DNA from: a virus
DNA length: 64,000 nucleotides
Reading direction: 5' to 3' (one strand)
IMG/VR virus record: IMGVR_UViG_3300045988_094874
Location: 1-64,000 of that record
Shown here: piece by piece, positions 1-64,000 of the stretch
Numbering within the stretch: the first letter of the stretch is position 1
How the letters are laid out: the number at the start of each line of letters is the position of its first letter
Program-made: the position numbers and the translations under genes
The notes under the pieces: model-generated
Seen by the model: only the letters and a program-made list of their open reading frames with translations
Databases searched by the model: none
What the model was told of the DNA's origin: nothing

Positions 1-8906: not shown

Positions 8907-9175
8907 GGTATATTATGATAAATAAGTATAAGCTTAAAATAGGTGATTGGGTTACGGTCACTCATAATTATCAAAATAATCCAACTAATAATGAAAAAGG
9001 AGTAGTTCTCTTTGATTATGGAGACCGGAAACTTATAGGCTTTTTCTGTGGAGGATTACGCTCAAACTCAGCTATAGAAGACTATAGAGACTCATATAAA
9101 GGGCTAAGGGCTACATGGACTATTCCCTCTCATTATTTATCTAAGAAAATAAAAACAAGAAGCAAGTTTAAGTAG
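8903..9175 (+). CDS. small paralogous protein 3 of 5
   Basis: 90 aa; KIGDWVTV...LIGFFCGG...TRSKFK. Confidence 0.45.
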   Translation: MRYIMINKYKLKIGDWVTVTHNYQNNPTNNEKGVVLFDYGDRKLIGFFCGGLRSNSAIEDYRDSYKGLRATWTIPSHYLSKKIKTRSKFK

Positions 9176-9183
9176 GTGAGACT

Positions 9184-9441
9184 ATGGCAATTTTAGAGAT
9201 AAAAGAAGGAGATACAGTCTGGGTACTGCCTAGTGAGGAAATGGGAGTTACACAGAGGATAAAGGGTAAAATCATAAGAATAAGTGAGTTTAACCTTGAA
9301 TTTCCCTATACAGTAGTTTTGGATAAAGAGCTACTACCTAACCATAATAGGGAATGGGATTTGTATGGTGAAAGCTTACAAGCAATACTTAAGCCAGATG
9401 AGATATACAAGACTAATTTTTCAAATAATAAATTTGTGTGA
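9184..9441 (+). CDS. small paralogous protein 4 of 5 (divergent)
   Basis: 85 aa; KEGDTVWVLP...NNKFV. Confidence 0.4.
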   Translation: MAILEIKEGDTVWVLPSEEMGVTQRIKGKIIRISEFNLEFPYTVVLDKELLPNHNREWDLYGESLQAILKPDEIYKTNFSNNKFV

Positions 9442-9692
9442 GGTGTAAGATGTTTGAAAAAGGACAAACAGTATTAGTCACAAGAGACTGGGAAGCTAAT
9501 GATACAGAAGGAAAACTAGGTATTATACTTGATATATGGGGTTCTGATTATAAGATTGGTTTCTTTAAGGAGCTCAGTAAGACTAACGGGGATACAAAGG
9601 CTTATCAAGAGAAATATAGCTCAATTAAATCAACTTGGTGGGTGAGAGAGTACACACTTAAGAACGCTATGACTAAAAATAAATTCAAATAA
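9438..9692 (+). CDS. small paralogous protein 5 of 5
   Basis: 84 aa; EKGQTVLVT...KIGFFKE...TKNKFK. Confidence 0.45.
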   Translation: MRCKMFEKGQTVLVTRDWEANDTEGKLGIILDIWGSDYKIGFFKELSKTNGDTKAYQEKYSSIKSTWWVREYTLKNAMTKNKFK

Positions 9693-9706
9693 TTTGCAAA
9701 AAGGTA

Positions 9707-9734
9707 TTGACTTTATAAAACAAAGGTGTATAAT
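9707..9734 (+). promoter_or_regulatory. early/middle promoter TTGACT-16-TATAAT with conserved upstream GCAAAAAGGTA; copy 1 of 2
   Basis: 20-nt block GCAAAAAGGTATTGACTTTA identical at 9695-9714 and 24375-24394. Confidence 0.5.
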
Positions 9735-9763
9735 GGAACTATCGACAGGAGAAAGGAGATAAT

Positions 9764-11122
9764 ATGGATTACATTAAAATACCTGCAAATGCACTAGACC
9801 AAATTGAGAACAAAGCAGAGCTTGTCTTGTTTGGTCTTTATTATAGTCAAATTTCAAGAGGTCAAATGGAGAACTACTTTACACAGGAATATGTGTATAG
9901 TATTCTCAAAATGAACTCACGGACTTTCACAGCTGGTATCAAGAGCCTCTACGACAAAGAGCTTCTACGCTGGGGCTGGGGAAGACGAGACGGAGCAGAG
10001 TATTGGGCACGAAAAGTTATGCCTGACAAGCTCTATTGGGATATTGAAGAAGCAAACAGCAACTACCTAGCAATGCAGACTTGGTGGGCTGGTAAGCTCA
10101 GATTGCCTTATAATGCTCTTGTGTTCCTATCAGCTTTCAACTCACAAGCTCGAAAAGAAGGTAAGCTTGGAGAGGATTACAGCTTTGCACCAGATAAGCT
10201 AGAGAATATCGCCTCTGTGTTTAATATGAGCCGGTCTACTCTGACAAATACACTAAGCCTACTAGAAGAGCTCGGTATATTGACACGGAAACGTGTAGTA
10301 GGGCAAGGAGTATCAATCACTGTGAATGGACTATTCTTACAGCAAGAAGCTCCTACAGCACAGGAAACAGCAGAGCTTATCTACAACCTCATGCCTGAGA
10401 ACAGTCTAATTAAAGAGGCTATCACGTTTGAGAAATCAGATAACTGGTACTGTGAGTATAAGGAAACTTTGCACCCTACAAACAAGACCATGGACAGCAC
10501 TAAGCTACAGCTTGTTAAATCGTGGCTACGCTCTCTAAAACGCTCTTGTAACGATGTTTTCATGGCTCTGGTAGATATTATGCGCCCTTGTGTAAACATG
10601 ATTACAATCCCTCTGAGAAGCACACAGGAGAAGCTGGCTCTTGCTGGTGTCTCTGATGAGTTCTATGATGAGCCTATTCAAGTACAGAGTGTTTCACATG
10701 AAACATTTAGCACAGAGGACGATAGCTCAGAAGAGCCTGTGACCTCTTATATCGGCTGGTTTGAGATTATCAAGTATCAGGGCAAGAGATATGCTGAAAT
10801 CCCTACAGAGGGCACAGAAGGCAACCTACATATGTCTCTGGTAGAAATACCTGACCTTGTAGAAGACCAAGACGATTATGAGGACTGGTACAGCTATGCA
10901 GAACGAGGGGAAAGCGACCTGTGGATTAAGAAAACAGAGGAACTTGACCGAGAAATGCTAGAAGAAGAATTGAAATATCCTGGTGGTCATGGAAATGCCT
11001 TCCGTAGGAAACATGGCTTACCTGAGATTGATATGTCCTATAACCCTTATGATATTGAGGCTGATGAGGACGCTCAGGCGCTTGGGATACATTGGATAGG
11101 AGAGGAAAATTGTGACGATTAA
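9764..11122 (+). CDS. putative replication organizer/initiator (DnaD-like N-terminal region, acidic C-terminus)
   Basis: 452 aa; position ahead of primase-helicase; strong RBS GGAGAAAGGAGA. Confidence 0.3.
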   Translation: MDYIKIPANALDQIENKAELVLFGLYYSQISRGQMENYFTQEYVYSILKMNSRTFTAGIKSLYDKELLRWGWGRRDGAEYWARKVMPDKLYWDIEEANSNYLAMQTWWAGKLRLPYNALVFLSAFNSQARKEGKLGEDYSFAPDKLENIASVFNMSRSTLTNTLSLLEELGILTRKRVVGQGVSITVNGLFLQQEAPTAQETAELIYNLMPENSLIKEAITFEKSDNWYCEYKETLHPTNKTMDSTKLQLVKSWLRSLKRSCNDVFMALVDIMRPCVNMITIPLRSTQEKLALAGVSDEFYDEPIQVQSVSHETFSTEDDSSEEPVTSYIGWFEIIKYQGKRYAEIPTEGTEGNLHMSLVEIPDLVEDQDDYEDWYSYAERGESDLWIKKTEELDREMLEEELKYPGGHGNAFRRKHGLPEIDMSYNPYDIEADEDAQALGIHWIGEENCDD

Positions 11123-12812
11123 CATTTTTATTGAGGAGGTACTGGCAAAGAACTTTGGCCCTGATGATGAGGTGAAGGTGGGACTTAATTACAAGTTCAC
11201 AAATGAAAAAGACCCTAAGAAGCGATTTGCAAGGGATTTTGTAGAAACCTCAATCAGCCTGAAAGCTCTGAAAAAGTACCTAGGTTCACAGAGGAAGAAA
11301 GCTGAGCTCTATATATGTCCTACCCCTATCAAAGGTAAGAAACGCCTTAAGGAGAACGCACAGGAGACTTACCTTGTGTTCATGGATATTGATGGGGCAA
11401 GAGTACCTGAAAAGTATTTCAAGCCTAGCTATGTCTGGGAGACTAGTCCTAAAAAGTACCAAGGTGTATGGATTTTAGATAATCCGCTAACCCCCGATGA
11501 GCACGAGAAAGTGGCTAGGACACTAGTTAAGAAATATGGCTTTGACAAGACTAGTTCTGACATTGTGCACTATTACCGTGTGCCTCAGACAGTCAACCAT
11601 AAGTATAAGAGTGATTTCAATATCACAGGGTTGCAGGGTGAGGGAACAGTGTTCCGCAAGTCAGAGTTCATTAAGCGTCTAAAGAAATTCTTTAAACAAG
11701 CTAAGACAGCTGTGGCTGAGACTGGTGAGATTAAGAAAAGACGCTTTGACCTGAACGAGCTACTTGACCGCTATGACCTGACCTCTGTGTTTGATAACAA
11801 GGTAGTAGGAACTGACCGGAGTGAGTATTGCTTCCTGATTGAGCAGAAAATGATTAACCAAGGAGCAAGAAAAGAGGAGGTCTACTTTGTGCTCCTTAAC
11901 TCAGACATTGCTATGAGCAAATACAAGACTGAGAAAGCCCTACAGAAGGAAATTCACAGGGTGTTTGCCAAGCTAGAGCCTGACAAGCGTCCTAGTGACA
12001 GAATGTCTTCCTTTGGTAAGGTACACACAGGAGGAGTCACAAAGGCTAACAATGATAAAGTCAAAATCCTAGCCCTCAAAGATATTGAGGAATGGGACGG
12101 TAAAGACTTTTGGCTGATTGAAGGTCTATGGGCTAATCATTCAGTAGGTATCATTGGAGCACCTTCTAAGAGCTTTAAATCAACTCTAACACTTAACATG
12201 GCTGTGTCAGTGGCTACAGGACGAGACTTTGACGGTCACAAGGTTAAACAGGGTGGAGTTCTCATTGTGCAAGGGGAAAATAACCCTAGCATGGAAAAGG
12301 CTAAGCTTAAGACCATGGCAGGCACAGAGGACTTACCAATCTATTACACAGAAGCTCCTGTGTTCTTAGACCGTATCCATCACCTTAAGTCTTTTGTCAA
12401 GAAGAATGACATTAAGCTACTGATACTAGACCCTATGTACCTACTGTTTGGCTCTGGTGACATTAACAAGCACCAAGATGTGGCTGATAGGCTACGAGCA
12501 GTCTCAGAGTTCCGTGATGAGACAGGTTGCTCTGTGATTATAGTACATCACACACGTAAGATTGAGCGAGGAGGTAAGGTAGGTACAAGCGACTTATATG
12601 GCTCTACCTTTATCGAAGGCTGGTATGAAAGTATGATTACCTTGCAACGTAAAGGAGCTACTACCTCTAAGATGACGACTTATTTCCGTAACTTTAGGTC
12701 TGGTGATGTTTATATCCTACAGGTAGATGACCCTAGAGGTGCTAAACTACAGTACCTAAGCGACGAGGAAGCTGATTTTGGTCAGCTAATCAAGAAAGGT
12801 CCTGATAAATGA
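11112..12812 (+). CDS. primase-polymerase (prim-pol, DxD motif FMDIDG) fused to AAA_25/RepA-like helicase domain (GAPSKSFKST, ILDP Walker B)
   Basis: motifs read in the 566-aa ORF. Confidence 0.55.
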   Translation: MTINIFIEEVLAKNFGPDDEVKVGLNYKFTNEKDPKKRFARDFVETSISLKALKKYLGSQRKKAELYICPTPIKGKKRLKENAQETYLVFMDIDGARVPEKYFKPSYVWETSPKKYQGVWILDNPLTPDEHEKVARTLVKKYGFDKTSSDIVHYYRVPQTVNHKYKSDFNITGLQGEGTVFRKSEFIKRLKKFFKQAKTAVAETGEIKKRRFDLNELLDRYDLTSVFDNKVVGTDRSEYCFLIEQKMINQGARKEEVYFVLLNSDIAMSKYKTEKALQKEIHRVFAKLEPDKRPSDRMSSFGKVHTGGVTKANNDKVKILALKDIEEWDGKDFWLIEGLWANHSVGIIGAPSKSFKSTLTLNMAVSVATGRDFDGHKVKQGGVLIVQGENNPSMEKAKLKTMAGTEDLPIYYTEAPVFLDRIHHLKSFVKKNDIKLLILDPMYLLFGSGDINKHQDVADRLRAVSEFRDETGCSVIIVHHTRKIERGGKVGTSDLYGSTFIEGWYESMITLQRKGATTSKMTTYFRNFRSGDVYILQVDDPRGAKLQYLSDEEADFGQLIKKGPDK

Positions 12813-12943
12813 TAGTATATGATTATTATTGTAAGGATTGTGAAAAAGAATATGAAACTATTTTAGACCATGTTCCCTATGAGTGTGAACACTGTGGGGG
12901 ATATGAACTAACGATAACATGGAGGGCGAAAGCTTATGACTGA
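12809..12943 (+). CDS. unannotated 45-aa zinc-ribbon mini-protein (CKDC...17 aa...CEHC), coupled by ATGA overlaps to both neighbours
   Basis: manual translation MIVYDYYCKDCEKEYETILDHVPYECEHCGGYELTITWRAKAYD; below the 60-aa ORF-track cutoff. Confidence 0.4.
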   Translation: MIVYDYYCKDCEKEYETILDHVPYECEHCGGYELTITWRAKAYD

Positions 12944-13361
12944 AAAACAAGTAGTGCCAAAATATATGGCAGATTGGTTGAAATTCTGCAAAGATAATGG
13001 GTTTAAACTTTTAGAGGGAATGTCTCCCTATGCTTCTGCAATGGAGGAATACCTAGATGATTTTGAAGGTGACATTCAGGAAGTCTTAAAGTGGATTAGA
13101 CATAACCCAGATGAGTTTGCTAGGGCTTGGTTAAATGGGTATAAAGTTGCTTCCCCCACTAAGTATAAGGTGTTTATCAAAGGGTTAAAGAAGGAGAATA
13201 ACTACCTTAAGCATAATATAGGGGATGATAGTTGGTATATGGGAGCTAATATGGATGGAGAAAACCACATCCTTTGGCACACAAAAGAGGATTTAGAAAA
13301 AGCTGGATTTGTCTGGGTGTTCTCTTGTGAAGGTGTGATAGTAGAGGAGATGCAAGCATGA
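12936..13361 (+). CDS. hypothetical protein
   Basis: 141-aa ORF. Confidence 0.5.
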   Translation: MTEKQVVPKYMADWLKFCKDNGFKLLEGMSPYASAMEEYLDDFEGDIQEVLKWIRHNPDEFARAWLNGYKVASPTKYKVFIKGLKKENNYLKHNIGDDSWYMGANMDGENHILWHTKEDLEKAGFVWVFSCEGVIVEEMQA

Positions 13362-13735
13362 TACCGAAATTTCGAGCATGGCACAACAAATATAAAGAAA
13401 TGGGGAAGGTTAAACGGATACGATTTGATGATGACGGAAACATAAGCAATGTATTATTTAAAGGAAACCTGTTTGGAGTTAATGTAAAGATTAATGAAAT
13501 TGAACTTATGCAAGCAACAGGACTCAAAGACAAGAATGGTAAGGAAATTTTTGAGGGGGATATTCTTCATGGAAATGATGGAGAAGACTTCTGGGATGTT
13601 GTTAAATATGACAAAAATGATGCTGTCTGGATAAGAGAGTCTGTATATTGTTCTTCAATGCTTTATCTTTATGAGAATACTGAAACACCTAGTATTGTAG
13701 GTAACATATATGAAAATCCAGAAGTGCTTAGATAA
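13358..13735 (+). CDS. YopX-family phage protein
   Basis: N-terminal KFRAWH and central ATGLKDKNGKEIFEGDI typical of the YopX family. Confidence 0.55.
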   Translation: MIPKFRAWHNKYKEMGKVKRIRFDDDGNISNVLFKGNLFGVNVKINEIELMQATGLKDKNGKEIFEGDILHGNDGEDFWDVVKYDKNDAVWIRESVYCSSMLYLYENTETPSIVGNIYENPEVLR

Positions 13736-13748
13736 AAGGAGAAAGAAA

Positions 13749-15203
13749 ATGAAGAATAAAGTGAAATTTACAGCAGGAATGATTGTTTTAGCAGGGCTCT
13801 TAGTTGCCCCTAATGTATTGGCAAGTGAGGTTGCTAAAGAGGGTACTCAGATTAAGGTCACAGAGCCTGAAATCACTTACAGCTCAGAAGCGGCTGAAAC
13901 TTATGTCAACAAAGACTTGACATATCATACAGAAATCCCTGATGAGGTAGAGATTAATGAAGGTGATACACTCACTTACACTCTACCAGAACAGCTACAG
14001 TGGACAACTACTCAAGAATTTGATGTGACTAGTCCTGAGGGCAATGTAGTAGGACGTGCAGTTGCTTCTAATGAAACTCAGTCAGTTACCACAACGTTTA
14101 ACAACTACTTTAGTGAGCACCCTCTTGACAAGAGCTTTAACATGACACTCAAGACCATGTGGAAGAAAGAAGTAGTCACAGAGCGTGAAAAGTATGACCT
14201 CAATTTCAATGGCACTATTGTGAAACAGGCAGAGGTTAAGCCTCAGACTCCTGCAAACTCACAGGAGATTGTTGCCAAGTGGGGCTGGCAAGACAAAGAT
14301 GACCCTTCACTGGTTCAGTGGGGAGGACGAGTAAACTTTGTCAAACACCACCTCACAGATGTTAATGTATCTGATACATGGGACAGCAATAACGAGTACG
14401 TTGAAGGCTCTATGCGTATCTTTGAGCTCTCATCAGCAGAGCCTTGGGTAGGGATTAGAGAAATTCCTCTCTCAGAGGTTAATGTTCAGTTCTACAAGAA
14501 CGGGTTTAAGTTTAGCCTACCTGATGTGACTAACATTATCAGTGTTGAATACAAGACACGCTTGAAGAACAAGCTACAAAACCCTGTTAATGTATTGAGC
14601 TTTACAGCTATGGGTCAAGAGTATAGCTTTGAACGTGAAATCACAGTGGCTAATGCTACAGGTACAGCTAAGGGCAAGGTTCGACCTTTCACTTATGACG
14701 TACCACCAGCTCCTGTGTATGATATTCCAGAGTTTGAGGGTGGTGTAGTTCCTAATGACCCGCCTGTGCTGGATAAACCAGAGCTTAATATTGATGATAT
14801 TGAGCAAACACCACCAGCACCAGTCCATGAGCTACCAGAGTGGCAAGGAGGTACTACACCGCTAGACCCTCCTACAGTGGATAAGCCTGAATGGAATGGA
14901 GGCGTAGTGCCTAATGAACCCCCAGTATTAGACATTCCAGAGATTAACATTGATGATGTACCAGTTTTACCCCCTGCTCCTGTGCATGAGTTACCAGAAC
15001 TGGAAGTCCCTGATGTACCTACAGAAGACCCTAAGACACCTCCAACACAAGAGGAATTACCTCCTGCTAGCGCTGATGTTAAGTCACAGGATAAGAAGGT
15101 CTTGCCTAAGACAGGCTCAAAAGACAATATTATGTACTTAGTGATTGGAGCTATTGTAGGTCTGATTGCTTCTCTACTAATCCCATTTAGCAAGCGTAAA
15201 TAA
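13749..15203 (+). CDS. LPXTG cell-wall-anchored surface protein: signal peptide, about 280-aa adhesin-like domain, Pro-rich PPAPVxELPE repeats, LPKTG + hydrophobic segment + KRK tail
   Basis: start set at RBS-preceded ATG 13749 (track ORF starts 13710 inside yopX); sortase signal LPKTGSKDNIMYLVIGAIVGLIASLLIPFSKRK. Confidence 0.7.
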   Translation: MKNKVKFTAGMIVLAGLLVAPNVLASEVAKEGTQIKVTEPEITYSSEAAETYVNKDLTYHTEIPDEVEINEGDTLTYTLPEQLQWTTTQEFDVTSPEGNVVGRAVASNETQSVTTTFNNYFSEHPLDKSFNMTLKTMWKKEVVTEREKYDLNFNGTIVKQAEVKPQTPANSQEIVAKWGWQDKDDPSLVQWGGRVNFVKHHLTDVNVSDTWDSNNEYVEGSMRIFELSSAEPWVGIREIPLSEVNVQFYKNGFKFSLPDVTNIISVEYKTRLKNKLQNPVNVLSFTAMGQEYSFEREITVANATGTAKGKVRPFTYDVPPAPVYDIPEFEGGVVPNDPPVLDKPELNIDDIEQTPPAPVHELPEWQGGTTPLDPPTVDKPEWNGGVVPNEPPVLDIPEINIDDVPVLPPAPVHELPELEVPDVPTEDPKTPPTQEELPPASADVKSQDKKVLPKTGSKDNIMYLVIGAIVGLIASLLIPFSKRK

Positions 15204-15233
15204 TGAGTAAGAATAAAGACGAGGAATGAGATA

Positions 15234-15455
15234 ATGAAGAAATTTATGGCTTGGGTGCTAGGAACAATAATCACTTTACTGTTCTGTGTACCTGCTAGTT
15301 TTGCAATGTATATCGCTATGGGAAGCCTAATCGCTCCTGAGCTGGTTGAGGTAAATCCTGTGATTGGAGTTATCAGCTTTTTCTCAGCAGTAGTATTCTA
15401 CTTTGCAGGAGCTATGATGGGCACAGGAGCTTATAAAACGCTATTAGGACGGTAA
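15234..15455 (+). CDS. small membrane protein (two TM helices)
   Basis: 73-aa hydrophobic ORF. Confidence 0.45.
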   Translation: MKKFMAWVLGTIITLLFCVPASFAMYIAMGSLIAPELVEVNPVIGVISFFSAVVFYFAGAMMGTGAYKTLLGR

Positions 15456-15456
15456 T

Positions 15457-18400
15457 ATGAAGAAAAGAGATTTAATGGTACTAGCCAAACGGCTATCATC
15501 TGTAGAGCTCTTTTCCCTTGATATTGAAACCACAGGACTTGATAGGTACAGGGATAAAATAGTCTCTGTGCAAATCAGCTATGACTTTAACGGTAAGGAA
15601 TATGACCATTTCATTTGGTGGGAGCAGTACACTAAAGAGGAATGGCAAGCCTTTCTGAAAGCCATAGCCAAACTGAATATGGTCACACACAATGGTAAGT
15701 TTGATATTCTGTTCCTATATGTTCACACAGGGGTATTCATGGAGCTTTACATGGATACACAGGTGCTGGCTCATGTATCAGGTGAAGTAGAGCTTGGACT
15801 AAAACCTCTTGTGGTAAAATACTTTGGTGATGATTATGACGTGAGCAAGGAAATCAAAGTCTCTGGTAAGCGAGACAGCCTGACTACACTCAAAGGATTT
15901 ATCACAAAGTATTTCACAGGAACTGAGCTTGTCATGGAACAGACTACTAAGGAAAATGCTGAGGCTTTCTTATCAGGGCTAAAGACCAAGGCACAGAAGA
16001 ACGCCTGTGAACTGATTGACAATGAGGACGGAACTTTTGACGTAACCCGAAAATGGGTACACAAAGACCGAACAGCCATGAATAAATTAGCTCAGCAGGT
16101 CTATGATGAGCTTGAAGGTGGTATACTTATCTCAGGAATGTCCGTAGAAGCCACTGACAGGCTCTGTAAGGCGTTTGAAAGTCTTGATAGTACAATCATA
16201 CTAGAGACGCTAAAAGATGTGACACAGGAGCTTGTAGAGGCTAATAACAAGAAGCTAGTGGTCTATGGAAAGAAGGACACACGATATACACTTAAGTTAG
16301 TGCCAATATTCAAGAAAATCATCAAGAAATACAAGATGATTAAGGTCTATAAGCATGAAATGAGAGCTTACAAAGCCTATTCTATCATTGAGAAACAGGG
16401 TATCTATATTGACCCTAATAGACACAAGGTGAGTGAACAGTTGAGAGCTGAGTACACAGAGTACCTTGAGGAGCTCAATGAGGTGGCTGAAATCAACTGG
16501 AACTCAACACAGCAGGTAGCTAAGGTCTTATTTGGTAAGAAGGGCGCTCCTGTGATTGTGGATGGAAAAGAGGTTGGAAAGTCCTTGGGACTGAAACCTG
16601 TGAAGAAGAGTGCCTCAGGAAATCCAAGCACAGATGATGAAACTCTTGTGGAGCTATCCGCTGTGAGTGAGGTTGCTAAGAACCTGAGAGAGTATAAGAG
16701 ACTGACTAAGCTGGATACATTTATCAAGTCATGGGACGAGATAGCTGTGGACGGTCAAATTCACCCTAGCTTTAATATCACAGCTAGGACAGGAAGGACA
16801 ACCTGCTCAAACCCTAATCTTCAGCAAGTCCCACAAAATAGTAATGTACGTGGAATTATCTATGCTAGACCGGGCTACAAGATTATTGAGTGCTTTAGTG
16901 GAGACACAGAGGTACTCACAGAGAAGGGATGGCAGAGATTTGATAGCCTTGATAAGGGAATTAAACTGGCACAATATGATTGTGAGAGTGAAGAGATTTC
17001 CTTTGAACAGCCTTTACGATATATCCACCAAGAGAATAGACCCACCTTCCACTATGAAGATAGGAATACTAGTGTATTTGCTACAGCCAATCATAATGTA
17101 CTGACTAGGTATACTAACCGAGTAACTAGGAAACATCCTTTTAAGGAGACTAACTTTAGCAGAGCCAACCAGTTCATAAATGCAGGCTTCTATACTACTA
17201 ATTACAAGTATTCTGATAAATACACAAGATTTCTAGCAATGTTTATTTCTGATGGTTATATGGACAACTATGGTAATATTTCTTTTGGTTTCAGAAAGCA
17301 GAGAAAGATTGATAGGTGTAAGCATGTTCTGGAAGAATTAGGTATTTCCTTTAAATTAAACCAGTATACAAGGAAAGGAAATGCTAAAGACACTATGTTC
17401 AGGATTGGTAAGGTCATGACACAGTTTGTGAATGAATACTCAGAGAGCTACAAGGTATTATCTACCAAAACAGCCTTTGAGCTTAACCCTGCTGTATACT
17501 TAGAAGAGGCTCAGTATTGGGATGGTACTCCTATAGTTAAGGGCAAGAGTGTGAGATTTGTATCTACACAGAAGAAAACACTTGAAGTCATGCAACTTAT
17601 GGGTGTATTCTGTGGGATTAAAATGGTTATTCACAGAGATAATCATAGGGATAAAGACTGTCATAAGTATGCTTATTATGTAAATTACAAACCAAAAGGA
17701 GATAGATTTACATGCATGAATGAGCAAGGGGTCGACTTCTCAAATCCTACTTACCAAGATGTTTACTGTATCACAATGCCACTTGGGACTTGTGTAATAA
17801 GACACAAGGGTAAGGTATCTATCCAATCCCAATGTGACCTGAGCCAAGCTGAGCTTCGAGTAGCCGCTGACTTTTCAGGAGATAAGAACATGATACATGC
17901 ATATCAGTCTGGAAGTGACTTGCATAGTAAGACTACAGAGATGATGTTTGGAAATCTTGAAGGATTAGACCATGATGAGCTTAAGAGAAAACGGACTCAA
18001 GCGAAGTCATGTTTCAGTGGAGATACTGAAATACTGACAGACAAAGGGTTTGTGCCATTTAATATGTATGATGGAGTAACTAGGGTAGCTCAGTATAATA
18101 TTGAGTCACAAGAAATCAGTTACACAGAACCGTTAGACTTTAGAATGATACCAAACCAGAAAATCTGTGTATTTGAGAATGAAAACACCTCACTAAAACT
18201 GACACCAAATCATGAGTGTATTATTCAAGTACAGAATACTAGAAAATACATGAAAAAGATTCCTTTTGAAGAGCTGGCAGGTCATGGGCAATCTAAGTAT
18301 GCTTGGGTAAATGCTGGTTATTACAACTATGATAAAAATAAGTTCATAGATGATAAATTGACAAGATTTGTAGCCTGCTTTGTTGCAGACGGAAGTTACA

Positions 18401-19503
18401 GTTCTTCAAAGAACGCTATCAGATTTGGGTTTACAAAGAAACGCAAGATTGATAGGTTTAGGTGGTTGCTAAAAGAGCTAGGAGTATCCTGTGAGCCTAA
18501 AATACAAGGTAAGTTAAAGGTAAGTTTCTTTACACTAAGTGACTTTAAATTACTAAACCTTGTAAAGAGATACTGTACCGAGGATAAAACTCTTCTTGAG
18601 CCTTCTCTTACTGAGCTAAACCCTCTTGTGTACCTTGAGGAAGCAGGTCATTGGGACGGTCATATAAATAAGTTTGGTCTAATACTAGTATCCTCAACAA
18701 ATAAGGAAACTTTAGATAAAATGCAGATAATGGCGATACAATCAGGTGTCCGCGCAAGACTGGCTCTAAGAGAGGAAGCTCATGATAATGTAAGTAATAC
18801 TTGGGAGTTGTCATATAATCTTGCTAAAAAGCCTCTGAGTAGGTTTGAAAGTAGGGATATTGACACACGAACTCACCACAAGACTAATTACAATGTCTAC
18901 TGTGTAACCGTTCCTGAACATAATATTGTTATACGCCATAATGGAAAAGTATCAATACAAGGAAACTGTAACTTCGGCTTTTTATATGGTATGCAAGCAA
19001 AATCGTTCGTGAATTACGCAAAAACCTATGGATTGAATTTATCACTCAAGGAAGCTGAGGAGTTCCGAAGTAAGTTCTTTGAAGCCTATCCGACTTTACT
19101 GGTATGGCACAGAAGGAACATTGACTTTGCTAGTAATAAAGGATATGTTGAAGCTCCGTCTGGCAGGAAACGTTTCTTGAGAGATATTTGGTCTGATGAT
19201 TGGGCTAAGAAGTCTTCTGCTGAAAGACAGTCACTTAACTCAGCTGTACAAGGCTTTGCTAGTGACTGTTGTATCTCAGCTCTAGCGGATATAGTTTTCT
19301 CAGATGAGCTAGACCATTCAAGAGCAAGAGTATTAGGCTCTGTGCATGACGCTATATTAGTAGAGGCTAAGGAAGACTATGCAGAAGAAGCCTCTCAGAT
19401 AGTAAAGAACCACATGGAGAACCCTTCCTTGTTTAAGCTACATAAGCTCTGTGTTCCAATGGTGGCTGATGTAGAAATCGGCAAGGGCTGGGGTATTCAC
19501 TAA
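15457..19503 (+). CDS. family A DNA polymerase with 3'-5' exonuclease domain, interrupted by two inteins (1348-aa precursor, about 715-aa mature)
   Basis: Exo I LDIETTGL; motif A reconstituted as KIIE/CDLSQAELR; motif AKS/CNFGFLYG reconstituted across intein 2. Confidence 0.8.
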   Translation: MKKRDLMVLAKRLSSVELFSLDIETTGLDRYRDKIVSVQISYDFNGKEYDHFIWWEQYTKEEWQAFLKAIAKLNMVTHNGKFDILFLYVHTGVFMELYMDTQVLAHVSGEVELGLKPLVVKYFGDDYDVSKEIKVSGKRDSLTTLKGFITKYFTGTELVMEQTTKENAEAFLSGLKTKAQKNACELIDNEDGTFDVTRKWVHKDRTAMNKLAQQVYDELEGGILISGMSVEATDRLCKAFESLDSTIILETLKDVTQELVEANNKKLVVYGKKDTRYTLKLVPIFKKIIKKYKMIKVYKHEMRAYKAYSIIEKQGIYIDPNRHKVSEQLRAEYTEYLEELNEVAEINWNSTQQVAKVLFGKKGAPVIVDGKEVGKSLGLKPVKKSASGNPSTDDETLVELSAVSEVAKNLREYKRLTKLDTFIKSWDEIAVDGQIHPSFNITARTGRTTCSNPNLQQVPQNSNVRGIIYARPGYKIIECFSGDTEVLTEKGWQRFDSLDKGIKLAQYDCESEEISFEQPLRYIHQENRPTFHYEDRNTSVFATANHNVLTRYTNRVTRKHPFKETNFSRANQFINAGFYTTNYKYSDKYTRFLAMFISDGYMDNYGNISFGFRKQRKIDRCKHVLEELGISFKLNQYTRKGNAKDTMFRIGKVMTQFVNEYSESYKVLSTKTAFELNPAVYLEEAQYWDGTPIVKGKSVRFVSTQKKTLEVMQLMGVFCGIKMVIHRDNHRDKDCHKYAYYVNYKPKGDRFTCMNEQGVDFSNPTYQDVYCITMPLGTCVIRHKGKVSIQSQCDLSQAELRVAADFSGDKNMIHAYQSGSDLHSKTTEMMFGNLEGLDHDELKRKRTQAKSCFSGDTEILTDKGFVPFNMYDGVTRVAQYNIESQEISYTEPLDFRMIPNQKICVFENENTSLKLTPNHECIIQVQNTRKYMKKIPFEELAGHGQSKYAWVNAGYYNYDKNKFIDDKLTRFVACFVADGSYSSSKNAIRFGFTKKRKIDRFRWLLKELGVSCEPKIQGKLKVSFFTLSDFKLLNLVKRYCTEDKTLLEPSLTELNPLVYLEEAGHWDGHINKFGLILVSSTNKETLDKMQIMAIQSGVRARLALREEAHDNVSNTWELSYNLAKKPLSRFESRDIDTRTHHKTNYNVYCVTVPEHNIVIRHNGKVSIQGNCNFGFLYGMQAKSFVNYAKTYGLNLSLKEAEEFRSKFFEAYPTLLVWHRRNIDFASNKGYVEAPSGRKRFLRDIWSDDWAKKSSAERQSLNSAVQGFASDCCISALADIVFSDELDHSRARVLGSVHDAILVEAKEDYAEEASQIVKNHMENPSLFKLHKLCVPMVADVEIGKGWGIH
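16891..17832 (+). mobile_element. LAGLIDADG intein 1 in PolA motif A (314 aa; Cys1 CFSGDTEVL; ends SIQSQ; +1 Cys)
   Basis: Hint N-terminal block, LAGLIDADG-like AMFISDGYMD, insertion immediately before the catalytic Asp of motif A. Confidence 0.7.
18010..18966 (+). mobile_element. LAGLIDADG intein 2 in PolA NFGxxYG motif (319 aa; Cys1 CFSGDTEIL; ends SIQGN; +1 Cys); paralogous to intein 1
   Basis: Hint block, ACFVADGSY LAGLIDADG motif, flanking AKS / CNFGFLYG extein. Confidence 0.7.
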
Positions 19504-19513
19504 GGAGGAAAAG

Positions 19514-19915
19514 ATGATTAAAGAATACTGTAATAAATGGGGAATACTCCCTGAGTGCCTACACATTGTAGAATGTAAGGAAGGAAACGAACACTACACT
19601 TATGCTGGAGGAAACATAGTCCAAGCCAAGGAGGGTGACTATATTCTGGTAACAGATGACCTGTTCACCTTCTCTGTGAAAAAGGTTACTGATGTTTTCA
19701 CTAATAAACAGGTAATGGAAACTATACTGAATGAAAATTCTGATATATACCCTATCTCACAGAATGTAACCAACGCTGTGAACTATACAATTAGATTAGT
19801 GGATAGAGTTGCTGAGGACGAAAGACTTAATGCTATTCTAAAGGAGAAGTTATCAGTTACTTTAGCTCAAGTAGATGAAGCTCTAAAGGAGTTTAAGCAT
19901 GATAATTTGGGATAA
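19514..19915 (+). CDS. hypothetical protein
   Basis: 133-aa ORF with RBS GGAGGAAAAG. Confidence 0.5.
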   Translation: MIKEYCNKWGILPECLHIVECKEGNEHYTYAGGNIVQAKEGDYILVTDDLFTFSVKKVTDVFTNKQVMETILNENSDIYPISQNVTNAVNYTIRLVDRVAEDERLNAILKEKLSVTLAQVDEALKEFKHDNLG

Positions 19916-20327
19916 GAATTGCTACACAGAGAAGGAGTACCGAGACATTAAACGTCAGAATAGGAAGTCCTTCCTGATAGACCCCGAGGGCTACTGTGAA
20001 AAGCAAAAGGAGTTTAACCCTAAATATGTCTTAGTCACAGACAAGAACACCTACTACATGGATAACTGGATAAAGGGCACAGGATATATCAAGCGTGAAT
20101 TTGGAGATAAGGTTGGGAGGTATCTATCGGCTATGGAGGTATTTAACCTCAAGCATGCCTTACCTAAGAACTATGTATCTCTTAAGTTCTCAGTAGATGT
20201 AGGGGATAATATCCTTGTAAGATATATCTCACACACCTGTATGTTTGAATGTATGATTAGGGAAACTACCCTGAACTATAAAATCTACTATGGAGATAGG
20301 GAAGAAATTGAGGAGGTGGTACTTTAA
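19899..20327 (+). CDS. hypothetical protein
   Basis: 142-aa ORF. Confidence 0.45.
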   Translation: MIIWDKNCYTEKEYRDIKRQNRKSFLIDPEGYCEKQKEFNPKYVLVTDKNTYYMDNWIKGTGYIKREFGDKVGRYLSAMEVFNLKHALPKNYVSLKFSVDVGDNILVRYISHTCMFECMIRETTLNYKIYYGDREEIEEVVL

Positions 20328-20644
20328 TGCCAAAGAAAAGTATCAAAATGCAGATAGAGCTCCCTAAAGAGCTTGCAGACAGCCTTATGACGCTCTCCGG
20401 GTACTTAGGGCTTAAGAGAAATCAGGTCATTGCTGAGGCTCTACAGGACTATTCTGACCGCATGACACCTAATGCACAGGAGTATGAGAAGAAGCTTAAT
20501 GAGTATAAGGAAATGCTACACAGAGAACTGTTCGGAGTAGAAGCGCCTGTGAAAGATGTTGATGTAATCGAAGAAGATGAAGACGACTTTGAAGAAGATG
20601 ACCTAGATGTAGAAAACTTTATGAAGGAGCTTAGACTGAAATGA
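20327..20644 (+). CDS. ribbon-helix-helix (Arc/MetJ/CopG-like) DNA-binding protein with acidic C-terminus
   Basis: N-terminal KMQIELPKELADSLMTLSGYLGLKRNQVIAEAL matches RHH pattern. Confidence 0.4.
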   Translation: MPKKSIKMQIELPKELADSLMTLSGYLGLKRNQVIAEALQDYSDRMTPNAQEYEKKLNEYKEMLHRELFGVEAPVKDVDVIEEDEDDFEEDDLDVENFMKELRLK

Positions 20645-21126
20645 CAGTAAACAAAGACAGCTCAGTAGGTATCACAGAAGACCTGATTACTAATATCATG
20701 AACCTCTGTGCCTCTGAGTATCACATGAATATCCTTGTACGGAAATATGAGGATAAGCTCTCATTCTGGTATGCTGATAATGCAAAGGAAGACCAAGATG
20801 AGATTATGAAGGTAGATGAAGCTCTAAGAGAGACTGAGCTACTTTTGAAGGAAACTACAGATAACAGACGTAAGGCAATGAAGCTACTAAAGGAACAGGC
20901 TAATGAGGAAGGAAACCCTGATATGTGGTGTCTCCTTAAGCACATGTTCACAGCAGTTATTACCTCATTTGAGGTATGGCAGGTAGACCTATCTAACCTA
21001 AAAGCCAAGTATGGATTTATTGAGCAATCACGAGCAATGAATAAAGTGCTGGCAATGTTCCTGGGCTTCCCTGTGACACCATGCTCAGCATGCCTTACAG
21101 ACCAGTTAGAGCAAGAGGGCAAGTAA
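20641..21126 (+). CDS. hypothetical protein
   Basis: 161-aa ORF. Confidence 0.45.
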   Translation: MTVNKDSSVGITEDLITNIMNLCASEYHMNILVRKYEDKLSFWYADNAKEDQDEIMKVDEALRETELLLKETTDNRRKAMKLLKEQANEEGNPDMWCLLKHMFTAVITSFEVWQVDLSNLKAKYGFIEQSRAMNKVLAMFLGFPVTPCSACLTDQLEQEGK

Positions 21127-21357
21127 ATGACTATAGGAGATATTATTGATAAGCTAAGCAAGCATGCTCAGTGTGAGATTGGCTACCTTAGCAAAGATAA
21201 TACAGTAGTTCCTCACTGCTTTCGCTATGAAGGCTACACAAGTGACTACACAGAAGAGTTTAAGTATCTGGACAAGTGTATCCCTGTGGAGCGTTTGACT
21301 ACACGAAACCATATCATTATGATTTTGGTTAAGGAGGAGGAACTATTTGGCAGTTGA
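21127..21357 (+). CDS. hypothetical small protein
   Basis: 76-aa ORF. Confidence 0.4.
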   Translation: MTIGDIIDKLSKHAQCEIGYLSKDNTVVPHCFRYEGYTSDYTEEFKYLDKCIPVERLTTRNHIIMILVKEEELFGS

Positions 21358-21757
21358 GATTGTGATTAACCCTTATTACTCAACACAAAAGCTATCACGC
21401 ATAAATGTACTGGCACAGGTGAGAGAGTATAAGAAAACTCTTGATAAGTACGGTGTCAGCTATGAAGTAGTGGAGCTTAATGATGAGCATAAGGAGTTCC
21501 TACTAGAGCTTATGGAAGATGACTATTATAAACTAGTAAGGTTTAAGTTCCCTGTGCCTGACTCTTTTGAGGAGCTACTAGAAAATCCTGAGCTTATGAG
21601 AAATGTCATTGTACTTGATATGGAGAAGCTGAAAATAGGTTTTGCAAATTCAGATGAAGACCCTTATAGTGTATCAGTATTCAAACCACGCATGCTAAAG
21701 CGGTCTATGTTAATGGATAGTTTATCCACAGCATATTACGAAAGAGGAATATCATGA
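21347..21757 (+). CDS. hypothetical protein
   Basis: 136-aa ORF. Confidence 0.45.
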   Translation: MAVEIVINPYYSTQKLSRINVLAQVREYKKTLDKYGVSYEVVELNDEHKEFLLELMEDDYYKLVRFKFPVPDSFEELLENPELMRNVIVLDMEKLKIGFANSDEDPYSVSVFKPRMLKRSMLMDSLSTAYYERGIS

Positions 21758-22551
21758 ATAGATATAGTATTTCACGGGTAAACACTTACCTAGAAAACCC
21801 TTGGAAACACTGGTGCAAGTATATTGCTAAGTACAAACCAAAAGAGGGTAAAGTCAACACTGTGTACATGGACAGAGGAACTGTTATGCACCGTGTCATG
21901 GAGCTTGTAGCTACAGGCACAGATAGTAAGGAAGCACTAAAGCAAGCCTCTGTTGTAGACTTTGCACAGGAAAGTATTGACGGAGGAATTAGAGCCTCTG
22001 AGCGTTACTTTGAGCACTTCGGATTTGAAGGATTATTCAAGACTACTGAGGTTGAAAAAGAGATTACTCTTGATATTTCAGAGGAAATCGGTATTGGCAC
22101 AGAGGTAGGATTTATCGGATATGTAGACGCAGTTCGGACTAATGAAGACGGCTCTGTGACCTTGGTTGACTATAAGACATATAGCACAAAACCTGCACAG
22201 GATAAAATGGTGCTATCATTACAGGCTAACATGTATATGTATGTCATGACTAAGCTAGGCTACAATGTGCGAAACTTTGTGTTTGAATGTATCAATCCTA
22301 AGGAGAAGCTGGTAGGTAGAGCCTACAAATACCTTGCTATTGATATGCCTTACCGTGAGGCTCTGTGTGATGAGTTCTTTGAGCAGTTCTGTATGTTGGT
22401 ACGAATGATTGAGCAAAATCCTGAGTTCAAAATGTATAAGTATGGAGACTACATGCCTGACATCTATGATGAACTATTCAAGGTATGGCAAGGAATTGTC
22501 ACAGAGGACTTTGATACCTTTGTAGCTGAGAACTTTTTGGAGGAAGATTGA
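21754..22551 (+). CDS. PD-(D/E)XK family nuclease (Cas4/RecB-like phage exonuclease)
   Basis: motif GYVDAV...TLVDYKT (D..D-x-K) in 265-aa ORF. Confidence 0.45.
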   Translation: MNRYSISRVNTYLENPWKHWCKYIAKYKPKEGKVNTVYMDRGTVMHRVMELVATGTDSKEALKQASVVDFAQESIDGGIRASERYFEHFGFEGLFKTTEVEKEITLDISEEIGIGTEVGFIGYVDAVRTNEDGSVTLVDYKTYSTKPAQDKMVLSLQANMYMYVMTKLGYNVRNFVFECINPKEKLVGRAYKYLAIDMPYREALCDEFFEQFCMLVRMIEQNPEFKMYKYGDYMPDIYDELFKVWQGIVTEDFDTFVAENFLEED

Positions 22552-22552
22552 T

Positions 22553-22735
22553 ATGTGGAGAGAACTTCTTTCAGGTATCATGGGAGTATTGTTAATCTTA
22601 GCTTGTACACTCGTAGTTGGCTCAGGGGTACTCTTACTACTGATTTATGTGAAGACACCACTACAACTACTATTTGTGGGACTAGGACTTGTTGTGTTTT
22701 CACTAGGAGTTATTGGAATTTTATTGAGGGACTGA
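22553..22735 (+). CDS. small hydrophobic membrane protein
   Basis: 60 aa almost entirely TM helices; ATG preceded by GAGGAAGATTGAT. Confidence 0.4.
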   Translation: MWRELLSGIMGVLLILACTLVVGSGVLLLLIYVKTPLQLLFVGLGLVVFSLGVIGILLRD

Positions 22736-22736
22736 T

Positions 22737-22970
22737 ATGTGGAAATACTTGTTTGCCGTAGCCCTAGGCTTTATAATCGGGGCACTAGCTTACTCATACC
22801 ATATTCAAGAGCACACAATGCCTATTGAGGAGGTTGAGCAGAGCTATATCACAAAAGATGATGGAGCTGACTTAGCTAAGAAAGCTTACTTTGAAGGAAG
22901 AAAAGACCAGCAGGAAGAAGACCTAGAGCTTCGTTCAGCGGTTCAGGAGGCTAAAAATGGAGGAAATTAG
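22737..22970 (+). CDS. small membrane-anchored protein
   Basis: 77 aa; N-terminal TM; start context TGATATGTGGA identical to the preceding gene. Confidence 0.4.
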   Translation: MWKYLFAVALGFIIGALAYSYHIQEHTMPIEEVEQSYITKDDGADLAKKAYFEGRKDQQEEDLELRSAVQEAKNGGN

Positions 22971-23343
22971 AAATCCTCAGCGTTATACACAGAAAGGTAA
23001 TAAAATGGAGTGCTGGGACTTCTGGCTACATTATGGACTAAACCCCCTTATTGCCTCAGCTGTGAAGTATGTATGGCGCTATAAAGACAAGAACGGGAAA
23101 CATGACCTTGAAAAGGCTCTTGTGTTCCTACACAAAGCTAGGGAAGAGGCTGATAGAGTATATTACTCTGTGTCTTGTGCAAAATTCCCTGAGTTTGAGG
23201 AGTATAAGGCTATGACCTATCCTCAGTATTTGATTATTGCTAATTCTGTGCTCACAACTGAGGCAGAAAGTTACCTATTGGGTATTGATAACATGATTAC
23301 CCTGATTAACAAATTGATTGGAGATGAGTATGACATTCATTAA
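22957..23343 (+). CDS. DUF3310-like phage protein
   Basis: motif ECWDF...NPLIASAVKYVWRYKDKNG resembles DUF3310. Confidence 0.4.
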   Translation: MEEIRNPQRYTQKGNKMECWDFWLHYGLNPLIASAVKYVWRYKDKNGKHDLEKALVFLHKAREEADRVYYSVSCAKFPEFEEYKAMTYPQYLIIANSVLTTEAESYLLGIDNMITLINKLIGDEYDIH

Positions 23344-23605
23344 GAAAAACATTAACACTATTATTAACATTGCTTTGGTAATTGCCCTTGGATTTTCATT
23401 CCTGTATACACAGAGTGTTGAGGCTAAGTTCACTAAGCTAAAGAAAGACACAGAAGACCGTGTGACTAAGATTACAAAAGCCACAGAGAACTATGGTAAG
23501 AAGCTTGATGAAGCCCTTGAGGCTAACAACAAGGTGAACAAGAGCCTAGATGAGCTTATCGCTTCCTTGAAGGCTAAATATGTGGACAATAACGGAGGTC
23601 AGTAA
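23318..23605 (+). CDS. membrane-anchored coiled-coil protein
   Basis: 95 aa; TM IINIALVIALGFSFLY then coiled coil. Confidence 0.4.
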   Translation: MEMSMTFIKKNINTIINIALVIALGFSFLYTQSVEAKFTKLKKDTEDRVTKITKATENYGKKLDEALEANNKVNKSLDELIASLKAKYVDNNGGQ

Positions 23606-24120
23606 TGGAGTATGTTATTATCGGGGTACTATTTCTGATTATGCTACTGATGTTCTTCTGTGATATTGGTAAGTATAACAGCTACCCTAAGGAGTCTCTT
23701 ATCCGTGTGCGATACAAGGACACTAAATACTCGTTTGGAACACAGGCGGTCAACGGTGATTGCGTAGATATGTATGTTCCTTATGATATTGAGTATAAGG
23801 CAGGAGATACAGTCAAGGTTGACTTTGGAGTAGCAATGGAACTACCTGTAGGCTTTGAGGCTCATGTATATCCTCGCTCAAGTACCTTTAAGAACACAGG
23901 GCTGTTACTAACTAACTCTGTAGGTATCATTGATAATGACTATAACGGTGATGATGATACTTGGGGAGCTATGTTCTATGCCACACGGGACGGAAAGCTT
24001 GAAGCTGGTCAGCGTGTGTGTCAGTTCCGTATCTTTAGAAATCAGCCTGACCTCATTTTCTTACCAGTAAAACACTTAGGTAATGAGAATAGAGGTGGAT
24101 ATGGCTCGACGGGTAAATAA
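23605..24120 (+). CDS. dut: dUTP diphosphatase (trimeric dUTPase); N-terminal 24-aa hydrophobic extension or later GTG start (23707)
   Basis: motifs VYPRSS, GIIDNDYNGDDD, RGGYGSTGK. Confidence 0.65.
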   Translation: MEYVIIGVLFLIMLLMFFCDIGKYNSYPKESLIRVRYKDTKYSFGTQAVNGDCVDMYVPYDIEYKAGDTVKVDFGVAMELPVGFEAHVYPRSSTFKNTGLLLTNSVGIIDNDYNGDDDTWGAMFYATRDGKLEAGQRVCQFRIFRNQPDLIFLPVKHLGNENRGGYGSTGK

Positions 24121-24376
24121 GAAGGTAATTAGAGCAAGCTTTATTGACCGTGAAATGGCTCAGGGTAGTAAGCTTACTCTCAGAGCTCTCTATCGCTATA
24201 ACAAGGGGCGTAACAAGATTTATGTCTACCAGAAGAATGGTTACTCCCCTGAATTTATCATCAATAACACAGGACATATCAACTATGACTGGGGGAGAGG
24301 AAACCTCCTAGAATATGGGTCAAGAACTATTGAGCAATTTTATATAAAAAATGATGAATTTTTTGTAAAAATTTAG
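24101..24376 (+). CDS. hypothetical small basic protein (start trimmed to MARRVNKK)
   Basis: ORF 24083-24376 in track. Confidence 0.35.
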   Translation: MARRVNKKVIRASFIDREMAQGSKLTLRALYRYNKGRNKIYVYQKNGYSPEFIINNTGHINYDWGRGNLLEYGSRTIEQFYIKNDEFFVKI

Positions 24377-24386
24377 CAAAAAGGTA

Positions 24387-24415
24387 TTGACTTTAATAAA
24401 TCCCTGTGATACACT
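24387..24415 (+). promoter_or_regulatory. early/middle promoter TTGACT-17-TGaTACACT; copy 2 of conserved GCAAAAAGGTATTGACTTTA promoter
   Basis: identical 20-nt block to 9695-9714. Confidence 0.5.
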
Positions 24416-24446
24416 ATATTAGAACTAAACAAAAGGAGATATTGCA

Positions 24447-26291
24447 ATGAAACTAAAATCATTGTCTACGGTACGCCTGCATCAAATGACCGTGTTGTTC
24501 GGAAAATCTGGTTCAGGCAAGGCAGAATATGTAGAAAACAAAATCTACACCCCTAGTGGACCTAAACGCTTTGGTGACTTAAAAGTCGGTGATTATGTAT
24601 TTGACCGATTTGGTAAGCCTACAAAAGTAGTTGGAACATTCCCACAAGGAGAGATTGACGCATATGAAGTAACTCTAGCAGATGGACGTACAGTAATCTG
24701 TAATGATGAGCACATCTGGACCACAGTAACCTCACGAAATAGTCTTAAGGATTATACATTACGTGAAATTATTGACACAGGTGTTACTATCAAAAAGGGA
24801 GGGATTACTCGTAACCGATTTTATATTCCTACCCATAGCTACGTCCAATTCAAGGAGCAAGAAGTTAAGGTACACCCTTATCTTGTAGGAACTTTTATTG
24901 CAAATGGAGCTTTACGCTCTAAACCTCTCACACTATGCTCCGATGACATTTTTGTGGTAGAAAAAGTTGCTAAGATTTTAGGGGCTACTTACAAGAAGAA
25001 CTCAGATAAGAATTTTAGCTATACTTTTCGAAAAGAAGGACACATTATCAAAACGGAAGAGGTATTCACAGAGTTGCTTGGTAAGTATTCTCATGAGAAG
25101 TTTATTCCTAAGGAATACCTATTTAATAGTGTAGAAGTTCGTAGAGAGCTCCTCCAAGGACTAATGGATAATGATGGTTCTATAACACCTAAGCATTCTG
25201 GAGCACACCCTTCATATTACACAGTAAGCCCTAGGCTTGCAGATGATGTAGTATTTCTTGTAAGAAGTCTTGGGTATGAGACTTATGTATATGTAGATGA
25301 ACGTGAAGGGAAACGTACAGGATATGACATTGGACTTAGAGTACCTCCACGTGAACGTAAATCACTATTCACATTGCCTAGGAAGAAAGAACGTTCTCTA
25401 GCTGTTGAGGGCAACTGCTTAAGACGACGCTATGAAATGGTTGGTATTGCTAAAGTTACAAAGCTTAATAAGAAGTTACCTATGATGTGTATTAAGGTAG
25501 ATAATCCTGAAAGCTTGTACTTGTCTAATGAGTTTGTAGTAACTCACAATACTTCCGTAATCAACTCACTTCCGGGTAAAACTCTCATCATTGACACTGA
25601 CCGTGGGTTAGCTTCTGTAAGCCCCACTGATAATGTTGATGTAGCTGAGTGTTACAACTGGGAAGACATTCTTGAAGCATTTGCAATCGCTAAGACAGGC
25701 GATTATGAAAGCATTGCTGTTGACCACTTTACAAATGTCCAAGAAATGTGCTACAAACATATTATGGAAAAATACAAAGTGGATAAAATGCAAATCCAGC
25801 ATTATGGAGAAGCTTCTCCATTGCTCAAAGGACTTGTTGACCAGCTGGTCGGTTTTAGCTATGATGGTAAGAACGTCCTTGTACTTGCACAGGAAATGAG
25901 TATTAACGTTGAGGAAGATGAGGGAGAAGATGTACCACGGGTAATCTGCCCTAACGTATCCCCAGCTGTTCGCTCTTACTTGCAAGCCTCTGCACGGATT
26001 GTAGCCCATACACAGAAGGAAAACAAGAAGACCTTTGAAAATGGCAAGAAATCCATTGAGGAAGTTTATATTGCTCAGGTAGCAGGTAACCCTATCTTGA
26101 CTACTAAAGTTACACGCAAGCCGGGAATTGAAATTCCTAACAAGATTAAGAACCCTACGTGGGCTAAGCTCACTAAACTTATCACAGGAGAAACCGCTAA
26201 GAAGGCTAAGCCTGCTAAAGAGGAAGAAGCCCCTGTGACAGAAGAAAAACCAAAACGCAAACGTGCTACTAAGAAATCAGAAGAAAAATAA
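24447..26291 (+). CDS. Sak4-like RecA-fold ATPase interrupted by an intein in the Walker A loop (614-aa precursor, 271-aa extein, basic K/E-rich C-terminal tail)
   Basis: GKSGSGK / TSV... reconstitutes Walker A GKSGSGKTS after removal of the 343-aa insert; Walker B LIIDTD. Confidence 0.65.
   Translation: MKLKSLSTVRLHQMTVLFGKSGSGKAEYVENKIYTPSGPKRFGDLKVGDYVFDRFGKPTKVVGTFPQGEIDAYEVTLADGRTVICNDEHIWTTVTSRNSLKDYTLREIIDTGVTIKKGGITRNRFYIPTHSYVQFKEQEVKVHPYLVGTFIANGALRSKPLTLCSDDIFVVEKVAKILGATYKKNSDKNFSYTFRKEGHIIKTEEVFTELLGKYSHEKFIPKEYLFNSVEVRRELLQGLMDNDGSITPKHSGAHPSYYTVSPRLADDVVFLVRSLGYETYVYVDEREGKRTGYDIGLRVPPRERKSLFTLPRKKERSLAVEGNCLRRRYEMVGIAKVTKLNKKLPMMCIKVDNPESLYLSNEFVVTHNTSVINSLPGKTLIIDTDRGLASVSPTDNVDVAECYNWEDILEAFAIAKTGDYESIAVDHFTNVQEMCYKHIMEKYKVDKMQIQHYGEASPLLKGLVDQLVGFSYDGKNVLVLAQEMSINVEEDEGEDVPRVICPNVSPAVRSYLQASARIVAHTQKENKKTFENGKKSIEEVYIAQVAGNPILTTKVTRKPGIEIPNKIKNPTWAKLTKLITGETAKKAKPAKEEEAPVTEEKPKRKRATKKSEEK
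24522..25550 (+). mobile_element. LAGLIDADG intein with Ala1 N-terminus (AEYVEN...), C-terminal VVTHN, +1 Thr
   Basis: LAGLIDADG motifs LVGTFIANGA and LQGLMDNDGS; canonical HN terminus; insertion within the P-loop. Confidence 0.6.
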
Positions 26292-26309
26292 TAAATAGGA
26301 GATATAATC

Positions 26310-26744
26310 ATGTCAAAAATCAAATTTACAGCAGAAAAGAACGAAGGACTTTCCTTCACCTATACAGAAGGAACTTTCACAGTAGTTATCCAAGCCTTTG
26401 AATGGGTAGAGCCATCAGGTACAGGCAAGAAGCCTTACTATAAGGTAACATTCCGTGGAGACTTTGGTACTGATACTAATACTTATGGCTTCCGTATGTT
26501 TGATACAGCATTTGGTCGCTCAGACCTCTATGACCTTGCAGAGGCTGTAGGAATTGACCCTAAAGGTGAAATGGACACAGAGGACTTTATTGACCGCTAT
26601 GTGAACATTACCCTTGAAGAAGGTGAGCCTTACAATGACAAGCCTCAATGGGACGTTGTAGCTATTGAACCTGCTGGTGATGTCGAAGATGATGAAGACG
26701 AATACGCAGATGATGATGACGAAGATGATGAGTGGGACGACTAA
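26310..26744 (+). CDS. putative ssDNA-binding protein with acidic C-terminal tail (DDDEDDEWDD)
   Basis: gene order Sak4 then SSB is usual; acidic tail; OB fold not verifiable. Confidence 0.3.
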   Translation: MSKIKFTAEKNEGLSFTYTEGTFTVVIQAFEWVEPSGTGKKPYYKVTFRGDFGTDTNTYGFRMFDTAFGRSDLYDLAEAVGIDPKGEMDTEDFIDRYVNITLEEGEPYNDKPQWDVVAIEPAGDVEDDEDEYADDDDEDDEWDD

Positions 26745-27507
26745 GCCTACTTACGATACATTCATTGAGGAAGTCAATTCATGGTTAGAGAGAGGTAAGG
26801 ACTCATTTGAAGGGGCACTTAGTCTTACAGACAGTAAGATTACGCTTGACCCTAGAGAGTTCCCACCTCTCTTTTATCTAAAGGAAAATGTCCAGCGGAT
26901 ATTGCACCTATTAGAGGTATATAAAAACGCTGATACCTTTGACAAGCTACTCACTGTGTTCATTAACATATATGTCAAGGACTATGATACTCTAATGGAA
27001 TATAGCCTTCCGGGAGGGTTTTACACTATAGAGGAAGCCTACAGACTGGCACAGGGACTGAGGGTACATGGTAGGGAGAGCTACTTTGAAAACTCTCTTG
27101 GTAGCTTCCTATCTACTATACCTAGAATAGTTGTGGATAAGGGGATAGGGTATACTAAGTTGATTAGGGCTCTCAGCTGTGTAACAAGATACTCTGGAAG
27201 AAACATAGAGCTTACCAATATGCTATACCTAATGCCTGAGTGTAAAGTAATCATGAGGATAAGCCCTATGAAACGTGAGGCATTGTTTCAGTTATATGAT
27301 GTCTACGGAAGGCTAGAACACAGGAGTGAATTGACTACCTACATATCTAATATTGACTTTAGATGGTGGAGTTACCAAAATAGGAGGGTAGTCCCTCCTG
27401 TAATTGGTGACTATGAAAAACTTACTATGAAGAAAGAGGATTTTATAATTCCTGAGAGGATAAAAAATGAAAACATTAACCTCCTATATAATAAAATATA
27501 TAGATGA
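26728..27507 (+). CDS. hypothetical protein (start trimmed; the track's N-terminal 21 aa overlap the SSB acidic tail in another frame)
   Basis: ORF 26665-27507 in track. Confidence 0.4.
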   Translation: MSGTTKPTYDTFIEEVNSWLERGKDSFEGALSLTDSKITLDPREFPPLFYLKENVQRILHLLEVYKNADTFDKLLTVFINIYVKDYDTLMEYSLPGGFYTIEEAYRLAQGLRVHGRESYFENSLGSFLSTIPRIVVDKGIGYTKLIRALSCVTRYSGRNIELTNMLYLMPECKVIMRISPMKREALFQLYDVYGRLEHRSELTTYISNIDFRWWSYQNRRVVPPVIGDYEKLTMKKEDFIIPERIKNENINLLYNKIYR

Positions 27508-27679
27508 AATGGGAGACTGCTATCTTGAGGAAGAGGTAGAGTCTATTCAGACTAGAAATGAGAAACTTCGTGAATGGTCAGGAGGCTACCCTTATTCAAC
27601 TGTGAAAAATGGAGACATTACTGTACTTAGTAAAATAAACGGGGAAGAGGCGTGGTTCTATGTCAGCAAAAATATTTGA
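27467..27679 (+). CDS. hypothetical small protein
   Basis: 70-aa ORF. Confidence 0.35.
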   Translation: MKTLTSYIIKYIDEMGDCYLEEEVESIQTRNEKLREWSGGYPYSTVKNGDITVLSKINGEEAWFYVSKNI

Positions 27680-28145
27680 TGAAGGTTACGAAAAAGAAAT
27701 ATTCGAGTTAAATCGAAATATCCCAAACAGAGTAGTCGGAGAAGATGGCACTCTCTATGACACAGAGGGTAATGAGATTTCCCTTGATGAGGCTATCAAA
27801 CGCTATGTTGCCCTTGAGCGTGAAGTCAAGCTACTAGCGGCTGTTAAATCTACTAAGAGCAAGCTTCGCACAGAATATACCACCAAGCGGAAGCAGACGC
27901 TCCGTAAGGAACAAGACCTGTATTACCGTATCATTGCTGATTTGCAAGAGACAAAGAAGCTGTCTAAGGCTGTAGGACTTGCTAGAAACACCCTTACCAC
28001 ACGCCACGGAAGGAAAAGGAAGAAGCCTACTGTGAAAGAGGCTAAGGCTAGGCTCATGAAGGCTCTGAAAGAGTATGAACGAGCTAAGGACCGTGCAAAG
28101 GAAGAGCGTCAGAGAAAAAGATTACAACAAAAAAAGACCAATTAA
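27660..28145 (+). CDS. highly basic coiled-coil protein
   Basis: 161 aa, K/R-rich C-terminus. Confidence 0.45.
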   Translation: MSAKIFDEGYEKEIFELNRNIPNRVVGEDGTLYDTEGNEISLDEAIKRYVALEREVKLLAAVKSTKSKLRTEYTTKRKQTLRKEQDLYYRIIADLQETKKLSKAVGLARNTLTTRHGRKRKKPTVKEAKARLMKALKEYERAKDRAKEERQRKRLQQKKTN

Positions 28146-28160
28146 GGTCTTTTTATTTTT
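28131..28160. terminator. bidirectional intrinsic terminator at the convergence of plus and minus modules: AAAAAGACC-aattaa-GGTCTTTTT followed by ATTTTT
   Basis: perfect 9-bp stem flanked by A-tract and T-tract; overlaps both stop codons. Confidence 0.7.
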
Positions 28161-28992
28161 AGCAATTACAGTCCTTCTTAGGTACTTCTGGGGTCTTCAA
28201 GCAATCAGGAAGTCCTGTTCCCGGAATAGGGCGATACTCAACCTTGATATTATGCACACGGAATGTACCTGATGAAGTATTGTTCTGGATAACCTCTAGT
28301 ACAATATGCTGTCCCTTAGGTAACACAATGGTGTCTGAGCAAGGCATAGCTCCATCTGTGAGCCCTGTCATTTGCCAGTGGATACCACGTTGCTTAACCA
28401 TATCAGACTCATCACCTTGCCAGCCCTCACCGTCTGTGCGGACTACAAAGGTCATTGTATTATCCACAGCAGGGTTCAGCTCATTACCGTCAGCACACCA
28501 GCGGATATAGCAGTGCATGTCTTGGTCAAAAGTACCGCGCTTACCATCATCAATGCCTCCTTGGGTATCCCAGCCATATTCTGAGTCCTTGTAGAGGTTG
28601 ATAGCATACCGTGTCATGATAGGCTTGTAGAAGTTTTGTCCTTCTACTCCTGTGTGTCGGTAATACTTAGTTTCATAGCCCTGATTACCTTGAGCTTTCA
28701 GGTACTCTGTGATACATTGAAGCAAGTCCCAAATAGCACAGATATTCTGGATAACATGCTCAAATTGACAGGCAATCTTCTGAAAAGCACGTTTAAAAAA
28801 ATTCTTATCATAGCAGTCCTGATTTTGGGCTGCACAGGCATATCTTCCGATACCCTCGTTGTTCTCTTTCCTTAGAGAGTCACAGTCTGCTGGGTAAATG
28901 TCCTCACAGGCGCAATCCTCATACCAGCACTTATCCTTATATCCTTCTTTGTATGAAGCCATTATCTTCCTACCTTTCCTTGAGCTATCCAT
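28159..28992 (-). CDS. tail fibre/baseplate-associated protein with N-terminal Cys-rich module
   Basis: CWYEDCACED...CQFEHVIQNICAIWDLLQC module shared with the other fibre proteins. Confidence 0.45.
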   Translation of the reverse strand: MDSSRKGRKIMASYKEGYKDKCWYEDCACEDIYPADCDSLRKENNEGIGRYACAAQNQDCYDKNFFKRAFQKIACQFEHVIQNICAIWDLLQCITEYLKAQGNQGYETKYYRHTGVEGQNFYKPIMTRYAINLYKDSEYGWDTQGGIDDGKRGTFDQDMHCYIRWCADGNELNPAVDNTMTFVVRTDGEGWQGDESDMVKQRGIHWQMTGLTDGAMPCSDTIVLPKGQHIVLEVIQNNTSSGTFRVHNIKVEYRPIPGTGLPDCLKTPEVPKKDCNC

Positions 28993-29705
28993 TTATTGTC
29001 TAAGTAGATACGGTTAGCTCCAAATCCTTCTGTCTTAGCCTTGCTCTGTTCAATAGTTGAGTTCGGAGGAACTTTCCATGTTCCATTAGCATATACTTTC
29101 ATATCTTTATTGAGCGTAGTGAATGAGGTAAACTGACCTCCTGCTGTCTGTCTGATAGCCCAAGGCTTAATCATCACAGCTGGTGAAATAATAATCTCAG
29201 ATGGTATAGACCAATTTAAGAATATCTCAGAGGTTTTGTTTCCTGAAAACCAGCTATGCTCAAGCTTAGCTACACTAGCTGAGGAGTTAGTAGTGTACAG
29301 GTTAAGCTCTACAGCCTTGTTAAATGGTCTGTTTACATTCTCATTAAAGCCTCCTGTGATAGGGAACTGCTTCTCAATCACAAGCTGGTCAAGGGCAGTG
29401 AATTTCATTCTAGCGTCAGTACCAGAAGGGTTCACAGGGAGAACCTCATACTTAGCATTACCTACATAAATCTGTAGGTTGTTAATAATGATTTTGTCTC
29501 CCTTGTAACCAAAGCTAGGAATGACTTGGAACTGAACCTCACCCTTACCTACCACAAATTCTCCAGCTCTTTCTTCCCACACAGCGGAAGCATTATCCCA
29601 GCCTGAACGTACCTTAAACTCAGAGGCGTTTGTGCTCTCGAGTCTGAACTTTGTATTAGCTTTAGCCCAAGTAAGGGCTTCTTCCTTTGTGTTGAATGTT
29701 GGCAT
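28962..29705 (-). CDS. tail fibre-associated protein
   Basis: 247-aa ORF within the fibre cluster. Confidence 0.4.
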   Translation of the reverse strand: MPTFNTKEEALTWAKANTKFRLESTNASEFKVRSGWDNASAVWEERAGEFVVGKGEVQFQVIPSFGYKGDKIIINNLQIYVGNAKYEVLPVNPSGTDARMKFTALDQLVIEKQFPITGGFNENVNRPFNKAVELNLYTTNSSASVAKLEHSWFSGNKTSEIFLNWSIPSEIIISPAVMIKPWAIRQTAGGQFTSFTTLNKDMKVYANGTWKVPPNSTIEQSKAKTEGFGANRIYLDNKWIAQGKVGR

Positions 29706-31717
29706 TACTCTACTCCTCCAGCAAGGTCTCCAGCGTTGAGCGTGTTAGTTGTTCGGATAGCCCTGTTTCCATTAGGTGTTCCACCAAATACGTTAATATT
29801 ACCTGTAGCAATATGACGGTCAGTCTTAAGGCTACCAGCAAGAATGTCAGTACCTCCAACTTCCCAAGCACCTGAGTTTTTAAGGTCTTCGAGAAGCTTC
29901 TTCACAGCTGTCTCTAGGCTGTTATACTTATTCTGTAGTGACCTAAACTCTGAACGCTCTACCTTAGTAGCCAAGTCACCGAACGTTGGTAGGTCAGTAG
30001 TATTCACAGAGAAGGTAGTACCATTAAGGCTCAAGCCGTTTCCTGCATAATACTTAGTATCATTATCAGCTCTTCCTTCTAGGGCAGTTACCTTGGTGCT
30101 AAGTCCTTGTACAGTAGTATTAAGCCTGTTAATACCTTCTGTGACATCGGTATTGCTTGGTACGTCTAGTGAGCTTGCTCCCCAAGAACGAGGACCTGTT
30201 CCCTCATAGAAACATACACCAGCAATCTGTAGCACAGTATTGTTAGGTACATCAGCCTTCATACGTCCTAAAAGAATTTTAGGTGTAAATGGTGCTGTAT
30301 TATATACTTGGAAGCTTACTGTGTATAGAGCCCAGTTAGCATTTACTTTCACAGTAACATCACCATCAATATTTGTGTTCATACCTCCTGTGGAGCTATA
30401 AACAATACAAACTTTTGCAGGTGAGAATAGGTGATTACCAAAAGTAATCTCACTAGTTGCCTTAGCAAAGAAGCTCACTGTGTACCAAGTTCCCGGATTG
30501 AGAGGATAGCCTAGCTGAGCACCAAAGGTATCAAATGTATCAGTTCCTGTGCCTCTATTTTTCTCACTGATAGCTAGTCCTAAGTAGTTCCCATTAGGAG
30601 CTCCATAGGTGTTAGCAGAGCCGTCTCTAGTGCCCTTAATGAGGTTATCAGCACCAACAAGTAAAGTACCAGAAGGCTCAGGAATACTATCAGTCACAGG
30701 CTTGGTAGTCAATGTCAGGTAAGTAAATCTCACAGGGAAGGTCTTAATATCAATACCGTCAATACGAACATTAAGGGCATTTACTTTAAGGTCTTTATTA
30801 GCAAGAGTCCATGTGTAGGTAATCTCATTACCTTTAGCCTGCATAGACTGTTTACCTGCAAGCCAGCCTACATACCAGTTAGTCGGATTAGCCATGTCGT
30901 AGGCTTCCAGAGCAAGCTGAGCAGTAGCAGGGATAGCTGAGATTGTATTAACATCAAACTTGGCTTTAATATAAAGCTTGTCTCCTACAGAGAAACCTAA
31001 TTCTCCTAAAGACTTCTTATCTGTTAAATAATACAATGGAGCAGAATAATAACCACTACCTTCGTCACGTTTACCTACCCAGCCGTTACCATGGTATTTG
31101 TTGATGTAGTTCACAAGAGGAACTTCAACAGCCTTTGTCTCTAACGCTGGAATTTTATCAATGTTAGCCTTTACAGCAGGGTCAAGTTTAACTTCCCAAT
31201 CCTTAGTGGCTGTCTGTGTACTAACAATCCCGTCTTTACCGATTACTGACACAGAGGCTACACCTTTGGGGGCTTTAAGCTCACCAATTTGGCGCTCTAC
31301 ATTCTCTAGGCGCTCATTAGTAGGTACTTTTGTGCTGTCTAGTGACACAGTGTAATCATTATTAGTCTTAGCTACCAGAATACCATTGCCGGGCTTCACA
31401 GTGGTGATAGTGTCTCTATCCTGTGTGACTACAGCAGAGATAGTTCCATCAGGTGAAATAGTGATACCTTGACCTGCTTTATAAGTTTTACCTCCATTAC
31501 CAGAGCCTGTACCATTAAGCTTAATCATAGCGTCCCTAGCACGGTTTAAAATCCATACATCTTGATTGCTATCCATGTAAGCATGGTTGCGGTCAGCATA
31601 GAATGGGTCGGGCTTCTCAGACTTGACAATTAGCCAAGTACCTTCATCAGGAAGGCAATCTTGGCAGTAGTCACGTCCATCATTACAATCACACTCATAG
31701 CATTTGTTACAAGTCAT
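29705..31717 (-). CDS. tail fibre / receptor-binding protein candidate with N-terminal Cys cluster
   Basis: 670 aa; MTCNKCYECDCNDGRDYCQDC; beta-rich, Gly/Asn-rich C-terminal region. Confidence 0.45.
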   Translation of the reverse strand: MTCNKCYECDCNDGRDYCQDCLPDEGTWLIVKSEKPDPFYADRNHAYMDSNQDVWILNRARDAMIKLNGTGSGNGGKTYKAGQGITISPDGTISAVVTQDRDTITTVKPGNGILVAKTNNDYTVSLDSTKVPTNERLENVERQIGELKAPKGVASVSVIGKDGIVSTQTATKDWEVKLDPAVKANIDKIPALETKAVEVPLVNYINKYHGNGWVGKRDEGSGYYSAPLYYLTDKKSLGELGFSVGDKLYIKAKFDVNTISAIPATAQLALEAYDMANPTNWYVGWLAGKQSMQAKGNEITYTWTLANKDLKVNALNVRIDGIDIKTFPVRFTYLTLTTKPVTDSIPEPSGTLLVGADNLIKGTRDGSANTYGAPNGNYLGLAISEKNRGTGTDTFDTFGAQLGYPLNPGTWYTVSFFAKATSEITFGNHLFSPAKVCIVYSSTGGMNTNIDGDVTVKVNANWALYTVSFQVYNTAPFTPKILLGRMKADVPNNTVLQIAGVCFYEGTGPRSWGASSLDVPSNTDVTEGINRLNTTVQGLSTKVTALEGRADNDTKYYAGNGLSLNGTTFSVNTTDLPTFGDLATKVERSEFRSLQNKYNSLETAVKKLLEDLKNSGAWEVGGTDILAGSLKTDRHIATGNINVFGGTPNGNRAIRTTNTLNAGDLAGGVE

Positions 31718-33438
31718 TAGTTAGTTTCCTTTCCTCCTGTGCTGTAGTAGTTCACACAGGTTCTAATCATACCTTTACCTAACAGGCTATCAGTTCCCTC
31801 TACAAACTCAGAGGTAGTCTGCTTATTAGGCAATAAAGTATATCCCTTACCATTATACCATACTGAGTCAGGAGTAGGGGCACAGAAAGTGCTCTTTTCA
31901 TGAACAGCTGGTGCTATAGGTTTATTAGTTGCAGTGTCAATAAAGGTTGTTACTGTGATATAGTCAAGTCCCTTAGTCTTAGCAAGCTGAGCCTCTTTTC
32001 CTACAGGAGGACACACAGAGCAGGCTGTCTTACACTCTCTTAGAGGGGCTAGGGTACAGCTACCACAGTTCAGCTCATTCAGGAAGCCTGTGCTCTCATG
32101 AATGTTGATGTAAGAAGGCTCAGGAGGCAGTTCTTTCAGCTTAGCCTGATAAGGGGCTACTGGCATTGAACTTATCACAGGAGCTGTATTCAGGTTAAAT
32201 CCTGATACATTCTTCTTGTAGCTTCCTACAGTAAACCTGATAACATCTACAAATACTCCCCACACAATAGCCTGAGGACCTTCTCCAAGAGGATTTCTTG
32301 TGTAGTTACTTAGTCTGCCATTCTGTGCTGATACATAAGAGCCATTGATAGGTACAGTATATGCTGTATCAACAGTGAAATAAGTACCCTGACCTGACTC
32401 AGCACCAAATGGTTGCAGATTTAGGATAGCTGTTTCCCTGTTTGTAGGCTTAACTTCCTTACCATCAGCAGTAAAGAAACGTGTCTCCACAGTAAGCTCA
32501 GAGCTATATTGTTCATTGCTACCTTCTGTGTGAATAGTGATTTGTTTATATGGATTAGTAGGTACTCCAATAATCACAGCCTTCTTAGGGTGCTCAGTTG
32601 ACACAAGAGTAATTCTCATCTTGATAGATGAAATCTCTTTCCCTGATAAAATAGTAGTTGCATTTGCAAAGTCTACCGTCATTTCCTCACGCTCTTTTAA
32701 ATAGGTATAGACCAATTCATTTGAGGTAAAGGTAGAAATGTCAGGGATAGGATTAACACTTGCAGGCTCTTTAGTATCATTAGCCAGCTTACGTCCTCTA
32801 ATTGTCTTAGCCATTACAGCATTAGGAGAAATTTGAAGGTACTGACTAGCTACTGCCTGAGGGAAACCTTCCTTGGTCAAGTTAGCTTGTAGGATAGAGA
32901 TACGGTTTGCATACTCTTGCCTATCTTGCTGGAACTTAGCTAAAGCACCTTTATTATACTCATTAACAAAGGAAGCTTGCTCATCATACTCTCTCTTAAG
33001 CTTATTGTTATAAGCAATAGCGTCAGACACAGTAGAGTTAGAAGCAGTGACCAGCTTATTAGCATTTCTTGTAATCTCATTGATACGTCCACACAGAACC
33101 CCATTAGCTGTATTAAGAGCCTCTAGGTTCTTTTTATTTGCCTTAATCCGGTCATTGAGTATGTTAGTTAGTCCAAGGGTATGGCACAGTACGTTTATAA
33201 AGTTGTTTACAAACATAAATACATTACTAAACCCTTTAGAGCTAAGCTCCCTCATGTCACAGGGCATACCTGTTTCAAACATAGGAGCTATAGGCTCTAG
33301 TAGGTCTTTGTGTAAGGCTTTAACCTTGTCACAGGTATCGTCACAGGTCTTGCCAATCTCTATACATTTAGGTTTGCAACCATTATCGCATTGACACTCC
33401 TTGAACTTGCACTTCATACAAGTTACACAGTCTGCCAT
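31717..33438 (-). CDS. tail fibre protein with Cys-rich N-terminus and coiled coil
   Basis: 573 aa; MADCVTCMKCKFKECQCDNGCKPKC. Confidence 0.45.
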   Translation of the reverse strand: MADCVTCMKCKFKECQCDNGCKPKCIEIGKTCDDTCDKVKALHKDLLEPIAPMFETGMPCDMRELSSKGFSNVFMFVNNFINVLCHTLGLTNILNDRIKANKKNLEALNTANGVLCGRINEITRNANKLVTASNSTVSDAIAYNNKLKREYDEQASFVNEYNKGALAKFQQDRQEYANRISILQANLTKEGFPQAVASQYLQISPNAVMAKTIRGRKLANDTKEPASVNPIPDISTFTSNELVYTYLKEREEMTVDFANATTILSGKEISSIKMRITLVSTEHPKKAVIIGVPTNPYKQITIHTEGSNEQYSSELTVETRFFTADGKEVKPTNRETAILNLQPFGAESGQGTYFTVDTAYTVPINGSYVSAQNGRLSNYTRNPLGEGPQAIVWGVFVDVIRFTVGSYKKNVSGFNLNTAPVISSMPVAPYQAKLKELPPEPSYINIHESTGFLNELNCGSCTLAPLRECKTACSVCPPVGKEAQLAKTKGLDYITVTTFIDTATNKPIAPAVHEKSTFCAPTPDSVWYNGKGYTLLPNKQTTSEFVEGTDSLLGKGMIRTCVNYYSTGGKETN

Positions 33439-33935
33439 TAAAGCTCCTCCTCTGGTAGTGCTTCAAGAGTGGCTACAAGTCCTTCAAAAGAGCTGTCAGC
33501 TACCACAATCTTAGTTGTGGCATACTGATTGTAAAGCTCAAGGATTTTATTCATCTGAGCTTGCAGGTCTTTCATTCCCTGAACCATTTTCTCTTGCTTC
33601 TGGTTAATGCACTTGTTGTTATCATCAATAACCTTAGTGCGTGAATAGATACAGCAGATATTCTTAATAATCCAACACAGCTGTAATATCATATTCTTGT
33701 AGACACAGGAGATACCCCTGAATAGCCTGCCTAAGAACTTAGGAATATCACAGGCTAGTAGGGCTTCATTCCGCTGTGCCATTAGCTTAATCTTGTTATC
33801 ATTTAGGTCATGTAAAGCGTTACATGCGTCCATTCCGGGAGTAATAGTGGGGCAGTCACACAAAGCATATTTCCTTGCCTGACATGTAAAGTGCCCACAC
33901 TTATCTCCACAGGAACTACATTCCTTAACAGTCAA
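33438..33935 (-). CDS. Cys-rich coiled-coil protein (stand-alone copy of the shared fibre N-terminal module)
   Basis: 165 aa; CSSCGDKCGHFTCQ...CVYKNMILQLCWIIKNICC. Confidence 0.45.
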   Translation of the reverse strand: MTVKECSSCGDKCGHFTCQARKYALCDCPTITPGMDACNALHDLNDNKIKLMAQRNEALLACDIPKFLGRLFRGISCVYKNMILQLCWIIKNICCIYSRTKVIDDNNKCINQKQEKMVQGMKDLQAQMNKILELYNQYATTKIVVADSSFEGLVATLEALPEEEL

Positions 33936-36168
33936 ATTCTTTCACCTCACAGCTTCCACAATCAATCTCAACCTTAGGTATTTCAGGTACATGAGGGATT
34001 TCAATAGGGATTAGGTTATCCCTTGTGAAGTTTACCTCAAGCTGACCATAGGTTGGGTCATAAAGCCAAGTATCTCTAGTAGACAATACGTGAACAGCTC
34101 CTCCTGTAGAGCCTGTGGTCTGTAGGGGTACTGTTCTATTATACTCAATTCTTCGATTAGGGCTTTCACTAAAGGAACGGAACGGGTCATAGGCTTTGTA
34201 GTAAACCTGATTGCCTGCTCCATCAAATACAGCCATGGTAGCTGTAGAAGCCCCTGTCATAGCTCCTGTAGGCTCATATCTCACAGAGGTGATAGTAACT
34301 GCCTTAAGGAAAGCCTCTACATAGCCTGTAGTAGTATTGAGCCTGAACTCACGCTCTACAGTACCATTAATGCTACCATTACCAATTACAGCTCCGCCTA
34401 CCATGTTCCACTCAATAGTGAAGTTAGTTCCTGAGGTGGATACTCTTGTGTAAGTACCTGAACCTGCTTGTGAACCTCTAGGGAACATGTTCATTCTTAC
34501 TGTTTGGTTAGCAATCTCTACAGACCTCTTCTGTGCGTCGTCTCTGAGCTTCTGGATGAGCCTATTTCGCACTGTATTACCTATGTCAAGGTTATTCTTA
34601 GCAATCTTACTTAAACGCTCACAGGAAGCCTGCTGTGCGTTCTGGATACACATCTGCTCTTTACGAAGCTGGTCTGTTTGCTGTCTAAGGCATTCAAACT
34701 CTTCTCCTACATGGCAGAGCTGGTTGATAATATTCTTGGTAACACACCAGAGCCCATAAGCTGAACGTCTAATAACCTTAGGCAGGTTCACTACATACTT
34801 ATTTCTAAGCTCATGAACTCCTGCTCTCTGGTAGCGCTCTTGTGCAATAGCCTTAAGGTCTTCACAGACATCAGGTCCTCTACCGATATTCTCACATTCC
34901 TCACACTCATTACATATCTTACAAGGACGCTTTGGTCTTGGTCTAAGAGGTCTAGGAGTAGGAGGCACAGGAGGTTCTCCGGGGTGATTAGGTTTATCAA
35001 CTCTAGGAGGCTCTTGTGGTGGGTTATTAGGTAAGTTAGGCACAGGTAGCTGAGGCTCTAGTACAGGTCTAGGAGGCTCTTTCGGCTCTTCTGGCTTAGG
35101 TGGGATTGGGATATGAGGTACTTGGACATCAAGTCGGTCCATAGTAAAGTTCACATTCAAGCTACCTGAGGTAGGCTCAGCAATCCATGAGTCATAAGTA
35201 GAGAAGATAACCACCTGACCATCAGGCTGGCCTGTTTGGTAGATAGGTGTTTGTCGCTCCATAACCACACGCCTATTTGGTGTATCTGAGAAGCTTTGAT
35301 AAGGGTCATAACTCCTTGACCAGATAGGCTGACCTTGGTGATTATTGATTGTAAACACAGCTCCAGCAGAAGCCCAAGTGTCATTAGGGTTCATCTGATA
35401 TTGCACAGACTGGATAGTATAGGCTACAATGTAAGCCTCAATTCTATCTTCCCGTCTCACAAAGCGATACTCTACATTACCACGAACAGTACCAGTACCT
35501 ACGATACGCCCTGTGTTTACCATGCGCCATTGTACTTCAAAGTTGTTACCGTTTGAGCTTACATGAGTATAAGCGCCTCCAGCTGTGCTAGAGCCATAGG
35601 TAAATACGTTCATGCGTGTGGTACGTTGCACACGGTCTAGGGCTTGTTGTAGTGCCTCATTCTCAAGTCTACGTCTACGCTCAGGGTCAACAGCCTCATC
35701 GTACTCTTTCTTCTTCTGACGATAGATTACAATATCCTTGTCATATTGAGCCTTATCAGCTGTGTATCTGTCCTGCTTAGCCTTATTACGCTTAGTCCGC
35801 TCTTCGTTTTCCTTAGTGATACGAGTAATCTCAGCCTGGATAGCGTTGCGCTCTTTTGTATAAGAGGCTAACTTCTTATCATACTCAGACTTGTTGATGA
35901 GATAGGTTTCATAGCGCTCAAGGAGCTCTTTGTATCGTGCCAAGGCATTGTTATAAGCAAGTAGCTTGCGCTCATACTCAGACTTTTCCTCAGGAGTGAT
36001 ACCTCCATTGTAGTTGCACTTCTCATCAATCCATTTACACAGGTCTAGCTTATAGGCTTCCATGAGTTGCTCATTTTTAGCCAATTCCTGCTCAGTCCAC
36101 TTAGTCCCGTCTTCCTTAGGAGGGCACATAGGGTCTGGAAATACACAGGGTAAATTCTTATTAGGCAT
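33925..36168 (-). CDS. large modular fibre protein with internal duplication (two beta-domain copies, Pro-rich linker, internal Cys-rich module)
   Basis: 747 aa; repeated segments RMNVFTYGSSTAGGAYTHVSSNGNNFEVQW / RMNMFPRGSQAGSGTYTRVSTSGTNFTIEW. Confidence 0.45.
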   Translation of the reverse strand: MPNKNLPCVFPDPMCPPKEDGTKWTEQELAKNEQLMEAYKLDLCKWIDEKCNYNGGITPEEKSEYERKLLAYNNALARYKELLERYETYLINKSEYDKKLASYTKERNAIQAEITRITKENEERTKRNKAKQDRYTADKAQYDKDIVIYRQKKKEYDEAVDPERRRRLENEALQQALDRVQRTTRMNVFTYGSSTAGGAYTHVSSNGNNFEVQWRMVNTGRIVGTGTVRGNVEYRFVRREDRIEAYIVAYTIQSVQYQMNPNDTWASAGAVFTINNHQGQPIWSRSYDPYQSFSDTPNRRVVMERQTPIYQTGQPDGQVVIFSTYDSWIAEPTSGSLNVNFTMDRLDVQVPHIPIPPKPEEPKEPPRPVLEPQLPVPNLPNNPPQEPPRVDKPNHPGEPPVPPTPRPLRPRPKRPCKICNECEECENIGRGPDVCEDLKAIAQERYQRAGVHELRNKYVVNLPKVIRRSAYGLWCVTKNIINQLCHVGEEFECLRQQTDQLRKEQMCIQNAQQASCERLSKIAKNNLDIGNTVRNRLIQKLRDDAQKRSVEIANQTVRMNMFPRGSQAGSGTYTRVSTSGTNFTIEWNMVGGAVIGNGSINGTVEREFRLNTTTGYVEAFLKAVTITSVRYEPTGAMTGASTATMAVFDGAGNQVYYKAYDPFRSFSESPNRRIEYNRTVPLQTTGSTGGAVHVLSTRDTWLYDPTYGQLEVNFTRDNLIPIEIPHVPEIPKVEIDCGSCEVKEFDC

Positions 36169-36225
36169 AACTCCTCCTATTAAAAAGAAAGAGGAAACAT
36201 ATAAATATTTCCCCCTCCTAAACCC

Positions 36226-37629
36226 TTAGGCTTGTTCCTTAGGCTCACCTGCAATAACTTCGGTAAGGCTCTTGTTAGCGTCTTCGATAGCTTTTGCGAT
36301 AGCCTCTTGTGTCACATCATCAGACTTCTGTGCGTCAATGAAACGTGAAAAATCTCCATCTGGTAGGTTAAGGTGTACGTGTTTAGCGTTTTGAAGCTCA
36401 CCTACAGTCTTAATGTCTCCAATTCCCCAGACAATTCCATTAGTAATTGCAAGGTAACCTTGCTTACCTGAATTGCTCCGGATAACATAGTTTGTCATTT
36501 CGTCTTCCTCTTCTTCAAATTGATTGTTTGCAATATCATCACTAAGAATAGCAATGTTTTTATCTAAGCCACCAGCAATACCTGTACTAGTGAACTGCCA
36601 CCAGCGAATACCTTCCATAGTAGGATATACTTCCCACACAGGAGTAGGAGTTACCTCATAGTTAGGGTAGGCTGCAATCCACAGAGAATTAGGGTATTTA
36701 GCTAGGATAGCTTTGTAGTTTACGTTTGCTAAAGTATATGGCTTGTATGAGTAGTAGATAGGTTGGTAACCTTTACCTGCACAAGCGTCCATGAAGGCTA
36801 AGATAGCCTGTGTATTGGCTTCCATGTCTCCACTAGCATTATCCTCATAGTCACAGACCAGATAATTCACAGGCTTGCTAGGTAAATTGCTCAGGAAGAA
36901 ATTAGCTTCTGCAAGAGCTTGTCCTACGTCACCTCCAAACCGTGCAAAGTGGTAATAACCAATAGGCACAGAGGTGTCAGCCTGAGCTTGTCTAACCTCT
37001 GACATGTAGGTAGTGTGCTCACTTACCTTAATGATTGTCTTGTTAGTTCCTGCTTGCTGTGTCATAGCTGTGAGGTCTGCTGGTTGGTAAGCCGATACAT
37101 CTAAGAAGTAATCGTCCTTCTTAAGTCCCGGAGCTCCATTTACGAAGCCTCGTCCACTAGCTGAGCTAGTTTGTTGTGCTTGGTTAGCCTGACCACCGAC
37201 TCCCGGTTTAAGACGGAAGGCTGTATCAAAGGTAGCTTCATAAGGAAGTCTCACAAGAGAAGCAACTCCTCCTCTATCTAGGCTACTATCAGGTCCTTGG
37301 TTTTGCCCTAAGAACATGCCATAAACTCCATCAATGTCACTATCAAACACAGCAACGTGAGAGTAAGGAGTCCAAGGGTGGACTTTGAAGATAACCAAGT
37401 CTCCCGGTTGTAACATACTAACTTCATCAAAGTAGTTAAGAATACCATTGCTATGTCTCTGTTCCCAAAGGTCTTGTACAAACCCTGTCACAGTACAGTT
37501 AGCATAGGGTATTCCATTTTCAATACAGAACTTTGCATAGAAATCCCAGCATTGAAATTGGTACCAACCATCAATGTCATAGCCATTACCAAGCGTTTTG
37601 TTCTTAAAATCTTGGTAACTAATAGCCAT
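36226..37629 (-). CDS. endolysin: N-terminal CHAP domain + GH25 muramidase + C-terminal cell-wall-binding region
   Basis: CHAP Cys/His (FQCWDF...SHVAVF); GH25-like LDVSAYQ...IGYYHF. Confidence 0.7.
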   Translation of the reverse strand: MAISYQDFKNKTLGNGYDIDGWYQFQCWDFYAKFCIENGIPYANCTVTGFVQDLWEQRHSNGILNYFDEVSMLQPGDLVIFKVHPWTPYSHVAVFDSDIDGVYGMFLGQNQGPDSSLDRGGVASLVRLPYEATFDTAFRLKPGVGGQANQAQQTSSASGRGFVNGAPGLKKDDYFLDVSAYQPADLTAMTQQAGTNKTIIKVSEHTTYMSEVRQAQADTSVPIGYYHFARFGGDVGQALAEANFFLSNLPSKPVNYLVCDYEDNASGDMEANTQAILAFMDACAGKGYQPIYYSYKPYTLANVNYKAILAKYPNSLWIAAYPNYEVTPTPVWEVYPTMEGIRWWQFTSTGIAGGLDKNIAILSDDIANNQFEEEEDEMTNYVIRSNSGKQGYLAITNGIVWGIGDIKTVGELQNAKHVHLNLPDGDFSRFIDAQKSDDVTQEAIAKAIEDANKSLTEVIAGEPKEQA

Positions 37630-37859
37630 TACTGTTCTCCTTGTTTGTTTTCTGCTTCTTCCTGAGTTTTCGCATAGTTATTACTTGAGATACCAAGAAC
37701 CACACCTGCAAACACAGTGAGAGCGGAAATAGTACCAATAATAGTAGATGGGTCAAACTTGTAGATACCTCCTAACGCAGTTAACAAAGCGATAAATGCT
37801 GGGATAACTACAGTGATAATACGTTTTGCAATATCATATTGTTGGTTGCTCAATTTCAT
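37629..37859 (-). CDS. holin (two TM helices)
   Basis: 76 aa; two hydrophobic segments; charged C-terminus; adjacent to endolysin. Confidence 0.55.
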   Translation of the reverse strand: MKLSNQQYDIAKRIITVVIPAFIALLTALGGIYKFDPSTIIGTISALTVFAGVVLGISSNNYAKTQEEAENKQGEQ

Positions 37860-38199
37860 TTACTTCTTCCTCTTTCTTATGGTAAAGTTCGTCGTCTAAC
37901 TCATGAATGTAGTGATTTCCATTCAAAAGATAGTATGCAGTGATAATCTCACGTGTTAAGTGGTACTTCTGTTCCCAAGTAAATTCACGAGAATTATATA
38001 TTTGTAGGTATTCATTACGAAGGGCTGAGCGCTTATTGCTTCTAGCCATTTCTTCCTGAGCCTCTTGATGGGCTACTGACTCTTTTGTCTTCTGTGTTAA
38101 CTTAGTCACAAGGAAGGTACATAACGTTGTGATTACTAGAGTCACAGAGGTTATCACCTCCTGTCTACTAAGAATGTTATCAATCCATTGGTTATTCAT
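37834..38199 (-). CDS. single-TM membrane protein (holin-associated / antiholin candidate)
   Basis: 121 aa; N-terminal TM VTLVITTLCTFLVTKL. Confidence 0.35.
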   Translation of the reverse strand: MNNQWIDNILSRQEVITSVTLVITTLCTFLVTKLTQKTKESVAHQEAQEEMARSNKRSALRNEYLQIYNSREFTWEQKYHLTREIITAYYLLNGNHYIHELDDELYHKKEEEVNEIEQPTI

Positions 38200-38210
38200 T
38201 GTTACCCCTA

Positions 38211-38759
38211 TTAAACGTTCTCAGCTCTTAGACGGTAAGCTCTAATTCCCTTAGGTAATTTTGAGACATCAAATTGTTTAGTTACTTTGTCATAAGGAAC
38301 AAGAGTATCTCCATAAAAGAAGTTTTTAGGAGATGACATTATATTAGTAAATGTAGAGTTATCAGTGATATAATTATAATCTTTATTATATACATCTCCA
38401 ATAGATAGTTTATCTCCTACCAAGTCCTTATCTATAAAGACAAAGTTTACATAGTAAGGATTATCAATATCACCATTACCAGTTACAGTTACTGTGTACT
38501 GACCTGCGGGTGATGAATAAATATTATCTGGGTTATATTGAGCTTTTGCAAGCATATACATCAGAGTATCAAACGCCTCTGAGTCATAGTTACTTGAACC
38601 CCCACCTGCAGGTAGGTCAACCTCACTCTGCTGACCATTCTCAACAAGCTTTAGTTTATTACCAGTAAGAGTTAATCCATAGGACTTACCTTCCCCACCT
38701 ACTTGTGCTCCATCACTAAAGCACTCGCCCACATATACATTTACAACTTTATCTGACAT
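38211..38759 (-). CDS. hypothetical structural protein
   Basis: 182-aa ORF. Confidence 0.4.
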   Translation of the reverse strand: MSDKVVNVYVGECFSDGAQVGGEGKSYGLTLTGNKLKLVENGQQSEVDLPAGGGSSNYDSEAFDTLMYMLAKAQYNPDNIYSSPAGQYTVTVTGNGDIDNPYYVNFVFIDKDLVGDKLSIGDVYNKDYNYITDNSTFTNIMSSPKNFFYGDTLVPYDKVTKQFDVSKLPKGIRAYRLRAENV

Positions 38760-38768
38760 TTATTACTC

Positions 38769-39251
38769 CTAATTTTCTAATCTATTTTTTGTAAATTCTA
38801 CTTCAACAACTTTATTATCTGCTGAGGTATAAGACACAGTAAACTTACCGTTTTCTCCAAGTGACACAGGGGAGCCTCCTGCATTAGCATAGGCTGAGCC
38901 ACTAGGAGTAATTACATCACTAAATAATGTTCCGGGCTTACCATCACTTCTTGTGTACTTACTTGGGTCAACTACAAGGGGATTAGCAAATCCTGTAGGG
39001 CTTCTAAAGGAAACCACAGGAGACTCTCCAGAGGAAGTCACATAAGCTGTCTCACTTGTATTTTCTGAATTTATATAATGAAGTCCTGTGTTCTGCTTAG
39101 GTTCTTTTCCACAGTTGAGAACTACTTTAATGTTATCCCCACACCCTCCTGAGTTGGCAGGGCAAGTAGCCTTGGGGATAGGCTTGTAACCTGTGTAAGT
39201 ATTGTAAACTACTCCACACAGCTGGTCTTCTTTTGGTAGCTTATACGCCAT
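38769..39251 (-). CDS. hypothetical structural protein
   Basis: 160-aa ORF. Confidence 0.4.
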   Translation of the reverse strand: MAYKLPKEDQLCGVVYNTYTGYKPIPKATCPANSGGCGDNIKVVLNCGKEPKQNTGLHYINSENTSETAYVTSSGESPVVSFRSPTGFANPLVVDPSKYTRSDGKPGTLFSDVITPSGSAYANAGGSPVSLGENGKFTVSYTSADNKVVEVEFTKNRLEN

Positions 39252-39260
39252 GTTTCCTCC

Positions 39261-40652
39261 TTATGTCCAACGAGCTCTTCTGTCCGTTGCTTTGTTTCCT
39301 GTCTTAAGCGGTGGTAGCTTAGGTTTTGGAAGTTCAAATTTTGGAAGTGTTGGTTTAGACACAGCGGGAGCAGTAGGCAAAGGCTCACCTTCCTTAATGT
39401 GTCCCATCACTTCATCAAGCTGAGGCTTCATTCCATTGTAGATACTACTCATCTGAGCTATATAAGCTCCTAGACCGACAGCAGCGTAATCATACTTAGC
39501 CACAGGTCTGAATAGTCCTCTTGTGAAGCTTTCAATATCATATTTGTTGTTTGCGTGATATAATGCGTCTGCTCCTCCGATACGGTCTGAAATGAGGTTA
39601 CAATGGTCTTCAAAGTAATCTTTGAGACTTGCAAACTTCATATAGTAACCGCCTTCTGCCCGTGGAGCTCCCTGTGATACTACAACACCAGACTCACGCT
39701 GAGGGTTTCCAGTCCATGTAAGACCTCCCCAGTTATTCTCAGGACCTGCATAGGTAGCTCCGGGAGATTGCCCCCAGTTAGTTTCCAGATAGGTCTGACA
39801 GATAAATCCGGGAAGCCAAATACCATACTTGGCACAAGCAGAAGCCATTGCACTTATCTTGTCTTTGGTAAGTACATATCCTCCATAGGAAATGTCTCCA
39901 CCGTCATAGTTAGCAGTACCAGAAGGTAAGTCATTAGTCACAGAAGCGTCCTTCTTAGTTGTTACCACTACGTCAAGGTCTTCTCTACGTTTGGCACAGG
40001 ATTTACGGATATAACCAGCTGAGCCGTCCCAGCGGTCAATCTTTATCCAGTCACCATCTTCCAGCCCTGTGTACTTGGAACATTGGAAAGTCTTTTCAAT
40101 AAACTCACCATCTTTTTCCTTTAGTACCTCAGTCTCGTCACAGGTGACCTCCCAGAATTGGTATGTTCTGGATTTTGTCTTAGTAGTATCATTACCTGAA
40201 ATAGTTCCCGGTTGGTTATGTGAAGTAGAGCCTCCTGCTGAATAAGGTTCTTGATTATAGAACCTTACAATGTGGGTAGGGTTCAGATTTATAATACTGA
40301 ATGTATGCTCTGTTACTCCACTACCTAGTGGGTGGTTCTGGTCTATACAGGTAGCCCATGCAGGGTCACCAGAGCCATAAAAGGCAACGTGACCAGCCTC
40401 ATTTCCGTAGGCAGGACCGAAGATAACCATATCACCAGTCTCTAACTGACCATCATAAGGTTTCACAAGAGCAAGCTGATAAAGTCTTGGATTATCTGCT
40501 ACAATATCTCTAGCATAATAACCCCACATAGTTATTCCAAAGAACTTACCAACATAGTTAGCCAAATCGTAGCATTGTGCACCATATGAGCCGTCAAAGT
40601 CATAATGCTGTCCTAATACATCTTTGCATATATCGTAGCAATTCCTAACCAT
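39261..40652 (-). CDS. peptidoglycan hydrolase: CHAP domain + C-terminal glucosaminidase-like domain
   Basis: CHAP QCYDLANYV...GHVAFYG; C-terminal FlgJ/glucosaminidase-like TNWGQSPG...NNWGG. Confidence 0.6.
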   Translation of the reverse strand: MVRNCYDICKDVLGQHYDFDGSYGAQCYDLANYVGKFFGITMWGYYARDIVADNPRLYQLALVKPYDGQLETGDMVIFGPAYGNEAGHVAFYGSGDPAWATCIDQNHPLGSGVTEHTFSIINLNPTHIVRFYNQEPYSAGGSTSHNQPGTISGNDTTKTKSRTYQFWEVTCDETEVLKEKDGEFIEKTFQCSKYTGLEDGDWIKIDRWDGSAGYIRKSCAKRREDLDVVVTTKKDASVTNDLPSGTANYDGGDISYGGYVLTKDKISAMASACAKYGIWLPGFICQTYLETNWGQSPGATYAGPENNWGGLTWTGNPQRESGVVVSQGAPRAEGGYYMKFASLKDYFEDHCNLISDRIGGADALYHANNKYDIESFTRGLFRPVAKYDYAAVGLGAYIAQMSSIYNGMKPQLDEVMGHIKEGEPLPTAPAVSKPTLPKFELPKPKLPPLKTGNKATDRRARWT

Positions 40653-40654
40653 AA

Positions 40655-40963
40655 TTATACACCATTATTGTCTTTCAGTAAACTTTCACACAAAGCAAAA
40701 AGTTCCGAAGTTGGAAAGTATAGATAACCATAATCAGCCACTGAATAGTCATCAACAGGGCAATAAATTACATTGTTATAATTGCATATACTTATAGCTA
40801 CTGACTTTTTAACATCATAATTTAAGAAAGCTAAAGTATCATAGCAACCATTTCTTAAAATATATTCTGCTAAAAATAAATCCCTGTCTTCTATTAGGCT
40901 CAGCATTACTTTCTGGATAGTAGTTCTTATTAAGTATATGTACTCTAGTCTACTCAAAAACAA
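40655..40963 (-). CDS. hypothetical protein
   Basis: 102-aa ORF. Confidence 0.35.
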   Translation of the reverse strand: MFLSRLEYIYLIRTTIQKVMLSLIEDRDLFLAEYILRNGCYDTLAFLNYDVKKSVAISICNYNNVIYCPVDDYSVADYGYLYFPTSELFALCESLLKDNNGV

Positions 40964-41165
40964 CCTCCATCATCATAAGTACCTGCTGTACTTTCTTCTC
41001 TTCCCTGTATATCTCACTCTTTAACTTCATGTTATCAATCACAGCGGTGTAGTCTTGTGGGTGAGCCTCTAGGTGTTGTTCCACCTTAAATTGCTTAACC
41101 TTTAGCCTATCTAACCTCTCTGTGTAGTGTTTGTGTTTATTATATAAATCCTTAAAATCGTACAT
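40950..41165 (-). CDS. hypothetical small coiled-coil protein
   Basis: 71-aa ORF. Confidence 0.3.
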   Translation of the reverse strand: MYDFKDLYNKHKHYTERLDRLKVKQFKVEQHLEAHPQDYTAVIDNMKLKSEIYREEKKVQQVLMMMEVVFE

Positions 41166-41166
41166 A

Positions 41167-41757
41167 TTAGTTTATGTGACTAAATTTCAAATAAAGGCGC
41201 AATGTCACTGTTGCGTCTCCTAGTGCTTTCACAGAGAATATCTTTTCTCCGGGACTATACAGGGCTTCTCTTTGCTTATCATTGAGATACCATGCAACTT
41301 TCATCAGGTCATAGCCTTCCATGGGATTACCATTAGGAAAGATACCTTCTCCGCCTTTAGCGTCTGCAATCCAGTTACACTTCCATATAGCCTTCAAGTA
41401 GGGTGTCAGGTCAATCGTCTCGCTGTGTCCTGTGGTCGCATTGTGAGCAAATACCTCTAAATGCACATCAGACATTGGGCGAACACCTTCTTGTTCCTGC
41501 TCTGAGTTATCTCCTTTGTTATTAGTAACAATAACCTTAAGAAACCAGCGCTGAAACCTATCCAAATCCCCTGACACAGTGAGGTGGTAATTAGCCGTTG
41601 ACTTCTTATCACCAACCATTTCCTCTGTGTTCCGTATTGTGTCTACATAGTCAACACCAAAGAGGTCAGTTACACCCCCACGCCTTTGTCGGCTTGATTG
41701 TGTAACCCTCTCTCTAGTATCTCTTACTGTGTTTACTAATCTAGTAACAGCATCCAT
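41167..41757 (-). CDS. baseplate-associated protein
   Basis: 196-aa ORF downstream of the Dit/Tal-like genes. Confidence 0.4.
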   Translation of the reverse strand: MDAVTRLVNTVRDTRERVTQSSRQRRGGVTDLFGVDYVDTIRNTEEMVGDKKSTANYHLTVSGDLDRFQRWFLKVIVTNNKGDNSEQEQEGVRPMSDVHLEVFAHNATTGHSETIDLTPYLKAIWKCNWIADAKGGEGIFPNGNPMEGYDLMKVAWYLNDKQREALYSPGEKIFSVKALGDATVTLRLYLKFSHIN

Positions 41758-43040
41758 TAAGTCACCTCTCTATCCACAGATAAGAACTTGCTGAGCTCTA
41801 TGTTGAGCACAAGGGAGTTCCCTGTGGAATATTGGTAGCTCATCTTATTAACATAAAACCAGTCATTTGCTCTGAGCACTTTAGTATAGTATTTACTGCA
41901 AGGTGTAAGCTCCACAAGGTCTACTCCCAAGATAAATTTGACTTTATCTCCTACCTGAACCCCTGCTGGCAGAGGTGAAGTAGTCACAGGGTAAATGACC
42001 TTCCTCCTTGAAGCTCTCATCTTTCTAATAGCTGACTTGTACATTTGCACAGTGGCTTTGATACGGTCTTCATCAGACACTTCCTTATTATCACCAGCTA
42101 TCGCCTGTGTGTCATTAGTAGTAATACTACCCCAGTAGAGTTCTCCTGCTTCAAGGGCAATTCCTTCCTCATCTAGGATAGCATACTCATCTTCTGATAT
42201 GTCAGTAGCGAACACAGGGAGTGGTGGATAATCAAAGTGCCTCTGTGAGTTTACAGGTCTATCTGTTTTAATCACAGGGAAGCCGTCTATCATGAGTTTC
42301 TTGTCATGGAAAATGTCCCTGAGAGTCAATGAGCTTGCTCCTGCGTCAGCCTTATCTGAGCGTACCACAGCAGAGTTCATCACTCCTTGGAAGCTTTCCT
42401 GAACTTCTCCAAGGTCTAAGAGGTATGTCTCAGGTGAGATAAGTACCTCTTTTTTAGCTCCCATTGCGGAGAACGTTACCTTGAAGGGGTCTTTCTTGTC
42501 TATGCGCCATTGCATATCTTGAGTCTTCTCACAGAGCTTCGTGAGGAACTGTAAGACCGTTTCTTGTGAAAACTCATACTCTATCTTGCGTTCAGTTTCA
42601 TCTGGAAACTCAAATTTCATTAGGTTCACTAAATCATTTTTAGCGTCCTTCCAATATTCCTTAACCTTCTTAACAACCTCCTGAACTGTGGTGTCCTTAA
42701 AGGTCACGTTAGTTGGGAGGTTTTTCTTATCAAGTAGCCCTACTATATGAGTGAGGCTCACAGTACAGGTAGCTGTCTTGTGATTTGTTTTCTTCTCATA
42801 CACAGTGCCTAGAAAGTTCCAATCATCACTAGAAAGGCTAATCTGAGTTGTTCCAGTCAGCAGTTTAGCATACTTAGAAGGGATAGTAATTGGAATTGAC
42901 GGAACTTCCATTAAGTTAAAATCAAGTGAAAAGTCACCTAAGAAATCCTCAGGCAATAATAGCTGGTCTCTTGAACCGTCTCCTCCATTTATAATTTTCC
43001 CTATCATAGTGTAAGCCTTTCGTAATCTACATAAGCACAC
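41757..43040 (-). CDS. tail-associated / baseplate hub protein candidate (Tal-like position)
   Basis: 427 aa; second gene after tape measure. Confidence 0.4.
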   Translation of the reverse strand: MCLCRLRKAYTMIGKIINGGDGSRDQLLLPEDFLGDFSLDFNLMEVPSIPITIPSKYAKLLTGTTQISLSSDDWNFLGTVYEKKTNHKTATCTVSLTHIVGLLDKKNLPTNVTFKDTTVQEVVKKVKEYWKDAKNDLVNLMKFEFPDETERKIEYEFSQETVLQFLTKLCEKTQDMQWRIDKKDPFKVTFSAMGAKKEVLISPETYLLDLGEVQESFQGVMNSAVVRSDKADAGASSLTLRDIFHDKKLMIDGFPVIKTDRPVNSQRHFDYPPLPVFATDISEDEYAILDEEGIALEAGELYWGSITTNDTQAIAGDNKEVSDEDRIKATVQMYKSAIRKMRASRRKVIYPVTTSPLPAGVQVGDKVKFILGVDLVELTPCSKYYTKVLRANDWFYVNKMSYQYSTGNSLVLNIELSKFLSVDREVT

Positions 43041-44104
43041 GCTGTGCTTGATAGAACACCATATACATTTATGGTATTTCGTCCTTTAATTATGCGGAAT
43101 GGTCCTTCACAGTAAGACAGATTATCTAGCTTGACAACTTTGTAGTCATACTCAAGACATTCCCAACTACTAGCATACCGTACATTTCCTCTTTGGTCAA
43201 GTGTAAGAACCCCGTTGTACTCACCTTTTACCTTGATGTTCACGTTGTTTACTGTGATAATTGGGTCTTTGAAATGTCCGAATAGCCCCACTCTCCACTG
43301 AGTGCTGTCTAATACTGTATCAGCCTGAAACGTCTTGTGTAGTTCTCCATTCACACAGAGGTCACAGAGAGCATGTGCATAAAGCTCTGGCAATGTCTTG
43401 CCATCAATTCTAGCCTTTTGGCAGTTATGAACTACACGCCATTTACTGTCACAGAGGTCAAAGAACTCATCATTGAAATCAATGTCCTGAACAGCAGAGC
43501 AGTAGTCTACCATGTCTTTCATTGCTGAGCAATTATCATTACAACATTCACACTCTGTGCAAGGCTGTCCCTCATCACAGCAACGTGATTGAAGGCAGTC
43601 TGCTTTCATCTGAGTAAAGCTACACAGGTCGAACCTATCAAAATAAGTCTTGTGCTCACTAGCCTTGTGCCAGACACCCTCTGCATTATTAAACTCAACC
43701 TGTAACACAAGGTAGCCATTGTCAGTAAGCGTCCATTCCTTCTGATGTTGCATACTAGTACAGTAGGCATGACACCAAATAAGCTGGTTACCGCTATCTA
43801 CAGCCCATAGCTTACCTTTTCTTGTGAGCTGGTGAACTATGAAGTCATAATGCACACGGATATTCTCATCACTCCATGTGTTTGTCTTTAGAGCCATCTT
43901 GAAGCTAATAGTATTGGTATCCACAAGAAGCTCATCTCCTCTGTTACCAACAAAAGCACCATGAGTGAAAGCCCTTGGAGTTGTATTAACTCTAAAGGCT
44001 ACACTCTCAGCCTGCTCTTGTATGCTTCGTGTCCCTGTGAACACAAGGTCGTTATATTGAATATATCGTCTAGGCTTATTTACATTTTCGCCTCTATATC
44101 CCAT
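43004..44104 (-). CDS. distal tail protein candidate (Dit position) carrying a Cys-rich insert
   Basis: 366 aa immediately after tape measure; CCDEGQPCTECECCNDNC. Confidence 0.4.
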   Translation of the reverse strand: MGYRGENVNKPRRYIQYNDLVFTGTRSIQEQAESVAFRVNTTPRAFTHGAFVGNRGDELLVDTNTISFKMALKTNTWSDENIRVHYDFIVHQLTRKGKLWAVDSGNQLIWCHAYCTSMQHQKEWTLTDNGYLVLQVEFNNAEGVWHKASEHKTYFDRFDLCSFTQMKADCLQSRCCDEGQPCTECECCNDNCSAMKDMVDYCSAVQDIDFNDEFFDLCDSKWRVVHNCQKARIDGKTLPELYAHALCDLCVNGELHKTFQADTVLDSTQWRVGLFGHFKDPIITVNNVNIKVKGEYNGVLTLDQRGNVRYASSWECLEYDYKVVKLDNLSYCEGPFRIIKGRNTINVYGVLSSTACAYVDYERLTL

Positions 44105-47100
44105 TAAACATACCTCATCAATCTATCTAAGCCATACATACCATTGAGGTAGTTAGACTTATTGTCAATATTCTGATTGACACTTGCATTGTTATTGTAG
44201 TAGTTATTCACTACTGTAGTTGTCCGGTTACCTCCAAGAGCTCCAATACCGAAGCGGTTAAGGTTATCTAGGAAGTTAGTTCCTAGACTATCCACAGCTC
44301 TCTTACGGAGAACATATTCACCTGGAGTAAGCATTGCAGGTATTGTGTCAGTACCTCTAGGTTGGAAAATTCCTCCAAGAAGAGGGCTTCCTCCTTGAGC
44401 AAGGTAGTTCACGAAGCCTCCAGTAGAGAACAGAAGACCACTACCAGAAGGTAATTTCTTCTTGCCTTTGTCATAGTTCTTCTTAGAAGTTCCACTCTTG
44501 CTTCCTGTAATCCAGTCAGCAATTCCTCCGAGTATTCCAGCTACCCAGTCACGGACACCTTCTAAAGCACCAACTAGCCTATCCCAAGCGTCTTTAAGAG
44601 TTCCATGCTTCTTACTTTCCTTCTCTTGGTCTTCCGCCTTCTTCTTCTCAGCACTCATTGTGTTTGTGTATGTATCATACTGACTCACAAGGAATTGGAG
44701 GGCTTTATCAGGAAGTTGAAGAACTTGGTCACGAGACACGCCTGCGTCAATGAGTTTTTGTTGTAACTCTTGTCTCTTCTCCTCTGTGAGGTTTTGAGCA
44801 CCTTGACGGTAAGCGTCCATTTGAGTAATCAAGTTTCCTTGTTCGTCTACAATATCTGTAAACTGTCTTCCCTGAGCAATAGCTACTTGGTTAAGTAAGG
44901 AGGCTAGGATTTCATCTCCCTCAGAGCCATATAATCCGTTCTGAGCCTTTAATTGCTCCCAAGACATCAATTCCTCACCTATACGAACATAAGTGCCCTG
45001 CATGTCTTTAAGAGGCTTCTGAGCGTTGTATCCAAGGTCAAACAGTGTCTGCCTCATGGTAGCCGAGTCAGTAGCACCTGCTTCCTCAAGGAGTCTCATA
45101 GAGTTCTGCATGTATGCAGTAGCGTCTGTAAAGTTCTGTTGAAGTCTACCAAACACTTTCTTCTGCATATCTGTCATGTTTTGCAAGTAGCCACCTAGAG
45201 TTACTTTAGAGCCGAGAACGTCTCTAGTAGTATGCTCATCAGCTCTTGCTCTTGACACAGCCTCTGCATTTTCCCTAATAGACTTAGCATTTTCAGCAGC
45301 CTGCTTACGGTACTCATCATTGTACCCTGTAAGAAGTCCTTCAATACCGTCAATAAGGTTTTTGCCTCCACCCATAATTAAGTTAGTGATAGCTCCTAGA
45401 AGAGCTCCCACAGCAGTACCGATACCCGGCATGATAGCTGTACCAATAGAAGCTCCTGTGAAGGTTGCTCCAGCTAAGCCAAGTCCAGCTCCTGCTGTCT
45501 TAAGTGCCCCACCTACAGTAGCTCCTGCATGTCCCCCAATAGCATTTTGCACAGGGTCTGCAATCATTTGAGCTACCAGAGAAGCTATCATACCAAGAGG
45601 AGAAGCTCCGAATGAGCCTACCTTAGTTCCGATATTAGTCAGAGCAGGTGTTCCAGCCCTAGCTAAGAATTGCTGTAGTGCATTTCCTTCTGAGTTTGCT
45701 AGTAATGAAGTTATAGGAGTTTTACTTAGAAGTCCTGAAAGAAGACCCCCTCCGCCAGCTCCTGAGGCTAGACCTCCTAATCCAAGAGTATTAGCTACAC
45801 TAACCATGCCAGCGGCTGCTCCTAAGACCTTGCCGATAACTCCAAATATAGTTACCAGACCGATAAGACCTGTGGTAAGTCCCGGATACTGTCCCATAAA
45901 CTTAGCAATCTCAGTCATGAAGTTTAGGATATTAGTAAAGAATTTAAGAATACGGTCAAGACCTCCTTCAACAGAGCCATGTCCTATATGCTTAATAATA
46001 TCTCTAATCATTGTCACAACAGCCTTCACAAAGTCAGCCATTGCTTGTAACAGCTTCTTACCAGTATTCCCTGTAGCACTCTTAAGCACCCCTGTGAGAA
46101 GTTCCTGATAGATAGGCTGTAATGACTTCTGCAAATTTTGGAACACAGAGGAGAAGTTCTTCATGCCCTGCTCTAATCTACCCTTAGGCAGTGAGCCGAT
46201 AGACTTAGTAACTGTATCAGTAAGCATATTAACTACAGAGAGCCACATCTTACCTACTTCTTCCACAAGGGTCTTGACAGTATTAAAGTTAATACGCCCA
46301 TTGAGCTGTCCAATCTTTTTATCAAACCACTCAATAATCTTGCCGAAGATGTTGGCTACCTCTCCAAGGAAATTACCAATTTTAACTCCATACTTCTCTG
46401 CTCCCACTTGGTTAGCATACTTAAATGTGTTAAATAGGTTATTGTACTCCTTCATGAGGTCTTCAAAGAACTTACGAACCTTTTGGATAAACAGGATAGT
46501 ACGTCCAAGACCTCGAGGGTCATCTCCATAACCACTTACCCCTTGTTGGAAACCTAGCTCTAGTCCTTTCTTGAAGTTGCCAGAAGCTCCCCCATTGAGC
46601 ATATTATTCATAAGCTCTTTCACAGAGGATACTGTGGTAGCCATGGCTGTAAGTACCTGACCAGCATATTCTAGTCCTTTACTTACAATAGGAGTATCAT
46701 TGATAAACAGACTTGCCAAAGACACAAGCTGTGTATAGAAGTCTAGCAATCCAGCAAATGCTCTATCAGCACCGCTTACTAGAGCTCCATTATTGACAGT
46801 CTTCTCAACCTCATCAATGATAAAGTTAATGAATACCAGTGTGTTTCTAATCACAGAGCTTCCAGCTACCTTAGCTACCATATCACCATATAGAGCAACA
46901 AAGTTAGCTACAGTGTCAAGAGCTCCATTATCAAGCAACACTTGTCCTAGTCCAATAAACTTAGCCACAAGGCGTTCATACTGGTAGGCTACCTCAGAAA
47001 GACCTTTACCAAGGTTCTGTGAGGTTGTAGCGTTACCCATAGCCAGTAAAGCCTGTGTAATCTCGTTAAGTCCTTGAGCTACTCTGCCTCCAGAGAAGCC

Positions 47101-48630
47101 TGTCTCAACTCCATTAAGGAATGTAGGAAGACTCCCCTTTAATTGCTCAGAGAAAGCCCTATTCCATTCAGAGAAGTAGCCACGGATACCAGCAACAGCC
47201 TTCTGTGATTTCTCACCTACATATTGCCACACAGGGTCTGACTTCTCTACTAGAGCAGTAATATCCTTAATAAAGTCTACAATGTTATCATAAAGCCCTT
47301 TCAAAGGACCTTCTGCCCCTACAGCACCACTAGCTTTCAAACCAATATTTTCAAGCAAGTTATCCCATGCCAGCTTAGGGGTCTTAATTGTGTTTGTAAG
47401 TGACTGTAATGCGTCACTGTTACCTACTTCTGTGAGGACTTCCAAGTATTTTTCAAGAGACAAGTAACCCTTACGGATAGCTGTCTGCTTATTCACAGGA
47501 TTTCCTTTATCATCTTGAAGATAGCCACGCTTAGCCAGCTCCTCATCAATCAATCGTGTAGCCACAGGGGACTGACGGTACTGAATGATACGGAAGTCTT
47601 GCCAGTTCAGCTTGCCTGCTTGCAATGCGTCAGTAAGCTGTTTAGCTACCCCAGCGAAGTCGTCAATAGGGTTTTTATTAGTAGCAACCAGACCAGCAAT
47701 AGCCTTAGTCAGCTTCACAGGGTCTTTTACTCCAAGTGCTGTAAAGTAACCAGTATTACGAAGCAAATCAGCTCCGTTGTAGGCAGTAGCCGCCCCATAC
47801 CTAGAGATTTCCTGAGCCACAGCTTCTGTAGTAGACCGGTCTTGTCCAAATGAAGCCATCTGTGTCTCATAGGTAACCATTGCGTCACCAAGCTCTTTGG
47901 TCTGCTGTACGATACTTCTTACACCTTGGTTAATCGTCTGACCGATACGGTTAAAGATATTCTGGAAGCTATTCATGTGAATAACCCCACGTCCAAGGCT
48001 TGAGAGCGCTGAGTTAAAGTGCTTCACAAAGGTCATACCTACTTTACGCCCTAAGTTACCTAATGCAGTAAGAGTTTTCACAGCTGGTGCAGTTACAACC
48101 TTACCGATTGCAAAGCCCTTCTGTAAAACATTCCTTACTGTGTTAATCTCTTTAAGCATAGAGCCGAAGATACCCGTAGAGAAGCGTAGATTGCCCCCTA
48201 GCACCTTTCCAATAGCCAGAGCCCCAAGAGCCTTACCTAGTGTCAAAGTCTTGCTAGAGAGCCCGTCAAGAGCTCCTCCGATGGTGTTAAGCTTAGAGCT
48301 CAGAGATTGTGAATTAGACATGAAGCGTCTAGCTCCATCATTCATATTCTCTAAAGGGTCAGCTCCATTACCAGTAGCTCCTGTGAGCTTTACTTTGACC
48401 TCTAATGTGGGCGATACTCTCTTCTTAAAAGCACTCCATTCACGCTGGAACTGTGCTGTAGAGAACCCTATATTAACCTTAAAAGAGGCAGACTTATTGC
48501 CTGCCCCTAGTTCCTTTTTGAGGAGGTTATTGACTTCGCCTACCTGTTTCTTTAGTCCATTAAGGAGCGACTGAACACGCTGTACGTCTTCTGCTCCTGT
48601 AATATTAACTCCGATAGTACGAACTACCAT
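44104..48630 (-). CDS. tail tape measure protein (1508 aa)
   Basis: length, Gly/Ala-rich hydrophobic central segments, position between head-tail genes and baseplate genes. Confidence 0.8.
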   Translation of the reverse strand: MVVRTIGVNITGAEDVQRVQSLLNGLKKQVGEVNNLLKKELGAGNKSASFKVNIGFSTAQFQREWSAFKKRVSPTLEVKVKLTGATGNGADPLENMNDGARRFMSNSQSLSSKLNTIGGALDGLSSKTLTLGKALGALAIGKVLGGNLRFSTGIFGSMLKEINTVRNVLQKGFAIGKVVTAPAVKTLTALGNLGRKVGMTFVKHFNSALSSLGRGVIHMNSFQNIFNRIGQTINQGVRSIVQQTKELGDAMVTYETQMASFGQDRSTTEAVAQEISRYGAATAYNGADLLRNTGYFTALGVKDPVKLTKAIAGLVATNKNPIDDFAGVAKQLTDALQAGKLNWQDFRIIQYRQSPVATRLIDEELAKRGYLQDDKGNPVNKQTAIRKGYLSLEKYLEVLTEVGNSDALQSLTNTIKTPKLAWDNLLENIGLKASGAVGAEGPLKGLYDNIVDFIKDITALVEKSDPVWQYVGEKSQKAVAGIRGYFSEWNRAFSEQLKGSLPTFLNGVETGFSGGRVAQGLNEITQALLAMGNATTSQNLGKGLSEVAYQYERLVAKFIGLGQVLLDNGALDTVANFVALYGDMVAKVAGSSVIRNTLVFINFIIDEVEKTVNNGALVSGADRAFAGLLDFYTQLVSLASLFINDTPIVSKGLEYAGQVLTAMATTVSSVKELMNNMLNGGASGNFKKGLELGFQQGVSGYGDDPRGLGRTILFIQKVRKFFEDLMKEYNNLFNTFKYANQVGAEKYGVKIGNFLGEVANIFGKIIEWFDKKIGQLNGRINFNTVKTLVEEVGKMWLSVVNMLTDTVTKSIGSLPKGRLEQGMKNFSSVFQNLQKSLQPIYQELLTGVLKSATGNTGKKLLQAMADFVKAVVTMIRDIIKHIGHGSVEGGLDRILKFFTNILNFMTEIAKFMGQYPGLTTGLIGLVTIFGVIGKVLGAAAGMVSVANTLGLGGLASGAGGGGLLSGLLSKTPITSLLANSEGNALQQFLARAGTPALTNIGTKVGSFGASPLGMIASLVAQMIADPVQNAIGGHAGATVGGALKTAGAGLGLAGATFTGASIGTAIMPGIGTAVGALLGAITNLIMGGGKNLIDGIEGLLTGYNDEYRKQAAENAKSIRENAEAVSRARADEHTTRDVLGSKVTLGGYLQNMTDMQKKVFGRLQQNFTDATAYMQNSMRLLEEAGATDSATMRQTLFDLGYNAQKPLKDMQGTYVRIGEELMSWEQLKAQNGLYGSEGDEILASLLNQVAIAQGRQFTDIVDEQGNLITQMDAYRQGAQNLTEEKRQELQQKLIDAGVSRDQVLQLPDKALQFLVSQYDTYTNTMSAEKKKAEDQEKESKKHGTLKDAWDRLVGALEGVRDWVAGILGGIADWITGSKSGTSKKNYDKGKKKLPSGSGLLFSTGGFVNYLAQGGSPLLGGIFQPRGTDTIPAMLTPGEYVLRKRAVDSLGTNFLDNLNRFGIGALGGNRTTTVVNNYYNNNASVNQNIDNKSNYLNGMYGLDRLMRYV

Positions 48631-48648
48631 AACTTCTCCTTCTAATTA

Positions 48649-50070
48649 TTAGGCTAAGTCTCCGCTGTCCTTACGAACTTCGTAGAAATTGCCGTTATCG
48701 TCCCGTGAGATTGTCAGTGTCAAGGACAGAGTAACTTCACTATCTGTACCGTATTCACGTGAGTTCTCTGTGATAAGAACGTTGTTAAATACGTAGTAGC
48801 GGTCATTGCCTTTAGTATCCTTAACGTGTTGAGTCACACGGAAGTGTGTCTTGTCAAGACGTTTGTCATTTGCTACAATAAGCTCCACTTCACGCTCAGC
48901 ATTGTAAGTCACAAGGACTTCTTCACCGATGTAGTCTTCGCTCACAAGGACTGTTCCACGAGGTGTTGCAAGTTTTTGGTCAGTAATGACGATAAACTCA
49001 TCAGCACGAAGGCTAACACCCGGTGACACAGGAAGCATTGAGAGGTAAGTAGACTCACAGCGGTCAAGTGAAATGATGATTGTGTTACAGTCACCAAAGT
49101 ACAAGTCTGGGAGGTAAATCTCACCATACTTCTTACCATCTACAGTAACCTCATCAACCACATAGGTATCAGTTTGAGGAATACCACTTGTTACCAGATT
49201 AGATACACTTTCCAGTGGGTTCAACCAGTAATCGTTGGCAGAAGTAGTTGTAGCTGTAATCTCTTTGGTTACTTCAATCTGTTCTGCGTCATATTGCCGT
49301 CCGAAGCAACGAGCGTCAGAAGCTGGCACAGAGACGTTATGTGTGAATGAAGTCAAGCAAGACAACAGTACGTTAGAGAACTTACGAAGCTCTGAACGGT
49401 CACCTACAATGTAAATTGAGCTGAAACCGATTTGAGCTGTTTCTTCCAGTTCAGTATCAGCAGAAGCTTCAACCTCATAAGAAATTGTAATACCTGCTGA
49501 TTTAGCACTTGGCTTACCAGAAAGTTTACCGTTCTTGAACTCAGGATACCAACCAGTACCTGTTTGACCGCCACCGTTAGCAGTGTCATTCAGGGATACA
49601 ATGTCAGTAAAGTCTACTGTACGAAGAACTTCTCCCGGAGCAGTCACAGCGAACTTGTAAGCGTAGGTAAATGAGTTAGTCTGAGTTGCGTCAGCGTAGT
49701 CAGATACTTTAGCACGGAGTGTGTAAGTACCAGCCTTAGGCAAGTTCAGGTAAATCATGTTGAAACCAAGAGCATACTTGTCTGGGTGAGAACGGATTTG
49801 GTAACGAACTTTCGCTTTCTTGTTAGCGTGTTTTACAAACAGTGTACCTGTGTTCAAACACTTAATAGGTCCACAGTTGATTTGGTCTTGAGGAACTTTG
49901 TTAGCGTCAAAACCTACTTCAGTACCTGTATCGACTGCGATACGTCGGTTAGCTTTCAAACGAACACTTGGACGAATTTCCTCAGTAACTCCTACTGTGA
50001 TAATGTCATTCTTATCTTGCTTGTTAAAGCCGTACAAAGGGTGTGACATATTGGTAGATGAATAAGCCAT
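48649..50070 (-). CDS. putative major tail protein with C-terminal extension
   Basis: 473 aa immediately upstream of tape measure; no intervening chaperone pair seen. Confidence 0.3.
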   Translation of the reverse strand: MAYSSTNMSHPLYGFNKQDKNDIITVGVTEEIRPSVRLKANRRIAVDTGTEVGFDANKVPQDQINCGPIKCLNTGTLFVKHANKKAKVRYQIRSHPDKYALGFNMIYLNLPKAGTYTLRAKVSDYADATQTNSFTYAYKFAVTAPGEVLRTVDFTDIVSLNDTANGGGQTGTGWYPEFKNGKLSGKPSAKSAGITISYEVEASADTELEETAQIGFSSIYIVGDRSELRKFSNVLLSCLTSFTHNVSVPASDARCFGRQYDAEQIEVTKEITATTTSANDYWLNPLESVSNLVTSGIPQTDTYVVDEVTVDGKKYGEIYLPDLYFGDCNTIIISLDRCESTYLSMLPVSPGVSLRADEFIVITDQKLATPRGTVLVSEDYIGEEVLVTYNAEREVELIVANDKRLDKTHFRVTQHVKDTKGNDRYYVFNNVLITENSREYGTDSEVTLSLTLTISRDDNGNFYEVRKDSGDLA

Positions 50071-50083
50071 TTAGTGTAACTCC

Positions 50084-50299
50084 TTATTTGTTTTCTTTTC
50101 CTTCTTCTTCTGTAGCTTTATTAGCAGGACCAATCACAGGACCGCTAGGTGCTACAGGAGTTGGGTCTTGGTAGTTAGCCAAATATTCACGAACAAGTGA
50201 CATTGCTTCAAGCTCCAATCGGGAGTTACCTTGAGAAGCCAGTTCATTTCGTGTCATGTAGAAACGCTCTACATCAGCGGAAGACAAACGATTTGCCAT
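50084..50299 (-). CDS. hypothetical small protein
   Basis: 71-aa ORF. Confidence 0.35.
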   Translation of the reverse strand: MANRLSSADVERFYMTRNELASQGNSRLELEAMSLVREYLANYQDPTPVAPSGPVIGPANKATEEEGKENK

Positions 50300-50308
50300 T
50301 ATATTCTC

Positions 50309-50881
50309 CTAACATTCAAAAAGTGATAAAGTTATTGGGAAGCTGAACATTCCAACCTCATCTGTGAGCTCACTGCTAAAGTCTGTTAAGTCTCCAAATT
50401 TCACAGGAGTTACCTTGATTGGGAGATACCAGTCTTTATTAGAAGCTACATCATCAGCGAAGGTCTTCATTTTCAAGCCTCTAGTTGTCTTAACTTGGTG
50501 GTATATCATTTCACATATTGCCTGATACACACCGTCACGATATTCTAGCACACCCTCTGGTGTGTTCTCTATACAGCGCCTTCCAGTAATAGGAGACACA
50601 GAAGAGTAATACACAGAGAAGTTCACTATATATCGTTTAAAACAGCCTTTGTTTAGGGGGTCTGGCACAATGTCTATCGCCAAGAAGGGGTTTTCCCAAC
50701 CTTGATTATTCTCATAGTGTTCAGATGTCCCTACATGAGTATTAAATTGCTCATCAAATTCTCTGTAACGATTTCTTGGGTCGGTTTCTTTCTTATTATC
50801 CACTTGGATAAAGTAATCTAGGACTTCGTAGCCATAGAGCTGTAACCATTTCTTTATATTTATATAAATACTACTAATCAC
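50309..50881 (-). CDS. head-tail joining / tail completion candidate
   Basis: 190-aa ORF by position. Confidence 0.35.
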   Translation of the reverse strand: MISSIYINIKKWLQLYGYEVLDYFIQVDNKKETDPRNRYREFDEQFNTHVGTSEHYENNQGWENPFLAIDIVPDPLNKGCFKRYIVNFSVYYSSVSPITGRRCIENTPEGVLEYRDGVYQAICEMIYHQVKTTRGLKMKTFADDVASNKDWYLPIKVTPVKFGDLTDFSSELTDEVGMFSFPITLSLFEC

Positions 50882-51336
50882 CTTCTAAGACTCCTTATAA
50901 TCCTTGACTTACCTTTATTTGCACTTATCCATTCCTCTAGCACTTCCTTACCTATATCGGTGCTTGTACCAATACCTGAGCCTCTACGCCCACTAGGCTG
51001 TCTAGCTGACATACTTGACACAGAGAGTGGAAGGAGCTGTCCTCCCATAATCTTTGTGGCATTTTCGATATAGTTGAAGGGAGGTAGCCCTGATTTAGGA
51101 TATCCCTTTAACATATATGTAGCCGCATAGAACCTATCTTGCTTTGACTTCTCCCTTAGCGTATCAGCACTTACTGACACAGAGAAGCCATTTCGTGTGC
51201 GCTTTATCTGGGTACTCTCTCTAAGAGCTCCAGTGGCTCTGGATACCTCTGCCCTAGACTCAAGAGCAACATTATACACAACTTCTGCAAACTCTCTCAG
51301 GAGCTCATCACCTGTGATTTTAGAAATGTCAGTCAT
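50878..51336 (-). CDS. head-tail connector candidate
   Basis: 152-aa ORF by position. Confidence 0.35.
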   Translation of the reverse strand: MTDISKITGDELLREFAEVVYNVALESRAEVSRATGALRESTQIKRTRNGFSVSVSADTLREKSKQDRFYAATYMLKGYPKSGLPPFNYIENATKIMGGQLLPLSVSSMSARQPSGRRGSGIGTSTDIGKEVLEEWISANKGKSRIIRSLRR

Positions 51337-51826
51337 GGTCTACGGCAATAATCCCTTGCATTTGTTTAACATAAGGCTTGCACTCAAAGAGTAGTTGCTC
51401 ATGCTCACGTCCTGCTAGTCGCTGTACCGTCAATTTAACGTCCCAGCAACCGGGTAGTACCTCATAGGTCTTGATACCAACAACCTTCCAGAAGACGACT
51501 CCAGCGTCCTCAGGGCAGTTATTATAGTTACACCGAACACTCACACGCTGAATGACATAATAGCCGTGCTTTATATCAAAGTCACAGGTGTGAAGTTGGT
51601 TGTGAAGTGAGAAATAGAAAGTGGCTAACGTGGAGGAAGTTTCTAGTTTGTGAGTTGTCTCTACATCTTCAAACCGACCTACTGGCATGTAATCTACACA
51701 CTTAAGATGTTCAACCTCTTCAAACAGGCAGGTATCTATCTTCCGGCTGTTTTCATCATACCGTGATACCTTTCCTCCTTGCTTAATTACTATTACTTCT
51801 TTATTATTCTTGGGAAGCCCCATCAC
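51329..51826 (-). CDS. head-tail connector candidate
   Basis: 165-aa ORF by position. Confidence 0.35.
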   Translation of the reverse strand: MMGLPKNNKEVIVIKQGGKVSRYDENSRKIDTCLFEEVEHLKCVDYMPVGRFEDVETTHKLETSSTLATFYFSLHNQLHTCDFDIKHGYYVIQRVSVRCNYNNCPEDAGVVFWKVVGIKTYEVLPGCWDVKLTVQRLAGREHEQLLFECKPYVKQMQGIIAVDHD

Positions 51827-52079
51827 TTACCTCCTCAAAGGAAGGCTTAACAGCTCCGTCCTTGTCTCTATGTTTCAGGTTAAGCAGGTAGCGTCCTTGA
51901 ATATCATCAGCGACTTCCTGTGCTTCTCCTTTTCTAAAGACGAATAATCGTCCTTCATAGTACATACGGTATTCTGTTTTATAGACCTCATTAGATGAAT
52001 GGGTCGTGGAAGTTCCACAGCGAGAACAGCCATAACTTCTAGCCTCTCTTGTGTACTCCCCTAGATACCTTACTTTCAT
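51804..52079 (-). CDS. hypothetical small protein
   Basis: 91-aa ORF. Confidence 0.3.
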   Translation of the reverse strand: MKVRYLGEYTREARSYGCSRCGTSTTHSSNEVYKTEYRMYYEGRLFVFRKGEAQEVADDIQGRYLLNLKHRDKDGAVKPSFEEVSDGASQE

Positions 52080-52875
52080 GCTTTCTTGCCTTTCCTACTG
52101 CAATAAATACGCTTGTATCCTCATACTGACACAGGGACAGCATGCTCAAACTTTGTAGTGCCCAACGGTTGATTAACTTAGTGTAAATATACTCAAGACT
52201 TGCTGTGTCAACGTCCCATGTCCTAATTAGGTAGTCCACAGATTTACTCTTAAGCACAGAGCCTACAGCCAACCGGTCCATCTTAGAGCAATCGTCTAAG
52301 CTTCCACAGTTGTTCTGATAAGCAATGAATACTTGTAAGAAGTGACACATAGCCTCATAAACACACAGAGGTAACGTTTCAGCTGTGTAACCAGCCTCAT
52401 ACCGTGCTACAAGCTTGTAGGTAGTCTCACATTGGCATGAGGTATCACATTGACAACAAGGGTTGATTTGTTCGGTCATATCAATGAGAATAGTCTCATC
52501 AATACTATCCCAACTCCACTTAGTTCTGTCAAGCTCAATTACTTCACGAGAAAGCCCTTGCCTCTTGTGTAAAAACAGCTTTACTGTGCTTGGGTCAAAA
52601 CCTTTAAAATAATAAGGCTTAAATTCAAATATAGCCTTACATTCACAGATTTCATAGTTCCCAAGCTCAATGATTTCCTCACGAGCTGTCTTTAGTATGG
52701 TTGCACAGGTTTTATCAACCCAACAGAACATCTGGGCAAGAACCCGAAGGAACTTACCCACATATTCCTGAATATCTGCACCATCATTGCAGTCGAAGCA
52801 TTGGCAATGTTTCTTTAGCTCCTCAGTGACCTTTACAAGCTCAATTTGAAGCTCTTTGTTATCAGCCATTGCCAA
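52039..52875 (-). CDS. Cys-rich structural protein
   Basis: 278 aa; CQCFDCNDG and PCCQCDTSCQCE clusters. Confidence 0.4.
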   Translation of the reverse strand: MAMADNKELQIELVKVTEELKKHCQCFDCNDGADIQEYVGKFLRVLAQMFCWVDKTCATILKTAREEIIELGNYEICECKAIFEFKPYYFKGFDPSTVKLFLHKRQGLSREVIELDRTKWSWDSIDETILIDMTEQINPCCQCDTSCQCETTYKLVARYEAGYTAETLPLCVYEAMCHFLQVFIAYQNNCGSLDDCSKMDRLAVGSVLKSKSVDYLIRTWDVDTASLEYIYTKLINRWALQSLSMLSLCQYEDTSVFIAVGKARKHESKVSRGVHKRG

Positions 52876-52885
52876 CCCTCCTTAA

Positions 52886-54118
52886 TTAAGCCTCAGCCTT
52901 GATAGTAGCCATTGGGAACGGATTAAGACCTGTAAGCAGACCTTGGATACGCTCGAATACAACGGCAGGGCATTGTTGGTCAAGTGGAATGTTAGCAATC
53001 AACAAGTGAGATACTGGTGAATTGGTATATACCAAACCAAAGTTTTCGTACTTGTCACAGATTACTTCACAGCCTGCTTGAGTATCATCTTCTGATGTCA
53101 CAGTGCGGATAGAGTCTTGAGGTACGAACAAGTCGTGTTGTGTCAAGGCTTCTACACGGTTCAAGTCAAGCACATATGCTTCACCAGTCATGCTAACTTC
53201 ATTGTCATAAGGCATGTGGTAAGAAGTACCAAACTTAATGCCACGGAATGTCACAGTATCACCTGAGATAGCCCAGCCTTCTGGCAGTTGAGCGTCTTTG
53301 CCCGGTTTAATTTCTGATTTAATTCCACGCAAAGTCAATGGGTGAACATAAATCTTGTAGTTAGAATTTTGTGATTGGAGTACATCAAGGTAGCAAGCTA
53401 CTTGACGGAAAGCACCAATTACAGAGCCAGCAGCGTCAATAGGAGTGATACCCGGGTGGGTCATCATTTCTGCTACACCGTGGAATGGACGTAAGCCGTT
53501 ACCCTTGTAAGAGAGCAGTCCTTGTACGATATGGCGTTGTACGATAAACGCAAATGTGTACCAAGCCATGAAAGCTTCTGCTTCTGCATAGCTCATTCCA
53601 AGCTTCTGGAACTTGTTAATCAAGTCACCTTGCTTGAAGTGTACTTTGTCCTTCATCATACGGTCAAGACGGTTTTCACAGTCCTTGAAACACAGGTAGC
53701 GAACAGGTGTAGCGTCACCAGTTGCTTTCATAGTGAACTTCTCAGTGAAGCAACAGCTATCACCAGTATCACCAGAGAAGTCTGGAGCTTCTGTACCCCA
53801 TGTCAGGGACTCCATAATCCAATCGCCATTTTTAGCTCGACGCAAAGTACCAAGGTTAGCTTGCTCAAAGCGTTTAAGCAAGTCTGATACCAGCTCGTCT
53901 TCCATACCTACTTCACGAAGGCTTGGCTGAGCTTTAGACCAGTCACGGGAGATACCGAATGGGATTTCTCCGTCTTTATGGAATGGTGCTTGTGGCTTAA
54001 AGTTAGCGCCTGCGTCACGTGCCATTGACTCAAGGTTAGCAAGTGCTACTTTAGAATTATCATAAAGATAGTCAATAGCTTCCTTAAGAACAATGTCAAA
54101 ACTTGTCAACTTTTCCAT
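52886..54118 (-). CDS. major capsid protein candidate
   Basis: 410 aa directly after the coiled-coil scaffold-like gene; strong RBS. Confidence 0.45.
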   Translation of the reverse strand: MEKLTSFDIVLKEAIDYLYDNSKVALANLESMARDAGANFKPQAPFHKDGEIPFGISRDWSKAQPSLREVGMEDELVSDLLKRFEQANLGTLRRAKNGDWIMESLTWGTEAPDFSGDTGDSCCFTEKFTMKATGDATPVRYLCFKDCENRLDRMMKDKVHFKQGDLINKFQKLGMSYAEAEAFMAWYTFAFIVQRHIVQGLLSYKGNGLRPFHGVAEMMTHPGITPIDAAGSVIGAFRQVACYLDVLQSQNSNYKIYVHPLTLRGIKSEIKPGKDAQLPEGWAISGDTVTFRGIKFGTSYHMPYDNEVSMTGEAYVLDLNRVEALTQHDLFVPQDSIRTVTSEDDTQAGCEVICDKYENFGLVYTNSPVSHLLIANIPLDQQCPAVVFERIQGLLTGLNPFPMATIKAEA

Positions 54119-54121
54119 TAG

Positions 54122-55249
54122 TTATTTTCCTCCAAAACGTTTACGCAGACCTGTAGACTGCTCTAATTTCTCTTCCTGCTCTTTAACCACAGGGGCTTCA
54201 ACAGAAGCCTTAGATAGCAACGCTGAAAGTGTTTCCATACGCTCTTTAATAGCGCTTTGTGACTCAGCTTTCTCTTGCTCAAGTGCTTCTTTCTCAGCTT
54301 TAAGGCTTTCAACCTCAGCTTTAAGTGCAAGGATTTCTTTAGTAGCATTTTCCAGCAATTCAGCTGTTTGCTTATCCAAAGACTCTTCCTTCGCTTCTAC
54401 TTCTTGCTCAGCAACTTTATCTTCTTGCTCAGCTTCCTTAGCTTCAACTTCTTCTTTGACTTCCTCAGCTTTAGGTTCTTCTACAACTTCCTCTACCTTT
54501 TCTGGCACAGGAGTTTCTTCCTGAGATGTTCCATTGAAGTAAGCAAGGATTTTATCTAAAGTGTTTTCTTTATCCAACTCTAGCTCCTTCTCTTGTTTCA
54601 AATACACAGAGGGCTCATAGCCTCCGCTCTTTGCATTTCCGGGATTTCCTACAAATGAAAATCCTGTAATGTGTATATTATCAGTGATAGGCACAGGTTC
54701 GTCAGTAAACTGTGCATTATACTTGGTCAGTTTCGTGTACTCAGCGACTTCTTCAGGCTTAATATCCTTGAAAGTCCAGCTAAACTCAGATGAAATAGCA
54801 AAGGGCTCATCTTGAATGATAAGGTCCTTAATCTGGCTAAGCTCTGTGTTCACATGAGGTTTTACAAGTAAATCTGAGCGTCCTTTGTCGTCTGTGATAA
54901 TTCTTAAGTCTTCCTTACGGAAGTAGCCTTGTCGCACAGGGAAGCTATTAGTATCTACATGTCCAACCGTTACATAACCTTCGTACTCTTCATCAATGCT
55001 GTCATACCACTTCTGTAGTGTTCCTTTAGCAAGATAAAGACGAATAGAACCATCAGGGTAAAGAACAGAGCCCTCAGATAAGAGGGTCATGTATCCGTCC
55101 TCACCGTCATAATTCTTATTCACAGAAAATGACTCTTTGTGCTTATCAGTCTTACTCAAGTTAATATAGCCGTCAAGCAAATCCTTATTCATGAGGTAGG
55201 TGTCTATCTCATTCTGGATTTTCTTGGCTATCTTAGAATAAACTGGCAT
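54122..55249 (-). CDS. scaffolding protein candidate (C-terminal E/K-rich coiled coil; N-terminal globular domain, possibly protease-like)
   Basis: 375 aa; C-terminal 130 aa heptad-like EAKEAEQEDKVAEQEVEAKEE. Confidence 0.35.
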   Translation of the reverse strand: MPVYSKIAKKIQNEIDTYLMNKDLLDGYINLSKTDKHKESFSVNKNYDGEDGYMTLLSEGSVLYPDGSIRLYLAKGTLQKWYDSIDEEYEGYVTVGHVDTNSFPVRQGYFRKEDLRIITDDKGRSDLLVKPHVNTELSQIKDLIIQDEPFAISSEFSWTFKDIKPEEVAEYTKLTKYNAQFTDEPVPITDNIHITGFSFVGNPGNAKSGGYEPSVYLKQEKELELDKENTLDKILAYFNGTSQEETPVPEKVEEVVEEPKAEEVKEEVEAKEAEQEDKVAEQEVEAKEESLDKQTAELLENATKEILALKAEVESLKAEKEALEQEKAESQSAIKERMETLSALLSKASVEAPVVKEQEEKLEQSTGLRKRFGGK

Positions 55250-55569
55250 TATTCAGTCACCTCAAATAGATGGTATTCAAGTTTACGAACTTTATGACCC
55301 CCACAGCTTGCACAGTAGGCGTATTCATAAGAAACTCCATCTTTTTTAAGACCTGCTTCTGCCTCTGGCGTGTAAGGTAACTGCTCAGTAAGTCCTCGTA
55401 GGCTATCTACTAAAATCTCATCAGTAGTTTCATACCAGCCTTCATCATCTGCTTTACCAGAAGGATAAAACTCAAACAATTTACGGTTACTTTGAATGTA
55501 GCCGTCCTTTGTGAAATTCACACGGACTACCAAGTCACGCTTCAAAAATCGTGAAACTCTAAACTTCAT
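55249..55569 (-). CDS. hypothetical protein with CxxC motif
   Basis: 106 aa; CASCGGHK. Confidence 0.35.
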   Translation of the reverse strand: MKFRVSRFLKRDLVVRVNFTKDGYIQSNRKLFEFYPSGKADDEGWYETTDEILVDSLRGLTEQLPYTPEAEAGLKKDGVSYEYAYCASCGGHKVRKLEYHLFEVTE

Positions 55570-55813
55570 CTAACTCCTCTACTTCCTCAGGAACTTCCTC
55601 AGTCGGTACAGGCTCTTCAACCACAGGAGTTTCCTCCACAACTGGTTCTTCGTAATGAACTTCTTCCACAGGGGCTTCTGGTTCTACAGCTGGCTTAGTC
55701 AGGTCACTATCAGAGATTGATGTAATCTCTTCTACTTCCCAGCCGAACTGTTCAGCACGAATTTGAGCCAGATACTCGTCATAGGTCATTCCTACTTCGA
55801 TTGTATCATTCAT
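55559..55813 (-). CDS. acidic Pro/Glu/Val-rich small protein
   Basis: 84 aa; PVEEV-type repeats. Confidence 0.35.
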   Translation of the reverse strand: MNDTIEVGMTYDEYLAQIRAEQFGWEVEEITSISDSDLTKPAVEPEAPVEEVHYEEPVVEETPVVEEPVPTEEVPEEVEELDEV

Positions 55814-56160
55814 TACTTATCTCCTTCATAAGTAATTGGGAACTTGTAGCAGTCTACTTCAGTTGTTTGAAGAGTGCGCTCTTCTGTAGTGAAGGAAACT
55901 TCATACTTGTCACCACAGCAATAAGTGAATGACTTGAACTTGTTGTCAGCTTTATCAAAATACTGAACCTGTTCACGTCCCACAATAATATGCTTAACCT
56001 TTGCCAAAATTTGCTCAGCCAAAGGTGATTTGAAAGTCATTTCTTGTGAACCCACAGTCAATTTTAGGTTCATAATTGCGACTTTGATTTTGTTTTCCTT
56101 TGAGGGAGTTAGTTTTGGTGCAGCTGGCTTAACAGTAGTAGTTTTATACTTGCGTACCAT
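55813..56160 (-). CDS. hypothetical head protein
   Basis: 115-aa ORF. Confidence 0.4.
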   Translation of the reverse strand: MVRKYKTTTVKPAAPKLTPSKENKIKVAIMNLKLTVGSQEMTFKSPLAEQILAKVKHIIVGREQVQYFDKADNKFKSFTYCCGDKYEVSFTTEERTLQTTEVDCYKFPITYEGDK

Positions 56161-56243
56161 GTCTGTCCTCCTTAATAATTGTCTACCTAGTTATACCAAA
56201 AAAAGCACAGTAAGTCAAATAACACACTGCACTTTTATTTTAA

Positions 56244-56825
56244 CTATTTATTGAATTTCAATTCTTCAATAACTTTGGCTGTACCATGTTGCAAGCGGTA
56301 CTTGTTGATAAGCTCCATAACTTCCTCCATGGAAGATGGGTCAAAGGTCTGGTCATAGTCATTCACAAACTCATCTTCTTTGATGTGCTTAGTACCCTTA
56401 ACCTCTGGTTTGCCCTTAGCGTCTGGACCTATAATATAGCCAACAATGAAGTTAGCGTAGATATGTCCAGAAGATTGGTCCATAAGAGCTCGTTGGTCAA
56501 CAACAAAGACATAAACATCACTCTCCTTACCTTTAGCGTCTGTGTGCTTCTCAATTTTCACACGGTTATCAAATGCAATCTCTACGTTAACAGCGTAGGA
56601 AGTGCGAGGTGTACGAAGCAAGTTTCCTCCACGTCCAAATGTTGGTACTTTCTCCGCTAAGTTAAATTGACCTCCGTTAAGCAGTACGTCTGCGTCAAGG
56701 TCAGTCATATCAGCATAGTTTCGTAGTGTATACACAGGCTTACCGTTACGGACATACTCAGGCTTAATAGCCCCTCGTTTTTCCTCGATAAATCCTAGTA
56801 CATCTGTAATAATTGAAGACATCAA
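56244..56825 (-). CDS. hypothetical head protein
   Basis: 193-aa ORF. Confidence 0.4.
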   Translation of the reverse strand: MMSSIITDVLGFIEEKRGAIKPEYVRNGKPVYTLRNYADMTDLDADVLLNGGQFNLAEKVPTFGRGGNLLRTPRTSYAVNVEIAFDNRVKIEKHTDAKGKESDVYVFVVDQRALMDQSSGHIYANFIVGYIIGPDAKGKPEVKGTKHIKEDEFVNDYDQTFDPSSMEEVMELINKYRLQHGTAKVIEELKFNK

Positions 56826-57136
56826 ATACTCCTTTGTCTCTTATACATCTTTTGCAACTCATTTTGTTGCTGTTCAGCGTATCGTTCCTGCATTTCAGCA
56901 GTGATTACCTCATACTCATAAGGCTTAGGCTCTCCATAGTCCTTTACATGGTCTGCTCTGCCCTTCTCATCTAGGCTAATGTACTGGCTATAAGCCTCAA
57001 AAGCCTTAGAGTTAGCGACCTTAGCATATAATACTCCAATATCTGTGTAAGTTGTATCATCCATGAGAGTTAAGTAAGGAATATTATACTCCTTAGTCAA
57101 GACAAGCACCTGCTCATCTATCTCATCGAGTGGCAC
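56822..57136 (-). CDS. hypothetical protein
   Basis: 104-aa ORF. Confidence 0.35.
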   Translation of the reverse strand: MPLDEIDEQVLVLTKEYNIPYLTLMDDTTYTDIGVLYAKVANSKAFEAYSQYISLDEKGRADHVKDYGEPKPYEYEVITAEMQERYAEQQQNELQKMYKRQRSI

Positions 57137-57227
57137 AGGGACTACATCATCATATGCAAGCCCCTTCCACTCCTCTCTCTCTTGAATAACTCCACAGGTG
57201 AGTGCCCAGCCATAGTTAATCAGGTAA

Positions 57228-57773
57228 CTAATCTGTCTGAAAAAAGCTGGGATTATTCTGCATGATTTTCAGTACGTTCTCCATCATAGAAGCGTCTGTG
57301 ATGTACTGAATAAGATTTGTAGAAACTCCTAAGACCTCCACAATAATCTTTTCACAGGCGTCAATAACGTTATCGTCAAAAATTTCATATAGCTTGAAGA
57401 AGTCCTCCGCTGTGTAAACATCAGTAGAGCCGTCTTCTTTGAAATTAGTGAAGGCAATAGCCACACGGGAAGCATAGTTACGAACCTTCCGCCCAATACG
57501 TGCTGAGATAAAGCGCTGTTTAGCCTCTACCTTTTGCACATAGGCTGTACCATTCATAACCAGCTCAAGGTCTGATGTTGAAGCGTCAAAATCCTCAGGC
57601 ACAGGAAGCCAAAATTCTAGTTCGTAGTCTACCTTACGTGTCTCTCCAACTCTTCGTGTATCTCCACTAACTACTTTACCCGAGCCAGTAGCTACAGCCA
57701 TTGGCGTATCATCATGAACTGCTTCTACGAAAGCTTCGTTCAAGTCTTCAACAGTAACTTTCTTTCTAGGCAT
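57228..57773 (-). CDS. hypothetical head protein
   Basis: 181-aa ORF after portal. Confidence 0.4.
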   Translation of the reverse strand: MPRKKVTVEDLNEAFVEAVHDDTPMAVATGSGKVVSGDTRRVGETRKVDYELEFWLPVPEDFDASTSDLELVMNGTAYVQKVEAKQRFISARIGRKVRNYASRVAIAFTNFKEDGSTDVYTAEDFFKLYEIFDDNVIDACEKIIVEVLGVSTNLIQYITDASMMENVLKIMQNNPSFFQTD

Positions 57774-57784
57774 TGTATATCTCC

Positions 57785-59182
57785 TTAAATAATTAGATTT
57801 TTATCCAGATAAGCTTCTGCCTTCTCTGGGTTGATTTCTTTTAGTCTATCATAAACTTCAAGAATTGTCATGTCATTACTATAGTTGTAGTCCTTAGAAA
57901 ACTCATAACTTGCAAAAGTAATGTCCTGCTCATGGTGGTTGAGTCCAATCGCATTTTCAAGAAGCCGTGAACATTGACCAATGAAGTGTGTCCGCATAGG
58001 GATAATATTATTCTTCATTGAGTTGTCAATGATACTGTGTGTACCAATATTTGATACTGTTTTCCCAAGGTCAAAGAGCCTTGCCGGAACTCCAAACATC
58101 TGTGCCACGATAGATGAGGCATACAGTGATAAGTAGTCTAGGAAATCCACAGCCTTCGTGTCACGAGTTAATTGAAGCAGGTTCTCAAACTTACTAGAGT
58201 AGACGATAGCGTCATTATACTCTGTTTCTGAGAGCTTCTGTGAAATGTCTTCCATGTCCTTGGCAATCTTGTCAGCACGTTCCTTCTTAGCAGTACGTCC
58301 CATATCAAGAAGTTGTCCTGCACTAGGTACAAATCCTTCTGCTTCACCCTCTTCAATGCTATCAATGATACTATCCTTTGCTTGAAGCGCAATAGTACCG
58401 ATACCATTTCGTGCAATATCATAGTTCATTCTGTCAAGAATGTTCAAGAGCAACTGCACACGCTTGCGGTCCTTAAGTAGCGGACTAATACCGAATACCT
58501 TAGAGGTATCCAACTTAACACAGGCGAAATTATCCTCAGTCACAAGGAGCAAATCGTCCTTGTACTTTTCTGGGTTTTGCAGTAAGTCCATATAGGCTTC
58601 AATATCCATACCTGAATAGCCCTTACTGTATCCTGTGATACGGTCTACAATGGCATGAGCGTCATCTGTGCGCTTAATCACATAGCTCAATGTCTGCCTT
58701 AACACAGGGTGCTCAGGGTAAGGGATATTGATTGCAAGAATATCTTTAGGGTGAATACCTACAAGACCTTGCCCTGAGTTATATAGCCCGTAATAACCAT
58801 ATTTCCGATAACCCTTGGCTACACCTTGCAGTACATCAATGTTCCGCTGACCATTAAAGTTAGTATCTTGCAAGAACTTGTGTAATAGCTTGTCCTTTTT
58901 TTCATCCTTGGTAGTAAGACGGTTAGTAAACATGTAATACACAATGCTATCAAGGATATAGTCCACGTCAGGCAAGCTAAGAGCAAGCTTCTCAATGGTG
59001 TCAAGGTCTTTACCAATAGGCATTTCACGATAGCCACTAGAAGTATAGAGCAATCGGTCTTCCACAGCAGAGTTAAAGAACTTATCCATGGCTTCTACGC
59101 CTTCAAGCTCCTCTGGTGTACGCCTACTAAGCTGTGCTTGCTGTGGTTTTTGTGCTTTCTTATTCTTTCTCTTTCTTCCCAT
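57785..59182 (-). CDS. portal protein candidate
   Basis: 465 aa directly downstream of terminase large subunit; basic N-terminus. Confidence 0.5.
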   Translation of the reverse strand: MGRKRKNKKAQKPQQAQLSRRTPEELEGVEAMDKFFNSAVEDRLLYTSSGYREMPIGKDLDTIEKLALSLPDVDYILDSIVYYMFTNRLTTKDEKKDKLLHKFLQDTNFNGQRNIDVLQGVAKGYRKYGYYGLYNSGQGLVGIHPKDILAINIPYPEHPVLRQTLSYVIKRTDDAHAIVDRITGYSKGYSGMDIEAYMDLLQNPEKYKDDLLLVTEDNFACVKLDTSKVFGISPLLKDRKRVQLLLNILDRMNYDIARNGIGTIALQAKDSIIDSIEEGEAEGFVPSAGQLLDMGRTAKKERADKIAKDMEDISQKLSETEYNDAIVYSSKFENLLQLTRDTKAVDFLDYLSLYASSIVAQMFGVPARLFDLGKTVSNIGTHSIIDNSMKNNIIPMRTHFIGQCSRLLENAIGLNHHEQDITFASYEFSKDYNYSNDMTILEVYDRLKEINPEKAEAYLDKNLII

Positions 59183-60822
59183 TAATTGTCCTCCAAATAG
59201 AATAGCTCTATGGCATGTATAGCCAACAGAACACTATCAAGTTCGTCTGGTGACTGGTGAATTAGTTTCTTAATCTCTGATTTAGGTCTAAGTTTCACAA
59301 GGCGGTCTTCTGGTCGTTGAATTTCTGCCACAAAGGACATCTGCCGAGCAATTCCGTCCCAGACTTTAGTCATGAAGGACACACGCTGTGCTTCCATCAT
59401 TCCCCTTAACATAAGGTGCATTTCTACACGCTTATTAAAGGCATACTCGGCACTAGGGTCATGAGCTATCTTCTTAGCCTCTGTGACCTTGCCTCCGAAG
59501 TCTATATCATATACATAAGCCTTTAGCTTTCCAGAGAGCCTTGCCATCTTAAGAGGCTGAACAATGTGAGCTCCTCCTCCTGAGTCAATAGCTATGGCTC
59601 TAACTTTAAACTGATTGGCTATTGTAATAATCTTATTAACAACGTCCCTAGCTGTAATACCATCAATCCATTCCTTAGGTTTAATATCCGTGGTATCCAC
59701 AGCAGTTATGTGGCCTTCTTTGTCTATACAAGATAAGGTTACTTGAATACTGTCAGCGCCCTTGTAGGCACTGTCAACACCAAGAAACCACTCAAGGTCA
59801 GGATTAAGGGAATTAAACTCATCAAGAATATCAGGCTGAGCGTCAAAGAAATTAGACCGTTCCACAGGAAATTCACACAGGAGGTTTTCTCTGATTGAGT
59901 CCTCTGTGATGGTAAACCCTGACTTCATAAGCTGGTCTTTTGTGTAGTTAATTGAGCCCTCTTCCATGGCTGTAACCACATCTAGCCACATGACAAACTC
60001 ATCTTCTGCCAAATCTTCCTTAGTCATAAAGTCGAAGAAGCTGTTCAATGACCGTGGGTTAGAGATTAGGTACATGATGAGCTTCTCACCTGTGTCACTT
60101 TCAAACTCCCGACGTGCCATGTGTCCCAGAGCTAGTGGTGAAATATCGCTGGCTTCGTCTCCAAACATATTCCCACCACGACCAATTACGTGGATTTTAG
60201 AGGGGTCTGTAAAGTTACTACCAGCAGATAGTCCTTCTAGCTTTCCCCCGTTACGGAAGCTAAATCCTTCACTGGAGAATGAGCTCAGACCACGTTTCAG
60301 TCGCCTATCCACAGCAGATACGTCGTTTTCATCCATACTCAGCATTTCTTTCACAGAGGGGTGAGCATTTACTAAAATTTCTCTGGCGTGTTGGATAATA
60401 ATGCCTGAATACTCATTTGTAGACCCTACAGCGTAGCAGTTCTGTCCTGAAAATGCAAAATTATTACTCATAATTCCACACAGGAAGGACTTCCCATAAC
60501 GAGGAGTAGCCACACAGTAGCCAGTCTTATAATCTCCACTCAGGAAAGCTCCAAATTGCACAGCCTGTGACCACCATAGCTCAATATTGAACCTAGATAG
60601 CGCTGTTCGGAAGCCTAATTTATAATATTCAAGCTCTTTCTCAAAGCCCTTAGTCTCTCTGATACTATTTCTCTTAAAATGTTTTGGTATATACCCTTTT
60701 ACTGCCTTCTTTAGCTTCTCCTTAGGAGTCACAGTGTCCAGCAGTATGCTTAGCTTTTCCCTATTAGAGAGTAACTTCCTCTTTTTCATAGGTGAGCCAA
60801 CATCTACATCTTGGGTGGGCAT
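59182..60822 (-). CDS. terL: terminase large subunit
   Basis: 546 aa; ATPase P-loop-like TPRYGKSF; acidic nuclease-type motifs; position ahead of portal. Confidence 0.65.
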   Translation of the reverse strand: MPTQDVDVGSPMKKRKLLSNREKLSILLDTVTPKEKLKKAVKGYIPKHFKRNSIRETKGFEKELEYYKLGFRTALSRFNIELWWSQAVQFGAFLSGDYKTGYCVATPRYGKSFLCGIMSNNFAFSGQNCYAVGSTNEYSGIIIQHAREILVNAHPSVKEMLSMDENDVSAVDRRLKRGLSSFSSEGFSFRNGGKLEGLSAGSNFTDPSKIHVIGRGGNMFGDEASDISPLALGHMARREFESDTGEKLIMYLISNPRSLNSFFDFMTKEDLAEDEFVMWLDVVTAMEEGSINYTKDQLMKSGFTITEDSIRENLLCEFPVERSNFFDAQPDILDEFNSLNPDLEWFLGVDSAYKGADSIQVTLSCIDKEGHITAVDTTDIKPKEWIDGITARDVVNKIITIANQFKVRAIAIDSGGGAHIVQPLKMARLSGKLKAYVYDIDFGGKVTEAKKIAHDPSAEYAFNKRVEMHLMLRGMMEAQRVSFMTKVWDGIARQMSFVAEIQRPEDRLVKLRPKSEIKKLIHQSPDELDSVLLAIHAIELFYLEDN

Positions 60823-61474
60823 AGCTAAAGTCTCCTCCTGTATAACTTAAGTAATTCACAGCTATATCATATGCGTCATCTTCTGGGTCAAGTCCCTCAA
60901 TGAAGGAAATTCCCACAGGAACTCTTGTACCATCAAGTAATCTACAAATAGGACAAGTCCGCTCATCATTCACAGAGTTCCACCGCTTGTAGATAACCTC
61001 TCCTGTGATATGGTGAAGTACCTTGGCAGTCTCCACAGAGGCTTTCTCAATAGCCATATGAACCTCTGACACAGAGATGAGCTCAATAATTGGTACTATC
61101 CTTCTATCAATCTCTTCTTGGTCTAGTCTACCCTTCTCAGCAACCACTTCGTCTCTAATACTTAGAATATCAGCTTTCCTACTGGCAAAAATCTCTTTTA
61201 GACGTGTGTAATTGCTTCTTGCAAAGCCTGACTGATTGATACTATTCTGTGCATTACGATACTCAACCTCATCAAGCTCTAGTCCAAGTTCATTGAGAAT
61301 ATACTCAAGCTCCTCATAAAACGAGTCAGTGTAAAGGTCCACAAGATAGCCAATTAAAGCCTCTTCAAAGTTGTCACTAGGCGCTTCGTTAATCACACGA
61401 TTGACATACTCGCTAAGTCTTGCCTTAAAATCATCATAGTTCCTGATGAATATCTTGTCCTGTGAATTTGCCAT
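60764..61474 (-). CDS. MuF/SPP1 gp7-like head morphogenesis domain protein (zinc-ribbon CPICR...HPRCRCW); alternatively a Zn-ribbon small terminase
   Basis: C-terminal HPxCRC-type motif as remembered for Phage_Mu_F; unusual position before terL. Confidence 0.35.
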   Translation of the reverse strand: MANSQDKIFIRNYDDFKARLSEYVNRVINEAPSDNFEEALIGYLVDLYTDSFYEELEYILNELGLELDEVEYRNAQNSINQSGFARSNYTRLKEIFASRKADILSIRDEVVAEKGRLDQEEIDRRIVPIIELISVSEVHMAIEKASVETAKVLHHITGEVIYKRWNSVNDERTCPICRLLDGTRVPVGISFIEGLDPEDDAYDIAVNYLSYTGGDFSYAHPRCRCWLTYEKEEVTL

Positions 61475-61836
61475 TACAAGTCCTCAAATAATTTATCAAG
61501 ACGAGCACTAGTGTAGCGCTCAAGCTCTTCAATACTTTCTGTTTCCCGGTTCAGGTTCACAGTGGTCTGTGTAGGCTTACCTTCAATACGGTTAGCCCAC
61601 TCAATCCGTGCTGTGCCATTTTCGATACTTTCAAAAATCTGCTTCAAAGCGTTAATCCGCATTGGTGTAGCTGGAGGTATTTCTGCAAAGCGTTTAAGAC
61701 CGAAAGCCTTCACAATTTCTTCGTCATATTCCTCAAGACCCCAGCGGATAGCATAGGCTTTTAAATCCTCAAAGGACGCAAAGCTTAGCTCACGCATTTC
61801 ATCTGAGTAAAGTCTTTTCTCTGTTTTCTTAGCCAT
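61474..61836 (-). CDS. hypothetical protein (small terminase subunit candidate by position)
   Basis: 120-aa ORF immediately upstream of the packaging genes. Confidence 0.3.
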   Translation of the reverse strand: MAKKTEKRLYSDEMRELSFASFEDLKAYAIRWGLEEYDEEIVKAFGLKRFAEIPPATPMRINALKQIFESIENGTARIEWANRIEGKPTQTTVNLNRETESIEELERYTSARLDKLFEDL

Positions 61837-62026
61837 AACAACCTCTTTCTATTCAAAACAAATCCCACAGTGGTAGCACTATGGGACTCTTCGGAGCAAC
61901 TTATGTATAGTATAACACTGTGTGTTCGGTAATTAGGTGATTTGCTCCTACGCCCATGTGACCTTTTACAATCACACAGGCTTAACGATACAGGAGATAT
62001 ATGAAATACATTGCCATAAAGGCAAA

Positions 62027-62098
62027 GAGCGTAGAGGGATTTGAACCCCCGATAGTGAGGTTGCGGCTCACGGTCTTAAACCACTTGACGATACGCTC
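62027..62098 (-). tRNA. tRNA-Cys (anticodon GCA); 7-bp acceptor stem GAGCGTA/TACGCTC, 3-bp D-stem, anticodon stem GTGAG/CTCAC, T-arm GGGGG-TTCAAAT-CCCTC; C at position 33; CCA not encoded
   Basis: cloverleaf folded by hand from the reverse complement. Confidence 0.6.
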
Positions 62099-62798
62099 GT
62101 ATAAATTCCTTTATAGAATTTCTTTTTGTGGGAAGGTCATGTTTCTTTAACCACTTCCTATAAGCATTGTCAGAAATTCCATATCCTTTAGCTAGTTGAA
62201 GTAAACTATTTCCTGAAAGTAAATCACTTATAAGAGTATCTTTACTAGGTATATTTGAGGCATTAATCTCCTTGTAACACTTCAAACATAGTTTTCCTCC
62301 AGTAGGCTTGTTACAAACTACACAATTTTTATTCCTGTTATACCTATAACGTTTTATGTGCTCCTTACTATCAGGTTTCACAGGAGGTAAATCTTCCTTT
62401 GAAAATTTCTTTGTAGGATAAAATGCTTTAGGTAATAAGTCTGTTGGATAAACTTTATCTGTGCACCTACTACGTCCAGTTACACTTAACTTACATGTAT
62501 TTATATTATTTGCATTTTCCTTTGGAGTAACCCTTCTCAAGTTTGAAAAGTGGTTATTATCCTTATTTCCATCTATATGGTCTATCTGTAAACCATCTTT
62601 GGAGGAAAATCTTTCAACATTTACATAGTAACTTAAATGGTGTGAGGAGTATGATTTAGTTTTACCATTTTCCCTTACACGGTACATGAGATACCCGTTT
62701 TGATTTCTGTAAGGTTTAAGCTTTCTAAGATTTCCTCTAAATATGCTGTAGAGAGCTCCATACTCATCTACAAGATAATTGTCATTAAAGTATCGCAC
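62076..62798 (-). CDS. HNH endonuclease with C-terminal Cys4 zinc finger and helix-turn-helix tail
   Basis: HNH core QIDHIDGNKDNNHFSNLRRVTPKENANN; CVVCNKPTGGKLCLKC; 3' end overlaps the tRNA by 23 nt. Confidence 0.65.
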   Translation of the reverse strand: MRYFNDNYLVDEYGALYSIFRGNLRKLKPYRNQNGYLMYRVRENGKTKSYSSHHLSYYVNVERFSSKDGLQIDHIDGNKDNNHFSNLRRVTPKENANNINTCKLSVTGRSRCTDKVYPTDLLPKAFYPTKKFSKEDLPPVKPDSKEHIKRYRYNRNKNCVVCNKPTGGKLCLKCYKEINASNIPSKDTLISDLLSGNSLLQLAKGYGISDNAYRKWLKKHDLPTKRNSIKEFIRAYRQVV

Positions 62799-62904
62799 CG
62801 CACTGCTCCTTTAACTTATATAATAATTAGTATGGGGTAGTATCGGTAGTAATAGAAAGGTAATATAGAAAGGTTATATGAAAAGGTTTATAGCAAAAGT
62901 CTTC

Positions 62905-63159
62905 CTACCCCATACCTAATAGCGATTGAATTTTATACTCCAAAGGTTTCCCTTCTTCGTAAATAATGTTTGACGGAACACAGAAGTAACTAAGCACTCC
63001 GTCCTTTAGCTCATATACTTGGCAATTATAACACACAAGCTCCTCTGTGTCAGAAAGGTTCACACGAAGGACACGCTCTGTGTCATTTTGCTCTAGTCTT
63101 GGAAGTAGCCCGTTTGGTACTTCGTAAGTTTTTGTAGATGTCACTACTTGAACTCTCAT
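62905..63159 (-). CDS. hypothetical small protein (start uncertain; overlaps resolvase gene by 77 nt as drawn)
   Basis: 84-aa ORF. Confidence 0.25.
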   Translation of the reverse strand: MRVQVVTSTKTYEVPNGLLPRLEQNDTERVLRVNLSDTEELVCYNCQVYELKDGVLSYFCVPSNIIYEEGKPLEYKIQSLLGMG

Positions 63160-63592
63160 GAAAATATTCTCCTATAAGTATCGCTTCTGCGTCGTCATCA
63201 CAGATTACATCATGCCCCTTCCGTTGGCACAAGCTGATTGCATGTTTCTTAGCCTCGGCTCGTTTGAGACCAGATAACTTGAAAAGCTTACGCCAAACCG
63301 AAGGACCAACAAAGTTGATAGACAAACCATTTAGCTCTCTCAGAATAACTCCCTGTGTTATAGCCAAACACACAAGAGTCTTCTGATTTTTGAGAACTTT
63401 TAGCTCTTCTATGATAACCCGTTTAATCGGGTAGCTATGAAGCAATAATCTTATCTGCTCAGCCATCTCCTGTGCACGTTCTAGGTAACTATCATTTCGA
63501 GGGGAGATAACACTATGGGTAACCACTTTTCCTTGGTGGTTTAGAATGGCATATCCTGTTGAACGTGTTGAGATGTCTAAACTGAGTAACAT
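63083..63592 (-). CDS. RuvC-like Holliday junction resolvase (phage type)
   Basis: N-terminal LSLDISTRSTGYAIL (catalytic Asp motif) and C-terminal DDAEAILIGEYF; RBS AGGAGG. Confidence 0.6.
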   Translation of the reverse strand: MLLSLDISTRSTGYAILNHQGKVVTHSVISPRNDSYLERAQEMAEQIRLLLHSYPIKRVIIEELKVLKNQKTLVCLAITQGVILRELNGLSINFVGPSVWRKLFKLSGLKRAEAKKHAISLCQRKGHDVICDDDAEAILIGEYFHESSSSDIYKNLRSTKRATSKTRAK

Positions 63593-63615
63593 ATTTCCTC
63601 CTGAGCTATGTATCT

Positions 63616-63644
63616 ATAATACCATAAGTCTGAACACAGTGCAA
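63616..63644 (-). promoter_or_regulatory. promoter for the minus-strand late operon: -35 TTGCAC, 17-bp spacer, TGgTATTAT extended -10 (read on minus strand)
   Basis: hexamers read from the reverse complement, upstream of the resolvase RBS. Confidence 0.45.
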
Positions 63645-63664
63645 GTAAAAATTACGCTTTTTAG

Positions 63665-63742
63665 CAAAGTACAGATAATACAAGTTAAAGAAATACACAT
63701 AGCTCTTAGAGCTTATTCTTTATAGTGTATTATCTGTACTTT
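63665..63742. repeat. 78-bp palindrome of the AAAGTACAGATAATAC motif family (arms 63665-63682 and 63726-63742; palindromic centre AGCTCTTAGAGCT)
   Basis: inverted repeat seen directly; same motif as 8362-8434. Confidence 0.6.
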
Positions 63743-63856
63743 ACTCCTGAGCTATAGGAAATGTCACAGAGAGCTCTAAGAAATTACACAAGAGAGCCTT
63801 AGATATGACACAGAGGTGGTTAGCTCTTCCTCTCCCTGTGTTCTAATTTTCTGATA

Positions 63857-63950
63857 TGCTATTATCTGAACTTTGCAAGCAAAGTACAGATAATGCATAT
63901 TAAAGAAATATAGCTCTGTGTTATTCTTTATACTGTATTAATTGTACTTT
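63857..63950. repeat. motif-family copies: half-site GCTATTATCTGAACTTTG (63857-63874) abutting palindrome 63880-63950 (arms CAAAGTACAGATAATGCA and TGTATTAATTGTACTTT)
   Basis: seen directly; slightly degenerate arms. Confidence 0.5.
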
Positions 63951-63965
63951 ACTATGGATATTTTA

Positions 63966-64000
63966 CCAAAGTACAGATATTACACTATAAAGAATAAAAT
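63966..64000. repeat. further copy of the motif (CCAAAGTACAGATATTACACTATAAAGAA) truncated by the window end
   Basis: seen directly. Confidence 0.45.

Follow-up and report, generated by a model that had tools for sequence, protein, structure and literature searches.

A predicted sortase-anchored, MSCRAMM-class adhesin encoded in the replication operon of apparently non-integrating phages of oral streptococci

Gene neighborhood of the surface protein

The window, i.e. the whole stretch of 64,000 nucleotides analyzed here (IMG/VR record IMGVR_UViG_3300045988_094874), is a ~64-kb siphovirus-like genome. Its replication module contains a complete gene for a 484-residue LPXTG surface protein, the sole sortase substrate found in the window. 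The features of this region and of the encoded protein are as follows:

9707-9734, plus strand: best sigma-70-like promoter match, TTGACT-16-TATAAT (11/12 positions), 5' of the operon; a consensus match only
11112-12812, plus strand: RepB-type primase with AAA_25 helicase (Pfam), the upstream anchor of the slot
12936-13361, plus strand: DUF1642 gene (Pfam), belonging to a variable slot 5' of the adhesin gene
13358-13735, plus strand: yopX (PF09643, E 7e-26), directly 5' of the adhesin gene
13736-13741, plus strand: AAGGAG ribosome-binding site, seven bases 5' of the ATG, read from the sequence
13749-15203, plus strand: LPXTG surface protein, 484 residues, complete CDS, stop codon included
13749-13823, plus strand: predicted signal peptide, residues 1-25 (basic n-region, hydrophobic core, VLA-SE junction; hydropathy profile)
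13824-14243, plus strand: predicted first IgG-like subdomain, Big_8, MSCRAMM N2-like (Pfam, phmmer to SdrE, model)
14244-14684, plus strand: predicted second IgG-like subdomain, Cna N2-type Collagen_bind (Pfam, invariant columns, model)
14685-15098, plus strand: Pro-rich, presumably wall-spanning region with three SIALI-17-type repeats (NCBIfam NF043031, composition, motifs)
15102-15200, plus strand: cell-wall sorting signal, comprising LPKTG (15102-15116), a hydrophobic segment and SKRK (PF00746, TIGR01167)
15234-15455, plus strand: 73-residue ORF with two predicted membrane segments, directly 5' of polA throughout the lineage
15457-19503, plus strand: family A DNA polymerase (polA) with 3'-5' exonuclease domain and two intein-like inserts (Pfam), the downstream anchor of the slot

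The gene starts with ATG at 13749 and ends with a stop codon at 15201-15203. A sequence-only reading of this DNA had located it in the replication module between yopX and polA. The first part of this claim is borne out by the flanking primase-helicase, DUF1642 and YopX genes on the 5' side and PolA on the 3' side. The second needs a correction: yopX adjoins the gene at a spacing of 13 bases, but the next ORF on the other side, 30 bases away, is that of the small membrane protein rather than the intein-split PolA. This 73-residue protein has no family match in Pfam, NCBIfam, PHROG or PADLOC. One of the polA intein-like inserts matches Pfam LAGLIDADG_3. The DUF1642 gene is variable, showing 48-75% identity among lineage members and being missing in some; the primase-helicase is 98-99% identical within the lineage and 48-52% identical to that of sister clades. 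Consensus scans, which furnish weak evidence, found no comparable plus-strand promoter or terminator from the match at 9707-9734 to polA.

Architecture of the surface protein

A hydropathy profile reveals just two hydrophobic segments in the protein, at residues ~5-25 and ~461-480. The first belongs to the predicted signal peptide, in which the basic n-region MKNKVK is succeeded by a hydrophobic core (residues 7-21) and the VLA-SE junction. The N-terminal hydrophobic segment up to the cleavage junction reads MKNKVKFTAGMIVLAGLLVAPNVLA, with SE following, and the junction is kept among homologues in the form NVLA-SEV/AEV. Inspection of the signal peptide showed no YSIRK motif. At the opposite end, the LPKTG motif occupies residues 452-456 and its L452, P453, T455 and G456 are invariant in all 33 of the diverse homologues compared. 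It is followed by the hydrophobic segment IMYLVIGAIVGLIASLLIPF and SKRK. This region is recognized by both the Gram_pos_anchor model PF00746 (residues 445-484, E 2e-6, 27.9 bits, cut-off 20) and the LPXTG_anchor model TIGR01167 (23.9 bits, cut-off 15.9), and a helix is predicted at residues 459-483 in the AF2 model.

Between the head and the sorting signal lies a region with 24% proline that is predicted to be disordered in the model. The NCBIfam model for SIALI-17 repeat surface proteins (NF043031) matches it in three stretches (55.8 bits, cut-off 30), and PPAPV motifs recur at residues 319, 355 and 408, in agreement with the three Pro-rich repeats described in the sequence-only reading. TRF found no tandem repeats at the nucleotide level in this region, the repetition being apparent in the protein only. 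The number of repeats varies among relatives, with homologues ranging from 430 to 512 residues, and a protein from S. panodentis that is 63% identical bears the SIALI-17 repeat name.

Thus, each element of the Gram-positive wall-anchored layout proposed earlier was recovered by Pfam, NCBIfam, the hydropathy profile and the structural model. The architecture of the 484-residue protein is far beyond chance, and a frame or sequence artefact is ruled out by the intact ORF, the strong ribosome-binding site and matches to three Pfam models. We predict that the gene product is a true substrate of sortase A and an adhesin of the MSCRAMM/Cna class.

The predicted ligand-binding head

The adhesin-like N-terminal part noted in the sequence-only reading resolves into two Pfam domains, namely Big_8 at residues 58-147 (E 3e-13) and Collagen_bind at residues 173-279 (E 3e-11). 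In the first of these, a TYTFTDYVD-like motif is present: phmmer aligned VTTTFNNYFSEHP with ITYTFTDYVDKYE of SdrE (5ihw/5wta), placing VTTTFNNYF opposite ITYTFTDYVD. Within this motif T115, F117, N118, Y120 and F121 are invariant in the homologues. K177, D209 and N281 of the second subdomain are invariant among homologues. The motifs around them may correspond to those of K176, D209 and N293 in Cna, which would make the three residues a candidate triad for an intramolecular Lys-Asn isopeptide bond with a catalytic Asp. An AF2 model of the head is all-beta and confident at residues 26-308 (pLDDT 70-91), with values of 70-88 in the first subdomain and 78-91 in the second. Foldseek searches with this model recovered SdrC, SdrE, SdrD, SdrG, ClfA, Cna (2f6a) and Cnm (8jl8) with E-values of 1e-15 to 1e-12; the probability was 1.00 for SdrC, SdrE, SdrG, ClfA, Cna, Cnm and RspB over ~300-330 aligned columns. 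Hence, the head is modelled as two tandem IgG-like (DEv-IgG) subdomains forming an MSCRAMM/Cna-type ligand-binding region.

Solved adhesins are just 11-17% identical to the protein in sequence. A full-length profile of the protein found no match in the PDB; the second subdomain alone returned only a chance match as a query and, as a profile, RspB at E 0.22 amid spurious matches, with no alignment to Cna in either case. The Pfam name 'collagen binding' is insufficient to assign specificity, and the best fold matches are binders of fibrinogen or complement factors.

The protein shares with MSCRAMMs of the Cna, Sdr and Clf types (S. aureus Cna, SdrE, SdrG and ClfA; S. mutans Cnm and WapA) the signal peptide, the Big_8 and Collagen_bind subdomains, the TYTFTDYVD-like motif, a low-complexity wall-spanner and the LPXTG signal. 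It differs from them in being phage-encoded, in lying within a replication operon and in having no Cna_B repeats, for which no Pfam match was found anywhere in the protein, its stalk consisting instead of the Pro-rich SIALI-17 repeats. Cna_B repeats separate the A region from the wall anchor in Cna and Cnm-like proteins, though not in all MSCRAMMs. As some MSCRAMMs do without them, their absence is compatible with membership in the wider class. In its size of ~450-480 residues and in a layout that has a proline-rich stalk but lacks B repeats, the protein probably resembles WapA, and the homologue in Javan371 is annotated as 'WapA precursor'. WapA and Cnm are themselves sortase-anchored and mediate attachment to pellicle or collagen (bioRxiv 10.1101/2021.06.09.447825).

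The phage and its lineage

All contigs of the lineage are 62-65 kb in length. The genome has a complete lysis cassette and is arranged in two arms, as is typical for lytic siphoviruses, and an Rfam scan of the whole window returned only a tRNA-Cys. Searches with PHROG and Pfam, covering every ORF of at least 240 residues and many smaller ones, detected no integrase, recombinase or CI-type repressor. No partition protein was detected in the window and the phage has no sortase gene. No lineage contig is embedded in a bacterial contig, nor was a copy of the lineage found in 185,579 species-representative genomes. The earlier description of the phage as virulent-looking is upheld by these observations as far as they reach; an absent integrase does not by itself prove a strictly lytic lifestyle. 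In a search for cultured relatives, tblastn matched neither the capsid nor the portal protein to any of 50,697 phage records, and the best match of the primase is to Lactococcus phage KSY1 at 31%. We conclude that this phage of oral streptococci belongs to an uncultured family and apparently does not integrate.

Conservation and selection

Homologues were sought in related phages as the sequence-only reading had proposed. The gene occupies the same slot in all 15 evaluable related metagenomic genomes of the lineage. Sister clades possess homologues of only 30-34% identity in the primase-to-PolA interval at 31 of 57 loci, and the sharing of the slot by such divergent versions implies long residence there. 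The gene is missing in the remaining 26; one locus, L052, retains a truncated remnant and another, L069, represents a clade-internal loss. Hence, the gene is dispensable at the level of the family. Its dN/dS is 0.10 overall, comparable to 0.085 for PolA, with values of 0.07 in the Big_8 and 0.05 in the Collagen_bind subdomain. These ratios indicate that the gene is kept by purifying selection across the phage family.

The A region is as divergent as the genome is on average (p-distance 0.043). Mantel tests of the A domain against 13 genes in 13-15 genomes gave no sign that it co-evolves with any candidate for a tail or receptor-binding protein (r -0.26 to 0.09, non-significant), and there is no linkage in the lineage, not even between neighboring genes. 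All these tests were non-significant; they show that the lineage recombines freely, and exclusion of an allele-specific kind gains no support from them. The average divergence of the A region together with its lack of covariation with tail proteins argues for a conserved ligand.

Temperate relatives and cassette exchange

Such a gene has more precedent than the sequence-only reading implied, since homologues annotated as LPXTG or collagen-binding proteins are found in temperate streptococcal phages: Ssal_phage00024 of YMC-2011, and those of Javan311, Javan371, Javan534-539, SA-TP2 and CJLB-5 (QPB07534), the last being the closest public record and labelled 'Campylobacter phage'. Among the literature searched we found neither a functional study of the LPXTG genes of temperate phages nor a paper on this class of genes in phages; the salivary single-virus genome 92-C13, a paper on S. 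parasanguinis collagen-binding proteins and the pneumococcal prophage AP200 proved irrelevant.

The temperate homologues display 33-81% amino-acid identity to the window protein, with nucleotide identity reaching 87-92% in CJLB-5-like prophages. The similarity is concentrated in a cassette that covers the A domain: positions 13812-14733 are up to 92% identical in nucleotide sequence to prophages in Streptococcus genomes, and homology to the prophage copies breaks off sharply at 13700/13812 and 14942. All bacterial-genome relatives with at least 60% identity are prophage-borne. These patterns indicate that the cassette has been exchanged between temperate Streptococcus prophages and non-integrating phages.

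The genes of the temperate phages share with the window gene their domain order and an early/replication position on the early strand, and several contigs of temperate phages (L015, L016 and L018) likewise have yopX directly 5' of the homologue. They differ in their carriers, which have an integrase and a repressor, neither of which is detectable in the window phage with its ~64-kb genome and uncultured family. Consensus scans, again weak evidence, detected no plus-strand promoter or terminator flanking the homologue in YMC-2011 or CJLB-5. Given this location in the early/replication operon and the lack of a detected promoter or terminator of its own, expression from a repressed prophage is not expected.

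Proposed function and its alternatives

We propose that the likeliest function, to which we give about an even chance of being correct, is the display of the protein on the infected cell, altering its adhesion or aggregation. From gene order and the weak consensus scans we infer that the adhesin gene would be transcribed with the DNA-replication genes, early or in the middle of infection. The protein would be exported by Sec through its N-terminal signal peptide, and the hydrophobic segment near its C-terminus would, with the KRK tail, retain it in the membrane. A host sortase would then cut LPKTG between T and G and join the protein covalently to peptidoglycan; as the phage lacks a sortase, it would have to rely on the host enzyme. 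The Pro-rich repeats could extend the two-domain head across the infected cell's wall to the outside, where it may bind a conserved protein ligand such as collagen, salivary pellicle or some other surface protein of the host or of bacteria, in the manner of WapA, Cnm and Cna. With adhesion or aggregation so altered, lysis would free the progeny within a crowded community of attached streptococci rather than in flowing saliva. Points that weigh against this proposal are the missing YSIRK motif, the dispensability of the gene at the family level and the short latent period, in which the anchored protein may cover no more than a fraction of the cell surface.

The main rival, which we regard as unlikely, holds that the protein serves superinfection exclusion or protection of the progeny, blocking either adsorption or DNA entry, be it by the same phage or by a competitor. 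The protein would do so by masking a wall receptor or capturing tail proteins, and it might also prevent the loss of progeny onto the debris of lysed cells. Analogous cases would be T5 Llp, Ltp and the LPXTG proteins with which conjugative elements bring about surface exclusion. T5 Llp, TP-J34 Ltp and lactococcal Sie2009 are phage-encoded and envelope-targeted, and some are made early in infection; they are small lipoproteins or membrane proteins, whereas the window protein is a predicted 48-kDa sortase-anchored adhesin. On pCF10, the LPXTG proteins PrgA/Sec10 and PrgB/Asc10 respectively mediate surface exclusion and aggregation. The LPXTG proteins of pCF10 and TnGBS possess other domains, with only Big_8 and Collagen_bind recognized by Pfam in the window protein, and their carriers are conjugative elements rather than phages. 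In TnGBS such proteins illustrate how a mobile element can decorate the cell it occupies by means of the host sortase (PMC4053933). The apparent early or middle position in the operon would suit an exclusion gene, the gene is shared by temperate phages and by non-integrating ones that have the same hosts, the setting in which competition occurs, and the cell-wall protein CwpV offers a precedent for phage resistance conferred from the wall (PMC4737114). Against exclusion, the surface protein matches no exclusion or defence family in PADLOC or PHROG and its fold is that of adhesins for peptide ligands. At the interface of an arms race one would expect diversification, yet the A domain is under strong purifying selection, is no more divergent than the rest of the genome and does not covary with candidate tail or receptor-binding proteins. 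It also appears physically implausible for a newly anchored protein to cover wall-polysaccharide receptors.

A different possibility, and a quite unlikely one in our estimate, is that a lysogenic-conversion adhesin of temperate phages was acquired by recombination and idles during lytic infection. Such an adhesin would be useful to a lysogen by analogy with SasX, which promotes aggregation and nasal colonization. The close similarity of the A-domain cassette to prophage copies, its sharp boundaries, the restriction of close bacterial relatives to prophages and the absences in sister clades all fit this account. It is countered by the presence of the gene in every lineage genome despite free recombination, by the low dN/dS and invariant sorting motif, and by the signs of long residence in the sister clades. 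Moreover, the temperate phages too hold the gene in the early/replication operon, at no moron site. SasX, a phage-borne surface protein that has been tied to colonization (PMC7047976), is with SesI of the staphylococcal phiSPbeta-like prophages likewise cell-wall-anchored; no homology of either to the window protein was detected. It is a lysogenic-conversion factor of a large prophage, in contrast to the lytic-operon context of the window gene in an integrase-less phage. A SasX-type moron is characterized by a temperate carrier and by its own promoter and terminator; no integrase, recombinase or repressor was detected in the carrier of the window gene and, by consensus scans, no such promoter or terminator beside the gene itself. 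Its homologues in temperate phages do have a carrier with integrase and repressor. We consider it very unlikely that the phage is not strictly virulent and persists in a carrier state, as a pseudolysogen or as an unrecognized episome, with the adhesin helping the long-term infected cell. An adhesin makes the most obvious sense for a cell that survives, and roughly every second ORF of the early region lacks a recognizable function, leaving room for an unrecognized maintenance system; yet the scans turned up no integrase, recombinase, partition protein or repressor, the lysis cassette is complete, the layout is that of lytic siphoviruses and the genome never occurs within a bacterial contig. That a bacterial gene was misassembled onto a phage contig, or that the protein is structural to the virion, is exceedingly improbable. 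Mislabelling does occur nearby, as the 'Campylobacter phage' record attests, but the same junctions recur in 18 or more metagenomic contigs obtained independently from different samples, a synteny that effectively refutes misassembly or contamination; the genes are tightly packed, and the GC content of 0.435 is like that of the flanks (0.43 in the primase gene). A signal peptide and LPXTG sorting signal are incompatible with virion assembly in the cytoplasm.

Implications

Phage-borne surface proteins are usually viewed as lysogenic-conversion cargo that aids the bacterium. Here, an adhesin of a classic virulence-factor class is under purifying selection in a phage family without sign of lysogeny, its gene placed within an operon that should be active in lytic growth only. 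The sharing of the cassette with prophages further points to exchange between temperate and non-integrating streptococcal phages. Taken together, these observations lead us to put forward, tentatively and as a possibility rather than a probability, that lytic phages of oral streptococci and their temperate recombination partners re-dress the infected cell by means of a sortase-anchored adhesin encoded in the replication operon. In one version, the doomed cell would stick to pellicle, tissue or neighboring hosts and burst where new hosts are dense; in the alternative, this would be the first phage system for superinfection exclusion that depends on sortase. Should the protein be displayed as proposed, lytic phages in the human mouth would modify the adhesiveness of the host surface in the course of infection, with consequences for biofilm ecology, the spread of phages under salivary flow and the reading of 'adhesin' genes in metagenomes.

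The predicted sortase substrate and its fold

The LPXTG gene is an uninterrupted ORF of 484 codons (13749-15203, +), with AAGGAG seven bases ahead of an ATG that lies 13 bases from the yopX stop. A longer reading starting at 13710 was rejected as it overlaps yopX and mismatches the N-termini of most homologues. A Kyte-Doolittle scan of the product gave two hydrophobic segments only, which together with Pfam matches define these features:

N-terminus, MKNKVKFTAGMIVLAGLLVAPNVLA followed by SE: hydrophobic segment, predicted signal peptide
Residues 58-147: Big_8 (E 3e-13)
Residues 173-279: Collagen_bind (E 3e-11)
Residues 445-484: Gram_pos_anchor (E 2e-6)
Residues ~461-480: hydrophobic segment, after LPKTG (452-456) and before the terminal SKRK

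The NCBIfam LPXTG anchor model is also matched, as is the SIALI-17 repeat in three stretches (55.8 bits against a cut-off of 30). Proline accounts for 24% of residues 313-450, and PPAPV recurs at positions 319, 355 and 408. Pfam, NCBIfam and hydropathy hence recovered all the elements named in the sequence-only reading, namely a signal peptide, an adhesin-like N-terminal region, three proline-rich repeats and an LPKTG motif with a hydrophobic helix and KRK tail. Scanning all 145 ORFs of at least 60 aa in the window revealed no second sorting signal.

In an AlphaFold2 model built on 33 homologues, residues 26-308 form a confident all-beta region (block pLDDT ~70-91), while the proline-rich stalk is disordered and the C-terminal anchor helical. 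The comparison with MSCRAMM folds that had been proposed earlier was run with Foldseek against the PDB: it matched solely the two-domain ligand-binding regions of MSCRAMM adhesins, i.e., SdrC, SdrE, SdrD, SdrG, ClfA, ClfB, Bbp, FnBPA, UafA, Cna (2f6a), Cnm (8jl8) and RspB (E 7e-15 to 1e-11 over about 300-330 columns, identity 11-17%). The first subdomain can be aligned with SdrE at the sequence level, with VTTTFNNYF falling on the MSCRAMM signature ITYTFTDYVD. In the second subdomain K177, D209 and N281 are invariant among the homologues aligned, and their surroundings resemble what we take to be the motifs of the Cna isopeptide triad K176/D209/N293; profile searches gave no significant alignment of this subdomain to Cna, and a Cna-like triad is thus best treated as a lead. 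Pfam detects no Cna_B repeats; in contrast to Cna, the stalk comprises SIALI-17 repeats, whose number differs between relatives (homologue lengths 430-512 aa).

Streptococcal adhesin domains also occur in two large proteins encoded downstream of the endolysin gene:

31717-33438 (-) and 33925-36168 (-): GbpC (E 9e-11) and BspA variable (E 4e-16) domains in the pair

Both have Cys-rich N-termini, and neither has a signal peptide or a sorting signal; the pair has the look of virion fibres made up of host-adhesin lectin folds.

Genomic context

The window is divided into two arms:

1-28145 (+): early arm
28159-64000 (-): late arm

Replication genes code for a RepB-primase/AAA_25 helicase, DUF1642, YopX, a family A polymerase and an exonuclease, with a dUTPase, a Sak4-like ATPase that probably bears an intein and a RuvC-like resolvase as further nucleotide-metabolism or replication functions. 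Packaging and structural genes (terminase, portal, tape measure, tail lysin) and lysis genes (GH25 endolysin, glucosaminidase) are likewise present. Scans of every ORF of at least 240 aa and many smaller ones detected no integrase, recombinase, partition protein or CI-type repressor, in keeping with the earlier description of the phage as virulent-looking. The capsid and portal had no tblastn match among 50,697 phage records and the primase reaches only 31% identity at best, to Lactococcus phage KSY1, which places the phage in an uncultured group.

The position between yopX and polA that had been proposed for the LPXTG gene holds on the upstream side; downstream, a 73-aa membrane ORF that begins 30 bases after the stop and abuts polA intervenes. 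A scan of the + strand gave no promoter-like or terminator-like sites flanking the gene, and the best promoter match (9707-9734) lies upstream of the entire block. Taken together with the tight packing, this suggests co-transcription with the replication genes. Other observations from the genome include:

909-3540: ~2.6 kb near the early-arm start with few ORFs, GC ~0.36-0.37 and no Rfam match; may be the site of the genome end, of an origin or of early promoters
3540-3755 (+): 71-aa ORF without a family match; it starts with a hydrophobic segment that ends in LLLC and is reminiscent of a signal peptide or weak lipobox, and as a small envelope or exclusion protein it would be the more conventional candidate
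8443-9692 (+): five tandem ORFs of 75-90 aa that immediately precede the replication operon and have similar ends (…RSEFK, …RSKFN, …RSKFK, …NNKFV, …KNKFK) and common internal motifs, e.g., LIGFPL.SPFGWYD; an apparent paralogous array
15457-19503 (+): polA, family A, with two intein-like inserts each starting CFSGDTE, the first containing a LAGLIDADG_3 match (Pfam); the break point of the PolA match varies among relatives, suggesting variable intein content
24447-26291 (+): AAA_24/Sak4-like ATPase with a LAGLIDADG/Hom_end insert, probably a second intein-bearing gene; its PHROG 'terminase' matches are likely caused by the insert
62026-62098 (-): tRNA-Cys, which shares 23 bases with the 3' end of an ORF (62076-62798, -) whose product has an HNH_3 endonuclease domain

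Conservation and selection

The 64-kb lineage comprises at least 18 IMG/VR contigs of 62.3-64.7 kb, many from human oral samples. The proposed search for homologues in related phages recovered the LPXTG gene in all 15 lineage loci that extend far enough, always in the order primase-helicase, 44-aa Zn-ribbon ORF, variable DUF1642/YopX slot, LPXTG gene, 114-aa ORF, 73-aa membrane ORF and PolA. The 114-aa ORF, conserved in the relatives (11459-11803 in L003, one of these), is deleted from the window, leaving a 30-base spacer (15203-15234). Pairwise comparisons across 12 genomes gave these dN/dS values:

Whole LPXTG gene: 0.10
Its two binding subdomains: 0.07, 0.05
Its C-terminal sorting tail: 0.58
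PolA, N-terminal part: 0.085
Primase-helicase: 0.023

The tail value arises from two unrelated versions of the post-LPKTG sequence in the lineage, …DNIMYLVIGAIVGLIASLLIPFSKRK and …DNGILVNIAFGIIFIVACIKAYFTKKD (homologues P0003 and P0019 versus the window protein). Despite this variation, the LPxTG motif is unchanged in 33 of 33 diverse homologues. When distance matrices of 14 genes were compared across 13-15 genomes, the adhesin domains showed no correlation with any other gene, even adjacent ones, indicating free recombination in the lineage. Hence, retention of the gene in all lineage loci reflects selection and not linkage.

More distant sister clades (primase 48-52% identical, contigs of 50-64 kb) contributed 57 loci, of which 31 have a homologue of 30-34% identity in the primase-to-PolA interval and 26 have none. 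One of the 31, L052, has a truncated 70-residue remnant (7913-8128), and L069 has no LPXTG gene although its clade normally does; both are examples of loss. Aligned homologues from the 55-60-kb contigs have both signal peptide and LPxTG. This distribution shows the gene to be both old and accessory in the phage family.

Relationship to temperate streptococcal phages

The sole nucleotide match in the phage collection (87% over 1.1 kb) is to 'Campylobacter phage CJLB-5' (MW057932.1), which has an integrase and a repressor. It encodes a Gram-positive sortase substrate and is collinear with prophages in Streptococcus genomes (L106, L107 and L023; 80-98% by tblastx); the host label is almost certainly a mistake and the phage one of Streptococcus. 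The CJLB-5-like prophages share homology with the window from 13700 or 13812 to 14942, ending within the repeats, with identity of up to 92% over 13812-14733. These limits show that the adhesin head is exchanged as a cassette, with stalk and anchor being lineage-specific. Across 185,579 species-representative genomes there were four matches, each within prophage-like DNA (two uncultured Streptococcus, S. panodentis and S. sanguinis), and none is a copy of the 64-kb-lineage allele.

Distant homologues (33-35%) occur in S. salivarius phage YMC-2011, Javan534-539, Javan371 (S. parasanguinis), Javan311 (S. mitis) and SA-TP2, annotated as 'LPXTG cell wall anchor domain-containing protein', 'WapA precursor', 'peptidoglycan bound protein' or, wrongly, 'sialidase'. 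Three of these phages likewise carry the gene on their early strand, with replication genes around it:

YMC-2011: ahead of Gam, Sak4 and helicase
Javan311: flanked by two helicase genes
Javan371: ~1.5 kb past the gene for the replication initiator

Scans of YMC-2011 and CJLB-5 detected no promoter or terminator of the gene's own. The repeated occurrence of such a position speaks for a protein that acts during lytic development and against one that acts in a repressed lysogen.

The protein belongs to a familiar class. Wall-anchored proteins borne by phages have a precedent in SasX (PMC7047976), and the homologues in temperate streptococcal phages are already annotated. What appears undescribed in the literature searched is the selective conservation of an adhesin across a phage family that apparently does not integrate, its consistent replication-operon placement across unrelated phage types and cassette exchange between temperate and non-integrating phages.

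Potential function

In the established sorting pathway, LPXTG proteins are exported by Sec, retained by their tail, cleaved by sortase A at the T-G bond and joined first to lipid II and from there to peptidoglycan. The phage protein would likewise leave via Sec, be held by its hydrophobic and charged tail, be cut at its own T-G bond and be transferred through lipid II to peptidoglycan. The window encodes no sortase, so the host enzyme would be required.

That the gene is an artefact is effectively excluded. Superinfection exclusion has good precedents in other mobile elements (PMC4737114, PMC4053933), but the absence of PHROG or PADLOC matches and of any correlation with the tail proteins leaves it without positive support here, and we consider it unlikely. 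A passenger role is hard to square with the conservation data and is less probable still; we give slightly less credence to an unrecognised persistent lifestyle of the phage.

We favour adhesion or aggregation, since the fold is of the peptide-ligand adhesin type, purifying selection on the binding domains is strong, their divergence does not exceed the genome average and they do not follow tail-protein variation. Among streptococcal relatives, WapA and Cnm mediate sortase-dependent attachment to pellicle and collagen (bioRxiv 10.1101/2021.06.09.447825). On balance, there is perhaps an even chance that the displayed head alters the adhesion or aggregation of the infected cell.

Follow-up and report, generated by a model that had tools for sequence, protein, structure and literature searches.

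Inteins in replication enzymes, LAGLIDADG homing, the absence of the penultimate histidine and a terminal glutamine have all been documented previously, and the locus described here involves no new mechanism. Lactococcus phage KSY1 encodes an 'intein-containing DNA polymerase I' (NC_009817 gp096), the single intein of which is inserted at the motif B site, AK(A/S)↓C-NF (arrows mark insertion points and intein-extein junctions), and has the ends CFSGDTEILT...IVIRHN(D/G)KVSIQGN↓C. The motif A site of the KSY1 polymerase is empty, with the sequence IE-C-DYSQLELR. The LAGLIDADG motifs of the KSY1 intein look degenerate (LVAFTTRYG, in which the acidic residue is absent). Inteins that end with glutamine and are followed by a +1 nucleophile are found in Pol II of Pyrococcus abyssi and Methanoculleus marisnigri and in the RNR of Chilo iridescent virus, and the third step of their splicing is presumed to be cyclisation of the glutamine (PMC4031507).

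The window is a stretch of 64,000 nucleotides from an uncultured group of phages that probably infect Streptococcus. Its polA gene encodes a family A polymerase, and Pfam detects DNA_pol_A in three stretches (E = 3.3e-68) and DNA_pol_A_exo1 (E = 6.6e-14) in the translated reading frame. Two inserts interrupt the gene, one just 5' of the codon of the catalytic aspartate of motif A and the other inside motif B. We consider it about 90% probable that the inserts are class 1 inteins with nested monomeric double-motif LAGLIDADG endonucleases, that they splice and home, and that the second intein (variant 2a) invaded an allele that carried the first one (variant 1a).

Each insert is in frame, is missing in close homologues, and its excision restores the host protein. 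When both are deleted, the junctions read ...GYKIIE↓CDLSQAELR... and ...RTQAKS↓CNFGFLYG..., and the predicted spliced polymerase has 715 residues and a mass of 81.4 kDa. It can be aligned to Taq Pol I without gaps through both junctions, spanning motifs A and B, and the middle extein corresponds to LDYSQIELR...RRAAKT of Taq Pol I, also without gaps. Intein-free polymerases of relatives P0007 and P0012 are exactly 715 residues long and 90-94% identical to the spliced sequence. Since such alleles exist, the inserts are not native domains of the polymerase, an alternative that the initial annotation had named. The size of the reading frame and the lengths, ends and coordinates of the inserts given in that annotation are correct to the base, and its identification of two related LAGLIDADG-containing inteins, the exact removal of which reconstitutes motifs A and B, is borne out.

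Features of the polA locus with positions in the window
Feature	Positions	Strand	Description and basis
polA precursor ORF	15457..19503	+	1348 aa; 3'-5' exonuclease and family A polymerase with two inteins inserted; ORF list, Pfam
N-extein	15457..16890	+	aa 1-478, end ...ARPGYKIIE; colinear with P0007 and P0012, which have no inteins
Intein 1 (1a)	16891..17832	+	314 aa, 36.9 kDa, aa 479-792; Cys1...Ser-Gln, then Cys+1
Intein 1 block A	16891..16929	+	CFSGDTEVLTEKG; Cys1 nucleophile; family alignment
Intein 1 block B TxxH	17083..17094	+	T65-A-N-H68; H68 invariant, T65 nearly so; family alignment
Intein 1 LAGLIDADG motif 1	17230..17259	+	FLAMFISDGY; acidic D121; D121 and G122 invariant; Pfam
Intein 1 LAGLIDADG motif 2	17497..17529	+	YLEEAQYWDGT; acidic D211 invariant; W210 and G212 nearly so
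Intein 1 blocks F and G	17758..17832	+	DVYCITMP...CVIRHKGKVSIQSQ; Cys293 read as F:4; terminal Gln314
Middle extein	17833..18009	+	59 aa; Cys+1/motif A (CDLSQAELR) to ...KRKRTQAKS; Taq Pol I alignment
Putative co-conversion tract 5' of intein 2	17929..18009	+	about 80 nt; spliced-CDS nt ~1531-1611
Intein 2 (2a)	18010..18966	+	319 aa, 36.9 kDa, aa 852-1170; Cys1...Gly-Asn, then Cys+1
Intein 2 LAGLIDADG motif 1	18367..18396	+	FVACFVADGS; family alignment; Pfam LAGLIDADG_3
Intein 2 LAGLIDADG motif 2	18631..18663	+	YLEEAGHWDGH; family alignment
Intein 2 blocks F and G	18892..18966	+	NVYCVTVP...IVIRHNGKVSIQGN; family alignment
C-extein	18967..19503	+	Cys+1 within motif B (CNFGFLYG), motif C, stop codon; Taq Pol I alignment

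Intein 1 starts with CFSGDTEVLT and ends with VIRHKGKVSIQSQ, the last two codons being TCC CAA, whereas intein 2 starts with CFSGDTEILT and ends with VIRHNGKVSIQGN. A cysteine follows both, and the C-terminal junctions are thus Gln↓Cys and Asn↓Cys, respectively. The penultimate histidine (G:6) is present in neither intein and is replaced by serine in intein 1 and by glycine in intein 2. Cys1 and the block B residues T65-x-x-H68 are found in both. The alignment of the intein family identified Cys1, the block B histidine, the aspartates of both LAGLIDADG motifs and the block F cysteine as invariant; in intein 1, these also include D5, T6, E7, L9, T10 and G13 of block A, and R304 in addition to C293. 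Each intein contains two acidic-glycine motifs of the endonuclease, ..ISD121G and ..YWD211G in intein 1 and ..VADG and ..HWDG in intein 2.

The AF2 model of intein 1 has a pLDDT of 92.5 and contains three beta-strands at its C-terminal end. The best Foldseek matches of the model are the TliVMA intein, PI-SceI and PI-PfuI (E 5e-14, for TliVMA, to 1e-9; query-normalised TM-scores 0.63-0.68), followed by I-DmoI (E = 4e-7, target-normalised TM-score about 0.6). The resemblance of this confident model to the crystal structures of PI-SceI-type inteins indicates that intein 1 has a Hint fold, and the same fold is inferred for intein 2 from its full-length similarity to intein 1. The assignment of Cys293 to position F:4 is a reading of the motif pattern and of the order of strands in the model.

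The invariant block F cysteine could be taken for the first nucleophile of a splicing route other than that of class 1. Class 3 inteins, which lack a Cys1 or Ser1 nucleophile, rely on a cysteine at F:4 and have the signature Trp B:12, Cys F:4 and Thr G:5 (PMC4031507). However, the inteins of the window have Cys1, as do 184 of the 185 sampled domains of the family, and position B:12 is occupied by valine or cysteine and G:5 by glutamine, so that only the cysteine read as F:4 fits the signature. Furthermore, cysteine is the second most common residue at F:4 among ordinary inteins (PMC4031507). Assignment to class 3 was rejected, and a class 3-like route is highly unlikely. Bacterial intein-like (BIL) domains, which are defined by the lack of a +1 nucleophile (PMC4031507), were rejected as well, given Cys+1 at both sites and the position of both sites inside catalytic motifs.

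In many phages, relatives of the two inteins are located in RNR, RtcB, PhoH, ThyA, DnaB-type and PolA genes, and a profile search (E<=1e-3) retrieved 17,413 cluster representatives. This family is nearly invisible to curated intein models, and such polymerases are therefore annotated without an intein call. TIGR01445 (intein_Nterm, cut-off 24.5) scores 20.9 bits for intein 1 and 15.6 bits for intein 2, TIGR01443 (intein_Cterm) detects only intein 2 (16.1 bits; cut-off 15.6), and the best E-value for Pfam Hint, 0.0035, is under the gathering score. The endonuclease is recognized by Pfam LAGLIDADG_3 (gathering score 22.5) with 28.0 bits in intein 1 (E = 2.7e-6) and 22.7 bits in intein 2 (E = 1.2e-4).

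Residues at the intein ends were counted in a sample of 185 family domains. The penultimate residue is glycine in 171 and histidine in one. The +1 residue is serine in 51 and threonine in 14, with Cys1 kept, and the existence of such members fixes the boundaries of the inteins. Judged from these counts, inteins of this large phage family normally end with Gly-Asn, contrary to the initial annotation, which had considered the ends of both inteins non-canonical. That description holds for the glutamine of intein 1, found at the end of nine of the 185 domains, all nine in family A polymerase contexts. Functional inteins without histidine at G:6 are documented, and inteins ending with glutamine have been shown experimentally to splice and are known to use the standard route, presumably with cyclisation of the glutamine (PMC4031507). 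Some of the inteins characterised so far cyclise glutamine only slowly (PMC4031507), and maturation through intein 1 could therefore be inefficient.

The terminal glutamine is retained in all four variants of 1a, which are 91-99% identical (those of P0009, P0018 and P0019 also end with SIQSQ↓C), and in three 2b variants from the same phage group, two of which, compared directly, are 68% identical. It is accompanied by a penultimate serine in 1a and by a penultimate proline in 2b. Glutamine is a conserved minority variant and a derived state within a Gly-Asn family. The change from asparagine arose at least twice in the polA inteins of this phage group, each time by several nucleotide changes. 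It is unlikely that these replacements are adaptive rather than neutral, with a slower or redox-sensitive last step making the maturation of the polymerase conditional; if they were, the inteins would be post-translational regulators of phage replication. A candidate redox context exists in Cys1, the block F cysteine and Cys+1, all of which are invariant.

The ratios dN/dS of the inteins range from 0.04 to 0.1 (0.043 at a dS of 0.875 for intein 2a compared with L006), indicating purifying selection. Such values are not expected if one or both inserts were decayed relics that no longer splice, leaving the polA allele or the phage defective, as might be suspected from the glutamine in place of asparagine, the absent penultimate histidine and the weak scores of curated models. 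Every family-invariant residue is intact, and the glutamine has been conserved over the diverged 1a and 2b variants. Moreover, the identical 1348-residue protein is encoded on 4-6 genome-length contigs of 50-200 kb from three data sources (JGI/IMG, Logan and ENA), and without splicing the interruption of motifs A and B would be expected to abolish the polymerase activity. Decay is very improbable.

For functional class 1 inteins, the expected course is that polA is translated as a 1348-residue precursor, in which an N-S acyl shift at Cys1 would be followed by trans-thioesterification onto Cys+1 of the following extein. Cyclisation of the terminal residue, of Gln314 to a glutarimide in intein 1 and of Asn319 to a succinimide in intein 2, and an S-N shift would complete the reaction. 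The products would be the 715-residue, 81.4-kDa polymerase with intact motifs IIE-C-DLSQAELR and AKS-C-NFGFLYG and two inteins of ~37 kDa. In mixed infections, the free inteins may cut intein-less polA genes at their own insertion sites, and recombinational repair would copy the intein with some of the flanking extein into the cut allele.

The inserts are present or absent among alleles that are otherwise 90-95% identical and therefore cannot be chance features of the reading frame. Besides intein-free alleles, there are alleles with an intein only at site 1 (P0009 and P0011) or only at site 2 (P0013 and P0015-17). Each site hosts two divergent intein lineages, 1a and 1b or 2a and 2b. In other relatives, a probable group I intron is located at a third conserved motif. 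The dS of intein 1a is 0.05, in comparison to 0.32 in the flanking extein, and this points to a recent spread of 1a.

A full-length comparison of the two inteins gives 37% identity (BLASTP E = 3e-57), and they have the near-identical ends CFSGDTE(V/I)LT and VIRH(K/N)GKVSIQ in common. The initial annotation had suggested intra-gene homing or duplication on account of this similarity, and in the BLAST ranking the nearest relatives of motif-A inteins, after other motif-A inteins, are indeed motif-B PolA inteins. However, each intein is closer to inteins occupying the same site elsewhere: 1a is 48, 44 and 43% identical to the motif-A inteins of P0139, P0011 and P0133. Intein 2a belongs to the KSY1-type group at the motif B site, inserted between AK(A/S) and (C)NFG, a point also occupied in about 30 other cluster representatives, and is 67% identical to the intein of P0131 and 35% to that of KSY1. 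For this reason the pair did not originate by recent duplication within the gene. Single-site alleles of both kinds and the mosaic structure of the double allele likewise make it exceedingly unlikely that, in this phage lineage, one intein gave rise to the copy at the other site by duplication or ectopic homing. At most, a jump from one polA site to the other in the distant past is plausible.

The mosaic is located upstream of intein 2. The putative co-conversion tract is 85-88% identical to alleles bearing intein 2 but only 55-63% identical to those free of it, whereas the sequence flanking the tract on both sides is of the intein-2-free type and the rest follows an allele with 1a only. The first codon of the C-extein is TGT, in place of ACA or GCA in intein-2-free alleles, and the next 27 nucleotides are identical to free allele L002. 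A metagenomic source and a 177-nt middle extein composed of two allele types might also be expected if strains with a single intein had occurred together and been assembled into a chimera. That origin is extremely improbable, with the exact protein recurring on contigs from JGI/IMG, Logan and ENA and the mosaic segments only 85-97% identical to sampled single-intein alleles, with no exact copies among them. The double allele rather looks like an insert-1 allele that was later invaded by insert 2 with co-conversion of about 80 nt of the 5' flank; intein 2a would thus have entered a polA gene already bearing 1a. The presence/absence polymorphism, the co-conversion-like flank and the far lower divergence of 1a than of its flanks indirectly support the predicted cleavage of empty alleles by the endonucleases.

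The elements are of a well-known selfish kind, and the value of the locus is as a natural system in which one phage group includes polA alleles without inteins, with either of them and with both. Real sequence pairs allow tests of the dynamics of homing, of the interference of neighbouring inteins with one another and of the switch from asparagine to glutamine.

Compared with KSY1, the polymerase of the window is only 37% identical, carries two inteins instead of one, with site 1 in the same context as the empty site of KSY1, and its inteins keep the Asp-Gly pairs. The glutamine-ending inteins of P. abyssi, M. marisnigri and Chilo iridescent virus resemble intein 1 in their terminal residues but belong to other host proteins and organisms. 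PI-SceI, TliVMA and PI-PfuI share with intein 1 the architecture of a Hint splicing domain with a double LAGLIDADG endonuclease at a sequence identity of only 9-14%. The inteins of the window are smaller (314-319 residues, in comparison to about 360-454) and therefore appear to have less accessory structure; they differ from the PI-SceI type in glycine or serine in place of histidine at G:6 and cysteine in place of aspartate at the position read as F:4. Two independent inteins close together in a replication enzyme, with empty, single and double alleles in the population, are also known from haloarchaeal MCM-a/MCM-d and archaeal PolB. Double-intein alleles arise from single-intein alleles by invasion (PMC10643990), and the polA mosaic fits this pattern. 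Those cases are archaeal and concern other host proteins, whereas both inteins of the phage polymerase are from the same family, and, unlike in MCM and PolB, each polA site has two divergent lineages competing for it.

The polA precursor of the window is a 1348-aa ORF in which Pfam detects a 3'-5' exonuclease domain and, in three separate stretches, a family A polymerase domain (E 3.3e-68). The initial annotation described two inserts of 314 and 319 aa in this polymerase, and their positions are exact in the sequence. Removal of both inserts leaves a protein of 715 aa and 81.4 kDa with the junctions (slashes) ...GYKIIE/CDLSQAELR... and ...RTQAKS/CNFGFLYG.... The family A motifs are restored, as claimed: the spliced C-terminal half aligns with Taq Pol I without a gap over both junctions, with gykiie-c-dlsqaelrv corresponding to Taq GWLLVA-L-DYSQIELRV and rtqaks-c-nfgflygm to RRAAKT-I-NFGVLYGM. 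In the standard Taq numbering, the first extein residue (Cys+1) replaces Leu609, adjoining the catalytic Asp610, at the motif A site (site 1), and Ile665 of the O-helix at the motif B site (site 2). Each insert passes the gathering score of Pfam LAGLIDADG_3, which bears out the endonuclease core assigned to it earlier. The G+C content of the inserts (0.369 and 0.363, respectively) is lower than that of the extein (0.42), consistent with a foreign source or with a mutational history of their own.

Coordinates of polA, its inserts and other features in the window and in related loci
Feature	Position	Strand	Details
polA precursor ORF	15457..19503	+	1348 aa; ORF list
Insert 1 (intein 1a)	16891-17832	+	314 aa, aa 479-792; CFSGDTEVLT...VIRHKGKVSIQSQ, then Cys
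Insert 2 (intein 2a)	18010-18966	+	319 aa, aa 852-1170; CFSGDTEILT...VIRHNGKVSIQGN, then Cys
Cell-wall anchored protein	13710-15203	+	497 aa
tRNA-Cys	62026-62098	-	anticodon GCA
Abutment of 73-aa ORF and polA	15455/15457		no methylase gene
Equivalent of candidate intron site	~16821/16822		no counterpart of the insert
Candidate intron in split-polA relatives	L003:6343-6545; also L004		223 nt
DNA methylase gene in relatives	L003:4112-4999; L004:4112-4999		295 aa
KSY1 gp096 intein	L001:3001-3903
Site 1	spliced-CDS nt 1434		L002, L005-L008
Site 2	spliced-CDS nt 1611		L002, L005-L008

The strongest evidence that the inserts are inteins comes from the alleles in the phage population. The spliced sequence, used as a query, retrieves a set of polymerases, 90-95% identical, encoded on 60-64 kb contigs. 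Uninterrupted 715-aa proteins form four clusters, the sequences of two of which (P0007 and P0012) were read. Insert 1 occurs alone in three cluster representatives (P0009, P0018, P0019) and insert 2 alone in two (P0013, P0017). A different intein, 45% identical, occupies the identical motif A site in P0011 (lineage 1b), and another, 40% identical, the identical motif B site in P0015 and P0016 (lineage 2b). The extein coding sequence without inserts is exactly 2148 nt long in all alleles compared. The possibility that the segments are native domains of the polymerase, which the initial annotation had named as a refutation, is contradicted by the uninterrupted relatives and is rejected. The observation is confirmed, and the reading of both inserts as inteins is essentially right. 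Pairs of inteins of this family are common in PolA, being present in 7 of 45 representatives, so double occupancy is unexceptional in itself.

Empty sites vary in their +1 residue, which is Cys, Ala, Phe or Trp at site 1, followed by D(L/Y)SQ, and Thr or Ala at site 2, followed by NFG. In alleles with intein 2 the region around motif A is divergent and reads xxE-[A/F/W]-DYSQLELRI. These variants may reflect long co-conversion tracts or resistance to cleavage.

Both inserts belong to a known kind of element, the class 1 inteins of phages that contain a LAGLIDADG endonuclease, and we infer splicing and cleavage for them. The residues invariant in a 12-sequence alignment are Cys1, DTE.LT of block A, the block B His (its Thr is nearly invariant), both LAGLIDADG Asp, the K.RK motif, the Cys of the VYC strand and one Arg. 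The VYC-strand Cys is read as position 4 of block F, where Cys ranks second in frequency (PMC4031507). A class 3 mechanism is rejected, as the inserts have Cys1, with Val or Cys at B:12 and Gln at G:5; a BIL domain is rejected on the Cys at +1 after both inserts. The family nearly escapes curated intein HMMs, and therefore the precomputed Pfam domains include no Hint or intein family. A sequence search of the PDB with insert 1 gives one marginal match, a DnaX mini-intein (E 0.001), so that a fold search was needed. The AlphaFold2 model of insert 1 (mean pLDDT 92.5) best matches the TliVMA intein, PI-SceI, the PhoVMA intein and PI-PfuI (E 5e-14 to 1e-9) and, after these, I-DmoI. In 263 phage records, relatives of insert 1 split genes for RNR, RtcB, PhoH, thymidylate synthase, primase/helicase and polymerase, the pattern that a mobile module would give. 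No third intein is found in the window by the intein-family HMM in six frames.

The initial annotation considered the C-termini of both inserts non-canonical. Among 1.84 billion representatives, a profile search identifies 17,413 members of the intein family at E<=1e-3, of which 2,983 reach E<=1e-30, and the termini were counted in 185 full-length domains from the best 150 proteins. The first residue is Cys in 184 of these domains; the last is Asn in 172 and Gln in nine; Gly precedes the last residue in 171 and His in one; and the +1 residue is Cys (113), Ser (51) or Thr (14). Gly-Asn is thus the family norm, so the ending of insert 2 is normal and the Gln of insert 1 is the only departure. 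Functional inteins without His at G:6 are known, and inteins ending in Gln (Pab and Mma Pol II, CIV RNR) use the same mechanism with Gln cyclisation, which is sometimes slow (PMC4031507).

Intein 1 occupies a less-sampled motif A site, and its terminal Gln is shared by all four 1a variants, which are 91-99% identical. The Gln is a derived state, because the other motif-A inteins end in Gly-Asn; the change from GGC AAC to TCC CAA comprises four nucleotides. In the same phage group, three variants of lineage 2b (P0015, P0016, P0129) end in Pro-Gln, the inteins of P0015 and P0016 being 68% identical. All nine Gln endings occur in polymerase contexts, six identified by phmmer, two by Pfam and one from the following motif alone. 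A Fisher test for enrichment of Gln in PolA hosts gives p = 0.0125 with automatic labels, but this value is not leaned on, because three hosts were mislabelled at first (two are PolA by Pfam) and the cases are phylogenetically non-independent. The association with polymerases is a lead only.

The two inserts are distantly homologous, with 37% identity over their full length (E 3e-57); the initial annotation suggested intra-gene homing or duplication as the source of their relationship. Insert 1 shares 43-48% identity with three other motif-A inteins (P0139, P0011, P0133) and 30-38% with motif-B inteins; for insert 2 the values are 67% with the intein of P0131 and about 40% with lineage 2b. Each insert is closer to same-site inteins elsewhere, and a recent duplication within the gene is rejected. 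The next-nearest relatives of the PolA inteins of each site are those of the other, which makes an ancient transfer between the two polA sites plausible.

Intein 2a differs from that of an intein-2-bearing allele (L006) with dS 0.875, dN 0.038 and dN/dS 0.043. Intein 1a and its copy in a 1a-only allele (L005) differ in 13 nucleotides (dS 0.05), compared with a dS of 0.32 in the surrounding extein; recent horizontal spread of 1a would explain the low divergence. Sliding comparison of extein alleles shows that the window extein is a mosaic. It tracks the 1a-only allele up to approximately spliced nt 1530, and then for about 80 nt, to site 2, tracks intein-2-bearing alleles (85-88% identity versus 55-63% to intein-2-free alleles). 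It is of the intein-2-free type again 3' of site 2, where the sole difference is the Cys+1 codon, TGT instead of ACA or GCA. The mosaic is the signature of putative homing of intein 2a, with co-conversion over a short tract, into an allele that carried 1a. An assembly chimera is rejected, because the exact 1348-aa protein recurs on 4-6 long contigs from three data sources. There are no long direct repeats in the window.

In other relatives, represented by P0020 (299 member sequences) and P0021 (8), polA is split into ORFs of 506 and 218 aa by a 223-nt insert that separates the codons of PNL precisely from those of QQVP. Over its whole length the insert matches Rfam Intron_gpI, with 32.2 bits (E 1e-6) against a gathering score of 50 that it does not reach, and it is probably an ORF-less group I intron. 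The PNLQ motif is an intein site in other polymerases, where the inteins end in Gly-Gln. The same relatives contain a methylase gene between a 73-aa ORF and polA, which abut in the window, indicating an insertion/deletion polymorphism adjoining the intein-bearing gene.

The window is a tailed-phage genome encoding a primase/helicase, tape measure protein, portal and large terminase. Megablast of the polA gene against 50,697 phage records gives zero matches, so there is no close cultured relative. The tRNA-Cys is the sole Rfam match at the gathering threshold in the window. A gene for a 497-aa protein lies immediately upstream of polA, within the replication module; the protein combines Big_8 and Collagen_bind domains with a signal peptide and an LPKTG cell-wall anchor. 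This adhesin-like gene is an odd phage cargo. Streptococcus genomes (S. panodentis, S. sanguinis, MAGs) encode relatives that are 60-74% identical to the protein, and the phage host is therefore probably Streptococcus. A genome search with the protein finds Streptococcus genes but not the phage, and polA is absent from those loci.

InBase registration aside, the literature searched offers no specific account of an intein at motif A of PolA or of one in the PolA of a Streptococcus phage. The apparent origin of the double allele agrees with experiments showing that alleles with two inteins descend mainly from those with one (PMC10643990). Lactococcus phage KSY1 gp096, annotated as 'intein-containing DNA polymerase I', has an intein (CFSGDTEILT...IVIRHNDKVSIQGN, followed by CNF) at the identical motif B point, whereas the motif A site of gp096 is unoccupied, with the sequence IE-C-DYSQLELR. 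In the KSY1 intein the LAGLIDADG motifs seem degenerate, as LVAFTTRYG lacks an acidic residue ahead of the Gly, and the endonuclease may be inactive. In contrast, the Asp-Gly pairs are kept in both inteins of the window. Intein 2 and the PolA intein of KSY1 are allelic.
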